Origin: a virus
Direction: 5' to 3' (one strand)
Virus record (IMG/VR): IMGVR_UViG_3300025128_006668
Location: 32,001 to 96,000 of that record
Length of the DNA stretch: 64,000 nucleotides
Part shown: positions 1-64,000 of the stretch, piece by piece
How positions within the stretch are numbered: the first letter of the stretch is position 1
Layout: each line of letters begins with the position of its first letter
Notes under the pieces: generated by a model
What the model was told of the DNA's origin: nothing
What the model saw: only the letters and a program-made list of their open reading frames with translations
Databases searched by the model: none
Translations under genes and position numbers: made by a program

Positions 1-225
1 GGGGTTCTTCCTCTAACTGAGCAAAGTCTTGCAAGCACGCATTTTAAATTTTGGGTAGGTCACACAAACTTTAAGATACTTAAAAAGCACGTCTTAATGA
101 TAGAAAATGTAATGGGCGTAGAGACTGTAGATGTCATGACACCATATAGGTTTAGAATATCTGTGGCAAAACTTTTTAAAGATAGAGATGTTATGTCCTT
201 GGTGAGGACGACTCTAATAAACTAA
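1..225 (+). CDS. Hypothetical protein, 3' part (truncated by window start)
   Basis: Frame 1 is open from base 1 (GVLPLTEQ...FWVGHTNF...TPYRFRISV...) to TAA at 223-225, directly abutting the next ATG at 226. Confidence 0.7.
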   Translation, partial: GVLPLTEQSLASTHFKFWVGHTNFKILKKHVLMIENVMGVETVDVMTPYRFRISVAKLFKDRDVMSLVRTTLIN

Positions 226-924
226 ATGGTAAATGATAAAAAAAATAGCTCAGGAAACGACATATTAGATGAGTTGCACAGCTACAGCGTCTTGCCTAGT
301 ACTAGAGAGCTACTGCTTCACAGCACTATGGAGTCCGAAGACAATGGTATAGATTTTAGAGTAGCTACGAAATTCATAAAGAACCTAAGGTTACTTGAAT
401 CAGATTCTAATAAGCCAATTATTCTACACCTTCTTTCTACTGGTGGTAGCTGGAATGATGGCATGGCTATATACGATGCAATAAAAGACAGCAGCTGTGA
501 GTTCGTAGTAATAACTCATGGGATAGCTGCATCTATGGGAAGTTTAATCCCTCAGGCTGTTCATAGGAAGGGCCTTAGGATTACTATGCCAAACTGCGAA
601 TGGATGGTTCACGAAGGCTTCAGTGAGATCTATGGTACTTACAGACAAGTCATATCTAGTGCTCAGTGGGATGCTGTTGTAAGAAAAAAGTGCTATGAGC
701 TATATGCTGATGTCTGCCATAGCACAGGTGAATTTTTTCATAAGAAAAGTAATTCTCAGGTTAAGAATTATATAAAAAGAAAACTAGAAGCAAAGGAAGA
801 CTGGTGGCTTTCAGCTGAAGACTCAGTTCGTTTTGGGTTATGTGATTATGTTGCTGGGGATGAAAAAGTAGGGAATATACAAAATATAGTATCAAATGTT
901 TCTAGAATTCTGCAACTACAATAA
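226..924 (+). CDS. clpP: ClpP-family serine protease
   Basis: Motifs STGGSWNDGMAIYD, GIAASMGS (catalytic Ser), MVHEG (His) and EDWWLSAEDSVRFGLCD (Asp) match the ClpP pattern. Confidence 0.88.
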   Translation: MVNDKKNSSGNDILDELHSYSVLPSTRELLLHSTMESEDNGIDFRVATKFIKNLRLLESDSNKPIILHLLSTGGSWNDGMAIYDAIKDSSCEFVVITHGIAASMGSLIPQAVHRKGLRITMPNCEWMVHEGFSEIYGTYRQVISSAQWDAVVRKKCYELYADVCHSTGEFFHKKSNSQVKNYIKRKLEAKEDWWLSAEDSVRFGLCDYVAGDEKVGNIQNIVSNVSRILQLQ

Positions 925-1528
925 GACATACTCAGATACCCATAAAGAGCAAATAGCTGAGGTTTTTTCTGCTATAGATGCTAACTTTGACGGGATTGCC
1001 GTAAGCCTAAATATACTTAGGCAAATATCTGACCTTTTAAGAGATATTCCAATCTCTATCTCGACCACTACGGACTTTCCTCAGGGAAGAGCTGATAAGA
1101 AGCTCAGGATGCACGAGACTATCATAGGGTTAAAGTCTGGAGCAAATAAGATAGACCTTGTAGCCAATCCATTTCTAATAGATGACGCAAGGTTCTATGA
1201 CTTCTGCAAAGATATAAAGTCTCACAAAAGAGCCTGTGATGACTATGGAGCTGATTTAAGAGTTATAATAAACCACAACTTATATTCGCTTAGAAAAAAT
1301 ATATCAATCGCCAGAATGGTTGAAGATGCAGGAGCATTGTTCATTATACCCGCAGCAGGGTTTCATAACGATGATATATATGACAATATACTCACCTGCA
1401 ATGCTATAGAATCACACACAAGTATAAAAACAGTGTGCAATGGCTATATATGGCTAGAAAAACAGTATTTAGCCGCCATAAACGCAGATATTTTTGGACT
1501 AAGGTTATATAATCTACACAGATTTTAG
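896..1528 (+). CDS. deoC: DeoC-like (deoxyribose-phosphate aldolase fold) protein, Schiff-base lysine apparently lost
   Basis: DFPQG...K..E.....GANKIDLVAN and LRVII match DeoC, but the usual GADFIKTSTG reads GALFIIPAAG. Confidence 0.7.
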   Translation: MFLEFCNYNKTYSDTHKEQIAEVFSAIDANFDGIAVSLNILRQISDLLRDIPISISTTTDFPQGRADKKLRMHETIIGLKSGANKIDLVANPFLIDDARFYDFCKDIKSHKRACDDYGADLRVIINHNLYSLRKNISIARMVEDAGALFIIPAAGFHNDDIYDNILTCNAIESHTSIKTVCNGYIWLEKQYLAAINADIFGLRLYNLHRF

Positions 1529-1616
1529 CTTTTAGTGTACTTATAATTTAGGGTAGGATTTTATATTATAGGATTATCAGGATTATAAGCATTCTTTTTA
1601 TTAAGAAAGAAAACAA

Positions 1617-2210
1617 ATGCCTAGTTCAAATTATTTTCAAACATCAGATGGCTCCTCCACAGGAGTTTGGCAAAACGGACTTGTATATAACTCCGATAAT
1701 GACGGAGGACGTATAACTAATGCAGGGACAGTATCTAGTATTCGCTTCACAAACATTGATGCGACTACTGATGAGCCTGTGACTATTGTGTCTGGAGTAA
1801 ATGTCAAAGATGCTGGTGTAGGAACGTTCAACAAAAACAACACGACCATTATGAGAGCAACGACAGCTCTTGCAGGTCAATCAACCACAGCAATTAGCTC
1901 TGCTTCGAACAGTGAAGGTGGAAGAGATTCCATTCATCAGCTAGACGTTATGAGAGTGAGACTATACAAAACAGCCGTTAGAGCAGGCTTCTGGAATGAG
2001 TATACAGGAGCATGGTCTTCAACACCTGAAGTTGTTGTGTCTGGTGCTTGGGATACAATCGCTGGAGACGACGACTCAGCGAATCTAAAAGGTCTCAAAA
2101 CAGATGTTGCTGCGAACCCAACAAACTTGCAGCCCGGTTTGCTATCATTCACTGCCGGCTCTGGAAACCAAGCCAGTACGCAAGGTTACGGGGCTAGATA
2201 CCTCTGGTAA
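1617..2210 (+). CDS. Putative virion protein, paralog family member 1
   Basis: G/S/T/N-rich 197 aa. It shares FQTSDGSSTG and VxGVN..AGxGxYN motifs with 2246-3361 and 15946-19344. Confidence 0.6.
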   Translation: MPSSNYFQTSDGSSTGVWQNGLVYNSDNDGGRITNAGTVSSIRFTNIDATTDEPVTIVSGVNVKDAGVGTFNKNNTTIMRATTALAGQSTTAISSASNSEGGRDSIHQLDVMRVRLYKTAVRAGFWNEYTGAWSSTPEVVVSGAWDTIAGDDDSANLKGLKTDVAANPTNLQPGLLSFTAGSGNQASTQGYGARYLW

Positions 2211-2245
2211 ACAATACTTAACTTTTTATTTAAAGAGGTACTATC

Positions 2246-3361
2246 ATGGCATATCAAAATGCAGACGGTACTTTAACAGGAACAAATGCTGCCGATCCGC
2301 AATTTGGCGTCTACAAAGGCGCCATCTCTGCGGGGCAGAACTCTTCTGTTGATGGAACCGTATTCGATTTTAAAGCCGTCGTTACAGACCCCGACTTACC
2401 GTTAGTCGTATCGGGTTTGAATAACGAGGCGGCTGGCGCAGGAACTTACAATAAAGAAATTGGCGGTTCAGTAGCAAACCTAGGGGACAACGACAGTGTT
2501 TTTGATGCTGTTTCTCCCGGAGCAGACTCATCTAATGACGACGTGTCCGAAATTAAAGCTATTAGCGTTAGAAATTATAAAACTTTAGTCAGGGCTGGAG
2601 TTCTTAACAGTTATTCAGCAGCCCCAACAGCTTCATTTACTGGAATTAACTCTGGGATTTATGACCAGAATGTAGCAGGAGATGTTTCAACTAACATTAC
2701 TGCGATTGACTCAGCGACTCTAAACAATGTCTTTTATGATGTCACATACGTTTATGGAGGAATAACAACTCAGTTTGTTGCTCAAGACATACAAGTAGGT
2801 GGAATGAGTCCCGGAAGCAACACTAGATGTAGTTGCACTAGCGCTCCTACATACAACGATGCGATTAACCCATTTTCTGCCTGCGGTAGTGGTTTAATCA
2901 CAAATCCTAACAGGTGGGTAAGCTGCACTACCAAAGGAAATGTTGATGGTAAGTTCTACTTTGCCTGTGTTGAAAAGGTTGCTTGGTGTGCTAGAGGCGA
3001 TGCTACTAATCCTGCTTCTTCAGGCTATGTTGTTATAACTGATGTAGACAACTACTCTACTACGGCTGGATTTAGATCAAGCGGACCTAATAGTGGACAG
3101 TTTCGGTGCGATTGGGTTTATAACATTGTCCCAATTAACCCAACGGGAAATTGCGATGACGGTGTTGGTGGCGTCGTAGCCCCTACGCTGTGTTCAGATG
3201 CCCCTATGTCCATGCATCGGGCCTATGAAGACCAGCTTGAGAATGTAAGTTCTTTTGGTCCAGAAGGTCATGCAATTTGCGGTACTTGGATTGGAAAAGA
3301 CAGTCTTTGTCAGTATGATCCTAGATCACATGGAACAACTTGTTCTTGGGCATGGCAATAA
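2246..3361 (+). CDS. Putative virion protein, paralog family member 2, with Cys-rich C-terminal domain
   Basis: GAGG RBS upstream. VSGLNNEAAGAGTYNK and NYKTLVRAG match member 1; the C-terminal half is Cys/Trp-rich. Confidence 0.6.
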   Translation: MAYQNADGTLTGTNAADPQFGVYKGAISAGQNSSVDGTVFDFKAVVTDPDLPLVVSGLNNEAAGAGTYNKEIGGSVANLGDNDSVFDAVSPGADSSNDDVSEIKAISVRNYKTLVRAGVLNSYSAAPTASFTGINSGIYDQNVAGDVSTNITAIDSATLNNVFYDVTYVYGGITTQFVAQDIQVGGMSPGSNTRCSCTSAPTYNDAINPFSACGSGLITNPNRWVSCTTKGNVDGKFYFACVEKVAWCARGDATNPASSGYVVITDVDNYSTTAGFRSSGPNSGQFRCDWVYNIVPINPTGNCDDGVGGVVAPTLCSDAPMSMHRAYEDQLENVSSFGPEGHAICGTWIGKDSLCQYDPRSHGTTCSWAWQ

Positions 3362-3363
3362 TA

Positions 3364-3705
3364 ATGAAGAGTTTATTAATCGCAGTATTACCCCCGTTCT
3401 TAGTCGCTGCCGGAGACACAATCACCGGCTTCGACTGGGGGACTATTTCCGCCACAGGTTTACTTGGCTGGTACTTGTGGTATACAACTAAGATAGTTTT
3501 TCCTAGCCATCAAAAACAGGTCTCTGAAATGCAAGACAGTTTCAACGATCAGTTTGTTAACCAAAGAGATCACTATGAAAAAATATTGACCGAGATACAA
3601 AACCGTCAAGACAAGAGACACTCTATAGATGTTCAAAAAATGGACAAAATGGTAGAGACTCTTGAAAAAATGAGTGAGAATCTTGAGCCAATAGAGAACT
3701 CATAG
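3364..3705 (+). CDS. Small membrane protein (possible holin/lysis accessory)
   Basis: Signal-like N-terminus MKSLLIAVLPPFLVAA, TM segment WGTISATGLLGWYLWY and a coiled-coil C-terminus. ATG 3364 follows the upstream stop and is preferred over the track's 3340. Confidence 0.55.
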   Translation: MKSLLIAVLPPFLVAAGDTITGFDWGTISATGLLGWYLWYTTKIVFPSHQKQVSEMQDSFNDQFVNQRDHYEKILTEIQNRQDKRHSIDVQKMDKMVETLEKMSENLEPIENS

Positions 3706-3754
3706 TATAATTATTGTAAGAAGACTTTTAATTTCTTAATAAGGAGAATCATAG

Positions 3755-3928
3755 ATGGTAGACAAGCTTAAAGTGCTGGTCAAGTCACGTAGATTTTGGA
3801 CTGCCGTAGGTAGTGTTATTGTAGTGATCCTGCATGATACTCTTGGTATTCCTGAGGATACGGCAAACACTATTGCCGCCATCGGCGTCAGTTGGATTGT
3901 CGGAGACTCTCTAAGACCTACAGAATAA
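3755..3928 (+). CDS. 57-aa holin-like membrane protein (not in ORF track)
   Basis: AAGGAG RBS. Translation MVDKLKVLVKSRRFWTAVGSVIVVILHDTLGIPEDTANTIAAIGVSWIVGDSLRPTE has two hydrophobic segments and the KSR(K/R)FW motif common in small phage holins; a terminator follows. Confidence 0.7.
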   Translation: MVDKLKVLVKSRRFWTAVGSVIVVILHDTLGIPEDTANTIAAIGVSWIVGDSLRPTE

Positions 3929-3945
3929 AATGGATTTTATTTTAG

Positions 3946-3975
3946 AAAAGGGGCGATTTTTCGTCCCTTTTTTTT
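3946..3975 (+). terminator. Rho-independent terminator
   Basis: AAAAGGGGCGA-TTTT-TCGTCCCTTTT stem-loop followed by a T run. Confidence 0.8.
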
Positions 3976-4026
3976 ATGCATGACGTTTAATATATTGGAT
4001 ATATCTAACCTTATAAGGAGAAAAAA

Positions 4027-4518
4027 ATGAAAAAGCTTATCTTATTTATGTCAATGTTTGCTTTTACTGTGCCGTCAGCGTTTGCAGAGCCACCGCAAAG
4101 AAAAGTAATCCAAGCACCTCAAAAACCTCAAGTTGTTCGCAGTCAGCCAAGACAGTTCACGAGACCGACACCTCAGAGACCACAAAGGCCACAACCGCCG
4201 AATACGGCAAAGCCTGCACCAGAAGCGAAACCGTTGCCAAAAGGATTCGGAGTGCCTATCCAGCGCCCTCAAGGATTTGGTAAACAGGACTGGCAAAGGC
4301 CTCAGCCTAAACCTGAAGTCCAGCGACCAAAAGTTGAGACTAGACATAGCTTTGGCTGGTATAATTACTATCGTCCAGTGAACCCCCACTTTAGGTACTA
4401 CAGGGTTCCGTCCTATTACCCTCCTGTGATTGTTCAACCTCCCGTTGTAATTCAGCCGCAACCATTTCCTGTTTATCCGGGTCCGTTTCACGGATTCTTT
4501 TTTCAGTTCAGATTTTAA
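4027..4518 (+). CDS. Secreted Pro/Gln/Tyr-rich low-complexity protein
   Basis: AAGGAG RBS, Sec signal peptide ending SAFA, P/Q-rich linker, Tyr/Pro-rich tail ending GFFFQFRF. Confidence 0.75.
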   Translation: MKKLILFMSMFAFTVPSAFAEPPQRKVIQAPQKPQVVRSQPRQFTRPTPQRPQRPQPPNTAKPAPEAKPLPKGFGVPIQRPQGFGKQDWQRPQPKPEVQRPKVETRHSFGWYNYYRPVNPHFRYYRVPSYYPPVIVQPPVVIQPQPFPVYPGPFHGFFFQFRF

Positions 4519-4557
4519 GAGGCAAAAAAAATATTTTTTATTTAGCACATTGTTTCA

Positions 4558-4570
4558 GGGTGTATAATAT
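4558..4570 (+). promoter_or_regulatory. Putative promoter (GGTGTATAAT)
   Basis: TATAAT -10 hexamer preceded by GGTG. Related words occur in several other intergenic regions. Confidence 0.5.
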
Positions 4571-4574
4571 GATA

Positions 4575-4779
4575 AGCTAGGAGAAACAAGAGCGAGGCTG
4601 TTCAAGAAACACGTCCGCTAAAGCAGCACATCTCCAGCCTTTCAAGCGATTAGCGTTGGTCGCACCTTATTTTATACTAACTTTTTAACAAAACCACGAC
4701 CAAGCTATGTGTCTTACTTAATGTGTTGCTTTTTTAAAAATCACAACTCGCTACCTTAGACAGGTGGCGAGTTTTTTTT
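4575..4779 (+). ncRNA. Candidate structured RNA / cis-regulatory leader of nrdA
   Basis: ORF-free interval between a promoter-like site and a terminator. Helices 4620-4631/4721-4732 and 4651-4662/4697-4707. Confidence 0.5.
4745..4779 (+). terminator. Intrinsic terminator immediately upstream of nrdA
   Basis: AACTCGCTACCT-TAGAC-AGGTGGCGAGTT 12-bp stem (1 G-U) running into T8. Confidence 0.8.
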
Positions 4780-4810
4780 CTGCATCTTAGGATAATCTAT
4801 ACAATGAGGA

Positions 4811-7249
4811 ATGCCAATGTCTAAAAGAGTCAAGAAACGTAACGGAAGATTAGAAGATCTGAATCTTGATAAGATTAACAAGTGTGCTGAAATTGCTTGT
4901 AGAGATTTAGAAGACGTTTCGGTAAGCGAAGTAGTCCTTGATGCTAGTATACAGCTGTATGACAAAATAAGTACTAAAGAGATAGACAAGGCTCTCATTA
5001 TGTCGGCTCGGTCTAAGATAGAAAAAGAGCCTAACTATGGGTATGTTGCTGCAAGACTTCTTTTGCATAACTTGTACAAAGAAGTATTTGGAGAAGCTTT
5101 TGACACAGAGGATTTTCAGGTTAAATATAAGAAACATTTTTCTTCTAATATAAAAAGGATGGTTAAAGAAGATAGACTTAGTAAAAAGTTATTATCATAT
5201 GATCTTGATTTTTTGGCAGAAAACATAAAGCCGGATAGGGACAAGCTATTTAAATACCTAGGGATTCAAACTCTATATGACAGATATTTTGTTCATCTGA
5301 AAGGCAGAAGAATGGAGAGTCCTCAAGCCTTCTACATGAGAGTTGCCATGGGGTTGTGCCTTAATGAGGAGAATAAAGAAGAGAAAGCACTTGAAATATA
5401 TGACATGATGTCAGAGTTCAGATATTCTCCTTCTACTCCCACATTATTTAACAGCGGCACCAACAGGTCTCAACTTTCTTCATGTTATTTAAGTACTGTG
5501 CATGACTCAATAGACGGCATCTTCGGCACTATACACGGACAGGCAAGGTTATCTAAATATGCTGGAGGGTTAGGGGTTGATTGGTCTTCAATCAGAGCAT
5601 CTGGCTCTTACATAAAAGGCACGAATGGGAACTCTTCTGGTCTTGTTCCTTGGCTTAAAATATTCAATGATACTCTTGTAGCTGTGAACCAAGGAGGCAA
5701 ACGTAAGGGTGCTGGCTGTGCCTACCTAGAGGTCTGGCACTATGATATAGAAGACTTCTTAGAGCTTAGGAAAAACACTGGAGACGATAGAAGAAGATGT
5801 CATGACATGAATACTGCTTTGTGGACATGTGATGAGTTTATACAAAGGGTAAAAGACGAAAGAGATTGGTATTTATTTGATCCGGCAGAGTGTTCTAGTT
5901 TGCATGAGCTATATGGTGAACAATTTTCAGAAGCATATAATAAATATATTGAGCTTGCTGATCAGGGAGAAATTAAAGTATTCAGAAAAATGCCGGCAAA
6001 AGACCTTTGGAAAAAATGTCTTAAGGCACTGTTTGAAACGGGTCATCCTTGGATTACTTTCAAAGATCCTTCTAATATCAGATATAGCAACAAGCACGTC
6101 GGAGTTGTCCATTCATCTAACTTATGCACCGAAATACTCCTACATACAAAGCCGAGTGTTTATAACGAAGGAGAGCTATCTGAACTTGGAGAAACCGCTG
6201 TCTGTAATCTAGCTAGTATAAACCTTTCAAATCATGTCAAGGTCAGAACTATAGACTGGAAAAAACTTCAAAAAACAGTAGAGGTAGCTGTCAAAGGTTT
6301 AGACAATGTTATTGATCTTAATTTTTATCCTACCGACGAGGCTAGAGAATCGAACCTAAAGAATAGGCCTGTAGGATTAGGGGTCATGGGAACGCACGAT
6401 GTACTACACAAGCTAGGTATTGACTACGATAGTCCAGAAGCCGTGTCCCTATGTGATAGAGTACAAGAATTTATCTCACTTCATGCCATTAAGACATCTG
6501 CTATGATCGCTAAGGAGAAGGGTACGTACCCGACCTTCGGTGGTTCAGAATGGGATAAAGGAAATTTTCCTATCGACACGTATTGTGAGATGAAAAATCA
6601 GAGAGTCAAAACGCCTTGTGTGCTAGAGGACTATACTCTTTATGAGACACTAGACGAGTGGAAGTCAGTAAGAGATTTAGTATCTGAATATGGTATGAGA
6701 AATAGTAATGTGATGGCTATAGCTCCAACAGCTACTATATCTTACATACAAGGTTGTTCGCAGTCTATTGAGCCAGACTACTCTGTACTTTATGTTTACT
6801 CCACCCTTAGTGGTGAATTCACTATGGTCAATGAGCACTTCGTGAAATTAGCTAAAAAGAATGGCCTATGGTCACAGGCTTTGGTCGATGCTCTAAAGAG
6901 TGTAGATGGAGACGTGACTGCGCTTGTAGACTTGCCGGACGCATTTAAAAATGAATTTAAAAATGCATTTGATGTTAGTTATGAAACACTTATTAAGGCA
7001 GCAGCAGCAAGGCAAAAGTGGATTGATATGGGGCAGTCTCTAAACCTGTATAACAAGCATGAGAGTCTAAAATATCTTAATGATATGTATATGCTTGCGT
7101 GGGAAGAAGGGCTAAAAACAACTTATTATCTAAGAAGCAAGGCTGCAACCAGACTAGAGAAGTCTACAATATCTGAAAAAAGTCAAGGTATAATTAATCA
7201 GCCAAAGGCATGTTCTGTTTTAGACCCAGACTGTGAGAGTTGCCAATGA
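4811..7249 (+). CDS. nrdA: Class I ribonucleotide reductase alpha subunit with N-terminal ATP cone
   Basis: VKKRNG ATP cone, PSTPTLFNSG, LSSCY, QGGKRKGA, SNLCTEI, AIAPTATIS, LKTTYY and a C-terminal Cys cluster (CSVLDPDCESCQ). Confidence 0.97.
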   Translation: MPMSKRVKKRNGRLEDLNLDKINKCAEIACRDLEDVSVSEVVLDASIQLYDKISTKEIDKALIMSARSKIEKEPNYGYVAARLLLHNLYKEVFGEAFDTEDFQVKYKKHFSSNIKRMVKEDRLSKKLLSYDLDFLAENIKPDRDKLFKYLGIQTLYDRYFVHLKGRRMESPQAFYMRVAMGLCLNEENKEEKALEIYDMMSEFRYSPSTPTLFNSGTNRSQLSSCYLSTVHDSIDGIFGTIHGQARLSKYAGGLGVDWSSIRASGSYIKGTNGNSSGLVPWLKIFNDTLVAVNQGGKRKGAGCAYLEVWHYDIEDFLELRKNTGDDRRRCHDMNTALWTCDEFIQRVKDERDWYLFDPAECSSLHELYGEQFSEAYNKYIELADQGEIKVFRKMPAKDLWKKCLKALFETGHPWITFKDPSNIRYSNKHVGVVHSSNLCTEILLHTKPSVYNEGELSELGETAVCNLASINLSNHVKVRTIDWKKLQKTVEVAVKGLDNVIDLNFYPTDEARESNLKNRPVGLGVMGTHDVLHKLGIDYDSPEAVSLCDRVQEFISLHAIKTSAMIAKEKGTYPTFGGSEWDKGNFPIDTYCEMKNQRVKTPCVLEDYTLYETLDEWKSVRDLVSEYGMRNSNVMAIAPTATISYIQGCSQSIEPDYSVLYVYSTLSGEFTMVNEHFVKLAKKNGLWSQALVDALKSVDGDVTALVDLPDAFKNEFKNAFDVSYETLIKAAAARQKWIDMGQSLNLYNKHESLKYLNDMYMLAWEEGLKTTYYLRSKAATRLEKSTISEKSQGIINQPKACSVLDPDCESCQ

Positions 7250-7398
7250 GATTTGAAGAATATAGACAGTCACAAACCTCACCTCTTAAGTATAGATTAG
7301 AGCTGAGAGAGACAGAGCTGGAAAAAGTAAAAGATTTAATTATGCAGATCATAGAAAGAATTAAGCAAGATGAAAAAGAGCAAGGAAATAATATCTGA
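7246..7398 (+). CDS. 50-aa hypothetical protein between nrdA and nrdB (not in ORF track)
   Basis: ATGA overlap with the nrdA stop. Translation MRFEEYRQSQTSPLKYRLELRETELEKVKDLIMQIIERIKQDEKEQGNNI fills the gap and overlaps the nrdB start. Confidence 0.55.
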   Translation: MRFEEYRQSQTSPLKYRLELRETELEKVKDLIMQIIERIKQDEKEQGNNI

Positions 7399-8377
7399 TA
7401 AAGTTGCAGTAGTTAATCAAATACTTCCCCACACAAACAAATGGGCATGGGATCTGTTTATCGACGGTGCAGCTAATAACTGGATGCCAACTGAAATCTC
7501 AATGGCCAAGGATATTGAGCAATGGAAGTCTAACCTGCTATCGGAAGACGAAAAGCTAGTCGTAAAAAGGTGTCTTGGTTTTTTTGCTGGTTCAGAGTCT
7601 TTAGTAGCAAACAACTTATTGCTTAGTATCTTTAAGTATGTCACCGACCCTGAGTGTCGCCAATATATACTAAGGCAAGCATATGAGGAAAGTTTACATA
7701 ATCTCACAGTTGTCTATGTATGTGACTCTCTAAACTTAAAAATAGGAGAGGTCTACCAAGCCTACAATTCTATACCTAGTATTAAAGCTAAGGATGACTT
7801 TTTAATGAACATCACAAGTGACATTAATAGGCCAGACTTTAATATCAATACAATAGAAGGTAAGAGAGAATTTCTTAGAAATATTATTACATACTATGTG
7901 ATCTGTGAGGGAATCTTTTTCTTCTCTGGTTTTGCTATGCTTCTTTCTTTTAATAGACAAAATAAACTTCCGGGAATTGGTGAGCAGATCCAATACACTC
8001 TTAGAGATGAGAGTTTACACATAAAATTTGGAACTACTCTAATAAACAGACTTAGGGAAGATAGCCCAAAGATATGGACAAAGACGTTTGAAAAAGAAAC
8101 GCTTGAGCACATAGACACAGCAATAGAGCTAGAGCTAGCTTACGCTAGAGAAGTTCTTCCCACAGGGATATTAGGGCTAAATTCAGACATGTTTATTGAT
8201 TATGTACAATATATAGCGAACAGAAGGTTAGAAAACCTTAATCTACCAAGTCCTTATGAAGACACAAAAAACCCGTTCCCTTGGATGAGCGAGATAATCG
8301 ACCTAGAAAAGTGCAAAAACTTTTTTGAAACAAGGGTTACTGAATACTCAGTTGGGACACTAGTAGACGACTTTTAG
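7370..8377 (+). CDS. nrdB: Ribonucleotide reductase beta subunit, class Ic (R2c)-type residues
   Basis: WMPTEI, FFAGSESLV, EESLH, EGIFFFSGF, RDESLH, NFFETRVTEY. Confidence 0.95.
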   Translation: MKKSKEIISDKVAVVNQILPHTNKWAWDLFIDGAANNWMPTEISMAKDIEQWKSNLLSEDEKLVVKRCLGFFAGSESLVANNLLLSIFKYVTDPECRQYILRQAYEESLHNLTVVYVCDSLNLKIGEVYQAYNSIPSIKAKDDFLMNITSDINRPDFNINTIEGKREFLRNIITYYVICEGIFFFSGFAMLLSFNRQNKLPGIGEQIQYTLRDESLHIKFGTTLINRLREDSPKIWTKTFEKETLEHIDTAIELELAYAREVLPTGILGLNSDMFIDYVQYIANRRLENLNLPSPYEDTKNPFPWMSEIIDLEKCKNFFETRVTEYSVGTLVDDF

Positions 8378-8417
8378 TGTATATTTATGTAGACTTTCAC
8401 ATTTTTCGGAGTTTGCT

Positions 8418-9674
8418 ATGATTGATTTTATATTTGACAGAAGGAATTTTTTAAGAATAGGTTCTATTGGAGCAGGCATGTCGGCAGTGGGACTGTCTGA
8501 CTTTGCTCTAGGATCGCAGGATTTTACTAGTTATAAAGATAAAACCGTAGTCTGGGTATGGCTAGGAGGTGGCCCAACGCAATTTGAAACCTTCCACGCC
8601 CCTAACGACACTGTCCCTTCAGAATGGCAGCCTGTAAATGGCGCTATACATGACGCCAAGACCAACATCACTTTAGGCGCAGACTGGGTAGAACTTGCAA
8701 AACATACTTCAAAGTTAAGTATAGTCAATTCTTTCAGTCATAAAGACTCGTCTCACAGACAGGGGACGCACTTTATGATGACAGGACATTACAATCCCGA
8801 AAGAAGTACAACATCTATTGCTAAATACCCCTCTTTTGGGTCTATAGTCTCAGCCATTTATGGTGCAAATCACTCTAGTAATGGAGTGCCTACTTATGTT
8901 AAGCAAGGTAAGATTGAAGGAGATGAGGGCGCTTGGTTGGGTGGAGCATTTAAACCATTTGATCCTTCCAATAAAGATAACCTCACACCAAGAGTTGAAC
9001 TCGATAGGTTCTCAACAAGAAAAGAACTACTCGCAGGATTAGATGCTGCAAGAGTTTCCAGCAAAGGAGCTGAGTCAGTACAGTTTTACAAAGGTCAGGC
9101 TTATGATGTTATCCTAGGTTCCGCTAAAGAGGCTTTTGCTGTAGAAAAAGAAAGCGAAGCAACGAAAGCTCTTTATGGGTCTACAAAAGCTAAGGATATT
9201 GGCGAACAGCTTATCTTGGCTCGAAGACTTGCAGAAAATGGAACACGATTCATAACCCTTCATTATGGTGGATGGGATATGCATAGCAATATATCTAAGG
9301 CAATGCAAGGAAAAGTCCCTCCTTTGGATAAGGCTCTAGCAGGCTTCTTGCAAGATATACAAGACAGAGGGATGAGTGAGAAGGTTCTTCTGGTTGTAAC
9401 CGGAGAGTTTGGTAGAACTAAGTTTAATGCAAATGCAGGTAGAGACCATTGGCCTGCAATTACCCCTATGCTTATGGCAGGTGGAGAATATGAGTCCGGA
9501 AGAACGATTGGTGCTGCTGACAGATCCTATAATCCAATTGAAAAACCTGTAGGGCCTCTCGATTTACAGGCAACTTTATTTGACCACTTTGGTATTGACA
9601 CAGCAATTCAGCGTGTTGATAATGGCGGTCGTCCAAGATATTTACTAGAAGGTGAAGCTAAGGTAATTTTATAA
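8418..9674 (+). CDS. DUF1501 family protein 1 (Tat signal)
   Basis: DRRNFL Tat motif, WLGGGPTQFETF, ARRLAENG, GGWDMH, GEFGRT, GRDHWP. Confidence 0.9.
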   Translation: MIDFIFDRRNFLRIGSIGAGMSAVGLSDFALGSQDFTSYKDKTVVWVWLGGGPTQFETFHAPNDTVPSEWQPVNGAIHDAKTNITLGADWVELAKHTSKLSIVNSFSHKDSSHRQGTHFMMTGHYNPERSTTSIAKYPSFGSIVSAIYGANHSSNGVPTYVKQGKIEGDEGAWLGGAFKPFDPSNKDNLTPRVELDRFSTRKELLAGLDAARVSSKGAESVQFYKGQAYDVILGSAKEAFAVEKESEATKALYGSTKAKDIGEQLILARRLAENGTRFITLHYGGWDMHSNISKAMQGKVPPLDKALAGFLQDIQDRGMSEKVLLVVTGEFGRTKFNANAGRDHWPAITPMLMAGGEYESGRTIGAADRSYNPIEKPVGPLDLQATLFDHFGIDTAIQRVDNGGRPRYLLEGEAKVIL

Positions 9675-11092
9675 TGAAAGATAATAAGTATTTACAAGCT
9701 GTAGGAGATCACTTAAACGAGGAAGGGTTTACAGAGGAGCTTACTGAGGCTAACTTTGTTATCCCTGAGGAATCTGACTACATTGACTTTGGAGAAGAAA
9801 CCGAAGAGTGGGACGTTGCCGCAAACCGTCCCGGCTTGTGGGAGAATATAAGAAGGAAGAAGCTTAGAGAGGGCAAGAATTATAAACCTGCTAAGACGGA
9901 GAAAGAAGGGCGTCCAAGCCAAAAGGAGCTCAAAAAAGCTCAGAGCGCACCTAGAGACCCTAGAAGAACTCCTGCTCCTAAAAAAGACCAAAAGAAAGGC
10001 TCTAAAAAGAATAAGCCCGATAGCGCTAAGAAGCCAAACAAAAGTATCAAGTTCAGCAAAGAGGTAACACAGCAGCTGTCTAATAAAGTCAAAGAACATA
10101 ATGCTAAAGACAAAGGTTCTAAGGCAACGCTCGGAGCGCTAAAAGCAGTTTATAGAAGAGGCGCTGGCGCTTACTCAACTAGCCATGCGCCAAAGATGAG
10201 TCGTCATGGATGGGCCATAGCAAGAGTCAATGCTTTCTTGTACCTATTAAGAAATGGAAGGCCTAAAAACTCTGGCTACAAACAAGACAATGACCTTCTC
10301 CCAAAAGGACATCCTAGAAAAAGCTCTGCCGGTATGAAAAAGAAGTACTCAATGGGCGAAGGCAATGAGGATGTGTTCACGAACCCCGGAGAAGCAATGA
10401 AAAGAGCCAAAGAGCTCGGGCTAGACGACATTCATACACATAAGACTGATGACGGTAAGACTATCTATATGCCGGGTAAAAATCACGAAGAGTATATGAA
10501 GACTGTAACCACAAAAGGGCCCAATTATAAAAAGGTATATGCTGGTTATAAATATCAAGATCCCAAGACAGGTGAAATGTACACCTTCAGAAGAAGAGGC
10601 GTTTACAGAAAAGATGGTCGAATACTAATTCCTGTAAGAGGATCTAAGGCTCATAAGGCAGGACCAATGGAAGACCATGTGTTCACAAGCAAAGAAGCCG
10701 CCATGAAGTTTGCGAAAAAGTTCGACGACTTGAGTGACAATGTCCATACTAAAAAGACCGGAGACGGAACTGTTCTTTATATTCCCGGAAAGAATGAAGA
10801 AGAGTTTAGAAAATGGTACAAGTCGCATAAAGGGGAAGATGCTAAAGGGGCTGAGTATCAAGGTAGAAAAGTTACTCTCAATAAACCGTTTAGAACACCA
10901 GACGGGCCAAAGAAAAGATCTGTCTATGTTAAGAATGAAAAAGGTAATGTAGTTAAGGTCAACTTTGGTGATCCTAATATGAAAATCAAAAAGAACATAC
11001 CGGAGAGAAGGAAGAGTTTTAGAGCTAGACACAACTGTGATAACCCCGGTCCAAAATGGAAGGCAAGATACTGGTCTTGTAAGGCATGGTAA
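9674..11092 (+). CDS. Basic multi-module phage protein (possible internal virion/DNA-binding protein)
   Basis: Very Lys/Arg-rich. Contains a LKAVYRRGAGAY...WAIARVNAF module, two copies of an FT...A...A....H......Y.PGKN.EE repeat, and a C-terminal AEYQGRKV...VNFGDP...SFRARHNC...ARYWSC module recalled from large aquatic phages. Confidence 0.7.
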   Translation: MKDNKYLQAVGDHLNEEGFTEELTEANFVIPEESDYIDFGEETEEWDVAANRPGLWENIRRKKLREGKNYKPAKTEKEGRPSQKELKKAQSAPRDPRRTPAPKKDQKKGSKKNKPDSAKKPNKSIKFSKEVTQQLSNKVKEHNAKDKGSKATLGALKAVYRRGAGAYSTSHAPKMSRHGWAIARVNAFLYLLRNGRPKNSGYKQDNDLLPKGHPRKSSAGMKKKYSMGEGNEDVFTNPGEAMKRAKELGLDDIHTHKTDDGKTIYMPGKNHEEYMKTVTTKGPNYKKVYAGYKYQDPKTGEMYTFRRRGVYRKDGRILIPVRGSKAHKAGPMEDHVFTSKEAAMKFAKKFDDLSDNVHTKKTGDGTVLYIPGKNEEEFRKWYKSHKGEDAKGAEYQGRKVTLNKPFRTPDGPKKRSVYVKNEKGNVVKVNFGDPNMKIKKNIPERRKSFRARHNCDNPGPKWKARYWSCKAW

Positions 11093-11096
11093 GAAT

Positions 11097-11276
11097 ATGA
11101 ATAAAAATGAATTCCTAAAAGCAGTGGATGATTATCTCACAAAAGATGTGCGTAAAGAACAAAAGAAAAAGAAGAAGCACACTGTATATAAGCCTCCAAG
11201 CTGGAAAAAAGACAACCCCGGAAAATACCAAGTATTAGAAGCTCCAGAGCCAGATGAAGATCAAGGCCCTAGTTAA
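11097..11276 (+). CDS. 59-aa hypothetical protein
   Basis: ATG at 11097 (MNKNEFLKAVDDYL) resembles the N-terminus of 9674-11092 (MKDNKYLQAVGDHL). Confidence 0.6.
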   Translation: MNKNEFLKAVDDYLTKDVRKEQKKKKKHTVYKPPSWKKDNPGKYQVLEAPEPDEDQGPS

Positions 11277-11288
11277 AGGAAAATTGAA

Positions 11289-12596
11289 ATGAAATGTAGA
11301 GGAAACAATATTGCTCGCCGTTCTTTTATACATGTCGGAATGGCAGGAGGAATAGGATTAGGTTTATCAGATTTTTTTAGAATCAGAAAAGCCCAAGCAG
11401 ACCAAAAGTTTTACGAGAGCGTAGAGGGGCCAGCAAAGTCTGTTATCTATATTTATCTGCCCGGCGGTTCTGCGCATCAGGAAACATTTGATCCTAAACC
11501 GCTGTCTCCGTTAGAGTATAGAGGCCCAATGGCTAGCATTGAGACAAATGTTCCCGGAATCAGACTTAATGAGATGATGAAAAACACTGCTAAGCTAATG
11601 GATAAGATTTCCATCATTCGCAGTATGACACATGGAGAGGCAGCGCATGAACGAGGCACACATAATATGTTTACTGGCTATAGACCTAGTCCAGCACTCC
11701 AATATCCTTCCATTGGTTCAGTGGTTGCACATGAGTTTGGCCCACGTCATAACTTACCACCTTACGTCTGTATCCCCAATCAGCCTAATGAGTTCGCAGG
11801 TACTGGATATCTAAGTAGCTCATTCTCAGGCTTTAGTCTAGGTTCTGACCCTGCGAGTGACGGGTTTCAAGTTAGAGACTTGAAGCTTCCTAATGGTGTT
11901 AATGATGGTCGCTTTGGAACACGTCGCAAAATGCTGGGTGCTGTCAATGACTATTTTGCAACTAAAGAAAAATCAGACTCTCTGGATGCCGTAGATTCTT
12001 TTTATGATCGTGCTTACAGCTTGATTAGCAGCGAAAAAGCCAGAGATGCTTTTGATATAAACAAAGAGGATGCTGTAACTAGAGACAGGTATGGTAGAAA
12101 TACCGCTGGAGCCAGAATGCTTTTGGCTCGTCGGTTAGTCGAAGCAGGGACGAGGTTTGTAACGCTAACTTATGGTGGCTGGGATATGCATGATAATATC
12201 GAAGCCGGAATACGAAGACAAGTCCCAGCTCTAGACCAAGGACTAGCGGCATTGATAGAAGACTTAGACCAAAGAGGTCTTCTTGAATCAACCTTGGTAT
12301 GTGTGGCTTCTGAGTTTGGCAGAACCCCAAAAATAAACGCCAATTCAGGAAGAGACCACTGGCCTAAAGTGTTTAGCACCCTAATGGCAGGAGGTGGAAT
12401 CAAGGGCGGTTTAGTATATGGAAAATCCGATGCGACCGCTAGTGAGCCAGAAGAAAATGCTGTAGGAGTGGAAGACTGGGCATCTACGATTTATAATAGG
12501 ATAGGGATCGTCCCCGATAAAGAGCTTATGGCTCCCGGAGATAGACCTATTGAAATTGTAGATGGTGGTAAAGTTATTCAAGATTTAATTATTTAG
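11289..12596 (+). CDS. DUF1501 family protein 2 (Tat signal)
   Basis: ARRSFI, YLPGGSAHQETFDPKP, ARRLVEAG, GGWDMH, SEFGRTP, GRDHWP. Confidence 0.93.
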   Translation: MKCRGNNIARRSFIHVGMAGGIGLGLSDFFRIRKAQADQKFYESVEGPAKSVIYIYLPGGSAHQETFDPKPLSPLEYRGPMASIETNVPGIRLNEMMKNTAKLMDKISIIRSMTHGEAAHERGTHNMFTGYRPSPALQYPSIGSVVAHEFGPRHNLPPYVCIPNQPNEFAGTGYLSSSFSGFSLGSDPASDGFQVRDLKLPNGVNDGRFGTRRKMLGAVNDYFATKEKSDSLDAVDSFYDRAYSLISSEKARDAFDINKEDAVTRDRYGRNTAGARMLLARRLVEAGTRFVTLTYGGWDMHDNIEAGIRRQVPALDQGLAALIEDLDQRGLLESTLVCVASEFGRTPKINANSGRDHWPKVFSTLMAGGGIKGGLVYGKSDATASEPEENAVGVEDWASTIYNRIGIVPDKELMAPGDRPIEIVDGGKVIQDLII

Positions 12597-12609
12597 TCTG
12601 GAGATAGAT

Positions 12610-12807
12610 ATGAAAAAAAGAATTCCAATTATAGCTATTATTATAGTAGTTGCGATATGTATCGCAAACAAAGATGAAATTAAACAAATGTTTAACAAAG
12701 GAGAAGATAAAGTGGTAAATTGTTCAATCTGTGTAGAAGAATGCCCATGCGTAGAAGCTGAATGCGTCTGCAAGGCAACTTGCAAATGTGATAATTGTGT
12801 TAGCTAA
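12610..12807 (+). CDS. Membrane-anchored metallothionein-like Cys-rich peptide
   Basis: GGAG RBS, N-terminal signal/anchor, C-terminal CSICVEECPCVEAECVCKATCKCDNC (9 Cys in 26 aa). Confidence 0.7.
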   Translation: MKKRIPIIAIIIVVAICIANKDEIKQMFNKGEDKVVNCSICVEECPCVEAECVCKATCKCDNCVS

Positions 12808-12824
12808 TTAACTAGAGGTGCAAA

Positions 12825-14108
12825 ATGTTAAGTTTATCAAGAAGAAGTTTTCTGTCAGTAGGAGGTTTAGGCCTTCTTACTATGCCGCAGGTATTACGCG
12901 CTCAAAATAATAATGGGACATCCCACAAGGCTGTGATTAACATCTTCCTTGGTGGTGGCCCTCCGCATCAAGATATGTGGGATATAAAGACAGAAGCTCC
13001 ATCGGAGATTCGAGGACCATTTAAGCCGATCCCGACCAATGTGGCGGGAGTGCACATCGGGGAATGTTTCCCTGAAATTGCTTCAATGTTTGATAAATTT
13101 ACAGCTATTCGTTCTGTAGTAGGATCTGATGGATCACATGATGGATACCAGTGCGTTACTGGATGGAGTCGTAAAGACATGGTGTCCGGATCTAGCTATC
13201 CAGCTATTGGGGCGTGCGCCTCTAAAATATTAGGCCCTGTTGACCCTGCTGTACCGGTTGCAGTAGGGTTAGCGGAGGCTACTCAGCATATGCCTTGGTC
13301 AGAAGCAGGAGGAGCTGGTTATCTTGGAGATACCCATAAGCCTTTCAAGCCAAATGGCCAAATGATGAAAGACCTTAAACTCAATATGGAAGTAGAAAGG
13401 TTTAAGAATAGAAAAGCCCTTCTTAATGGTTTTGCAAATATCAATAAGCAGATAGACAAGGCTGTTAATGTTGATACGTTTACTGAAGAGGCGTTTGGAG
13501 TTCTTACTTCAAGCTCTTTAGTTGATGCTTTAGACTTGTCAAAAGAAGACGCAAAGATTAGAGAAATGTATGGAGATGGTAAGCCGTTTAAATTCCAATA
13601 CGACGGAGCGCCCACAGTTAATGAGCATGTGCTTATGGCTCGCCGCTTAGTATCTGCTGGGGCACGCTCTGTCACACTATCATACGGAAGGTGGGATAGC
13701 CACGGATCTAACTTTGATCTAGTCAGAGATCATGGAGCCAAGCTAGACCAATGCGTATCGGCTCTTGTTAAAGATCTTGATCAACGAGGTATGCTTGACG
13801 ACACACTTGTTGTAGTATGGGGAGAATTTGGCAGAACCCCTAAGATCAACCCAAAGGGTGGTCGTGACCACTGGCCGCAAGTTTCTGCAGCACTACTAGC
13901 AGGAGGAGGATTCAATCACGGGCAAACCATCGGAGAAACCAATAGGCTTGGGGAAGTTCCAGAGTCCAGACCTGTGCACATACAGGAAATCTGTGCAACA
14001 ATGTATAGAGGTCTAGGTATCGACACGATGTCCACAACTTTATTAGACAATACTGGAAGACCTCAATATCTTCTAGATCACAGAGAGCCTCTAAAGGAGT
14101 TAATTTAA
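12825..14108 (+). CDS. DUF1501 family protein 3 (Tat signal)
   Basis: SRRSFL, FLGGGPPHQDMWD, ARRLVSAG, WDSH, GEFGRTP, GRDHWP. Confidence 0.93.
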   Translation: MLSLSRRSFLSVGGLGLLTMPQVLRAQNNNGTSHKAVINIFLGGGPPHQDMWDIKTEAPSEIRGPFKPIPTNVAGVHIGECFPEIASMFDKFTAIRSVVGSDGSHDGYQCVTGWSRKDMVSGSSYPAIGACASKILGPVDPAVPVAVGLAEATQHMPWSEAGGAGYLGDTHKPFKPNGQMMKDLKLNMEVERFKNRKALLNGFANINKQIDKAVNVDTFTEEAFGVLTSSSLVDALDLSKEDAKIREMYGDGKPFKFQYDGAPTVNEHVLMARRLVSAGARSVTLSYGRWDSHGSNFDLVRDHGAKLDQCVSALVKDLDQRGMLDDTLVVVWGEFGRTPKINPKGGRDHWPQVSAALLAGGGFNHGQTIGETNRLGEVPESRPVHIQEICATMYRGLGIDTMSTTLLDNTGRPQYLLDHREPLKELI

Positions 14109-14392
14109 TGGTTAAACTAAATGATTGGGTTCAAAGAACTAAGTTTCCCCTTGAAGGAAACGCAGCATTTGACTGACATGAGTACTCTATCGCACAGGTT
14201 GTGCGTATTGATGAAGAGTGTGTGGAAGTAGACTTTGCATGTAGCTGTATGACTTTTGATGGAAGCAGCAAAAAGCTTTGGGCTCATGGAGAATATCTTC
14301 CTCTTGATGATGAGTCTTATGCGAAACATAAAAAGGCACATGACGCCTGTTGTCTTTTTGGAGAAGAACTGGAAGTAGATTATGCAACGTAG
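14108..14392 (+). CDS. 94-aa Cys/His-rich protein with in-frame UGA at 14174-14176; candidate selenoprotein
   Basis: ATG overlaps the upstream stop (TAATG) and the frame continues through a single TGA to TAG 14390-14392, overlapping the next start. A SECIS-like hairpin lies directly 3' of the UGA. Confidence 0.55.
14183..14220 (+). promoter_or_regulatory. Bacterial SECIS-like stem-loop
   Basis: Apical hairpin CGCACA-GGT-TGTGCG (14191-14205) with the loop starting 20 nt after the UGA; lower stem TACTCT/AGAGTG. Confidence 0.5.
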
Positions 14393-15599
14393 AAATTTTT
14401 TGAAACATTTATCAGTATTCCCTACCTTATCTTTAATAGAATCTCTTAGAGCTAATGAAGAGGAGCTAAAGAAGAATGGTAAGTCAGCTATCTTATTATG
14501 GATGGGCGGTGGTCCTTCAACAATGGATATTTGGGACTTGAAACCGGGTGCTCCTACAGGAGGCCCATTCAAACCTATCGGTACATCTGGAGATGTTCAG
14601 ATCTGCGAACATATGCCCCTCATGGCAAAGCAGATGCATAATGCTGCGATTATTAGAAGTATGAGTACGAGAGAAGCGGATCATATGCGTGGAAGATATT
14701 ACATGCATACGGGCTATGTTCCCAACCCAAGCATGACTCATCCTAGTTATGGATCTGTCATATCGCATCAGCTCCAAAGACCAGAAGTTTCTATCCCTAA
14801 ATTTATCTCCGTTGGAGGAGGCAGTATGGGAGCTGGTTTTTTGGGCGCTAAATATTCGCCGTTCGTTGTTAACAGCGATGGTAGAATAAGAAACCTAAAT
14901 ATGAAAGTAGACCAAAGATTCTACCAAAGAGCATATGCCTTGGACGCTATAGAAACAAGCTTTATAAATCAAAGAAGAGGTTCTGCTGCAAAAGAACATC
15001 AAGCTATACTGAAAGAAGCTTTTGGAGTACTCACAAGTTCCCAGATGGATGCTCTCAAGGTAGCTGGTGAGCCAGAGAATGTAAAAGAGAGATATGGAGA
15101 TAATGGTTTTGGTAAAGGATGCTTAATGGCTAGGCGACTAGTCGAAGCAGGAGTTCCATTTATTGAAGTCAATCTTGGGGGATGGGATAATCACCAGAAC
15201 ATTCATCCTATGTTAAGAGATACTAAGTTGCCTATGCTTGACCAAGGCATGAGTGCGTTGTTTGAAGATTTAGAACAAAGAGGGATAATTGATGACACTG
15301 TAGTTATTTGGATGGGAGAGTTTAGCAGAACTCCCCGTATCAACCAGAACGCTGGACGTGACCATTGGGCGCGTAGCTGGAGCGTTGTTGTTGGAGGAGG
15401 CGGAATGAACGGAGGCATATCTATTGGAGAAACAAGCTCCGATGGGACTAGAGTTGAGACAGAACCACATACATCGCAAGATGTTATGGCATCTGTGTGT
15501 AAAGCCTTAGGCATTTCGCTTGGCACAACATTTACTAGTAATAACGGCAGACCTATGAAAATTGCCAATTCTGGTAAGATTATTAAAGAATTATTCTAA
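14382..15599 (+). CDS. DUF1501 family protein 4 (Tat signal)
   Basis: QRRNFL, WMGGGPSTMDIWD, ARRLVEAG, GGWDNH, GEFSRTP, GRDHW. Confidence 0.93.
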   Translation: MQRRNFLKHLSVFPTLSLIESLRANEEELKKNGKSAILLWMGGGPSTMDIWDLKPGAPTGGPFKPIGTSGDVQICEHMPLMAKQMHNAAIIRSMSTREADHMRGRYYMHTGYVPNPSMTHPSYGSVISHQLQRPEVSIPKFISVGGGSMGAGFLGAKYSPFVVNSDGRIRNLNMKVDQRFYQRAYALDAIETSFINQRRGSAAKEHQAILKEAFGVLTSSQMDALKVAGEPENVKERYGDNGFGKGCLMARRLVEAGVPFIEVNLGGWDNHQNIHPMLRDTKLPMLDQGMSALFEDLEQRGIIDDTVVIWMGEFSRTPRINQNAGRDHWARSWSVVVGGGGMNGGISIGETSSDGTRVETEPHTSQDVMASVCKALGISLGTTFTSNNGRPMKIANSGKIIKELF

Positions 15600-15895
15600 T
15601 GAAATTTTATCGAAACGCAGTCTATGTTCTTGCAACCCTTTGTTTCTTTAATATGTTACAAAGTGCTTATGTCTACAAAAAACTTGTACAAATAGAAGAG
15701 AAGCAAAATAAAATAGAGGTTAAAATACCCATTTCAGAGGATCTGAAGGAATTGCCCTTACATACTAGACTTAGAGACTCCCAGATAATGCAGGCAATCC
15801 TTATGACGCATCACCAATTAGGGGTACATGATCCGGGCTCTCAGCCTATGTGCCCTATGTGTCAACAACAGGGATTAAAAACAGTATCAGATTAA
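15599..15895 (+). CDS. Membrane-anchored protein with C-terminal HH...H...CPMC motif
   Basis: TAATG overlap, N-terminal TM segment, possible metal-binding tail. Confidence 0.65.
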   Translation: MKFYRNAVYVLATLCFFNMLQSAYVYKKLVQIEEKQNKIEVKIPISEDLKELPLHTRLRDSQIMQAILMTHHQLGVHDPGSQPMCPMCQQQGLKTVSD

Positions 15896-15945
15896 GCTTT
15901 TTGGGGTATTTACTCTTAGATCTACAATTTTCCTAGGAGTAAAAA

Positions 15946-35513: not shown

Positions 35514-35963
35514 ATGGATCAGCTTATAGAAGAAAATATGGGACTTGTTGTTTCTGTTGTTAATTCTTTTAAACCAAAGAACGCTACAGAGAGGGATGAC
35601 TATACCCAAGCGGGACGGATAGGCCTATGGAAAGCCATAGCAAAGTATCAAGTTGAAAAGGGAGCAGCTCTATCAACGTATGCATGGAATCCAATCAGGT
35701 GGGAAATTATAAAAGAGATAAAGTCTCTAAAGAAGGGCCGATACCTTACACTGTCTTCGGAGCCCGATGGTTATAATTCTAAGGAATCATTTTGGGAGAT
35801 ATGCCCAAGCAATATATCCGACGAAGAATGCCATTTGTTAGAGCTTAGAAGAATGGGATATAAGCTAGATGAGGTATGTCAGATAATAGGCAGAAGCAAA
35901 TCGTATGTCAAAAAAACGATATACGGAGCCATTCATAAAATAAGGGAATCAAATGAACAATAG
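35514..35963 (+). CDS. Small sigma-70 family sigma factor
   Basis: Region 2 ENMGLV...DYTQAGRIGLWKA...LSTYA plus a region 4 HTH. Confidence 0.85.
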   Translation: MDQLIEENMGLVVSVVNSFKPKNATERDDYTQAGRIGLWKAIAKYQVEKGAALSTYAWNPIRWEIIKEIKSLKKGRYLTLSSEPDGYNSKESFWEICPSNISDEECHLLELRRMGYKLDEVCQIIGRSKSYVKKTIYGAIHKIRESNEQ

Positions 35964-37593
35964 AAAGAAGAGGGTTCTAGTACTCTCAGAATCTCATCAC
36001 TTAGCTTCCGGGTTTGGAACTTATGGCAAAGAGGTTATTAGTCGCCTTGTAGATACAGGGAAGTATGATATTGCGGAGTTCGCGTGCTTTGGTCACCCAG
36101 CACATTCCCATTCGGTTCCTTGGGATTATTATGGTAATATGCCAATGAGTGCAGACGAAGAAAAGCAATATAACACAAGTCCTATAAACTCTTTTGGATA
36201 CTGGAAATTCGACCTTACATGCTTGCACTTTAAACCAGATATCGTAATATCTTATAGAGATCCTTGGATGGATAAATGGTTGTCTCTACATCCGTATAGA
36301 GATTATTTTCACTGGGCTTGGATGCCGACCGTAGACTCTGCCCCTCAAAGACGAGAGTGGTTAGATATATTTGAAGGCTGCGATGCTATATTTACATACT
36401 CAGAGTTTGGAACAAAGACCCTTTTGGATCAAACCAATGGAAAAATAAATGTTATTGGCTGTGCGTCTCCCGGCATAGATCCTAATCTATTCAAGCCAGT
36501 TGAAGACAAGAAGCAACTAAAGGCAGAGCTAGGGCTACCTGAAGACTGTTTCATAGTCGGAACAGTAATGAGGAATCAAAAAAGAAAACTCTTCATAGAG
36601 CTTATCAAATCTTTTAGAATATTTCTTGACAATGCTCCAAAAGAAATAGCCGAAAAAACATACTTGTATCTGCACACTAGCTATCCAGAAAAAAGCGGCT
36701 GGGACATAGGTGGAGCGCTAGTAGAGATGGGAGTCGCATCACGAACATTTGTAACATACTGCTGTAGAAATTGTGGCGAATGGTTTACTACCAAGTTTAG
36801 AGATGCTATAACAACGTGCAAGTATTGTGGGGCAAGATCTGCGTATATGCCACATGTAAGTCACGGATTAGATGTTCCAGACCTAATAAAAGTCTACAAC
36901 TTATTTGACATATATGTTCAGTATGCTATCTGCGAAGGCTTTGGGATGCCGCAAGTGGAAGCTGCCGCATGTGGTGTTCCTGTCGCTGCGCCTAACTACA
37001 GCGCAATGGAAGATGTTGTAAGACACACTAAGGGAATACCTATAGATATAGCCTGCAAGTTTAGAGAGATGGATACGGGAGCAGACAGGATTTATCCCTG
37101 CAACAAGCATCTAGCTAAAATACTGGAAGACTTCTTCTCGTCTAGCGAGGAGGAAAGAAATAAGAAGAGTGTCGAGGCAAGAGAAGGCGCAATCAAAAGA
37201 TATAATTGGGACGACACAGCTAAGGTATGGGAGAAGTACTTGGATAGTTATACGCCTACTGGACTTCAAGGAGAGTGGGGATCTCCTCCAAGATTCAAAA
37301 CCCCTGTTGAGCAAATTCCAGACTTGCCTAACAACACTGACCTTACCAGATGGCTTTTGGCAAACGTGGAGCAATCTGAAGATAAAGTATTCTCAAAGCA
37401 GTCGGCAGATTTTTCTGCTGCTTTAAACTTTGGTGCAATGCTGCAGGGAGGACTAGAGCCTATGGACAGAGAGAAGCTTATAAATATAGCTAAGTCAAAT
37501 GCTCAAGCTTATAATAAAGCAGAGAATATAAGAGTCTCCAATGTCGAAATACCAGTGCCTAATTTCTACAGAAAGGCTGAAGCGAACAAATGA
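35953..37593 (+). CDS. GT4-family glycosyltransferase with Zn-ribbon insert
   Basis: SGFG, RNQKRK, EGFGMPQVEAAACGVP; CRNC...CKYC insert. Confidence 0.88.
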   Translation: MNNRKKRVLVLSESHHLASGFGTYGKEVISRLVDTGKYDIAEFACFGHPAHSHSVPWDYYGNMPMSADEEKQYNTSPINSFGYWKFDLTCLHFKPDIVISYRDPWMDKWLSLHPYRDYFHWAWMPTVDSAPQRREWLDIFEGCDAIFTYSEFGTKTLLDQTNGKINVIGCASPGIDPNLFKPVEDKKQLKAELGLPEDCFIVGTVMRNQKRKLFIELIKSFRIFLDNAPKEIAEKTYLYLHTSYPEKSGWDIGGALVEMGVASRTFVTYCCRNCGEWFTTKFRDAITTCKYCGARSAYMPHVSHGLDVPDLIKVYNLFDIYVQYAICEGFGMPQVEAAACGVPVAAPNYSAMEDVVRHTKGIPIDIACKFREMDTGADRIYPCNKHLAKILEDFFSSSEEERNKKSVEAREGAIKRYNWDDTAKVWEKYLDSYTPTGLQGEWGSPPRFKTPVEQIPDLPNNTDLTRWLLANVEQSEDKVFSKQSADFSAALNFGAMLQGGLEPMDREKLINIAKSNAQAYNKAENIRVSNVEIPVPNFYRKAEANK

Positions 37594-38630
37594 GAAAAAG
37601 TATTTTAACAATAAGTCCATATTCAGAAATTTCTGAGATTGGAAGAAAATCGGTAACCGTTTGTTCTAATATACACTCGATAGATTCTGTTAGAGCCGTT
37701 CATAAGAACGCTATTGATCCTACATTAGGTCAGAATCCTAAGATTCTTATTATGAATAACTCAGCTGCAAAAAAATATGACCTGTGCGTGCAGCATGTGA
37801 TGCCGCATCTAATAGCAAAGGTAGACATTCCCACGTTTTCTTTTTACGAGCCGAATTCTTATGGTAACCAGTCTTTTGATTCTTGGCTCCAGTGTACCGA
37901 TAGCATAGTAGTCAGATCAGAAGAGCAAAAAAAAGCACTTTCAGAAAGAGTGCGACAAAGAGCAATCGTGATACCTCCATCTATAGATCATGGAGCTAAG
38001 ATTGGCTATAAGCAAGTGCTTGATGAATTCACATTCTTTGTGCCAAATGGTAAGTATAACGGCAACAACGCAGACGTGCTTATGGCATACCTTATGGAGT
38101 TTGGGCAAGAAGAGTCTGTTAGGTTAGGCATTATGTCAGCCAACCCGCAGGCAACTATAGACGAAATACATGCTTTGAAAACAGGTATGTGTCTTTACGC
38201 TAAGGACTTATTTCCGGAAATTAAGATATACACAGACATAGCTACAATGATGAACGAGGGCTGTTGCTGTATAGATGTTGTTTCATCTCTATCTTATCAG
38301 CCAACTACTCTTCTTAGCATGGCTCAAGGGAGTCCTTCTATCATGCTCAAAAACTCGTGTCTCGCAGAGTGGATGCCAGAAGAACTCTACTACCCCGTAG
38401 AAAGCTACAGAGATGTCTGTAAATTCACGGAAAATAGACCAATAGAAATCCAGCCTGCGCGATGTGAGATACACTATCCCATAGTGAAAAGCATAAGACA
38501 ACAGATGAGAAAAGCATACGAAGATAGACTAGGCTTCCTAAGCAAGCAAAAGAAAATTAGAAAATCTTTGTTAGATATTTTTGGACAGGAAAAATTTGAA
38601 AAAGAGTTTAAGGAAAAAATATGTTCGTAG
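37590..38630 (+). CDS. Divergent GT-B glycosyltransferase-like protein
   Basis: CVQHVMPH, VIPPS, AYLMEF...V.L, SMAQGSP, IRQQMRKAYE pattern; cluster context. Confidence 0.55.
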   Translation: MRKSILTISPYSEISEIGRKSVTVCSNIHSIDSVRAVHKNAIDPTLGQNPKILIMNNSAAKKYDLCVQHVMPHLIAKVDIPTFSFYEPNSYGNQSFDSWLQCTDSIVVRSEEQKKALSERVRQRAIVIPPSIDHGAKIGYKQVLDEFTFFVPNGKYNGNNADVLMAYLMEFGQEESVRLGIMSANPQATIDEIHALKTGMCLYAKDLFPEIKIYTDIATMMNEGCCCIDVVSSLSYQPTTLLSMAQGSPSIMLKNSCLAEWMPEELYYPVESYRDVCKFTENRPIEIQPARCEIHYPIVKSIRQQMRKAYEDRLGFLSKQKKIRKSLLDIFGQEKFEKEFKEKICS

Positions 38631-39550
38631 TAAAAAATCTTATAGACTCAGGACAGACAACAAAGAAAGTAGCAATTTTTTGTTCTACCAACCAAGAGTA
38701 TGTCGCACCAATCTCAGAATGTGATATTAAATCATATATAATGAGGCATGATCAGTGGCCTCTTAGCGTAGAGCAATTTTCATCAAATATGAGGATCGTA
38801 CAGACGAAAGACGCTGTAGACTCGTCTATTGACTGCGTTATCTGCGTAGGCATGGCTGATAACTACGACCATGCAGTAGCATATGCAAAGAAAAACTGTG
38901 TGCCTCTTGTATTGGTCAGGGAGACAAGCGATAAAACATACGCTATATATCCATATTCTACAAACGTCAACAGAAGAGAGCATATCTCACCGGATGTCTT
39001 AGTTGACATTATTGAATCCGGAGAATCTGAACTGGATGATAATAATATGGTGGTTACAATCCCTCCTGTAAAATCCAAGCTACAGGTGCTGACAAAAAGA
39101 GCTTATGAAAAGATTACTATAAATACAAACATACCTAAAGAGGTCTTTACTCATTATCGGTCAATGTTAGCCGGCCTTAATGTGCAACCGCATGACAGGA
39201 AGTCTCCAAGCAGTTCTGACATATACATAGAGACTTGGGTTGGGGATATTATAATGCCATTAAGATGTATGAGTGCTGGATCTATCGTTATGCTCCCCGA
39301 CTCTCAAGAAGCTCGCAGAATAGTAGAACACGAGAAAAATGGTTTTATATATACTGACTTTCAGGACATGAGGGCTAATATGATTAAGATTCTTCAAGGA
39401 AAAGGTGAAGGAACTCTTCAGGAGGTTTCAGAAAATGCTCGTGAATCAGCACCACAGTTCTTCTGCTCCGAAGAAGAATTCGTGTCCAGATGGGAGACTA
39501 TAATAAACTTACTATGTTCAACAAAATCTAAGTTAGGTAATATACTATGA
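38621..39550 (+). CDS. Divergent GT-B glycosyltransferase-like protein
   Basis: CMSAG...IVEHEKNGF...SENARE...F...FVSRW resembles the GT4 C-terminal domain. Confidence 0.55.
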   Translation: MFVVKNLIDSGQTTKKVAIFCSTNQEYVAPISECDIKSYIMRHDQWPLSVEQFSSNMRIVQTKDAVDSSIDCVICVGMADNYDHAVAYAKKNCVPLVLVRETSDKTYAIYPYSTNVNRREHISPDVLVDIIESGESELDDNNMVVTIPPVKSKLQVLTKRAYEKITINTNIPKEVFTHYRSMLAGLNVQPHDRKSPSSSDIYIETWVGDIIMPLRCMSAGSIVMLPDSQEARRIVEHEKNGFIYTDFQDMRANMIKILQGKGEGTLQEVSENARESAPQFFCSEEEFVSRWETIINLLCSTKSKLGNIL

Positions 39551-39963
39551 AAGCTATTATTTTTTCTTCGGCAAAGAAGCCGATACTCCCCGGAATCAAA
39601 GGGAATGTAACGCAGTTAGACTTAAGTGAGATAGACAAAATAAAGAGAAGCTCGCTGACAGAGCTTGAATGCTTCGACGTACTAGAGTCTTCTGAAGACG
39701 ACAATATACTCGACAGCCTTATGTCGAAACTGAGAACAGGAGGTATGCTTAAGCTAAAAGGAACAGATGCTCGTCAAGTGTGCAAGGTCTTTGATAGGGG
39801 TCATATAGGAGAAGCAGAGCTAACCGATCTGTTAATAAACAATAAAATAAGAGCCGTAAGTGTAGCAGACATCTTACAAAAAGTTTCTAATAACAAAGAG
39901 ATGTCAATAGCATTTGCCGGAGTTTCAGGAACGGGATATGTTGTAGAGGTAAAGAGAAACTGA
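39547..39963 (+). CDS. Hypothetical protein (methyltransferase-like remnant)
   Basis: DVLE...KLRTGGML segment; operonic overlap. Confidence 0.5.
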   Translation: MKAIIFSSAKKPILPGIKGNVTQLDLSEIDKIKRSSLTELECFDVLESSEDDNILDSLMSKLRTGGMLKLKGTDARQVCKVFDRGHIGEAELTDLLINNKIRAVSVADILQKVSNNKEMSIAFAGVSGTGYVVEVKRN

Positions 39964-40790
39964 TGAATCAAATAAGTCAGATACATACCACTTGTAGAGA
40001 TTGCAGATTTGCTGTGTATGAAGGTAATACTCAGGAATCATGTTCTATAGACAGGATAGATAAGCTCAGGCAAAATGGGGCTGAAATCCTTGAGGTTTAC
40101 GACGGAACAGAGAAAGAGTTCTTTGTAATCAATGATAAAATATGCGTATTTCACAGAGAAAAGGGTTGGCGTCCAGACTTAACAGACGAAGAGGTAGTGA
40201 TAGAAATAGAAAGCGCTACAAAGATACCTTATCAATGGATCATAGTTGAAGAGGATAATCTATACTCACAAGAAATAATGAGAGAGAACATACAGACTCT
40301 TTCAAAAGAGTTTAATCCTCCTGCCATTTTAGACTTTGTTATAAGGAGATTTGACCGGACAGGTGAACAAATAAGTGACTCAATAACATGGATCGAAGAT
40401 ACTATGCAAGAACATGGTCTAAGCTGCGTCTGGAGAGTTCAGGCCGTGCTAGACGAAGAGCTAGACTCAAGAAATTGTATTGACATGTGCGTCGATTTGC
40501 ATGACAAGAAAGATGCCACAATGGCATACATATGTTTTACAAGCGACTTTGTGATACCTGATGGGATTACTGAAGAGTTACACAAATCTATAAATGACTA
40601 TAACAAGAAGCCCATATTCGCGGAGCCAGTTGAAGGCATAAACGGACTATTGATGAACAGGATAATGCATAGAAAGCACACAGGAAATGCATTCAATGTA
40701 AATATAGAAGATAAGCTAAGAGAATTTGAAGACGGTATAGAAAACTTTTCCTACAAAATTACAGAGCTATGCCCGAGCTTGAAACAGTAA
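39963..40790 (+). CDS. Hypothetical protein (N-terminal CxxC...C...C)
   Basis: Operonic overlap; TCRDCRF motif. Confidence 0.65.
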   Translation: MNQISQIHTTCRDCRFAVYEGNTQESCSIDRIDKLRQNGAEILEVYDGTEKEFFVINDKICVFHREKGWRPDLTDEEVVIEIESATKIPYQWIIVEEDNLYSQEIMRENIQTLSKEFNPPAILDFVIRRFDRTGEQISDSITWIEDTMQEHGLSCVWRVQAVLDEELDSRNCIDMCVDLHDKKDATMAYICFTSDFVIPDGITEELHKSINDYNKKPIFAEPVEGINGLLMNRIMHRKHTGNAFNVNIEDKLREFEDGIENFSYKITELCPSLKQ

Positions 40791-41164
40791 TAATTGCGCA
40801 CGGAGAATTACTCAAGCCCGGACAGAAGCATAAGAAAGTAGTTGCTTGGTACAATGTTCCTCCTTCAGAAACTTTTATTGCTGACACCTTTAAGAAGGCC
40901 ATTGGCAATGATATCTTTGGCATTATATCAAGCCCATATAGGTTTGCAGATGAGAATAGTCTAAGCATAATACTAAAAATTTTTAACAGCGACCCAAACA
41001 AGGTAGCAATGGTGCAAGCAGAAGAGTCTAGTCCGTCATCTCCTATGCTTTTTATAAACATGAGGTTGATACCTAGTCAAGGTTTTAATCTAAAGAACTT
41101 TGGATCTTTCTGTCAAGAAAAAGGATATACCACATTCAATGTTGCTGGACTTTTTACAAAATGA
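40769..41164 (+). CDS. Hypothetical protein
   Basis: Fills the operon gap with overlaps at both ends. Confidence 0.55.
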   Translation: MPELETVIIAHGELLKPGQKHKKVVAWYNVPPSETFIADTFKKAIGNDIFGIISSPYRFADENSLSIILKIFNSDPNKVAMVQAEESSPSSPMLFINMRLIPSQGFNLKNFGSFCQEKGYTTFNVAGLFTK

Positions 41165-41847
41165 TTAAGAACAACAAAAAGATGACTGTCATAATACCTG
41201 CCGCAGGAGCAGGCAGAAGGATGAAGTCATATGGCCCTAAGTGCTTAATAGACTTAACTCCGAACCAAACGATACTGGATAGGCAGTTAGAGATAATAAA
41301 CAATACATTTAAAAGAACGGAAATAATATTGGTATGCGGTTTTGAGTCAGAAAAAGTTATACAGAAGGCTCCTGAAGAATGCATAAAGGTAGAAAACGAG
41401 CTATACGAAGATACAAATGTAGCTAGAAGTGTAGCTATGGCTCTAAGGGCAACAACTGCAAAAGATATCTTGATAGTAAATGGAGATCTGGTATTTTCTA
41501 GAGAAATACTAAAGCACATCGACTACTCATCGTCATGCACCATCTGCTCTAAAGATCCTGAAAGAGAAAGTGAAGTTGGGTGCATTATAGACCAACAAGG
41601 AAACCTATCTCATATAATGTATGACTTAGAAAAAAAGTGGAGTCAGATAGTATACTTGAAAGGAAAAGAACTCATCCTATTCAAAAAGCATATATGGGAC
41701 ACTAGATATAGAAAATATTTTATGTTTGAGATAATAAACAAAGTAATAGAAACCGGAGGAGCAATTAAATGCAGAGAAGTCTTCGGTGAAAAAATAATTG
41801 ATGTAGACAACTCAAAAGACCTTGTAAGGGCAAAGGAGATTGTATGA
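41161..41847 (+). CDS. NTP-transferase (LicC/GlmU-like nucleotidyltransferase)
   Basis: IIPAAGAGRRMKSYGPKCLI, ENELYEDTN, NGDLVF, DVDNSKDL. Confidence 0.88.
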   Translation: MIKNNKKMTVIIPAAGAGRRMKSYGPKCLIDLTPNQTILDRQLEIINNTFKRTEIILVCGFESEKVIQKAPEECIKVENELYEDTNVARSVAMALRATTAKDILIVNGDLVFSREILKHIDYSSSCTICSKDPERESEVGCIIDQQGNLSHIMYDLEKKWSQIVYLKGKELILFKKHIWDTRYRKYFMFEIINKVIETGGAIKCREVFGEKIIDVDNSKDLVRAKEIV

Positions 41848-42683
41848 GATTTGTAATTGATAAGAGCTTATCAGAATGGAATAAATTAGCCACTACTTTT
41901 GGGAGCTGTGGGATAGAGATAGTAATTTGGGAACCGGACAAGGTTTCAGAGATTGATATGTTTGATAGAATGAAGCCAGATATATTGTTTTACTCTCAGA
42001 ATGCAGATGCCTCTGTGTTTAGCTATGCTACGCAAGGAACAAATGTAAAAACAGTCATGTTAGGCCGATATAAAAAAATGGATACTAAGCTTTACTCTCC
42101 TAGTCTAGTAGTAGGAGATACCTCTGTGGAAGAAGTTCCTTTAATAAAGCATCAGAGATATTTACCTGCTATCGTCGGACCAAAAGAAGGAAGATACAGA
42201 AAAGAACTGGAATGTGACTTAGCTTGCTTCACAGATGAGTTTATAGGCATACCCGAGGAGAACCTACAAAACCTTTTGATGGTACTAATGAAACATAAGT
42301 GCCGGATGTTTGGACTTTTGAAGGTTAATGTCCCTAACTACCTAGGTGTAGTTTCAGATGAGATGAAATCAGATATAGTTGCCTCGGCAAAATTTTACCT
42401 TGATCCTCAGGCCAAGTCTTGGGGTGAAGCAGTGATATCCGGAGGCATGCCTCTGGTAATGAGTAGCGAACAGTTGAAAGTGCCTACATTTTCAAACTTG
42501 AACGAACTAGATTCGTACTTAACAGAGAACAAAAAGAAAAAGCATACTAGGCTTAATAAGATAGAAAAGAATTTGCTATTTAAGAATAGGAACTTTTCAG
42601 ATCTCGCTATAGAGATATCCAATTTCTTTGGGATCAAAAACCTTACTAATGCTCTAGTTAACAGCAGGAGAAGTGCAATATGA
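41844..42683 (+). CDS. Hypothetical protein (possible divergent glycosyltransferase)
   Basis: KPDILF segment; glycosylation-cluster context. Confidence 0.55.
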   Translation: MRFVIDKSLSEWNKLATTFGSCGIEIVIWEPDKVSEIDMFDRMKPDILFYSQNADASVFSYATQGTNVKTVMLGRYKKMDTKLYSPSLVVGDTSVEEVPLIKHQRYLPAIVGPKEGRYRKELECDLACFTDEFIGIPEENLQNLLMVLMKHKCRMFGLLKVNVPNYLGVVSDEMKSDIVASAKFYLDPQAKSWGEAVISGGMPLVMSSEQLKVPTFSNLNELDSYLTENKKKKHTRLNKIEKNLLFKNRNFSDLAIEISNFFGIKNLTNALVNSRRSAI

Positions 42684-43108
42684 TTGGAATAATAAAAGAA
42701 TCGTTCACAATTGAAGAGTTGTCCAAAATAGACGATATCTCGTCACGCAACGATGTGATACTATTTACAGATACCAGAATGCCCGCTAATGATTTCCGAA
42801 ATATAGCTACGACGAGTGTTTCAAGAAGCTTTGAGTTTGAGGGAACTTTAATATCAACCTGCTACAGAAGTACTGAGTACCTTCTTAATAACCGTAGCGC
42901 AAAGCGTAAGATCTTTTATGCTAGCGACTTAGAATGGACCAAACATGACAATCTGTCTTATAGTAAACCACTAGGAATTTACAACTCCGAAGAAATTGAA
43001 GTTCTGGCATCTAGTCAAGATGTCTATGATATGATTAAGACCTTCTTCAAAAAACCTAAGGGAGTAATGGAAGATTGGGATTTAGCACAAGTATCTAAGG
43101 ATATATAA
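42680..43108 (+). CDS. Hypothetical protein
   Basis: Operonic overlap; FYASDLEW motif. Confidence 0.6.
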   Translation: MIGIIKESFTIEELSKIDDISSRNDVILFTDTRMPANDFRNIATTSVSRSFEFEGTLISTCYRSTEYLLNNRSAKRKIFYASDLEWTKHDNLSYSKPLGIYNSEEIEVLASSQDVYDMIKTFFKKPKGVMEDWDLAQVSKDI

Positions 43109-43109
43109 T

Positions 43110-43892
43110 ATGTACAACGAACTTTCAGAAAAAGAAAAGAAAAAGATAATCAAGAAAAAATACTTGGGCGAGCTAATGAGCTTTGCTGAGATAGCAGAAC
43201 TTATGCAGACATACCCTAACAGGGTCAGGAGAGATGCAAAGAAGTTCGGTATAAGAATAAGAAGTCGAAGTGAATCTGCAAAGATAGCTTTAGACAAGGG
43301 ACGCTCAAAGCATCCTACTAAGGGAAAGAAAAGAGACAGCACGACCAAGAAGAAAATAAGCGAGAGCCAAGGCAAGGTCTGGGATGGTCTAAGCACCGAG
43401 GAAAGGCAAAAGAGATCTAGGATAGGAAGGGAGTCTTGGAACAAAAAGACAGACCAAGAAAAGAACGACCTTATCCAAAAAGGGTCTGCCGCTATCAGGG
43501 AATCTGCTAGGACCGGAACTAAACTTGAGAGGTTTTTACTGGAAGAGCTGACAGAGAGAAAATACGATGTACAATTTCATAGAGAGCATGTACTTAAGAA
43601 CTCTAGGCTTGAAATAGACTTATTTGTTAAACAGCTTAGAACAGCTATAGAGATAGATGGTCCTTCTCACTTCAGGCCGGTGTGGGGAGAAAAAAATCTT
43701 TTGCGAAACAAGAAATCGGACAAGCAAAAAACTGGACTTATACTAAGTCAAGGATTTGTTTTAATAAGAGTAAAACAGGATAAGAGGACATCTCAAAGAT
43801 ATTTCAGAGAAGTCCTTGATTCTATTTTAAGTATTTTATCGGACATAAAGAAACAATTCCCAGTAGAAGGAAAGAGGTATATAGAAGTATGA
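43110..43892 (+). CDS. Homing-endonuclease-like protein (HTH + NUMOD3-like + Vsr/DUF559 nuclease)
   Basis: MSFAEIAE HTH, KGKKRDSTTKKKISES, EIDLF...IEIDGPSHF...D..K. Confidence 0.75.
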   Translation: MYNELSEKEKKKIIKKKYLGELMSFAEIAELMQTYPNRVRRDAKKFGIRIRSRSESAKIALDKGRSKHPTKGKKRDSTTKKKISESQGKVWDGLSTEERQKRSRIGRESWNKKTDQEKNDLIQKGSAAIRESARTGTKLERFLLEELTERKYDVQFHREHVLKNSRLEIDLFVKQLRTAIEIDGPSHFRPVWGEKNLLRNKKSDKQKTGLILSQGFVLIRVKQDKRTSQRYFREVLDSILSILSDIKKQFPVEGKRYIEV

Positions 43893-44629
43893 AGAAGAGT
43901 GAATTTGAAGACATGGTAGAACCTGTAGAAGATTCCAAGGATCTTTCCGAAGATGTTGAAGCAGAGGAGATCATAGGGTCTGAAAATCCAAACTGGAGCG
44001 AGTATGTTCTTGACCAAATGGATGACAGCGAGCTAAAAGACGGCAACCCAACAGTGGATGGCTTAAGACGAGTCACAGAGAGAATCTATGGTGAAATAAT
44101 CCAGTCCACAAGTGATATAGTTAACTATGATGCGAGTCGTGGCGTTTGTGCGGTAAAGCATACTTTGGCGATCCAAAAATACTCTACGGACGCTATAATA
44201 ACTATAGATGGATGTGTCGATGTAAAATTTCAAAATATCCCATACCCTTTCAATCAACATCTGGTGGCTACTGCAGATACTAGAGCTGAAGGTAAGGCGC
44301 TTAGGAGAGCTTTGAAGCTTCGTGTTGTAACGGCAGAAGAGATGCAAGACACCTCAGCAGACGATGTCTTAGCATCAGAAGAAGACATAACCGATCAGCA
44401 GATATTGGCAATTAATCAAATGTGTAAAAGGCTAGATATCAGCTTGGTAGATCTTGTTAAATCAACTTCTGCTAAAACAAAGTCCATCAGAGAAATAAGT
44501 AACCTCCAAGGCCGGATGCTGTTAAGTACTTTATCAGATTACCAAAGAAGCTCAGCATCTATTCCTGATAACGTTAAGGGTTACAACACAGAGTGGAGAG
44601 AAAGTTTTGATACCGGAGGTAAAAAATGA
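43889..44629 (+). CDS. Putative Rad52-like single-strand annealing protein
   Basis: ATADTRAEGKALRRAL and C-terminal ITDQQ..AI resemble phage annealase motifs. Confidence 0.5.
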   Translation: MKKSEFEDMVEPVEDSKDLSEDVEAEEIIGSENPNWSEYVLDQMDDSELKDGNPTVDGLRRVTERIYGEIIQSTSDIVNYDASRGVCAVKHTLAIQKYSTDAIITIDGCVDVKFQNIPYPFNQHLVATADTRAEGKALRRALKLRVVTAEEMQDTSADDVLASEEDITDQQILAINQMCKRLDISLVDLVKSTSAKTKSIREISNLQGRMLLSTLSDYQRSSASIPDNVKGYNTEWRESFDTGGKK

Positions 44630-45009
44630 AAGCTAGCATAAAGACAACAACAGACCTTTCCTTTCAAGTAGAAGCCGAAACAGAAGAAGAACTATTCAAG
44701 CAAGTTGCTCGTGTTCAGGAGATATTCCAGCACAAGTCATGCGGAAAGTGTTCTTCGCCTAATGTCAGGTTTGTTTGCCGTCATGATAGTTCAGAGAATG
44801 ATTGGCTAGAAGTCGTGTGCCAAGAGTGCAGGGCAAAGTTAATTTTTGGAAGAACTAAAAAGGGCGGTCAAATATATCCAAAGATCAAATGGGATCAGTT
44901 GTCCGAAAAACAAAAAGAGCAGAGAGCTAATGAAAAGGGATATGCTGACAAAAATCGAGGATATTTGCCTGATAAAGGCTGGTTCATATACAGGCCTATC
45001 GCTTCGTAG
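44626..45009 (+). CDS. Zn-ribbon hypothetical protein
   Basis: CGKC...CQEC; GGAGG RBS. Confidence 0.65.
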   Translation: MKASIKTTTDLSFQVEAETEEELFKQVARVQEIFQHKSCGKCSSPNVRFVCRHDSSENDWLEVVCQECRAKLIFGRTKKGGQIYPKIKWDQLSEKQKEQRANEKGYADKNRGYLPDKGWFIYRPIAS

Positions 45010-45037
45010 AGCCTATATCAGATAGCTTTTAAAAACT

Positions 45038-45062
45038 AAGGGGGTTTCATACCCCCTTTTTT
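45038..45062. terminator. Terminator between convergent transcription units
   Basis: AAGGGGGT-TTCAT-ACCCCCTT stem with a T run 3' and A-rich sequence 5', at the strand switch. Confidence 0.85.
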
Positions 45063-45633
45063 ATTTCAAGACCCTGCACATATAAGAAGGGAACTGTTCT
45101 AAAGTGATTCCTTCCATAACCATGTCAAGAGTTTGTATTCTCTCGTTGACAGCTCTGATGACCGAAGAGCCCCAAGCCCCATAGGAAACATGATAGTCAT
45201 GCCCCATGATGTAGCCTCCAGCCTTAACCTTCTTAAGGGCAAGATCAATTTCTATCGAGACGCAATCATAGTGATGGTCTGAGTCCAGATAGACCCAGTC
45301 TAGAGAGTTGTCTCTGAGAGGAGCTAAGAAATCGCTTCCGTATCCACGGAACATTTCCACCTGACCAGAAAGTATCTCGTCTCTAAATAATGAGGACACG
45401 TCTTCTAAATAGTTTCCATACTCATTGACAGCATAAGGTCTGCTTCCCCACTCTTCTCCATTAGGACACTTTTCGGTCCATATGTCTACTAGAGAAAGTT
45501 TGTGTGGCTTACAACAGGCTAAAAGAGTTATAGCGTTTAATCCCTTGCAGACACCGATCTCTACTCCTATGCCATTATTTGGCACTGAGGAAAACATGTA
45601 CTCTCTACTATCAAACTCCTCTATCCTTATCAA
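45061..45633 (-). CDS. Class I SAM-dependent methyltransferase (Methyltransf_24-like)
   Basis: VEIGVCKG, LVDIW, LDWVYLDSDHHY, VKAGGYIMGHDY. Confidence 0.88.
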   Translation of the reverse strand: MIRIEEFDSREYMFSSVPNNGIGVEIGVCKGLNAITLLACCKPHKLSLVDIWTEKCPNGEEWGSRPYAVNEYGNYLEDVSSLFRDEILSGQVEMFRGYGSDFLAPLRDNSLDWVYLDSDHHYDCVSIEIDLALKKVKAGGYIMGHDYHVSYGAWGSSVIRAVNERIQTLDMVMEGITLEQFPSYMCRVLK

Positions 45634-46205
45634 TACTTGAATCTCCTGAATATATAGTTATCGGCTGCAAATATCAGATTCTTAACTTCTTGGTCATACT
45701 CTTGACATTCTATAAGATCGGTATTGTTAACTCTTACATTGCCGAAATCCCTGATCGCCCTCTCATCAAATACCTCTATCCTCGGCAAAAAGTTTAACGC
45801 ATCGATGAAGTCTTCTACTAGATTCTCGTACTTGCCTATAAATGATATTTCATAATGATCGCCAAAGTAATATTTAGATAGAGAATATAAAGACTCTCCT
45901 ACACCTAACACATTACGAACAAACTTATTTATGTCATGCATTTCCCAACTCGGGTTTACCTTAGTGAGTGCATTGAACTTAAAAAGAGATTTATACCAGT
46001 CGAACGGATTTCTTATAAATGAAAATGAAAAGCCACTATAGTTCTGGTAATAATAGCCGGTATGCCCACCTCTAATATCTAGCTCGGGATTACACAATTC
46101 ATATTTGACCCCAGACTTACACAACGCTTGCCGGCACCATGTGCCTCCAGTTTTTGGTAGATGTAGGTATCTAGAGTGCGAGAATGGTAAAAGCAGGCTA
46201 GGCAT
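45630..46205 (-). CDS. Sulfotransferase family protein
   Basis: PAPS-binding motifs HLPKTGGT and FIRNPFDWYKS, plus GKYENLVEDF and D...F..F.Y. Confidence 0.82.
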   Translation of the reverse strand: MPSLLLPFSHSRYLHLPKTGGTWCRQALCKSGVKYELCNPELDIRGGHTGYYYQNYSGFSFSFIRNPFDWYKSLFKFNALTKVNPSWEMHDINKFVRNVLGVGESLYSLSKYYFGDHYEISFIGKYENLVEDFIDALNFLPRIEVFDERAIRDFGNVRVNNTDLIECQEYDQEVKNLIFAADNYIFRRFKY

Positions 46206-46213
46206 GTAAGAGC

Positions 46214-46477
46214 TTAAGTGTCTTTTTTCTTAGAGAAGAATGGAAATAATTTATTTAGAAATTTCTTTCTTCCTCCACACCCACATCCTCCAGTGTTGAA
46301 TACTCGCTCTATTCTTTCGGGGGTAACTCCAAACTTGGACAGTACGCTCTCAATAGCATCTCCAAGTCCTCCATTCTCTTCAGTTAGATCTTCGACAGTG
46401 ACGCCCTCGTCATTAAGTGCACCTACTAACTTATCAGCCAATTCATCATCTGAAAGCTTATCTATCTCTTCTGACAT
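46214..46477 (-). CDS. Small GLGD...CGC..RK..LN protein
   Basis: GLGDAIESVLSKFGVT...CGCGGRKKFLNK; paralogous to the adjacent gene. Confidence 0.75.
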   Translation of the reverse strand: MSEEIDKLSDDELADKLVGALNDEGVTVEDLTEENGGLGDAIESVLSKFGVTPERIERVFNTGGCGCGGRKKFLNKLFPFFSKKKDT

Positions 46478-46918
46478 TTAATCACCTTTATAACCAAAAA
46501 TTTTATTCAGCCATTCTTTTCTTTTATTACAACCACAGTCCTTGAGTCCTGAGACTTTCTGCATTATTTCTGTAGTTATTCCAAATTTTGATAAAACTCT
46601 TTCTATCTTGTCACCAAGACCGTCGCTGACAACTATGTTATCATCTTCATCTAAGTCTATTCCTTCATTCTTCAGATTCCTTATAGCTTTATCTACGGTA
46701 GCTTTCGCAATGCTAAGATCCTTCTTTTCTTCCTGTCTTGCTAAACCTTCCTCTGAATGGTCTGGGCGAAAAAGATCTAAATAAAAATCTCTATTGTGTT
46801 GATCTGACTTACACTGATGACGTATGCCCTCACTTACATGCTGCTGATATACTGGACAATAACCTGCTATATCACAAGTACACTCCGTGTGCTCTCTATT
46901 CTGCATATTCTCGCTCAT
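46478..46918 (-). CDS. CxC...GYC module + GLGD...CGC..RK..LN protein
   Basis: CTCDIAGYC N-terminal module; GLGDKIERVLSKFGIT...CGCNKRKEWLNK. Confidence 0.75.
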   Translation of the reverse strand: MSENMQNREHTECTCDIAGYCPVYQQHVSEGIRHQCKSDQHNRDFYLDLFRPDHSEEGLARQEEKKDLSIAKATVDKAIRNLKNEGIDLDEDDNIVVSDGLGDKIERVLSKFGITTEIMQKVSGLKDCGCNKRKEWLNKIFGYKGD

Positions 46919-47984
46919 AAATAATCCCTTCCTCTGGATATAATACCATCTTCTTCGAGCTCTTTGCTATGTTCCCAGCCTGAATACCATTACTCTCTAC
47001 AAATATTGTAGCGCTAGAGGCAGAAAAAAGGTCCGACTTAAACGAGCTAACATTTTTGTTATGATCTCTTCCTGATAAACCATCTCTATCTACCCTAGTA
47101 TTAGAGGGGTACATAAAAAGCTCACCATATCTAACCCCTTTATCTCTTAGCCACTTTTCAGTTATTTCCCGATATTTCTCTAATCTACCGGTTACGAGCC
47201 CTTTTGCTTCAAATAAACTCGGCGTCATCTGAGGTATATTATCTACAGAGCTTATATACTCTATGTACTTCTCACCATCATCACATAACTCGGGAGGAAC
47301 ATCTGGGCATAATATTCCATCTATATCTAATAAGCAATTTTTCATTACCGAACAGTTAAAAAAACACCATTCATAAAAACAACTAGCAGTTATTATCTCT
47401 GCAAAAATATCTAAATCAGCTGCCTTTCTTTCACTAGCATAAACAGCACTATAAATATATTTACCTTTTGGTAAGATTTTCTTTGCTGCTCTTAGAGCCG
47501 AGCCTTTCCATATAGTATCATCTATAACAAGGATATTCCCTTCTCTTGGCTCATATGAACACATACGAACACCGCCTGAGAAAGATCTTCCATTGCATTT
47601 CACAACCTTGCCTTCACTCAGCGTGTATAGAGGTATTGATAGGAAAGTAGATATCACAGATGCGGGAAGCATTCCGGATCTTGGGATTCCGATAACTCCA
47701 GATATGTTATACTTAGAGAGTTGTGGAATTATTTTTTCTATGCATGCTTGAACCAAGTCTTTGGTCTTAAAAAACTTCCTGTGTGTCCGAGTTATTTTTC
47801 GTGCCGAATCCCTTCTTTTTCTTCTGTTGTATTCGTTTTTTATATGACCCCTCTCATAGGCACTCGCATTCTGACATATAGCAAGCTCACAATCAGTTTT
47901 TATCTCATACTGATGAGTATCGCAATATCCGATAGAATCACATCTGCAAGAGTGAATAGGTTCAGGATCGTCCATTATTAGCAC
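46896..47984 (-). CDS. CxC...GYC module + phosphoribosyltransferase + HAD-like fusion
   Basis: CRCDSIGYC; PRTase motifs GIPRSG and LVIDDTIWKG; HAD motifs LLDIDGILC, VTGR, FVES. Confidence 0.8.
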   Translation of the reverse strand: MLIMDDPEPIHSCRCDSIGYCDTHQYEIKTDCELAICQNASAYERGHIKNEYNRRKRRDSARKITRTHRKFFKTKDLVQACIEKIIPQLSKYNISGVIGIPRSGMLPASVISTFLSIPLYTLSEGKVVKCNGRSFSGGVRMCSYEPREGNILVIDDTIWKGSALRAAKKILPKGKYIYSAVYASERKAADLDIFAEIITASCFYEWCFFNCSVMKNCLLDIDGILCPDVPPELCDDGEKYIEYISSVDNIPQMTPSLFEAKGLVTGRLEKYREITEKWLRDKGVRYGELFMYPSNTRVDRDGLSGRDHNKNVSSFKSDLFSASSATIFVESNGIQAGNIAKSSKKMVLYPEEGIIYEREYAE

Positions 47985-48928
47985 CCAGCAGGAGGCTTTG
48001 GTGTTGCAATAACCCTCATACTTACATTGCCTGTACAGGGAGAAGTATCATCATCAACAGCTCCCCTACAGCAGTCACAGTGCCATAGCTCATTGTGAAT
48101 TTCAAAGACAACCTTCCAGTTATCTGCATTTCCGGAACCGCACTCTGCTGATACCATTGGCCAAGTAAAAATATTATCTCCTTGAGGTGAACATTCGTTT
48201 GGAGGAATGTAATACTCAGAATAAGCGTCAATAACAGGGCATGTGCAGAAGTCGCCATCCTCCCAGTGTGCTCCGGGAGGTGGATTGTGCCTAGCAGACC
48301 AAGAGAACCTTAGCTGATATCGACAACCGTGACATTCATCACTGAAAGAAGCCGCTTGAGCTGCAGAACTATACAGATCGCAACAAGCCAGACTTATTAG
48401 TATCTCTTCTCCGCTACCTCCAGCGCAGGTGCCAGTTATTCCGGCACTTCCGGGAGCGCATAAAGTAATAGGAGCATAACTTCCACCCCCATCAGGAGTA
48501 GCCCACTTTTCATGCGGCCACTCAAGAAGGCTTTTTCTGAAGTCTTGATGAACATTAACTGTAGCTGACGGGTCATCACAACCTATGGCTGTAGGATCAT
48601 AGCAGGGCGTGCCCCCAACATTTTTTGTAGTCCCATATGGGGCGTTAGCGTTTTGCAGAGCTATACCAGCGGCTCTATCTAACTCTATAACTGTCCCATT
48701 AAGGTTCTGACAAGTACCGCCAAGGTCTTGGAAAGTAAGACAGATATTCCCAGTAGGAGGACACGGACAACAGTGCGCTGGACACGAGTTCAAGCCAACT
48801 GGCAATCCGGTTGAGCAAACTTGGCAACAATAGCAACAAGTATCGCCTGAGCCACTCGCATAAGGGCTGCCATATCCCGGCCCTATCTGTATTGTCTTCT
48901 TTGGAGTTCCAGTTCTATCTGCTGACAT
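47978..48928 (-). CDS. Cys-rich hypothetical protein (tail-associated?)
   Basis: Many Cys clusters (CCYCC, CCPC, CDCC); lies just downstream of the fibre gene. Confidence 0.65.
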   Translation of the reverse strand: MSADRTGTPKKTIQIGPGYGSPYASGSGDTCCYCCQVCSTGLPVGLNSCPAHCCPCPPTGNICLTFQDLGGTCQNLNGTVIELDRAAGIALQNANAPYGTTKNVGGTPCYDPTAIGCDDPSATVNVHQDFRKSLLEWPHEKWATPDGGGSYAPITLCAPGSAGITGTCAGGSGEEILISLACCDLYSSAAQAASFSDECHGCRYQLRFSWSARHNPPPGAHWEDGDFCTCPVIDAYSEYYIPPNECSPQGDNIFTWPMVSAECGSGNADNWKVVFEIHNELWHCDCCRGAVDDDTSPCTGNVSMRVIATPKPPAGC

Positions 48929-48998
48929 TTATAAATCCTATATAATCCTACATACTATACTTATATTATATACGCTATAAGCGACAAAAGGTTACAAA

Positions 48999-51900
48999 TT
49001 AACCACATCCGGGATTAGCACAATCACAGAATCCACCATCATTAGTTATTCCTTTGAACAAGCCACAGTCACTGAAGTTTAGAGTGACATAGTTAATTGA
49101 CAGTTTATCACCCGTGCAGCATACATCTCTAACGACTGTTATTCCAGTTGAAGTTCCTCCAGCACAGAAAGGATCAAGCTCAATATCTATTCCACATGCG
49201 TCACCTGCAGTTGCAGTAGCCTTGATGCCACAACCAAAGTTGAAATCCTCTATAGGTCTAGAGAAGTTTCCTGAGCAGGCTGTTACGTTGAAATATGTTC
49301 CGATATTTTGCACGCAAGCATTTGTTCCATTTTTGACAAATGCTATACCCGGACCTGCACCTATCGTTCGTATATCTTGATTGACGCTGGGCGCTGACAA
49401 TGCAGTGAACGCACCGCATGCTAGCTTTCCGTTATACTCTAAAGGTATTGCATCTAAGAAATAATCACAGCTTCCTGATGCAGTAAACTTAACACCATTT
49501 CTAGCAAAAATATTCCTAAAATGATTATGCTGGGCATTAGTAGGAGAACTGGTTGGATCTCCGCAGCCGTCTTCACTAGGGACATTAGCAAGGCCCATGT
49601 AAATATCAACAGATGCGGTGCCATCAGCAGAAACCTCACCTATCCTTAAACCTGTCCTGAAATCAACGCAACTAACACCTTCGCATGATGTTATCGCTCC
49701 TGCAGGTGTACATGCCGCTGTGTCTTTAATTGGTGTGCATGAGTGAATTGTAAACTCACATGCTTTCGCAGCGTTAGCCGCACCTTCGTCAATGACGCTC
49801 ATGCCACTACCAAAGTTCAACTTGGAGAAGAACTTGTAATCAAAGTCATCGTCTGGACTGCAATAGCTAGCGGTAGACTTAATATAGTGATCAGCAGAAA
49901 TACCGTACTCACATTTGCCACCAGCTATTTCATGAAGGCGAAGGCCTGTTCCGGCAACAAGTGTCCTGAAGTAAGTTCCTCCAAGACTGAGGTCTGCTGG
50001 TCTAGATACAGTAGGTGTCCATCCGCAATATGCCTCGTCTCTTATAAACCTTTCAGTGTGAATATTGTACTCGCAGTTACTGCCTCTTAGTATGAATCCA
50101 GTGCCGAGTGTAAGCTGATCGAAGTGAACAGGACCATCAACACTTCTGGTGTTGTTACAATGCTGGGTAGAGTCTATTAATCTTCTGGCATTAACTATTG
50201 TTGTCTTAAAATCTGGAGCAGCTCTATATATTCTTAATCCAGTTCCATAGGTTGTGCACTCAGTATCGCTACATGCATTTATAGGGGCCTCACTAGGAGT
50301 GCTCGGAGGCGTATATCCGCAGTATCCTGAGCCTCTAGTTTGATGGACTGAGCCACTTCCGCTTCCACCTGAACCACAGGCAAATATATGATACTCACAA
50401 TCTCCTCCGGTTACGCCTATACCCTCTCCAAAGAATAGGTGCGTGAATGGTTGCTTATTGATACTAGTGCTTGTATCCTCGCACGTTGTATCTGTAGATG
50501 TTATATACTGAGGTGCAGCTATCTCGTAATTACAATTGCCAAGATCTGTGACTGCAATACCCGTGCTAAACTTCAGATCCTTAAAGAACTTTTTACCAGC
50601 TATAGAAGCTAGACCACAGTTGGCGCCATGACTAATAGTTCTGTCAGAGTCAATTGTGAACAAGCAGTCCGAGCCTTCAGATATGACAAGCCCAGAACCA
50701 AATTCTAGCGTCTTAAAGAACTCAGCGTTGGTTTCGGTATAACAAGTAGCATCAGAGTGTTTAATCGAGTGATTAGCATCAATTCTATACGTGCAATTCG
50801 ATTCTGCTTTTAAGTTCAGACCAGAACCTAAATTCAATGTATTAAAGTGAGCTTCAGCAACCGCTGATTCACCGCATGTACTTGTCTTCTTAATCTTTCT
50901 ATATGCAGAGATATTAAATTCGCAGTTAGAGGCTGAATCAACCTTTATACCAGAACTAAAATTAAGTGTTCTAAACTGAGTCTCAGCAACCGCTGGCACA
51001 CCGCAATCAGCAGTTTTCTTAATCTTAAAGTCGGCATCTATAAAGTACGTGCAGTCTCCAGCATCTTGCACTCTGAGTCCGCTTCTTGCCTTCAATGTCT
51101 TAAAGAATGCGTCAGATATGGTAGTTGGCTGGTTACAAGAAGTAATATCGGTAATATAGTGATTTGCATTTACTCGGTACTGACAGTTACCCATATCCTG
51201 CAGATAAAGACCTGTACCAAAGTCCAGCCTATTAAAGAACTCGTATGAGCCTACTTTATGATTGCTCTGGCAAAGATTAGTATCTTTTACATAATGATCT
51301 GCTTCTATTGAAAAATCTTTACAGTCACCTTCCGTAAAAGCATTGAGCTTGAGCCCTTTATCAAAGGCTAGGTTTCTGAATAAATTTCTGCCGTTTACAG
51401 AAGGGTTATAGTTGCAATAACCAGAATCTTCAACGGTTACATTTAACCCTATAACAAAGTCGCAGTCCGAAGCATCAGAGACCTTAATACCACTTGTGAA
51501 CTTAAGATCTTGGAAGAATTTCTTATCTACTTCAACACCATCGGATTCGCAAGGATCTGCAGATATAGTCCTATCAGAATCTATGTTGAATGCACAAGTA
51601 CCCGTGCTGTCAATTGTAAGGCCGGAACGGAATATTAGCCTGTCAAATATAGAAGCGGCACTGCTGCCTCCTGCACAAACTCCAGAATCTTCTATCCACA
51701 TTGGAGATGTTATTTCAAAGTCACAAGCATTCTCATTTGCCTGAACAACCAGACCAGTGCTGAACTTAAGGTGTCTAAAGAACTTATCGCTTACCGTGTC
51801 TCCACTGCAATATGGTGCTGCGCTAATATTATGGTCTGCATGGAATGTATAATTACAATCTCCAGTATTTTTCAGATAAAGACCTGTTCCCGCAACGATA

Positions 51901-54900
51901 GTCCTAAAGAAGTTTTCATTAGGATAACTCGAAGTCCTTCCACAATAGTCATCTCCTCTGACAAATCTTTCTGCACTTATTTCATAACCGCAATCAGATC
52001 CACCACTCTCAACTATAAGCCCACTCTTAAACGACAAATCAGTGAACACCGCATTAGTTACTAAATCCCTTCCGGGAGGACAAGGATGAAGGTCTGATAT
52101 TTTGAAGTCTGCATCTATTGATGCTACACAGTCTTCCAACTCAAGCTTAAGACCTGTACCTACGACAATATCATCAAAGAAAGAAAACTCTCCCGTGCCA
52201 TCATCGCCACATGGAGACGACGCTATCTCGTGCTGGGCATCAATCGTGAAGACGCAGCCATCTCCACTCACAGATAGACCAGAACCAAATTTTAGCTCAG
52301 TAAAGAACTCGTTAGATACAAGGTCGCCGTTTCCGGTATTGGTGCAGTATCCCTCATCTGACACAGTATGGTCAGCATGAATTGTCGGATTGCAACTATC
52401 TGATCCTGAGGCTGTGCCGACGTATAACCCACTTCCAAAAGTCAGACATTCAAAAACATGACAGTCGGAAGACCCCGTCCCGTTACCTACTCCGCAATAC
52501 CCCTCGCTAGCAACTTTATAAGGTCTGGCGTGAACAGATATAGACTGAGTGCAAGACTCCCCTGTCTCTCCTGTATATACATTAAGACCCGAGCCAAAGT
52601 CTATATGAGTGTACTTAACACTCGGAACCCCTGCTCCCTCTCCGGCTTTTATCTCCGCATAGCCAAGCTGATCTTCGGCAACCGCATCATCACATTGACC
52701 GCCAGTTAGACTACTAGCTGTGCTTATAACAGAAACTCGCGCGACTCCACAGTCACCACCGCCCTCTTCAGAGGCGCCACCCGCAAGACCAAACCCAAAC
52801 TCTATAGACTGGGCTGCAGATGAGCCTTCACCAGAGCATACGGTAATATCTATACCTGCCAAGGTTGATATATTGAATTCAGTTTCACAATCAGTCTCTG
52901 ATATAGTGAAACCTGTACCAAAAGTTAAATGAGTATATGGGAAACATATATCTGTATCTATCAGTCCGCTTTCAAATTCCTCTCTTTCAGCTCCAGTCAG
53001 TCCTGTCGGTATACAAGGTTCCACAGAAGAAGACAAGGTTAGGTCGCTATTAATCCTGAGCGCAAACATAAAATCGCCAGTATTTGTACCTGTCTGACAC
53101 ATGGTTCCGCTTTTTATGTCGTCCGACGCAGGAAAGCCATCTTTAGGTATCTTATAAATCTCAGCAAAGACACCAGTTCCAGCTACTAAAGGAGTCTTCA
53201 AGTCCCAGCCAGTAATAGGCGATAAAGCACTTATTGTGTTTAAATCTATAATCCCAGTATCTGAACAGGCTCCAGATTGATTGCCAGTTGCACACTGATG
53301 CCAATTCAAGACATCTACACAGAATGAAGGAGCACCTGCCGTGATAGGGTGATAAGCGCACTCTTCACTGTCCCAATAAGCTAAGACACTAGTGCCAGAC
53401 TCTAGTGTTCCAGCGCCTGCAAGAGTATTACTGATCTTTATATTGTATCCAGTCGTAGGATGAATAAGTCCGCCCTCTGAGTCATAGGCTGGTCTAGGGT
53501 TACTGATACGAGCATCTCCGGTCATGCCTCCTTCAATCACTCCAGTCCCAATTTCAGCGTGAATTATTCTAAAGCTATTTGGAACTGTCCATACTGCCCT
53601 TTCTCTGTCATACCTTAGATCTAAAGGCGCTACAGGCCAAGTCTTGGGCTGACGTAGCCACTTATCTAAAAACTTATCCTTCAGTCCAGCAGTTGTAAAA
53701 TTCCCCGCTTCGGCATTGCTAACAACATCCGCCTTATTAGGTACTGGTTTTCCTTCTAGGTCATATCCCCATCCTTGAATAAGTAAAGGACCTCTGGTTG
53801 CAATAGCTCTAAGGTCTTGGGGATAGTTTCCAGTTCTGAGATTATGCATGTAGGTGTCTGGACTGTCTGCTCCAGAGCCGTGATTTAATCTCCTTACATT
53901 ATTATTACCATAGCCAGTGTGGTTAGGGTCATCTGAATGCTTACTATTATGATAAGTATAATAAGGATCTAGATAATCTATATTAATAGCGGGAGGGGTC
54001 CAGTCAAGGATAGGTGGGTTTACTTGTCTAGTGTTAGATCTATAAGCCAGAGGCATTGGCGACTCGCCAGTAGGGCATGCCTCCCCGTTTTTACTAGCAT
54101 AGCGAGCAAGATGACTATTATTGGGTGCTGTGCCTGATTTACTTATGGGTAAATACAGAGCGTCCCAACTGACGAAAGAACCACTGTCATCAGGAGGTGT
54201 ATTCTTATACGTGTTACTGGATGGTGTGCTAGCATCTACAACCGGATCTTCTGAATGCGCAGCTACCCACTCGGGCTTTGCATTGGTTTGAGTCATAGCT
54301 AGAAGCTGACCGCCAGCATTTTCTACATTCTTTGCATCCTCAAGGGCCTTAACACTTCCTTTAAGACCTTTAATCTGTTTATCATGTTCAGCAAATTTCT
54401 TATTCTGTTGATCCCTAAGCCTCTGGTCTCTAAGCATCGCTTGACGAGCTTTAGCAATTCTAGCAAGCCTATTGGCATTGTACTTAGCAAACTTACCGAA
54501 CGTTGGTGCAAACGTATTGCACTGAATCGTTGTTGTTACTCCACCAACACCAATGTTTGCGGAAATATTAGTGATACTGGGCCCAAGTGTACCAGCCCAA
54601 GCTTCTGTATCGTAAAAGAAGTATGGGATGGCTATACCGCCTACTACGAGACTAGCCTGCTGAAGGCTAAATGTATTGAAACTTTCTAAGTCAGCATTAA
54701 GCTCTTGCCCTAATCTCTTCTTTGGGTATCCGGGCATAGTAAATGTACCCTTTTCGCCCTCTTGCATAAACGTAGCGCCATCTGCGGCTAACGTAAATCC
54801 TGCTTGCTGCATCTGTGAATAGCTATCATGTGTCCAAGGATTGAGAGAGGAGTCTTCTCTAAAAGACACCTGACCGGGAGGACCTTGAGCAAACCAAGGA

Positions 54901-64000: not shown

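Follow-up and report, generated by a model that had tools for sequence, protein, structure and literature searches.

A conserved phage cassette of four DUF1501 genes of separate cellular origin

Positions 8418–15895 of the window (the whole 64,000-nucleotide stretch analysed here, positions 32,001 to 96,000 of the virus record IMGVR_UViG_3300025128_006668) carry four intact DUF1501 genes of separate lineages, which have the composition of the phage, are under purifying selection and keep the invariant residues of their family; taken jointly, these points leave very little doubt. The fuller proposal, in which the products would act as auxiliary periplasmic metallo-esterases supplementing the DUF1501 modules of the host, stands, as a whole chain, about an even chance. 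The phage is large, uncultured and marine (record of 125,401 bp, CheckV completeness about 52%), and the carriers of the island form a clade of large tailed marine phages with a wide distribution. The function of DUF1501 is stated as unknown in passages of Kamneva et al. 2012 (PMC3542564) and He et al. 2017 (PMC5615132), and the cassette presents one of the largest unexplained gene families of Planctomycetota in a small form open to testing. The initial annotation had called the system undescribed, and no printed description of phage DUF1501 arrays was found in the literature.

The four genes and their cellular relatives

The four genes, all on the plus strand, match Pfam DUF1501 (PF07394) over their full length: D1 (8418..9674, 418 aa, E 1.5e-68), D2 (11289..12596, 435 aa, E 3e-117), D3 (12825..14108, 427 aa, E 2.1e-83) and D4 (14382..15599, 405 aa, E 2.7e-104); the whole record holds exactly these four. 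As the initial annotation had read from the sequence, each protein has an RR-x-F-[LI] twin-arginine motif inside its first 12 residues (RRNFL at residue 8 in D1, RRSFI in D2, RRSFL in D3, RRNFL at residue 3 in D4), and all four share the GG, WDxH, E-F-x-R-T and GRDHW motifs without variation. All four retain 24 family-invariant residues, the D/H/E cluster included, and no membrane anchor was found outside the signal region.

The genes had also been described as too divergent for a recent tandem duplication, and this is borne out: pairwise identity is 29.2–37.4%, and the phylogeny with host paralogs places each copy beside its own cellular sister (SH-aLRT 97–100). The AU test rejects a single D1–D4 clade (delta lnL 930, p 2.6e-73), for a group picked after the tree was seen and a question named beforehand in the initial annotation. 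The separate cellular sisters and the rejected single clade speak for separate captures and against tandem duplication: D1–D4 each descend from a different cellular DUF1501 lineage. The best identities to Planctomycetota genes are 83% for D2, in marine Pirellulaceae/Planctomycetaceae metagenome-assembled genomes (MAGs); 77%, 76% and 75% for D4, in single genes of genomes G004, G001 and G307; 67%, 59% and 58% for D3, in G308, G004 and G001; and 44% for D1 in five candidate host genomes (41% in a sample of 301 Planctomycetota genomes). The D1 viral clade sits on a long stem, sister to cellular genes (SH-aLRT 100), and the 120 best D1 homologs listed (at least 60% identity) all lie on contigs of at most 154 kb, none named Planctomycetes; D1 was acquired much earlier and now forms a phage-specific, long-diverged lineage. 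D2 is a xenolog of the DUF1501 gene in a conserved PVC four-gene cluster. As had been proposed, a planctomycete host is very likely, and most likely a Pirellulaceae-like member of the Planctomycetota, since genes of marine Pirellulaceae/Planctomycetaceae MAGs match D2 and D4 at 76–83% identity.

Genomic setting and the interleaved ORFs

The island sits between phage-core genes for the large and small ribonucleotide reductase (RNR) subunits on the left (4811..8377, plus strand; phrog_84 E 3.9e-245, phrog_86 E 3.6e-75) and a gene for a PhoH-like protein on the right (19414..20088, plus strand; phrog_170 E 1.3e-69). PHROG matches around it comprise head protease, RNR, PhoH, UvsX, DnaB, primase and DNA polymerase, and genes for terminase, portal and clamp loader lie in other parts of the record. 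The order RNRb-D1-D2-(D3)-D4-PhoH is found again in dozens of IMG/VR contigs: among 80 related loci, D1 and D2 occur together in 36, D2 and D4 in 29 and all four in 11, while 14 have D1-D2-D4 without D3, which only some members of the phage clade have; D1 is preceded by RNRb in 16, D4 and PhoH co-occur in 19, and at least three further genes are common to record and locus in 52. In relatives PhoH directly follows the small gene m98; the 1132-aa ORF between these two here (15946–19344) was found in none of the 80. GC3 is 0.31–0.35 in D1–D4, 0.25–0.35 in phage core genes and 0.48–0.52 in the G001 relatives of D2, D3 and D4. The 9-kb island stretch is present in 20 runs from 13 studies, and four runs, each from a different study, supply contigs that bridge every island junction, with 0–3 differences each. 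Given the phage-like GC3, the recurring gene order and the bridging contigs, the island is genuine phage DNA, and the assembly chimera with host DNA that the initial annotation had raised is refuted. The island may be regarded as a long-standing auxiliary gene cassette of the phage clade.

The small ORFs said to be interleaved with the four genes do exist. C65 (12610..12807, plus strand, 65 aa) has a hydrophobic signal/anchor N-terminus and 10 cysteines, with the conserved module C-x2-C-x3-CPC-x4-CxC-x3-4-CKC-x2-C; homologs occur in 20 of the 80 related loci (16 distinct, four with a lipobox-like LMT[LV]GC), dN/dS is 0.20 against locus L036, and neither Pfam nor NCBIfam gave a family, nor the ESM Atlas a usable match. 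The Cys-rich nature given to this peptide stands; the label metallothionein-like is doubtful in view of its signal/anchor or lipobox N-terminus. m98 (15599..15895, plus strand, 98 aa), whose start overlaps the D4 stop, has an N-terminal membrane helix and the motif R...H-x2-G-x-H...C-P-x-C (HH...H...CPMC here), with R59, H72, G75, H77, C85, P86 and C88 invariant among 19 distinct sequences; homologs lie downstream of the D4 gene in 23 of the 80 loci. Its AlphaFold2 (AF2) model has three helices (pLDDT 79, pTM only 0.36), and searches gave no Pfam or NCBIfam family and no usable ESM Atlas lead. Two of the small Cys/His-rich proteins are conserved beside DUF1501 genes.

The UGA ORF (14108..14392, plus strand, 94 codons) has an ATG overlapping the D3 stop, a 3' end overlapping the D4 start and an in-frame TGA at 14174–14176 (TGA-C, 14174–14177). 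The TGA, together with a codon-like substitution pattern on either side, is kept in all three homologous loci, as is a predicted, invariant hairpin (CGCACA-GGU-UGUGCG, 14191–14205), and in three independent runs contigs cross the site with zero differences. Full-length homologs have Trp, not Cys, at the TGA position, and 30 of the 134 ORFs of the record end in TGA as a normal stop. K472 (9674..11092, plus strand, 472 aa), a basic, Lys-rich protein whose start overlaps the D1 stop (TAATG), matches DUF5824 (E 4.9e-7) and, in its C-terminal part, phrog_7595 (E 2.2e-12); ORFs of its similarity cluster lie inside the island span of 29 related loci, and it is probably outside the enzyme function. 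Summed depth is raised, with many variant contigs, at 10912–11212. s79 (11037..11276, plus strand, 79 aa), which overlaps the end of K472 and comes from the ORF list only, had no Pfam family match and no homolog in related loci, and is doubtful as a gene. The islands of relatives also hold a PAP2 phosphatase (two loci) and a calcineurin-like phosphoesterase (one locus).

Fold, partners and possible function

The dN/dS values of D1–D4 against L036 are 0.023–0.035, that is, about 0.02–0.04 over the whole length, and are rough because dS is near saturation (0.6–1.6) even against the closest locus; they point to strong purifying selection. D2 (AF2 model, pLDDT 86.4) is confidently modelled as an alkaline-phosphatase-superfamily fold, nearest to NPPs (Z 20.7, rmsd 3.2 Å, 247 residues) and PafA (Z 19.7) and then to sulfatases (about 18), in a ranking that spans only about 3 Z units. 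Its ASEFGRT segment aligns with the VADHGF motif of NPP (hhalign probability 47.5%, 43 columns), there is a weak Pfam match to PF01663, and a sequence search for a solved DUF1501 structure found none (best E 0.19). The initial annotation had suggested an alkaline-phosphatase/sulfatase-like site: the superfamily fold is upheld by the model, whereas the C/S-x-P-x-R (sulfatase CxPxR) motif is absent from all of D1–D4, and neither a formylglycine-generating enzyme nor an anaerobic sulfatase-maturing enzyme is among the PHROG or Pfam matches of the record.

The usual partners, PSCyt2 (DUF1549) and PSD1 (DUF1553), reported absent from the window, have no match at E <= 1 in the whole record. The cellular D2 relative heads a DUF1501 / PPC / Big_2-PSCyt2-PSD1 / PSCyt1-WD40 cluster (L086, L102), and a PSCyt2/PSD1 gene lies 2.1–3.5 kb downstream in 57 of 59 cellular D2-type loci. 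In G001, the D3 relative is upstream of a PSCyt1/PSCyt2/NPCBM/PSD1 gene, and the D4 ortholog directly follows a 580-aa PSCyt2/PSD1 gene; after it come an ECF sigma factor and another PSCyt2/PSD1 protein. Nine of the 80 viral loci do have a PSCyt2/PSD1 gene, directly upstream of a DUF1501 gene in the seven checked.

The favoured explanation is that D1–D4, folded and probably metal-loaded, would be exported to the periplasm by the host Tat system by way of their twin-arginine N-termini. Once there, they may serve as alkaline-phosphatase-superfamily enzymes, either metal-dependent esterases or transferases, with an NPP/PafA-like core in which E-F would replace the usual D-H metal motif; they would not be formylglycine sulfatases. 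D2, D3 and D4 would cooperate with host PSCyt2/PSD1 partners, which the phage does not carry, and periplasmic release of nutrients (from organic phosphate, sulfate or glycan esters) would be maintained or raised while host expression fails; the nutrients may feed phage DNA synthesis, the cassette lying between RNR genes and PhoH. At a guess, the two small membrane-anchored Cys/His-rich proteins may assist metal loading or folding. The RNR/PhoH neighbourhood argues only weakly for a phosphate role, and the many sugar-nucleotide and glycosyltransferase genes of the record also fit envelope remodelling.

Such remodelling, receptor masking or superinfection exclusion is the main, though unlikely, alternative: the exported enzymes would remove or transfer phospho- or sulfo-groups on host surface glycans or lipids jointly with phage sugar-nucleotide genes, blocking later phages or aiding progeny escape. 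The record has four nucleotide-sugar epimerases, an aminotransferase, glycosyltransferases, methyltransferases and two heptose kinase/adenylyltransferase-like genes, one relative (L009) has a GT29 sialyltransferase-like gene after m98, and the fold list includes the same-superfamily envelope enzymes LtaS and YejM/PbgA; nevertheless, the sugar genes of the record are distant from the island, D1–D4 have no anchor beyond the signal region, and the cellular relatives adjoin PSCyt2/PSD1 genes (one with a carbohydrate-binding NPCBM), with the ECF sigma factor after the D4 ortholog, a layout resembling substrate use more than envelope synthesis as presented in part of He et al. 2017 (PMC5615132). Far less probable is the decoy role for host DUF1501 complexes that had been suggested, with dominant-negative phage subunits binding the host PSCyt2/PSD1 partners and shutting host modules down. 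Of each module the phage has just the DUF1501 half, and D2 and D4, at 76–83% identity to host genes, are close enough to compete for partners; what disfavours the idea is that every family-invariant residue is retained and that selection is strongly purifying along the whole length, and it also sits poorly with the long retention of D1 without a close host counterpart and with the partner gene on some phages. A single capture with duplication within the phage, or a chimera, has virtually no chance, in spite of four tandem genes on one strand and of at least 54 to more than 100 DUF1501 genes per candidate host genome (counted with different queries), given the separate sisters, the AU result, the phage GC3, the kept order, the bridged junctions and cellular D2-type loci that share almost only the D2-type gene with the 148 ORFs of the record, apart from a few distant matches (24–54%) such as an epimerase.

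Comparison with known systems

Modules of DUF1501 with PSCyt1/PSCyt2/PSD1 are described for Planctomycetota, Verrucomicrobiota and Lentisphaerae in passages of Kamneva et al. 2012 (PMC3542564) and He et al. 2017 (PMC5615132), the four-gene form being the most complex cluster type in the former. Their DUF1501 proteins share with D1–D4 the Pfam family, the twin-arginine N-terminus and the invariant residues, and that of the four-gene module is 83% identical to D2; however, the cellular modules include the partners, whereas the phage carries four module types by their DUF1501 half alone, in an operon-like array with small phage-specific proteins.

NPP and PafA-type alkaline phosphatases are the best structural matches to D2 (Z 20.7–19.7, rmsd 3.0–4.4 Å, 241–278 residues), and the local profile match to NPP covers the strand with the D-H metal motif, but identity is only 12–16%, E-F stands in place of D-H, and GG would occupy the position expected for the first metal Asp, judging from sequence and secondary structure. 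Formylglycine (type I, S1) sulfatases share the superfamily fold (Foldseek top matches at probability 1.0, VIA Z about 18) and differ in having C/S-x-P-x-R. One public record labels a D2 relative 'sulfatase'.

PhoD and PhoX are Tat-exported, with folds that differ from DUF1501. Among phage genes, phoA and phoD have an accepted role in P acquisition and form an auxiliary set with pstS and phoH, according to part of PMC10987575; like the cassette, the P-acquisition genes are host-derived and under purifying selection, some coding for exported nutrient-releasing esterases. The cassette, in contrast, belongs to a different family, forms a four-paralog array instead of one gene and lacks the host partners; it adjoins phoH, itself in the phage P-acquisition gene set.

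Island layout and setting in phage DNA

Four complete genes of the DUF1501 family (PF07394, gathering score 27 bits) lie on the plus strand of the window between genes for ribonucleotide reductase (RNR) and PhoH: D1 (8418–9674, 418 aa, Pfam E 1.5e-68, 232 bits), D2 (11289–12596, 435 aa, E 3e-117, 392 bits), D3 (12825–14108, 427 aa, E 2.1e-83, 281 bits), and D4 (14382–15599, 405 aa, E 2.7e-104, 350 bits). Their matches span positions 1–2 to 386–390 of the 390 in the profile, and the family search found exactly these four in the entire record (125,401 bp, about 52% complete by CheckV, with the window as its bases 32001–96000). The proteins are 29.2–37.4% identical in pairwise comparisons, have the GG, WDxH, EFxRT, and GRDHW motifs in common, and carry an N-terminal twin-arginine motif (RRNFL in D1, RRSFI in D2, RRSFL in D3, RRNFL in D4), in all cases at or before residue 12; R10 and R11 are kept by 90% or more of the 51 family members aligned, and by the RR-x-F-[LI] signal motif D1–D4 are predicted Tat substrates. 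Pfam and the alignment confirm the observation in the initial annotation of four full-length DUF1501 genes with a Tat motif and conserved motifs, the wider reading placed on it being partly supported as a whole.

The genes are tightly packed, with TAATG overlaps at the junctions of D1 with K472 (9674–11092, plus strand, a basic protein that combines DUF5824 with a phrog_7595 domain), of D3 with an ORF interrupted by an in-frame UGA, and of D4 with m98 (15599–15895), and with spacings of 13 nt between D2 and the cysteine-rich C65 (12610–12807) and of 17 nt between C65 and D3; a doubtful 79-aa ORF (s79) also falls within the island. Scans for consensus promoters and terminators returned sites no commoner than in shuffled sequence, Rfam gave three matches in 8000–20500, all far under their gathering scores, and NCBIfam holds no family for D1–D4 or the small island proteins. 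Between m98 and PhoH stands a 1132-aa ORF with 40 cysteines (15946–19344), which has no family match and no counterpart in any of the 80 related loci, and whose left junction is bridged by independent contigs.

The surroundings are viral, with PHROG matches around the island to a head maturation protease, both RNR subunits, PhoH, a UvsX-like recombinase, DnaB, primase, dNMP kinase, exonuclease, a sigma factor, and a DnaE-type polymerase in two pieces, and with a large terminase, portal, clamp loader, SSB, and dUTPase in the rest of the record. The third-position GC content of D1–D4 (0.31–0.35) falls in the range of RNR, PhoH, and polymerase (0.25–0.35), that of the relatives of D2, D3, and D4 in G001, a candidate planctomycete host genome, being 0.48–0.52. 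A pattern scan of IMG/VR yielded 520 stretches, 400 of them with an encoded relative, and the best 80 of these 400, ranked by likeness to D2, were analysed with an ortholog cut-off of at least 55% identity for the gene-order counts, many loci stopping at contig ends. Within these best 80, 52 have at least three other genes in common with the record; orthologs of D1 and D2 occur together in 36, those of D2 and D4 in 29, all four genes in 11, and D1-D2-D4 without D3 in 14; in 16 loci D1 is preceded by the RNRb gene, and in 19 PhoH follows D4.

The island is not a chimeric assembly with host DNA, which would have refuted the reading in the initial annotation. In the coverage check of the island borders that the annotation called for, contigs from four runs of four studies bridge the RNRb/D1, D1/K472, and K472/D2 junctions as well as D2/C65/D3, D3/UGA ORF/D4, and D4/m98/next gene, differing at 0–3 positions each. 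A 9-kb stretch recurs near letter-identical in marine, seawater, and sponge metagenomes (20 runs, 13 studies), with no RNA run among those listed, and the summed contig depth across the island is even except at 10912–11212. This last interval, the K472 C-terminus with the phrog_7595 domain, rises several-fold in depth, with numerous variant contigs, in all four runs, and the domain seems common in the sampled metagenomes; ORFs of the K472 similarity cluster lie inside the island span in 29 loci.

Compared with L036, the viral locus closest to the record, D1–D4 are 92–96% identical in protein sequence, RNRa 80%, and PhoH 78%, and dN/dS is 0.023 for D1, 0.025 for D2, 0.034 for D3, and 0.035 for D4 vs 0.081 for PhoH and 0.20 for C65, values that are rough since dS in this pair is 0.6–1.6 and is saturated in farther pairs. 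Lying between viral genes, conserved in relatives, homologous to cellular genes, and held under purifying selection, D1–D4 are phage auxiliary genes.

The record has further features of its own. Its DnaE-type (Pol III alpha-like) polymerase (30885–35483) is divided into two ORFs, 30885–32744 and 33849–35483, with exonuclease-subunit-like and heptose kinase/adenylyltransferase-like genes between them, the nearest GenBank phage polymerases being 30–34% identical. On the minus strand of 48999–63998, two giant ORFs (2713 aa and more than 1721 aa) and the 532-aa ORF that separates them have no PHROG match. Outside the window, at record positions 13–1410 and 9443–9780, aragorn found genes for tRNA-Glu, tRNA-Asp, tRNA-Met, and tRNA-Arg and a tmRNA with the tag AEKNFSLAA. 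A large sugar-nucleotide and modification gene set (record positions about 6400–23500 and 113000–114200; L205, L206, L207) comprises four nucleotide-sugar epimerases, an aminotransferase, glycosyltransferases, several methyltransferases, a radical SAM protein, and a cysteine-dioxygenase-like domain.

Cellular relatives and separate captures

The four genes differ in their distance from cellular sequences. D2 shares 83% identity with genes from marine Pirellulaceae/Planctomycetaceae MAGs, with identity declining gradually to about 58% through Planctomycetota and then Verrucomicrobiota; beyond the D2-type gene, the cellular loci have few and distant matches to the 148 ORFs of the record (e.g., an epimerase at about 30%) and are thus not phage sequence binned in error. 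Single genes matching D4 reach 77% identity in G004, 76% in G001, and 75% in G307, and genes matching D3 reach 67% in G308, 59% in G004, and 58% in G001, all four being candidate host genomes. The best identity of D1 is 44% in the candidate host genomes and 41% in 301 sampled Planctomycetota genomes, 8 of which matched at E ≤ 1e-60. The best 120 relatives of D4 (at least 79% identity) all stand on contigs of at most 172 kb, and the best 120 of D1 (at least 60%) on contigs of at most 154 kb, none of these D1 relatives being named as a planctomycete.

An IQ-TREE phylogeny of 73 rows (27 viral, 46 cellular), for which a FastTree overview guided the choice by eye of clade representatives among the 260 distinct DUF1501 sequences in the loci analysed, places each of D1–D4 with its own cellular sequences (SH-aLRT 97–100) and requires at least 11 changes of the viral/cellular label. 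The AU test, run once the tree was known on a question that the initial annotation had posed beforehand, rejects a single clade of the four window genes against the 46 cellular rows (delta lnL 930, p-AU 2.6e-73). Since each gene has its own cellular sisters and the single clade is rejected, D1–D4 are on phylogenetic grounds four separate captures; the proposal of four independent captures, with no recent tandem duplication, is thus upheld. The capture of D1 is old, and D2 and D4 derive from lineages closest to G001- and G004-like bacteria. Cellular D2- and D4-type genes nest, with weak support, among the viral ones, so repeated exchange between phage and cell, in either direction, is possible.

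In cells, the relatives of D2, D3, and D4 stand beside PSCyt2/PSD1 genes. The D2 ortholog is first in a four-gene cluster, DUF1501 / PPC / Big_2-PSCyt2-PSD1 / PSCyt1-WD40 (cellular loci L086 and L102), an arrangement that is the most complex DUF1501 module in the account of Kamneva et al. (2012, PMC3542564). Cellular D2-type loci that extend 6 kb or more beyond the gene number 59, and in 57 of them a PSCyt2/PSD1 ORF (DUF1549/DUF1553, PF07583/PF07587) lies on the same strand 2.1–3.5 kb downstream. The D4 ortholog is preceded by a 580-aa PSCyt2/PSD1 gene and followed by an ECF sigma factor and then a second PSCyt2/PSD1 protein, and a relative of D3 lies upstream of a PSCyt1/PSCyt2/NPCBM/PSD1 gene. 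The absence of such partners, noted earlier for the window, extends to the whole 125-kb record (about 52% complete), in which PF07583 and PF07587 have zero matches at E ≤ 1, and the related loci of the record's own phage clade have no PSCyt2/PSD1 beside DUF1501. The family is abundant in the candidate hosts, with at least 54 to at least 100 matches in each of the first five genomes (best 100 candidates scored) and, with the D3 protein as query, 64–151 in each of a second set of five.

Predicted fold and the smaller island proteins

A model of D2 built from the 51-sequence alignment (mean pLDDT 86.4, pTM 0.84), in which the first 24 residues, the signal region, are disordered, was matched by Foldseek to sulfatases, alkaline phosphatases, LtaS, and YejM at probability 1.0 and TM 0.3–0.42. 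VIA-align placed nucleotide pyrophosphatase/phosphodiesterases (NPP) at Z 20.7–19 (rmsd 3.0–3.6 Å over 239–249 residues, 12–16% identity), among them a snake-venom PDE (Z 20.7, 3.2 Å, 247 residues) and Xac NPP (Z 20.6), with PafA at Z 19.7 and sulfatases at about 18. As modelled, D2 has the core fold of the alkaline-phosphatase superfamily, nearest to its NPP/PafA branch; a PDB sequence search with the DUF1501 profile found no solved structure matching (best E 0.19). The initial annotation had asked for structure prediction with an alkaline-phosphatase/sulfatase-like metal site in view; the D2 model bears out the superfamily fold, and the C/S-x-P-x-R motif that is converted to formylglycine in type I sulfatases is lacking in D1–D4.

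The canonical bimetal site of the NPP/PafA branch consists of three Asp and three His with a Thr/Ser nucleophile. In DUF1501, 24 columns are invariant in the 51 sequences including D1–D4, among them H120, D299, H301, R345, T346, R355, D356, and H357 (D2 numbering), and H120, judged by the secondary structure, would start the helix after the second core strand, where the superfamily nucleophile usually lies. D2 has a weak Pfam match to PF01663, and hhalign sets its residues 306–348 against the D-H metal-motif strand of planctomycete PF01663 proteins at a probability of 47.5%, with E342-F343 facing the D-H of an NPP-like protein from a planctomycete. One planctomycete PF01663 subfamily (L198, L199, L200, L202) has 'SEY' in place of the canonical NPP 'DHG', which resembles the 'SEFG' of DUF1501.

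Two of the smaller proteins have conserved cysteines or histidines. C65 has 65 residues, 10 of them Cys, and a hydrophobic N-terminal signal or anchor; its homologs in 20 loci (16 distinct) likewise have a hydrophobic N-terminus, with a lipobox-like LMT[LV]GC in four, and their nine to ten Cys follow a fixed pattern. Metallothioneins are cytosolic Cys-rich metal-thiolate peptides, whereas the signal/anchor or lipobox of C65 indicates a place outside the cytoplasm; the databases searched gave no family match and the ESM Atlas no usable one. Homologs of m98 follow D4 in 23 of the best 80 loci, R59, H72, G75, H77, C85, P86, and C88 are kept in 19 distinct sequences, and the model (pTM 0.36, too weak for a fold search) leads from a membrane helix to a long helix whose end carries the His pair, then by a loop to a short helix from CPMC; m98 has no database family and ESM Atlas scores of at most 0.84. 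Neither has homologs in the cellular loci at E 1e-5, and a guess would be that both aid metal loading or folding of the exported enzymes. The islands of relatives add an IscA-like Fe-S protein in five loci (e.g., L028:3740–4060), a ferritin-like protein in two (L045:6730–7251), an EF-hand protein in eight, a PAP2 phosphatase in two (L056, 13881–14546, and L009), and, in one locus each, a calcineurin-like phosphoesterase (L040:5484–6134), a GT29-like transferase, and a trypsin-like peptidase; these are weak hints at metal handling and phosphoester chemistry.

The UGA ORF (14108–14392, plus strand, 94 codons, in-frame TGA at 14174–14176) has its ATG at 14108 overlapping the D3 stop and its 3′ end overlapping the D4 start. 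The in-frame TGA-C is kept in all three homologous loci, at 80–87% nucleotide identity with most changes on either side at third codon positions, and three independent runs span the site with zero differences. An invariant hairpin, CGCACA-GGU-UGUGCG (14191–14205), lies 14 nt downstream of the TGA, and gives no covariation evidence since its sequence never varies. Three full-length homologs from a library of 1.84 billion proteins have Trp, not Cys, at the position, which disfavours selenocysteine; aragorn found no tRNA-Sec or suppressor tRNA in the record, Rfam gave no match, and genome-wide recoding is rejected, with TGA ending 30 of the record's 134 ORFs. From its sequence, the ORF looks like a case of leaky or programmed read-through as Trp, or of reinitiation at GTG 14201; its protein has no similarity to the 2713-aa protein of the window.

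DUF1501 in other viruses and possible roles of the cassette

DUF1501 genes also occur in viral loci sharing no genes with the record: in L082 beside T4-type gp15, portal, and gp23 capsid genes, in L080 beside genes for gp32, DnaB, a RecA-like protein, and a family-B polymerase, and in L057, L063, and L079 beside ThyX, UvdE, QueC, and sulfotransferase genes. Nine of the best 80 viral loci have a PSCyt2/PSD1 gene, directly upstream of DUF1501 in all seven examined; the whole two-gene module is found at L080:1342–4370, L074:15697–18881, L083:7149–10164, L076:11478–14535, L046:7914–11272, and L051:4903–8347, several of the contigs with it being T4-like. Three viral D2-type genes are sister to Verrucomicrobiota genes (SH-aLRT 96–97). 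The DUF1501 most often captured in the sample is that of the four-gene cluster conserved across the superphylum, a frequency biased by the ranking of loci by D2 likeness.

Described phages offer little for comparison: the 50,697 records of INPHARED have no D2 match by tblastn at E ≤ 1e-5, and BFVD holds one 'DUF1501 domain-containing protein [uncultured Caudovirales phage]', so that viral DUF1501 is present in public databases without a study. The only phage DUF1501 found in the literature is a weak CDD match in a 61-aa Pseudomonas phage protein; searches on PF07394, DUF1549, DUF1553, PSCyt2, and COG4102 found no work on viruses, phrase searches no paper on planctomycete phages, and those on planctomycete jumbo phages and on Tat-exported phage auxiliary genes nothing on DUF1501 cassettes.

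The most likely explanation, at about even chances, is that D1–D4 form an auxiliary cassette of predicted Tat-exported, NPP/alkaline-phosphatase-like metallo-enzymes that supplements the periplasmic DUF1501 modules of the host, probably via host PSCyt2/PSD1. The main rival, that the four proteins remodel the host envelope, is considered rather unlikely. The function of the cellular family is given as unknown in PMC3542564 and PMC5615132, Kamneva et al. proposing membrane-targeted electron transport (PMC3542564) and He et al. (2017, PMC5615132) noting partners with carbohydrate-binding domains and proposing a role that mirrors glycoside hydrolases.

Beyond supplementation in this one phage, it may tentatively be supposed, at less than even chances, that phages of the PVC group repeatedly target the DUF1501-PSCyt/PSD machinery and that the cluster is a periplasmic step limiting phage yield. 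Unrelated phage types, among them the record's own Pol III-alpha clade, T4-like phages that have gp23/gp20, and others whose copies are Verrucomicrobiota-like, carry DUF1501 nearest to genes of the likely host phylum, some with PSCyt2/PSD1, and this repeated capture suggests a general phage strategy in the group. Under such targeting, phage-made DUF1501 subunits would dock on host haem-motif partners, and the step could, as one possibility, consist in freeing phosphate or sulfate, with Fe/Ca or Zn as the metal, from polymers that the cell has taken up into the periplasm.

DUF1501 and its PSCyt/PSD partners are among the largest gene families of Planctomycetes and Verrucomicrobia, and a phage that keeps just four DUF1501 genes under strong selection, without partners, points to the paralogs that matter and offers compact proteins for expression and assay. 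If the reading is true, the function of the largest orphan family of Planctomycetes could be sought with the four-gene cassette as a minimal, portable set. The cassette also ties large phages of marine and sponge origin, a widespread clade without cultured members, to planctomycete hosts. Phage phoA and phoD have been described and assayed (PMC10987575). In the cellular module of Kamneva et al., PSCyt2/PSD1 stands beside DUF1501; in the phage record, about 52% complete, no match to these partners was found.

What the first reader, a model, noticed from the sequence alone, without database searches (positions are those of the whole stretch)
14108..14392. Candidate phage-encoded selenoprotein: in-frame UGA plus SECIS-like hairpin inside the DUF1501 island
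Seen: the ATG at 14108 overlaps the DUF1501-3 stop (TAATG). The frame reads MVKLNDWVQRTKFPLEGNAAFD-UGA-HEYSIAQVVRIDEECVEVDFACSC...HDACC...YAT, and its TAG overlaps the DUF1501-4 start, so one 94-codon gene exactly fills the gap. The ORF track shows only the distal 63 aa. Twenty nt after the UGA is the loop of CGCACA-GGT-TGTGCG, carried on a lower TACTCT/AGAGTG stem. Known: bacterial SECIS elements lie directly 3' of the UGA with a G-led apical loop at about this spacing (E. coli fdhF has GCA-GGUC-UGC). Inference: the phage uses host SelA/SelB/tRNA-Sec to make a Cys/His-rich selenoprotein of a family I do not recognise. Readthrough could also make translation of DUF1501-4 selenium-dependent through coupling.
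Basis: partly seen in the sequence, partly recalled or inferred. Interest (0 to 1): 0.9.

Follow-up and report, generated by a model that had tools for sequence, protein, structure and literature searches.

The report
Phage gene encoding a probable selenoprotein
A small gene of an uncultured large marine phage reads through an internal UGA "stop" that every related phage keeps, followed by a co-evolving RNA hairpin of the bacterial selenocysteine-insertion type, so it most likely makes a selenium-containing protein.

Summary
ATG 14108 overlaps the stop of the third DUF1501 gene, TGA sits in frame at 14174-14176, and TAG 14390-14392 overlaps the start of the fourth DUF1501 gene.

Evidence that the TGA is decoded:
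- It is the codon at that site in all 74 related loci fetched, down to 54% identity.
- Two independent DNA runs carry it.
- Both sides show third-codon-position variation in the same frame.

A 6-bp hairpin with an invariant GGU loop starts 15 nt after the UGA. It is paired in 98.8% of cells, and two pairs change compensatorily in several clades. One remote homologue has Cys at the site. TGA ends 15 of 56 other ORFs, so there is no global recoding.

I found no sel genes, tRNA-Sec or suppressor tRNA in the phage records searched. The host is unidentified; a planctomycete is a lead only.

Best reading: a phage selenoprotein made with the host's SelB system (about 0.7). The lower stem and obligatory coupling to DUF1501-4 are not conserved.

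My paper searches found no phage selenoprotein. This scan had already noted a relative of this gene on other DNA (e1-6082233), and other phage candidates.

The parts
14108..14392 (+). 94-codon gene (93 sense codons plus UGA at codon 23, then TAG). It is the candidate selenoprotein, predicted as an SH3-like barrel with a C-terminal helix.
   Evidence: Searches give the frame. Searches give 74 homologous loci. One search shows third-position variation on both sides of the UGA. One search gives the AF2 model (pLDDT 76 for the best of five models; the others 46-55).
14094..14099 (+). Shine-Dalgarno-like AAGGAG, 8 nt before ATG 14108, lying inside the end of DUF1501-3.
   Evidence: A purine-rich AGGA/GGAG stretch stands at the same place in 6 of the 7 sequences of alignment A1.
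14108..14173 (+). N-terminal 22 codons before the UGA (invariant D6, W7, R10, T11, P14, F21, D22).
   Evidence: One search gives the invariant columns. One search gives mean codon-position entropy 0.48/0.29/1.16. Codon 22 is GAC in all 41 distinct sequences.
14174..14176 (+). In-frame UGA, the proposed Sec codon.
   Evidence: TGA in 70 of 70 loci and 4 of 4. It is identical in contigs of runs X9 and X11. One remote homologue, P0025, has Cys here.
14191..14205 (+). SECIS-like hairpin: 6-bp stem with loop GGU. The first loop G lies 20 nt after the UGA.
   Evidence: 98.8% of cells paired. The first pair is C-G in 25 and U-A in 15 sequences. The fourth pair is A-U in 32, G-C in 5 and G-U in 4. The loop is invariant; this is the only helix RNAalifold predicts; the switches occur in several clades.
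14177..14389 (+). Distal 71 codons with the invariant Cys/His set C45, C47, H78, C82 (plus M48, W58, E62).
   Evidence: Searches give the invariant columns, including remote homologues. One search finds no Pfam family.
12825..14108 (+). Context: DUF1501-3. Its stop overlaps the start of the small gene.
   Evidence: PF07394, E 2.1e-83.
14382..15599 (+). Context: DUF1501-4. Its start overlaps the end of the small gene by 11 nt.
   Evidence: PF07394, E 2.7e-104. One search shows that this arrangement is not conserved in all loci.

Best explanation
The 94-codon gene at 14108-14392 is one reading frame in which UGA 14174-14176 is decoded as selenocysteine. The hairpin at 14191-14205 (6-bp stem, GGU loop) acts as a bacterial-type SECIS. 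While the UGA sits in the ribosomal A site, the host's SelB, carrying Sec-tRNA(Sec) and GTP, binds the hairpin and delivers Sec.

The product is a small cytoplasmic protein with no signal peptide. It is predicted as an SH3-like barrel plus a helix. Sec23 and the invariant C45, C47, H78 and C82 probably form a redox or metal centre. It belongs to a phage island of Tat-exported DUF1501 enzymes and small Cys-rich proteins.

Shown here: the UGA is conserved, both sides are coding, the hairpin is conserved and covaries, and one homologue has Cys at the site.

Inferred: SelB and Sec take part, the host is a Sec-decoding bacterium, and the protein carries a metal or redox centre.
For: (1) TGA is at codon 23 in 70 of 70 loci from metagenome and viral contigs, at 54-94% identity. 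It is also there in 4 of 4 loci of a second subfamily. No locus has TAA, TAG, TGG or a Cys codon.

(2) Both sides are coding in one frame. Mean entropy at codon positions 1/2/3 is 0.48/0.29/1.16 for codons 1-22, 0.00/0.20/0.97 for codons 24-27 and 0.54/0.40/1.14 for codons 34-90. There are no indels.

(3) In five of the 41 distinct versions in alignment A3, the GTG at codon 32 is GCG. In the one I read through (L051), no ATG, GTG or TTG stands in frame before M48, yet C45 and C47 are invariant. The distal part therefore cannot be made by restarting.

(4) The hairpin fits the published description: a 6-8-bp stem with a conserved loop G about 20 nt after the UGA (PMC4605307, passages read). Here the stem is 6 bp, the loop is GGU, and 20 nt intervene.

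(5) RNA-level constraint is visible. Third-position entropy drops to 0.58 in codons 28-33. CAG30 and the loop are invariant.
- The first pair switches C-G to U-A in 15 of 41 sequences, linking a synonymous change with an Arg to His or Gln change.
- The fourth pair switches A-U to G-C in 5 of 41, with 4 G-U, at the cost of Val to Ala.
- On a tree built with the hairpin masked, the switches fall in at least three clades.
- RNAalifold predicts just this helix.

(6) An exhaustive HMMER search found a remote homologue, P0025, with Cys at the aligned site (E 2.8e-4; hhalign probability 97%).

(7) TGA is an ordinary terminator of 15 of 56 large ORFs in the window.

(8) Contigs of two DNA runs not flagged as the source are identical across the site.
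Against: - No selA, selB, selD or tRNA-Sec over the cut-off was found in the 125-kb record, which is about 52% complete. No tRNA-Sec was found in four related viral records.
- I could not identify the host or examine it for Sec machinery.
- Only one Cys homologue was found. It comes from a 1,031-nt contig whose DNA I could not read.
- Two other remote homologues (P0015, P0024) show W at the site. They come from contigs of 553-570 nt whose DNA I could not read. A true TGG there would favour Trp readthrough.
- The hairpin of the single sequence is no more stable than shuffles (z -0.07).
- The Rfam scan gave nothing relevant.
- There is no protein-level or selenium evidence.
- My profiles carried C at the site (TGA read as Cys), which slightly favours aligning a Cys there.
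Confidence: 0.7

Rival explanations
1. SelB-independent leaky readthrough. The UGA is read at low frequency by a normal near-cognate tRNA (for example Trp), perhaps helped by the hairpin. This would give a 22-residue peptide and a 94-residue readthrough protein in a set ratio, as in the Q-beta A1 protein (recalled).
For: The frame continues through the UGA. The codon is followed by C in subfamily 1, a context recalled as weak for termination in E. coli. No Sec machinery was found in the phage records. Remote homologues P0015 and P0024 are recorded with W at the site, and their DNA was not seen.
Against: If Trp were acceptable, a one-base change to TGG should appear among the 44 plus 3 distinct versions, which go down to 54% identity. 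It appears in 0 of 74 loci. Every W form I could match to DNA is a TGA read under a TGA=Trp code on a short contig. Subfamily 2 has UGA-U, not UGA-C. A homologue has Cys, not Trp. The hairpin has the position and G-containing loop described for SECIS.
Confidence: 0.17
2. The UGA is a true stop. A conserved 22-codon leader peptide is followed by a separately initiated downstream protein, and the hairpin is a regulatory element for pausing or coupling.
For: Standard gene callers report a 63-aa product from the GTG at codon 32.
Against: Codons 24-31 are under protein-level constraint in the same frame. GTG32 is GCG in five distinct versions, and in the one I read through (L051) no in-frame start stands before M48, although C45 and C47 are invariant. 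The stop is never TAA or TAG in 74 loci. No Shine-Dalgarno-like sequence is evident between the UGA and codon 32.
Confidence: 0.06
3. General reassignment or suppression of UGA in this phage-host pair (a code 4- or 25-like code, or a phage suppressor tRNA in the unseen half of the genome).
For: Some public gene calls translate the gene with TGA=Trp. Only about half of the genome is in hand.
Against: TGA ends 15 of 56 large ORFs of the window, several as ATGA overlaps. The tRNAs found are Glu, Asp, Met and Arg in G000, and Leu, Arg, Ile and Asp in related records. None has anticodon UCA. The same public calls also read through genuine terminal TGAs (P0001, P0035).
Confidence: 0.03

Closest known systems
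Bacterial selenoprotein genes with a SECIS inside the reading frame, read by SelB (prototype E. coli fdhF, recalled; general description in PMC4605307, passages read)
   Same: An in-frame UGA is conserved among orthologues. A hairpin lies directly 3' of it, with a 6-bp stem and a conserved G (GGU) in the apical loop 20 nt after the UGA. The RNA is also coding sequence. A Cys-bearing homologue exists.
   Different: The gene is carried by a phage. The protein family has no Pfam or PHROG match and showed no cellular homologue in the pattern scan of 185,579 species' genomes. Sec lies near the N-terminus, in F-D-U-H or F-D-U-Y, with no CxxU/UxxC motif. SelB binding and selenium content are untested.
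Poxvirus glutathione peroxidase selenoproteins (molluscum contagiosum, fowlpox; PMC8310308, passages read)
   Same: A virus-encoded selenoprotein that depends on the host's Sec machinery. In fowlpox the SECIS lies within the coding region.
   Different: Those are eukaryotic viruses with captured cellular GPx genes and eukaryotic-type SECIS elements. This is a bacterial virus with a bacterial-type hairpin and an orphan protein family.
Stop-codon recoding in phages (TAG or TGA reassigned, with suppressor tRNAs; search listing only)
   Same: A phage gene whose frame passes through a stop codon. Public gene callers treat it with an alternative code.
   Different: Here a single codon in a single gene is affected. 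TGA remains a terminator for 15 of 56 ORFs, and no suppressor tRNA was found.
tRNA-Sec genes annotated in huge phages from wastewater (PMC10747093, passages read)
   Same: It suggests that phages may use selenocysteine.
   Different: In the passages I read, that paper reports tRNA annotations only and names no selenoprotein gene. Here there is a candidate selenoprotein gene and no tRNA-Sec.
HesB-like (IscA-type) selenoproteins of bacteria (mentioned in a figure legend of PMC1794560)
   Same: A small Cys/Sec protein of metal-centre metabolism. In relative L051 an IscA/HesB-family gene (PF01521, E 4.7e-20) lies immediately upstream of the small gene.
   Different: There is no sequence similarity to the small protein itself. 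The link is by neighbourhood only, and in one subgroup.

Membership tests
Bacterial-type selenoprotein gene (UGA plus in-ORF SECIS, SelB-dependent) | In-frame UGA kept at the same codon in orthologues | tested here: met
   70 of 70 loci and 4 of 4 loci of subfamily 2. There are 44 distinct versions of the surrounding 87 nt.
Bacterial-type selenoprotein gene (UGA plus in-ORF SECIS, SelB-dependent) | Protein-coding constraint in one frame on both sides of the UGA | tested here: met
   Entropy at codon positions 1/2/3 is 0.48/0.29/1.16 upstream, and 0.00/0.20/0.97 and 0.54/0.40/1.14 downstream. There are no indels.
Bacterial-type selenoprotein gene (UGA plus in-ORF SECIS, SelB-dependent) | Hairpin just downstream of the UGA with a 6-8-bp stem and a conserved loop G about 20 nt after the UGA (PMC4605307) | tested here: met
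   6-bp stem at 14191-14196/14200-14205 and loop GGU at 14197-14199, with 20 nt between the UGA and the first loop G. The loop is invariant in 41 distinct sequences.
Bacterial-type selenoprotein gene (UGA plus in-ORF SECIS, SelB-dependent) | Hairpin maintained by selection (covariation) | tested here: met
   98.8% of cells are paired. Two pairs have double changes, in 15 and 5 of 41 sequences. 0 of 500 shuffles reach the observed score, and slid controls pair in 64.8% of cells or fewer. The switches fall in several clades.
Bacterial-type selenoprotein gene (UGA plus in-ORF SECIS, SelB-dependent) | Homologues with Cys where the UGA stands | tested here: inconclusive
   One sequence, P0025, has Cys at the site (E 2.8e-4, hhalign 97%). 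Its DNA was not seen. P0015 and P0024 show W, and their DNA was not seen either.
Bacterial-type selenoprotein gene (UGA plus in-ORF SECIS, SelB-dependent) | selA, selB, selC and selD available where the gene is translated | not testable with these tools
   None was found in the phage record. No tRNA-Sec was found in four related records. The host genome could not be reached. Some marine planctomycetes have full sets (PMC4807772), but that host assignment is only a lead.
Bacterial-type selenoprotein gene (UGA plus in-ORF SECIS, SelB-dependent) | Selenium in the protein (75Se labelling or mass spectrometry) | not testable with these tools
   This needs an experiment.
Genome-wide UGA reassignment (code 4/25-like phage recoding) | TGA not used as a terminator, many in-frame TGAs, and a suppressor tRNA | tested here: not met
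   TGA ends 15 of 56 ORFs. No tRNA with anticodon UCA was found.
Leaky UGA readthrough of the Q-beta A1 type | A standard residue (Trp) is inserted, so sense-codon (TGG) versions are expected among homologues | tested here: not met
   TGG in 0 of 74 loci. W forms in databases trace to TGA wherever DNA is available.
Known protein families or folds for the product | Significant match to Pfam, or to a solved structure | tested here: inconclusive
   Pfam gives 0 families for the distal 71 aa. Foldseek gives no match at E 1e-3 or better. VIA gives a best Z of 7.0 to KOW, PsaE and Tudor-type SH3-like barrels, which is a common arrangement.

The most novel reading that the evidence does not exclude
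This is a selenoprotein family that exists essentially only in large marine phages and is obligately Sec: every phage copy with DNA in hand has UGA, and none has Cys. If so, these phages depend on their host's selenocysteine machinery and on selenium supply. Their host range would be restricted to Sec-decoding bacteria, possibly marine Pirellulaceae. The Sec/Cys/His centre would then service the co-located Tat-exported DUF1501 enzymes, for example as a redox or metal-delivery factor.
Probability: 0.5. Interest if true: 0.9.

Novelty: new member of a known kind. Interest (0 to 1): 0.8.

Why it matters
The known virus-encoded selenoproteins are poxvirus glutathione peroxidases (PMC8310308). My seven paper searches turned up no phage selenoprotein. 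A 2026 review of the prokaryotic selenoproteome does not contain the words phage, virus, viral or virome.

If confirmed, this family would show that bacteriophages exploit the host's UGA-recoding system. It would add selenium to the list of host resources that phages draw on. It would give a sequence marker (UGA plus hairpin) for linking these uncultured phages to Sec-decoding hosts.

It would also correct a systematic annotation error. Public databases hold this gene either as a 63-aa truncation or as a Trp-containing artefact. Searches that rely on Sec/Cys pairs, as in the GOS study, would tend to miss it because Cys forms are nearly absent.

Tried and rejected
Searches that gave nothing useful:
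- The cultured and deposited phage collection gave no DNA or protein match.
- An Rfam scan of 13900-14600 at E up to 10 gave only a chance snoRNA row. I do not know whether Rfam holds a bacterial SECIS model, so this says nothing.
- The scan of 185,579 species' genomes gave one 13-residue match, which lies antisense to a nuoG-like gene and is spurious. That scan rests on two peptide patterns only.
- Fetching DNA for the remote homologues P0025 and P0015 from viral contigs failed.
- A profile of the three remote homologues found only themselves.
- Fold searches gave only generic SH3-like barrels.
- The hairpin core occurs once in the 125-kb record.
- The DnaE-like polymerase has no close cultured relative (at most 34% identity), so it gave no host.

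Analyses that did not help:
- The single-sequence fold is not better than shuffles.
- A mechanical list of other frames interrupted by a single TGA in the 125-kb record was not evaluated and is no evidence.
- RNA runs: the true RNA run X17 has no contig over 14116-14259. A run only guessed to be RNA (X16) has one 151-nt contig over the UGA. Neither shows transcription.

Readings rejected:
- Frameshifting, because the downstream frame equals the upstream frame with TGA counted as a codon.
- An intrinsic terminator, because no U run follows the hairpin.

Not attempted: I did not run complex prediction, because I do not claim binding to DUF1501.

The supplements of PMC4807772 (Sec genes and selenoproteins of planctomycetes) and of PMC2398784 (sequences of the new GOS families) were not seen and may bear on the host and novelty claims.
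Full report
**What is there.** The window is bases 32001-96000 of a 125,401-bp IMG/VR virus record estimated to be about 52% complete. Around the finding lie these genes:
- class I ribonucleotide reductase genes
- four DUF1501 genes (8418-9674, 11289-12596, 12825-14108, 14382-15599; Pfam E 1.5e-68 to 3e-117)
- small Cys-rich ORFs
- a PhoH gene

Replication genes follow: a DnaB-like helicase, a primase and a split DnaE-like polymerase.

- The TAA of DUF1501-3 (14106-14108) shares its last A with ATG 14108.
- AAGGAG lies 8 nt upstream of that ATG.
- Codon 23 is TGA (14174-14176).
- The frame ends at TAG 14390-14392, 11 nt inside DUF1501-4.
- The standard ORF list shows only 14201-14392 (63 aa).

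**No global recoding.** TGA ends 15 of 56 large ORFs in the window, against 28 for TAA and 13 for TAG. ARAGORN finds tRNA-Glu, Asp, Met and Arg plus a tmRNA in the whole record. It finds no tRNA with anticodon UCA.

**The UGA is conserved and both sides are coding.**
- A scan of viral contigs with the read-through protein gave 6 loci.
- A scan of metagenome contigs with an alignment gave 52 confirmed loci from 121 pattern matches.
- A second viral scan gave 18 confirmed loci from 45 pattern matches, which include the six contigs.
- All 70 loci have TGA at codon 23, at 54-94% protein identity.
- They give 53 distinct loci by a 570-nt core and 44 distinct versions of the 87 nt around the site.
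- A second subfamily, F-D-UGA-Y-P-W-S-I-A-Q-V, gave 4 loci, all with TGA.
- No locus has TAA, TAG, TGG or a Cys codon there.

Across 41 distinct 270-nt sequences the variation is concentrated at third codon positions on both sides of the UGA:

| Codons | Entropy at positions 1/2/3 |
|---|---|
| 1-22 | 0.48/0.29/1.16 |
| 24-27 | 0.00/0.20/0.97 |
| 34-90 | 0.54/0.40/1.14 |

The alignment has no indels. In five of the 41 distinct versions in alignment A3 the GTG that gene callers use as a start (codon 32) is GCG. In the one I read through (L051), no in-frame ATG, GTG or TTG precedes M48, although C45 and C47 are invariant. The distal part therefore has to be reached by reading through the UGA.

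**Base-call error is excluded.** Contigs of two runs not flagged as the possible source match 13900-14386 and 13900-14479 with no difference. One run is labelled a sponge metagenome and the other a marine metagenome.

**The hairpin.** The 6-bp stem (14191-14196 with 14200-14205) closes a GGU loop. Twenty nucleotides separate the UGA from the first loop G. PMC4605307 (passages read) describes the bacterial SECIS as a hairpin just downstream of the UGA, with a 6-8-bp stem and a conserved loop G about 20 nt after the UGA. I recall, from no call, that SelB recognises a GpU in the loop and that E. coli fdhF has a GGUC loop.

On 41 distinct sequences the helix is paired in 98.8% of cells:
- Three pairs never vary.
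- The first pair is C-G in 25, U-A in 15 and C-A in 1.
- The fourth pair is A-U in 32, G-C in 5 and G-U in 4.
- The closing A-U pair opens in 2.
- The loop is invariant.

The two switches link a synonymous site with a replacement site: Ile ATC/ATT with Arg CGN to His or Gln CAN, and Ala GCA/GCG with Val GTG to Ala GCG. Protein-level selection alone does not explain them.

None of 500 column shuffles reaches the observed covariation score, and partners slid by 1-3 columns pair in 64.8% of cells or fewer. Shuffles ignore relatedness. I therefore mapped the pair states on a FastTree tree of 45 distinct sequences with the hairpin masked. U-A occurs in three separate clades and G-C in three groups, with a parsimony minimum of 4 and 6 changes. 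The tree rests on 237 nt and I computed no support values.

RNAalifold predicts only this helix. Third-position entropy in codons 28-33 falls to 0.58, and codon 22 (GAC) and codon 30 (CAG) are invariant.

- The single-sequence fold is no better than shuffles (z -0.07).
- The lower stem is paired in only 85.8% of cells and is not predicted.

**What stands at the site in proteins.** Database searches returned two kinds of record:
- 63-aa truncations, including one cluster of 160 members.
- Seventeen full-length forms, of which sixteen have W at the site and one has C.

The W forms are artefacts wherever I could check them:
- P0002 equals the translation of L038 with TGA read as W.
- P0028 likewise equals that of L051.
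- P0001 and P0035 also read W at what is the terminal TGA in relatives.
- In the P0002 cluster the four 94-aa members sit on contigs of 1,111 nt or less, while the seven 63-aa members sit on contigs of up to 143,679 nt.

P0012-like forms belong to subfamily 2, where the DNA shows TGA. For P0015 and P0024 (contigs of 570 and 553 nt) I could not see the DNA.

P0025 (123 aa, on a 1,031-nt contig) has Cys at the aligned position, in P-F-S-C. Its other motifs are preserved: W7, P14, F21, S27, V31, C45, C47, M48, W58, E62, Y63, H78 and C82. An exhaustive HMMER profile search that did not include it found it at E 2.8e-4. hhalign gives 97% probability. My profiles carried C at this column, which is a small bias.

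**Sec machinery and host.** No selA, selB or selD was found in the record. The tRNA-Sec model gave only sub-threshold hits, which ARAGORN calls ordinary tRNAs. Four related viral records have none either. The phage would therefore have to use the host's system.

I did not identify the host:
- My one scan of genome contigs was already spent.
- The nearest atlas clusters of DUF1501-4 are viral and Planctomycetota, which is a lead only.
- Earlier notes of this scan on related phages propose Pirellulaceae hosts, and one (e1-6082233) claims that the hairpin equals the SECIS of a likely host's selD. I could not test this.
- PMC4807772 (passages read) reports full Sec-insertion gene sets and selenoproteins in marine planctomycete isolates, including a Rhodopirellula.

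**The protein and its context.** Pfam finds nothing in the distal 71 aa. The best of five AF2 models (pLDDT 76; the others 46-55) is a five-stranded SH3-like barrel followed by a helix. Foldseek has no match at E 1e-3 or better. VIA gives Z of 7.0 or less to KOW, PsaE, NdhS and Tudor barrels, which is a common arrangement.

C45, C47, M48, W58, E62, H78 and C82 are invariant across the whole superfamily. I infer a Sec/Cys/His redox or metal centre. I could not check whether these residues cluster, because the tool returns no coordinates.

The gene is tied to the DUF1501 island:
- 43 of 53 distinct loci have a DUF1501 gene in the fetched flank, and 31 have one within 100 nt.
- Nine of the ten loci without one have a short flank on at least one side.
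- L041 has 4-kb flanks on both sides and no DUF1501 hit in the search. Just downstream of its small gene lies a 64-aa ORF with an RRN-type N-terminus, which may be a DUF1501 remnant.

The neighbouring gene varies between loci. It is DUF1501-2-like, DUF1501-4-like, or, in the L051 group, an IscA/HesB-family gene upstream and an HH..CPxC membrane protein downstream. Translational coupling to DUF1501-4 is therefore a local feature, not a conserved one.

**Comparison with what is known.** The anatomy matches a bacterial selenoprotein gene on every feature I could test. It is not a member of any known selenoprotein family by sequence.
- The virus-encoded selenoproteins named in the review I read are poxvirus GPx genes.
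- A wastewater study annotates tRNA-Sec in huge phages; the passages I read name no selenoprotein gene.
- The Secmarker paper, the GOS selenoproteome paper and a 2026 review of prokaryotic selenoproteomes do not mention phages. The GOS paper has 'viral' once, in its description of the expedition.
- Seven full-text searches found no phage selenoprotein.
- Within this scan, other agents have reported the same kind of finding on other DNA, including a relative of this gene.

**Verdict.** The gene is most likely (about 0.7) a phage-encoded selenoprotein decoded through a bacterial-type SECIS by the host's SelB. The main rival is SelB-independent readthrough (about 0.17). The mechanism is a known kind; the protein family and the phage setting are new as far as my searches reach.

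Noticed in passing
G000:C1:9443-9780 (outside the window, upstream of it): ARAGORN calls a phage-borne tmRNA with tag peptide AEKNFSLAA. Four tRNA genes (Glu, Asp, Met, Arg) lie at 13-1410 of the same record.
   Followed up: no
window 58764-63929 (-): In the count, a 1,721-aa ORF contains no Trp (TGG) and no Cys codon at all. The neighbouring 2,713-aa ORF (48999-57140) has 25 Trp and 84 Cys codons.
   Followed up: no
window 30885-32744 and 33849-35483 (+): The DnaE-like DNA polymerase (phrog_405) is split into an N-terminal and a C-terminal gene, separated by two ORFs (32763-33434, 33431-33856). The closest deposited phages are at most 34% identical.
   Followed up: partly
window 12610-12807 (+); L051 3290-3463: A small ORF has a hydrophobic N-terminus and a metallothionein-like run of Cys. 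It is conserved between DUF1501 genes in relatives (82-91% identity in several loci).
   Followed up: partly
window 15599-15895 (+); L051 4305-4661; L041 5171-5458: A small membrane-anchored protein with a conserved HH...H..G....CP.C motif follows the island in most relatives, including loci that lack an adjacent DUF1501 gene.
   Followed up: partly
window 15946-19344 (+): A 1,132-aa protein with 40 Cys codons has no Pfam or PHROG match. L041 has an 898-aa Cys-rich ORF at the same relative position; I did not test whether the two are related.
   Followed up: no
L051 3658-3981 and 4815-5828: In one subgroup an IscA/HesB-family Fe-S assembly gene (PF01521, E 4.7e-20) lies directly upstream of the UGA gene. 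A glyceraldehyde-3-phosphate-dehydrogenase-like gene (PF02800) lies before PhoH.
   Followed up: partly
public protein databases (P0001, P0002, P0011, P0028-P0037): Gene callers translate this gene with TGA=Trp on short contigs and truncate it to 63 aa on long ones. Some of these calls also run through genuine terminal TGAs.
   Followed up: yes
L086 596-669 (record G002): A related phage record carries tRNA-Ile with anticodon UAU beside tRNA-Arg(UCU) and tRNA-Leu(UAA). PMC4807772 mentions a tRNA-UAU in planctomycete tRNA clusters.
   Followed up: no
window 20103-20450 (+): A 115-aa protein downstream of PhoH has a weak match to Zn_ribbon_8, below the Pfam cut-off (28.1 bits against 34.4). I recall Zn_ribbon_8 as the FmdB-type zinc ribbon. 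The GOS study lists an FmdB-family putative regulatory protein among selenoprotein families. No in-frame TGA is seen here.
   Followed up: no
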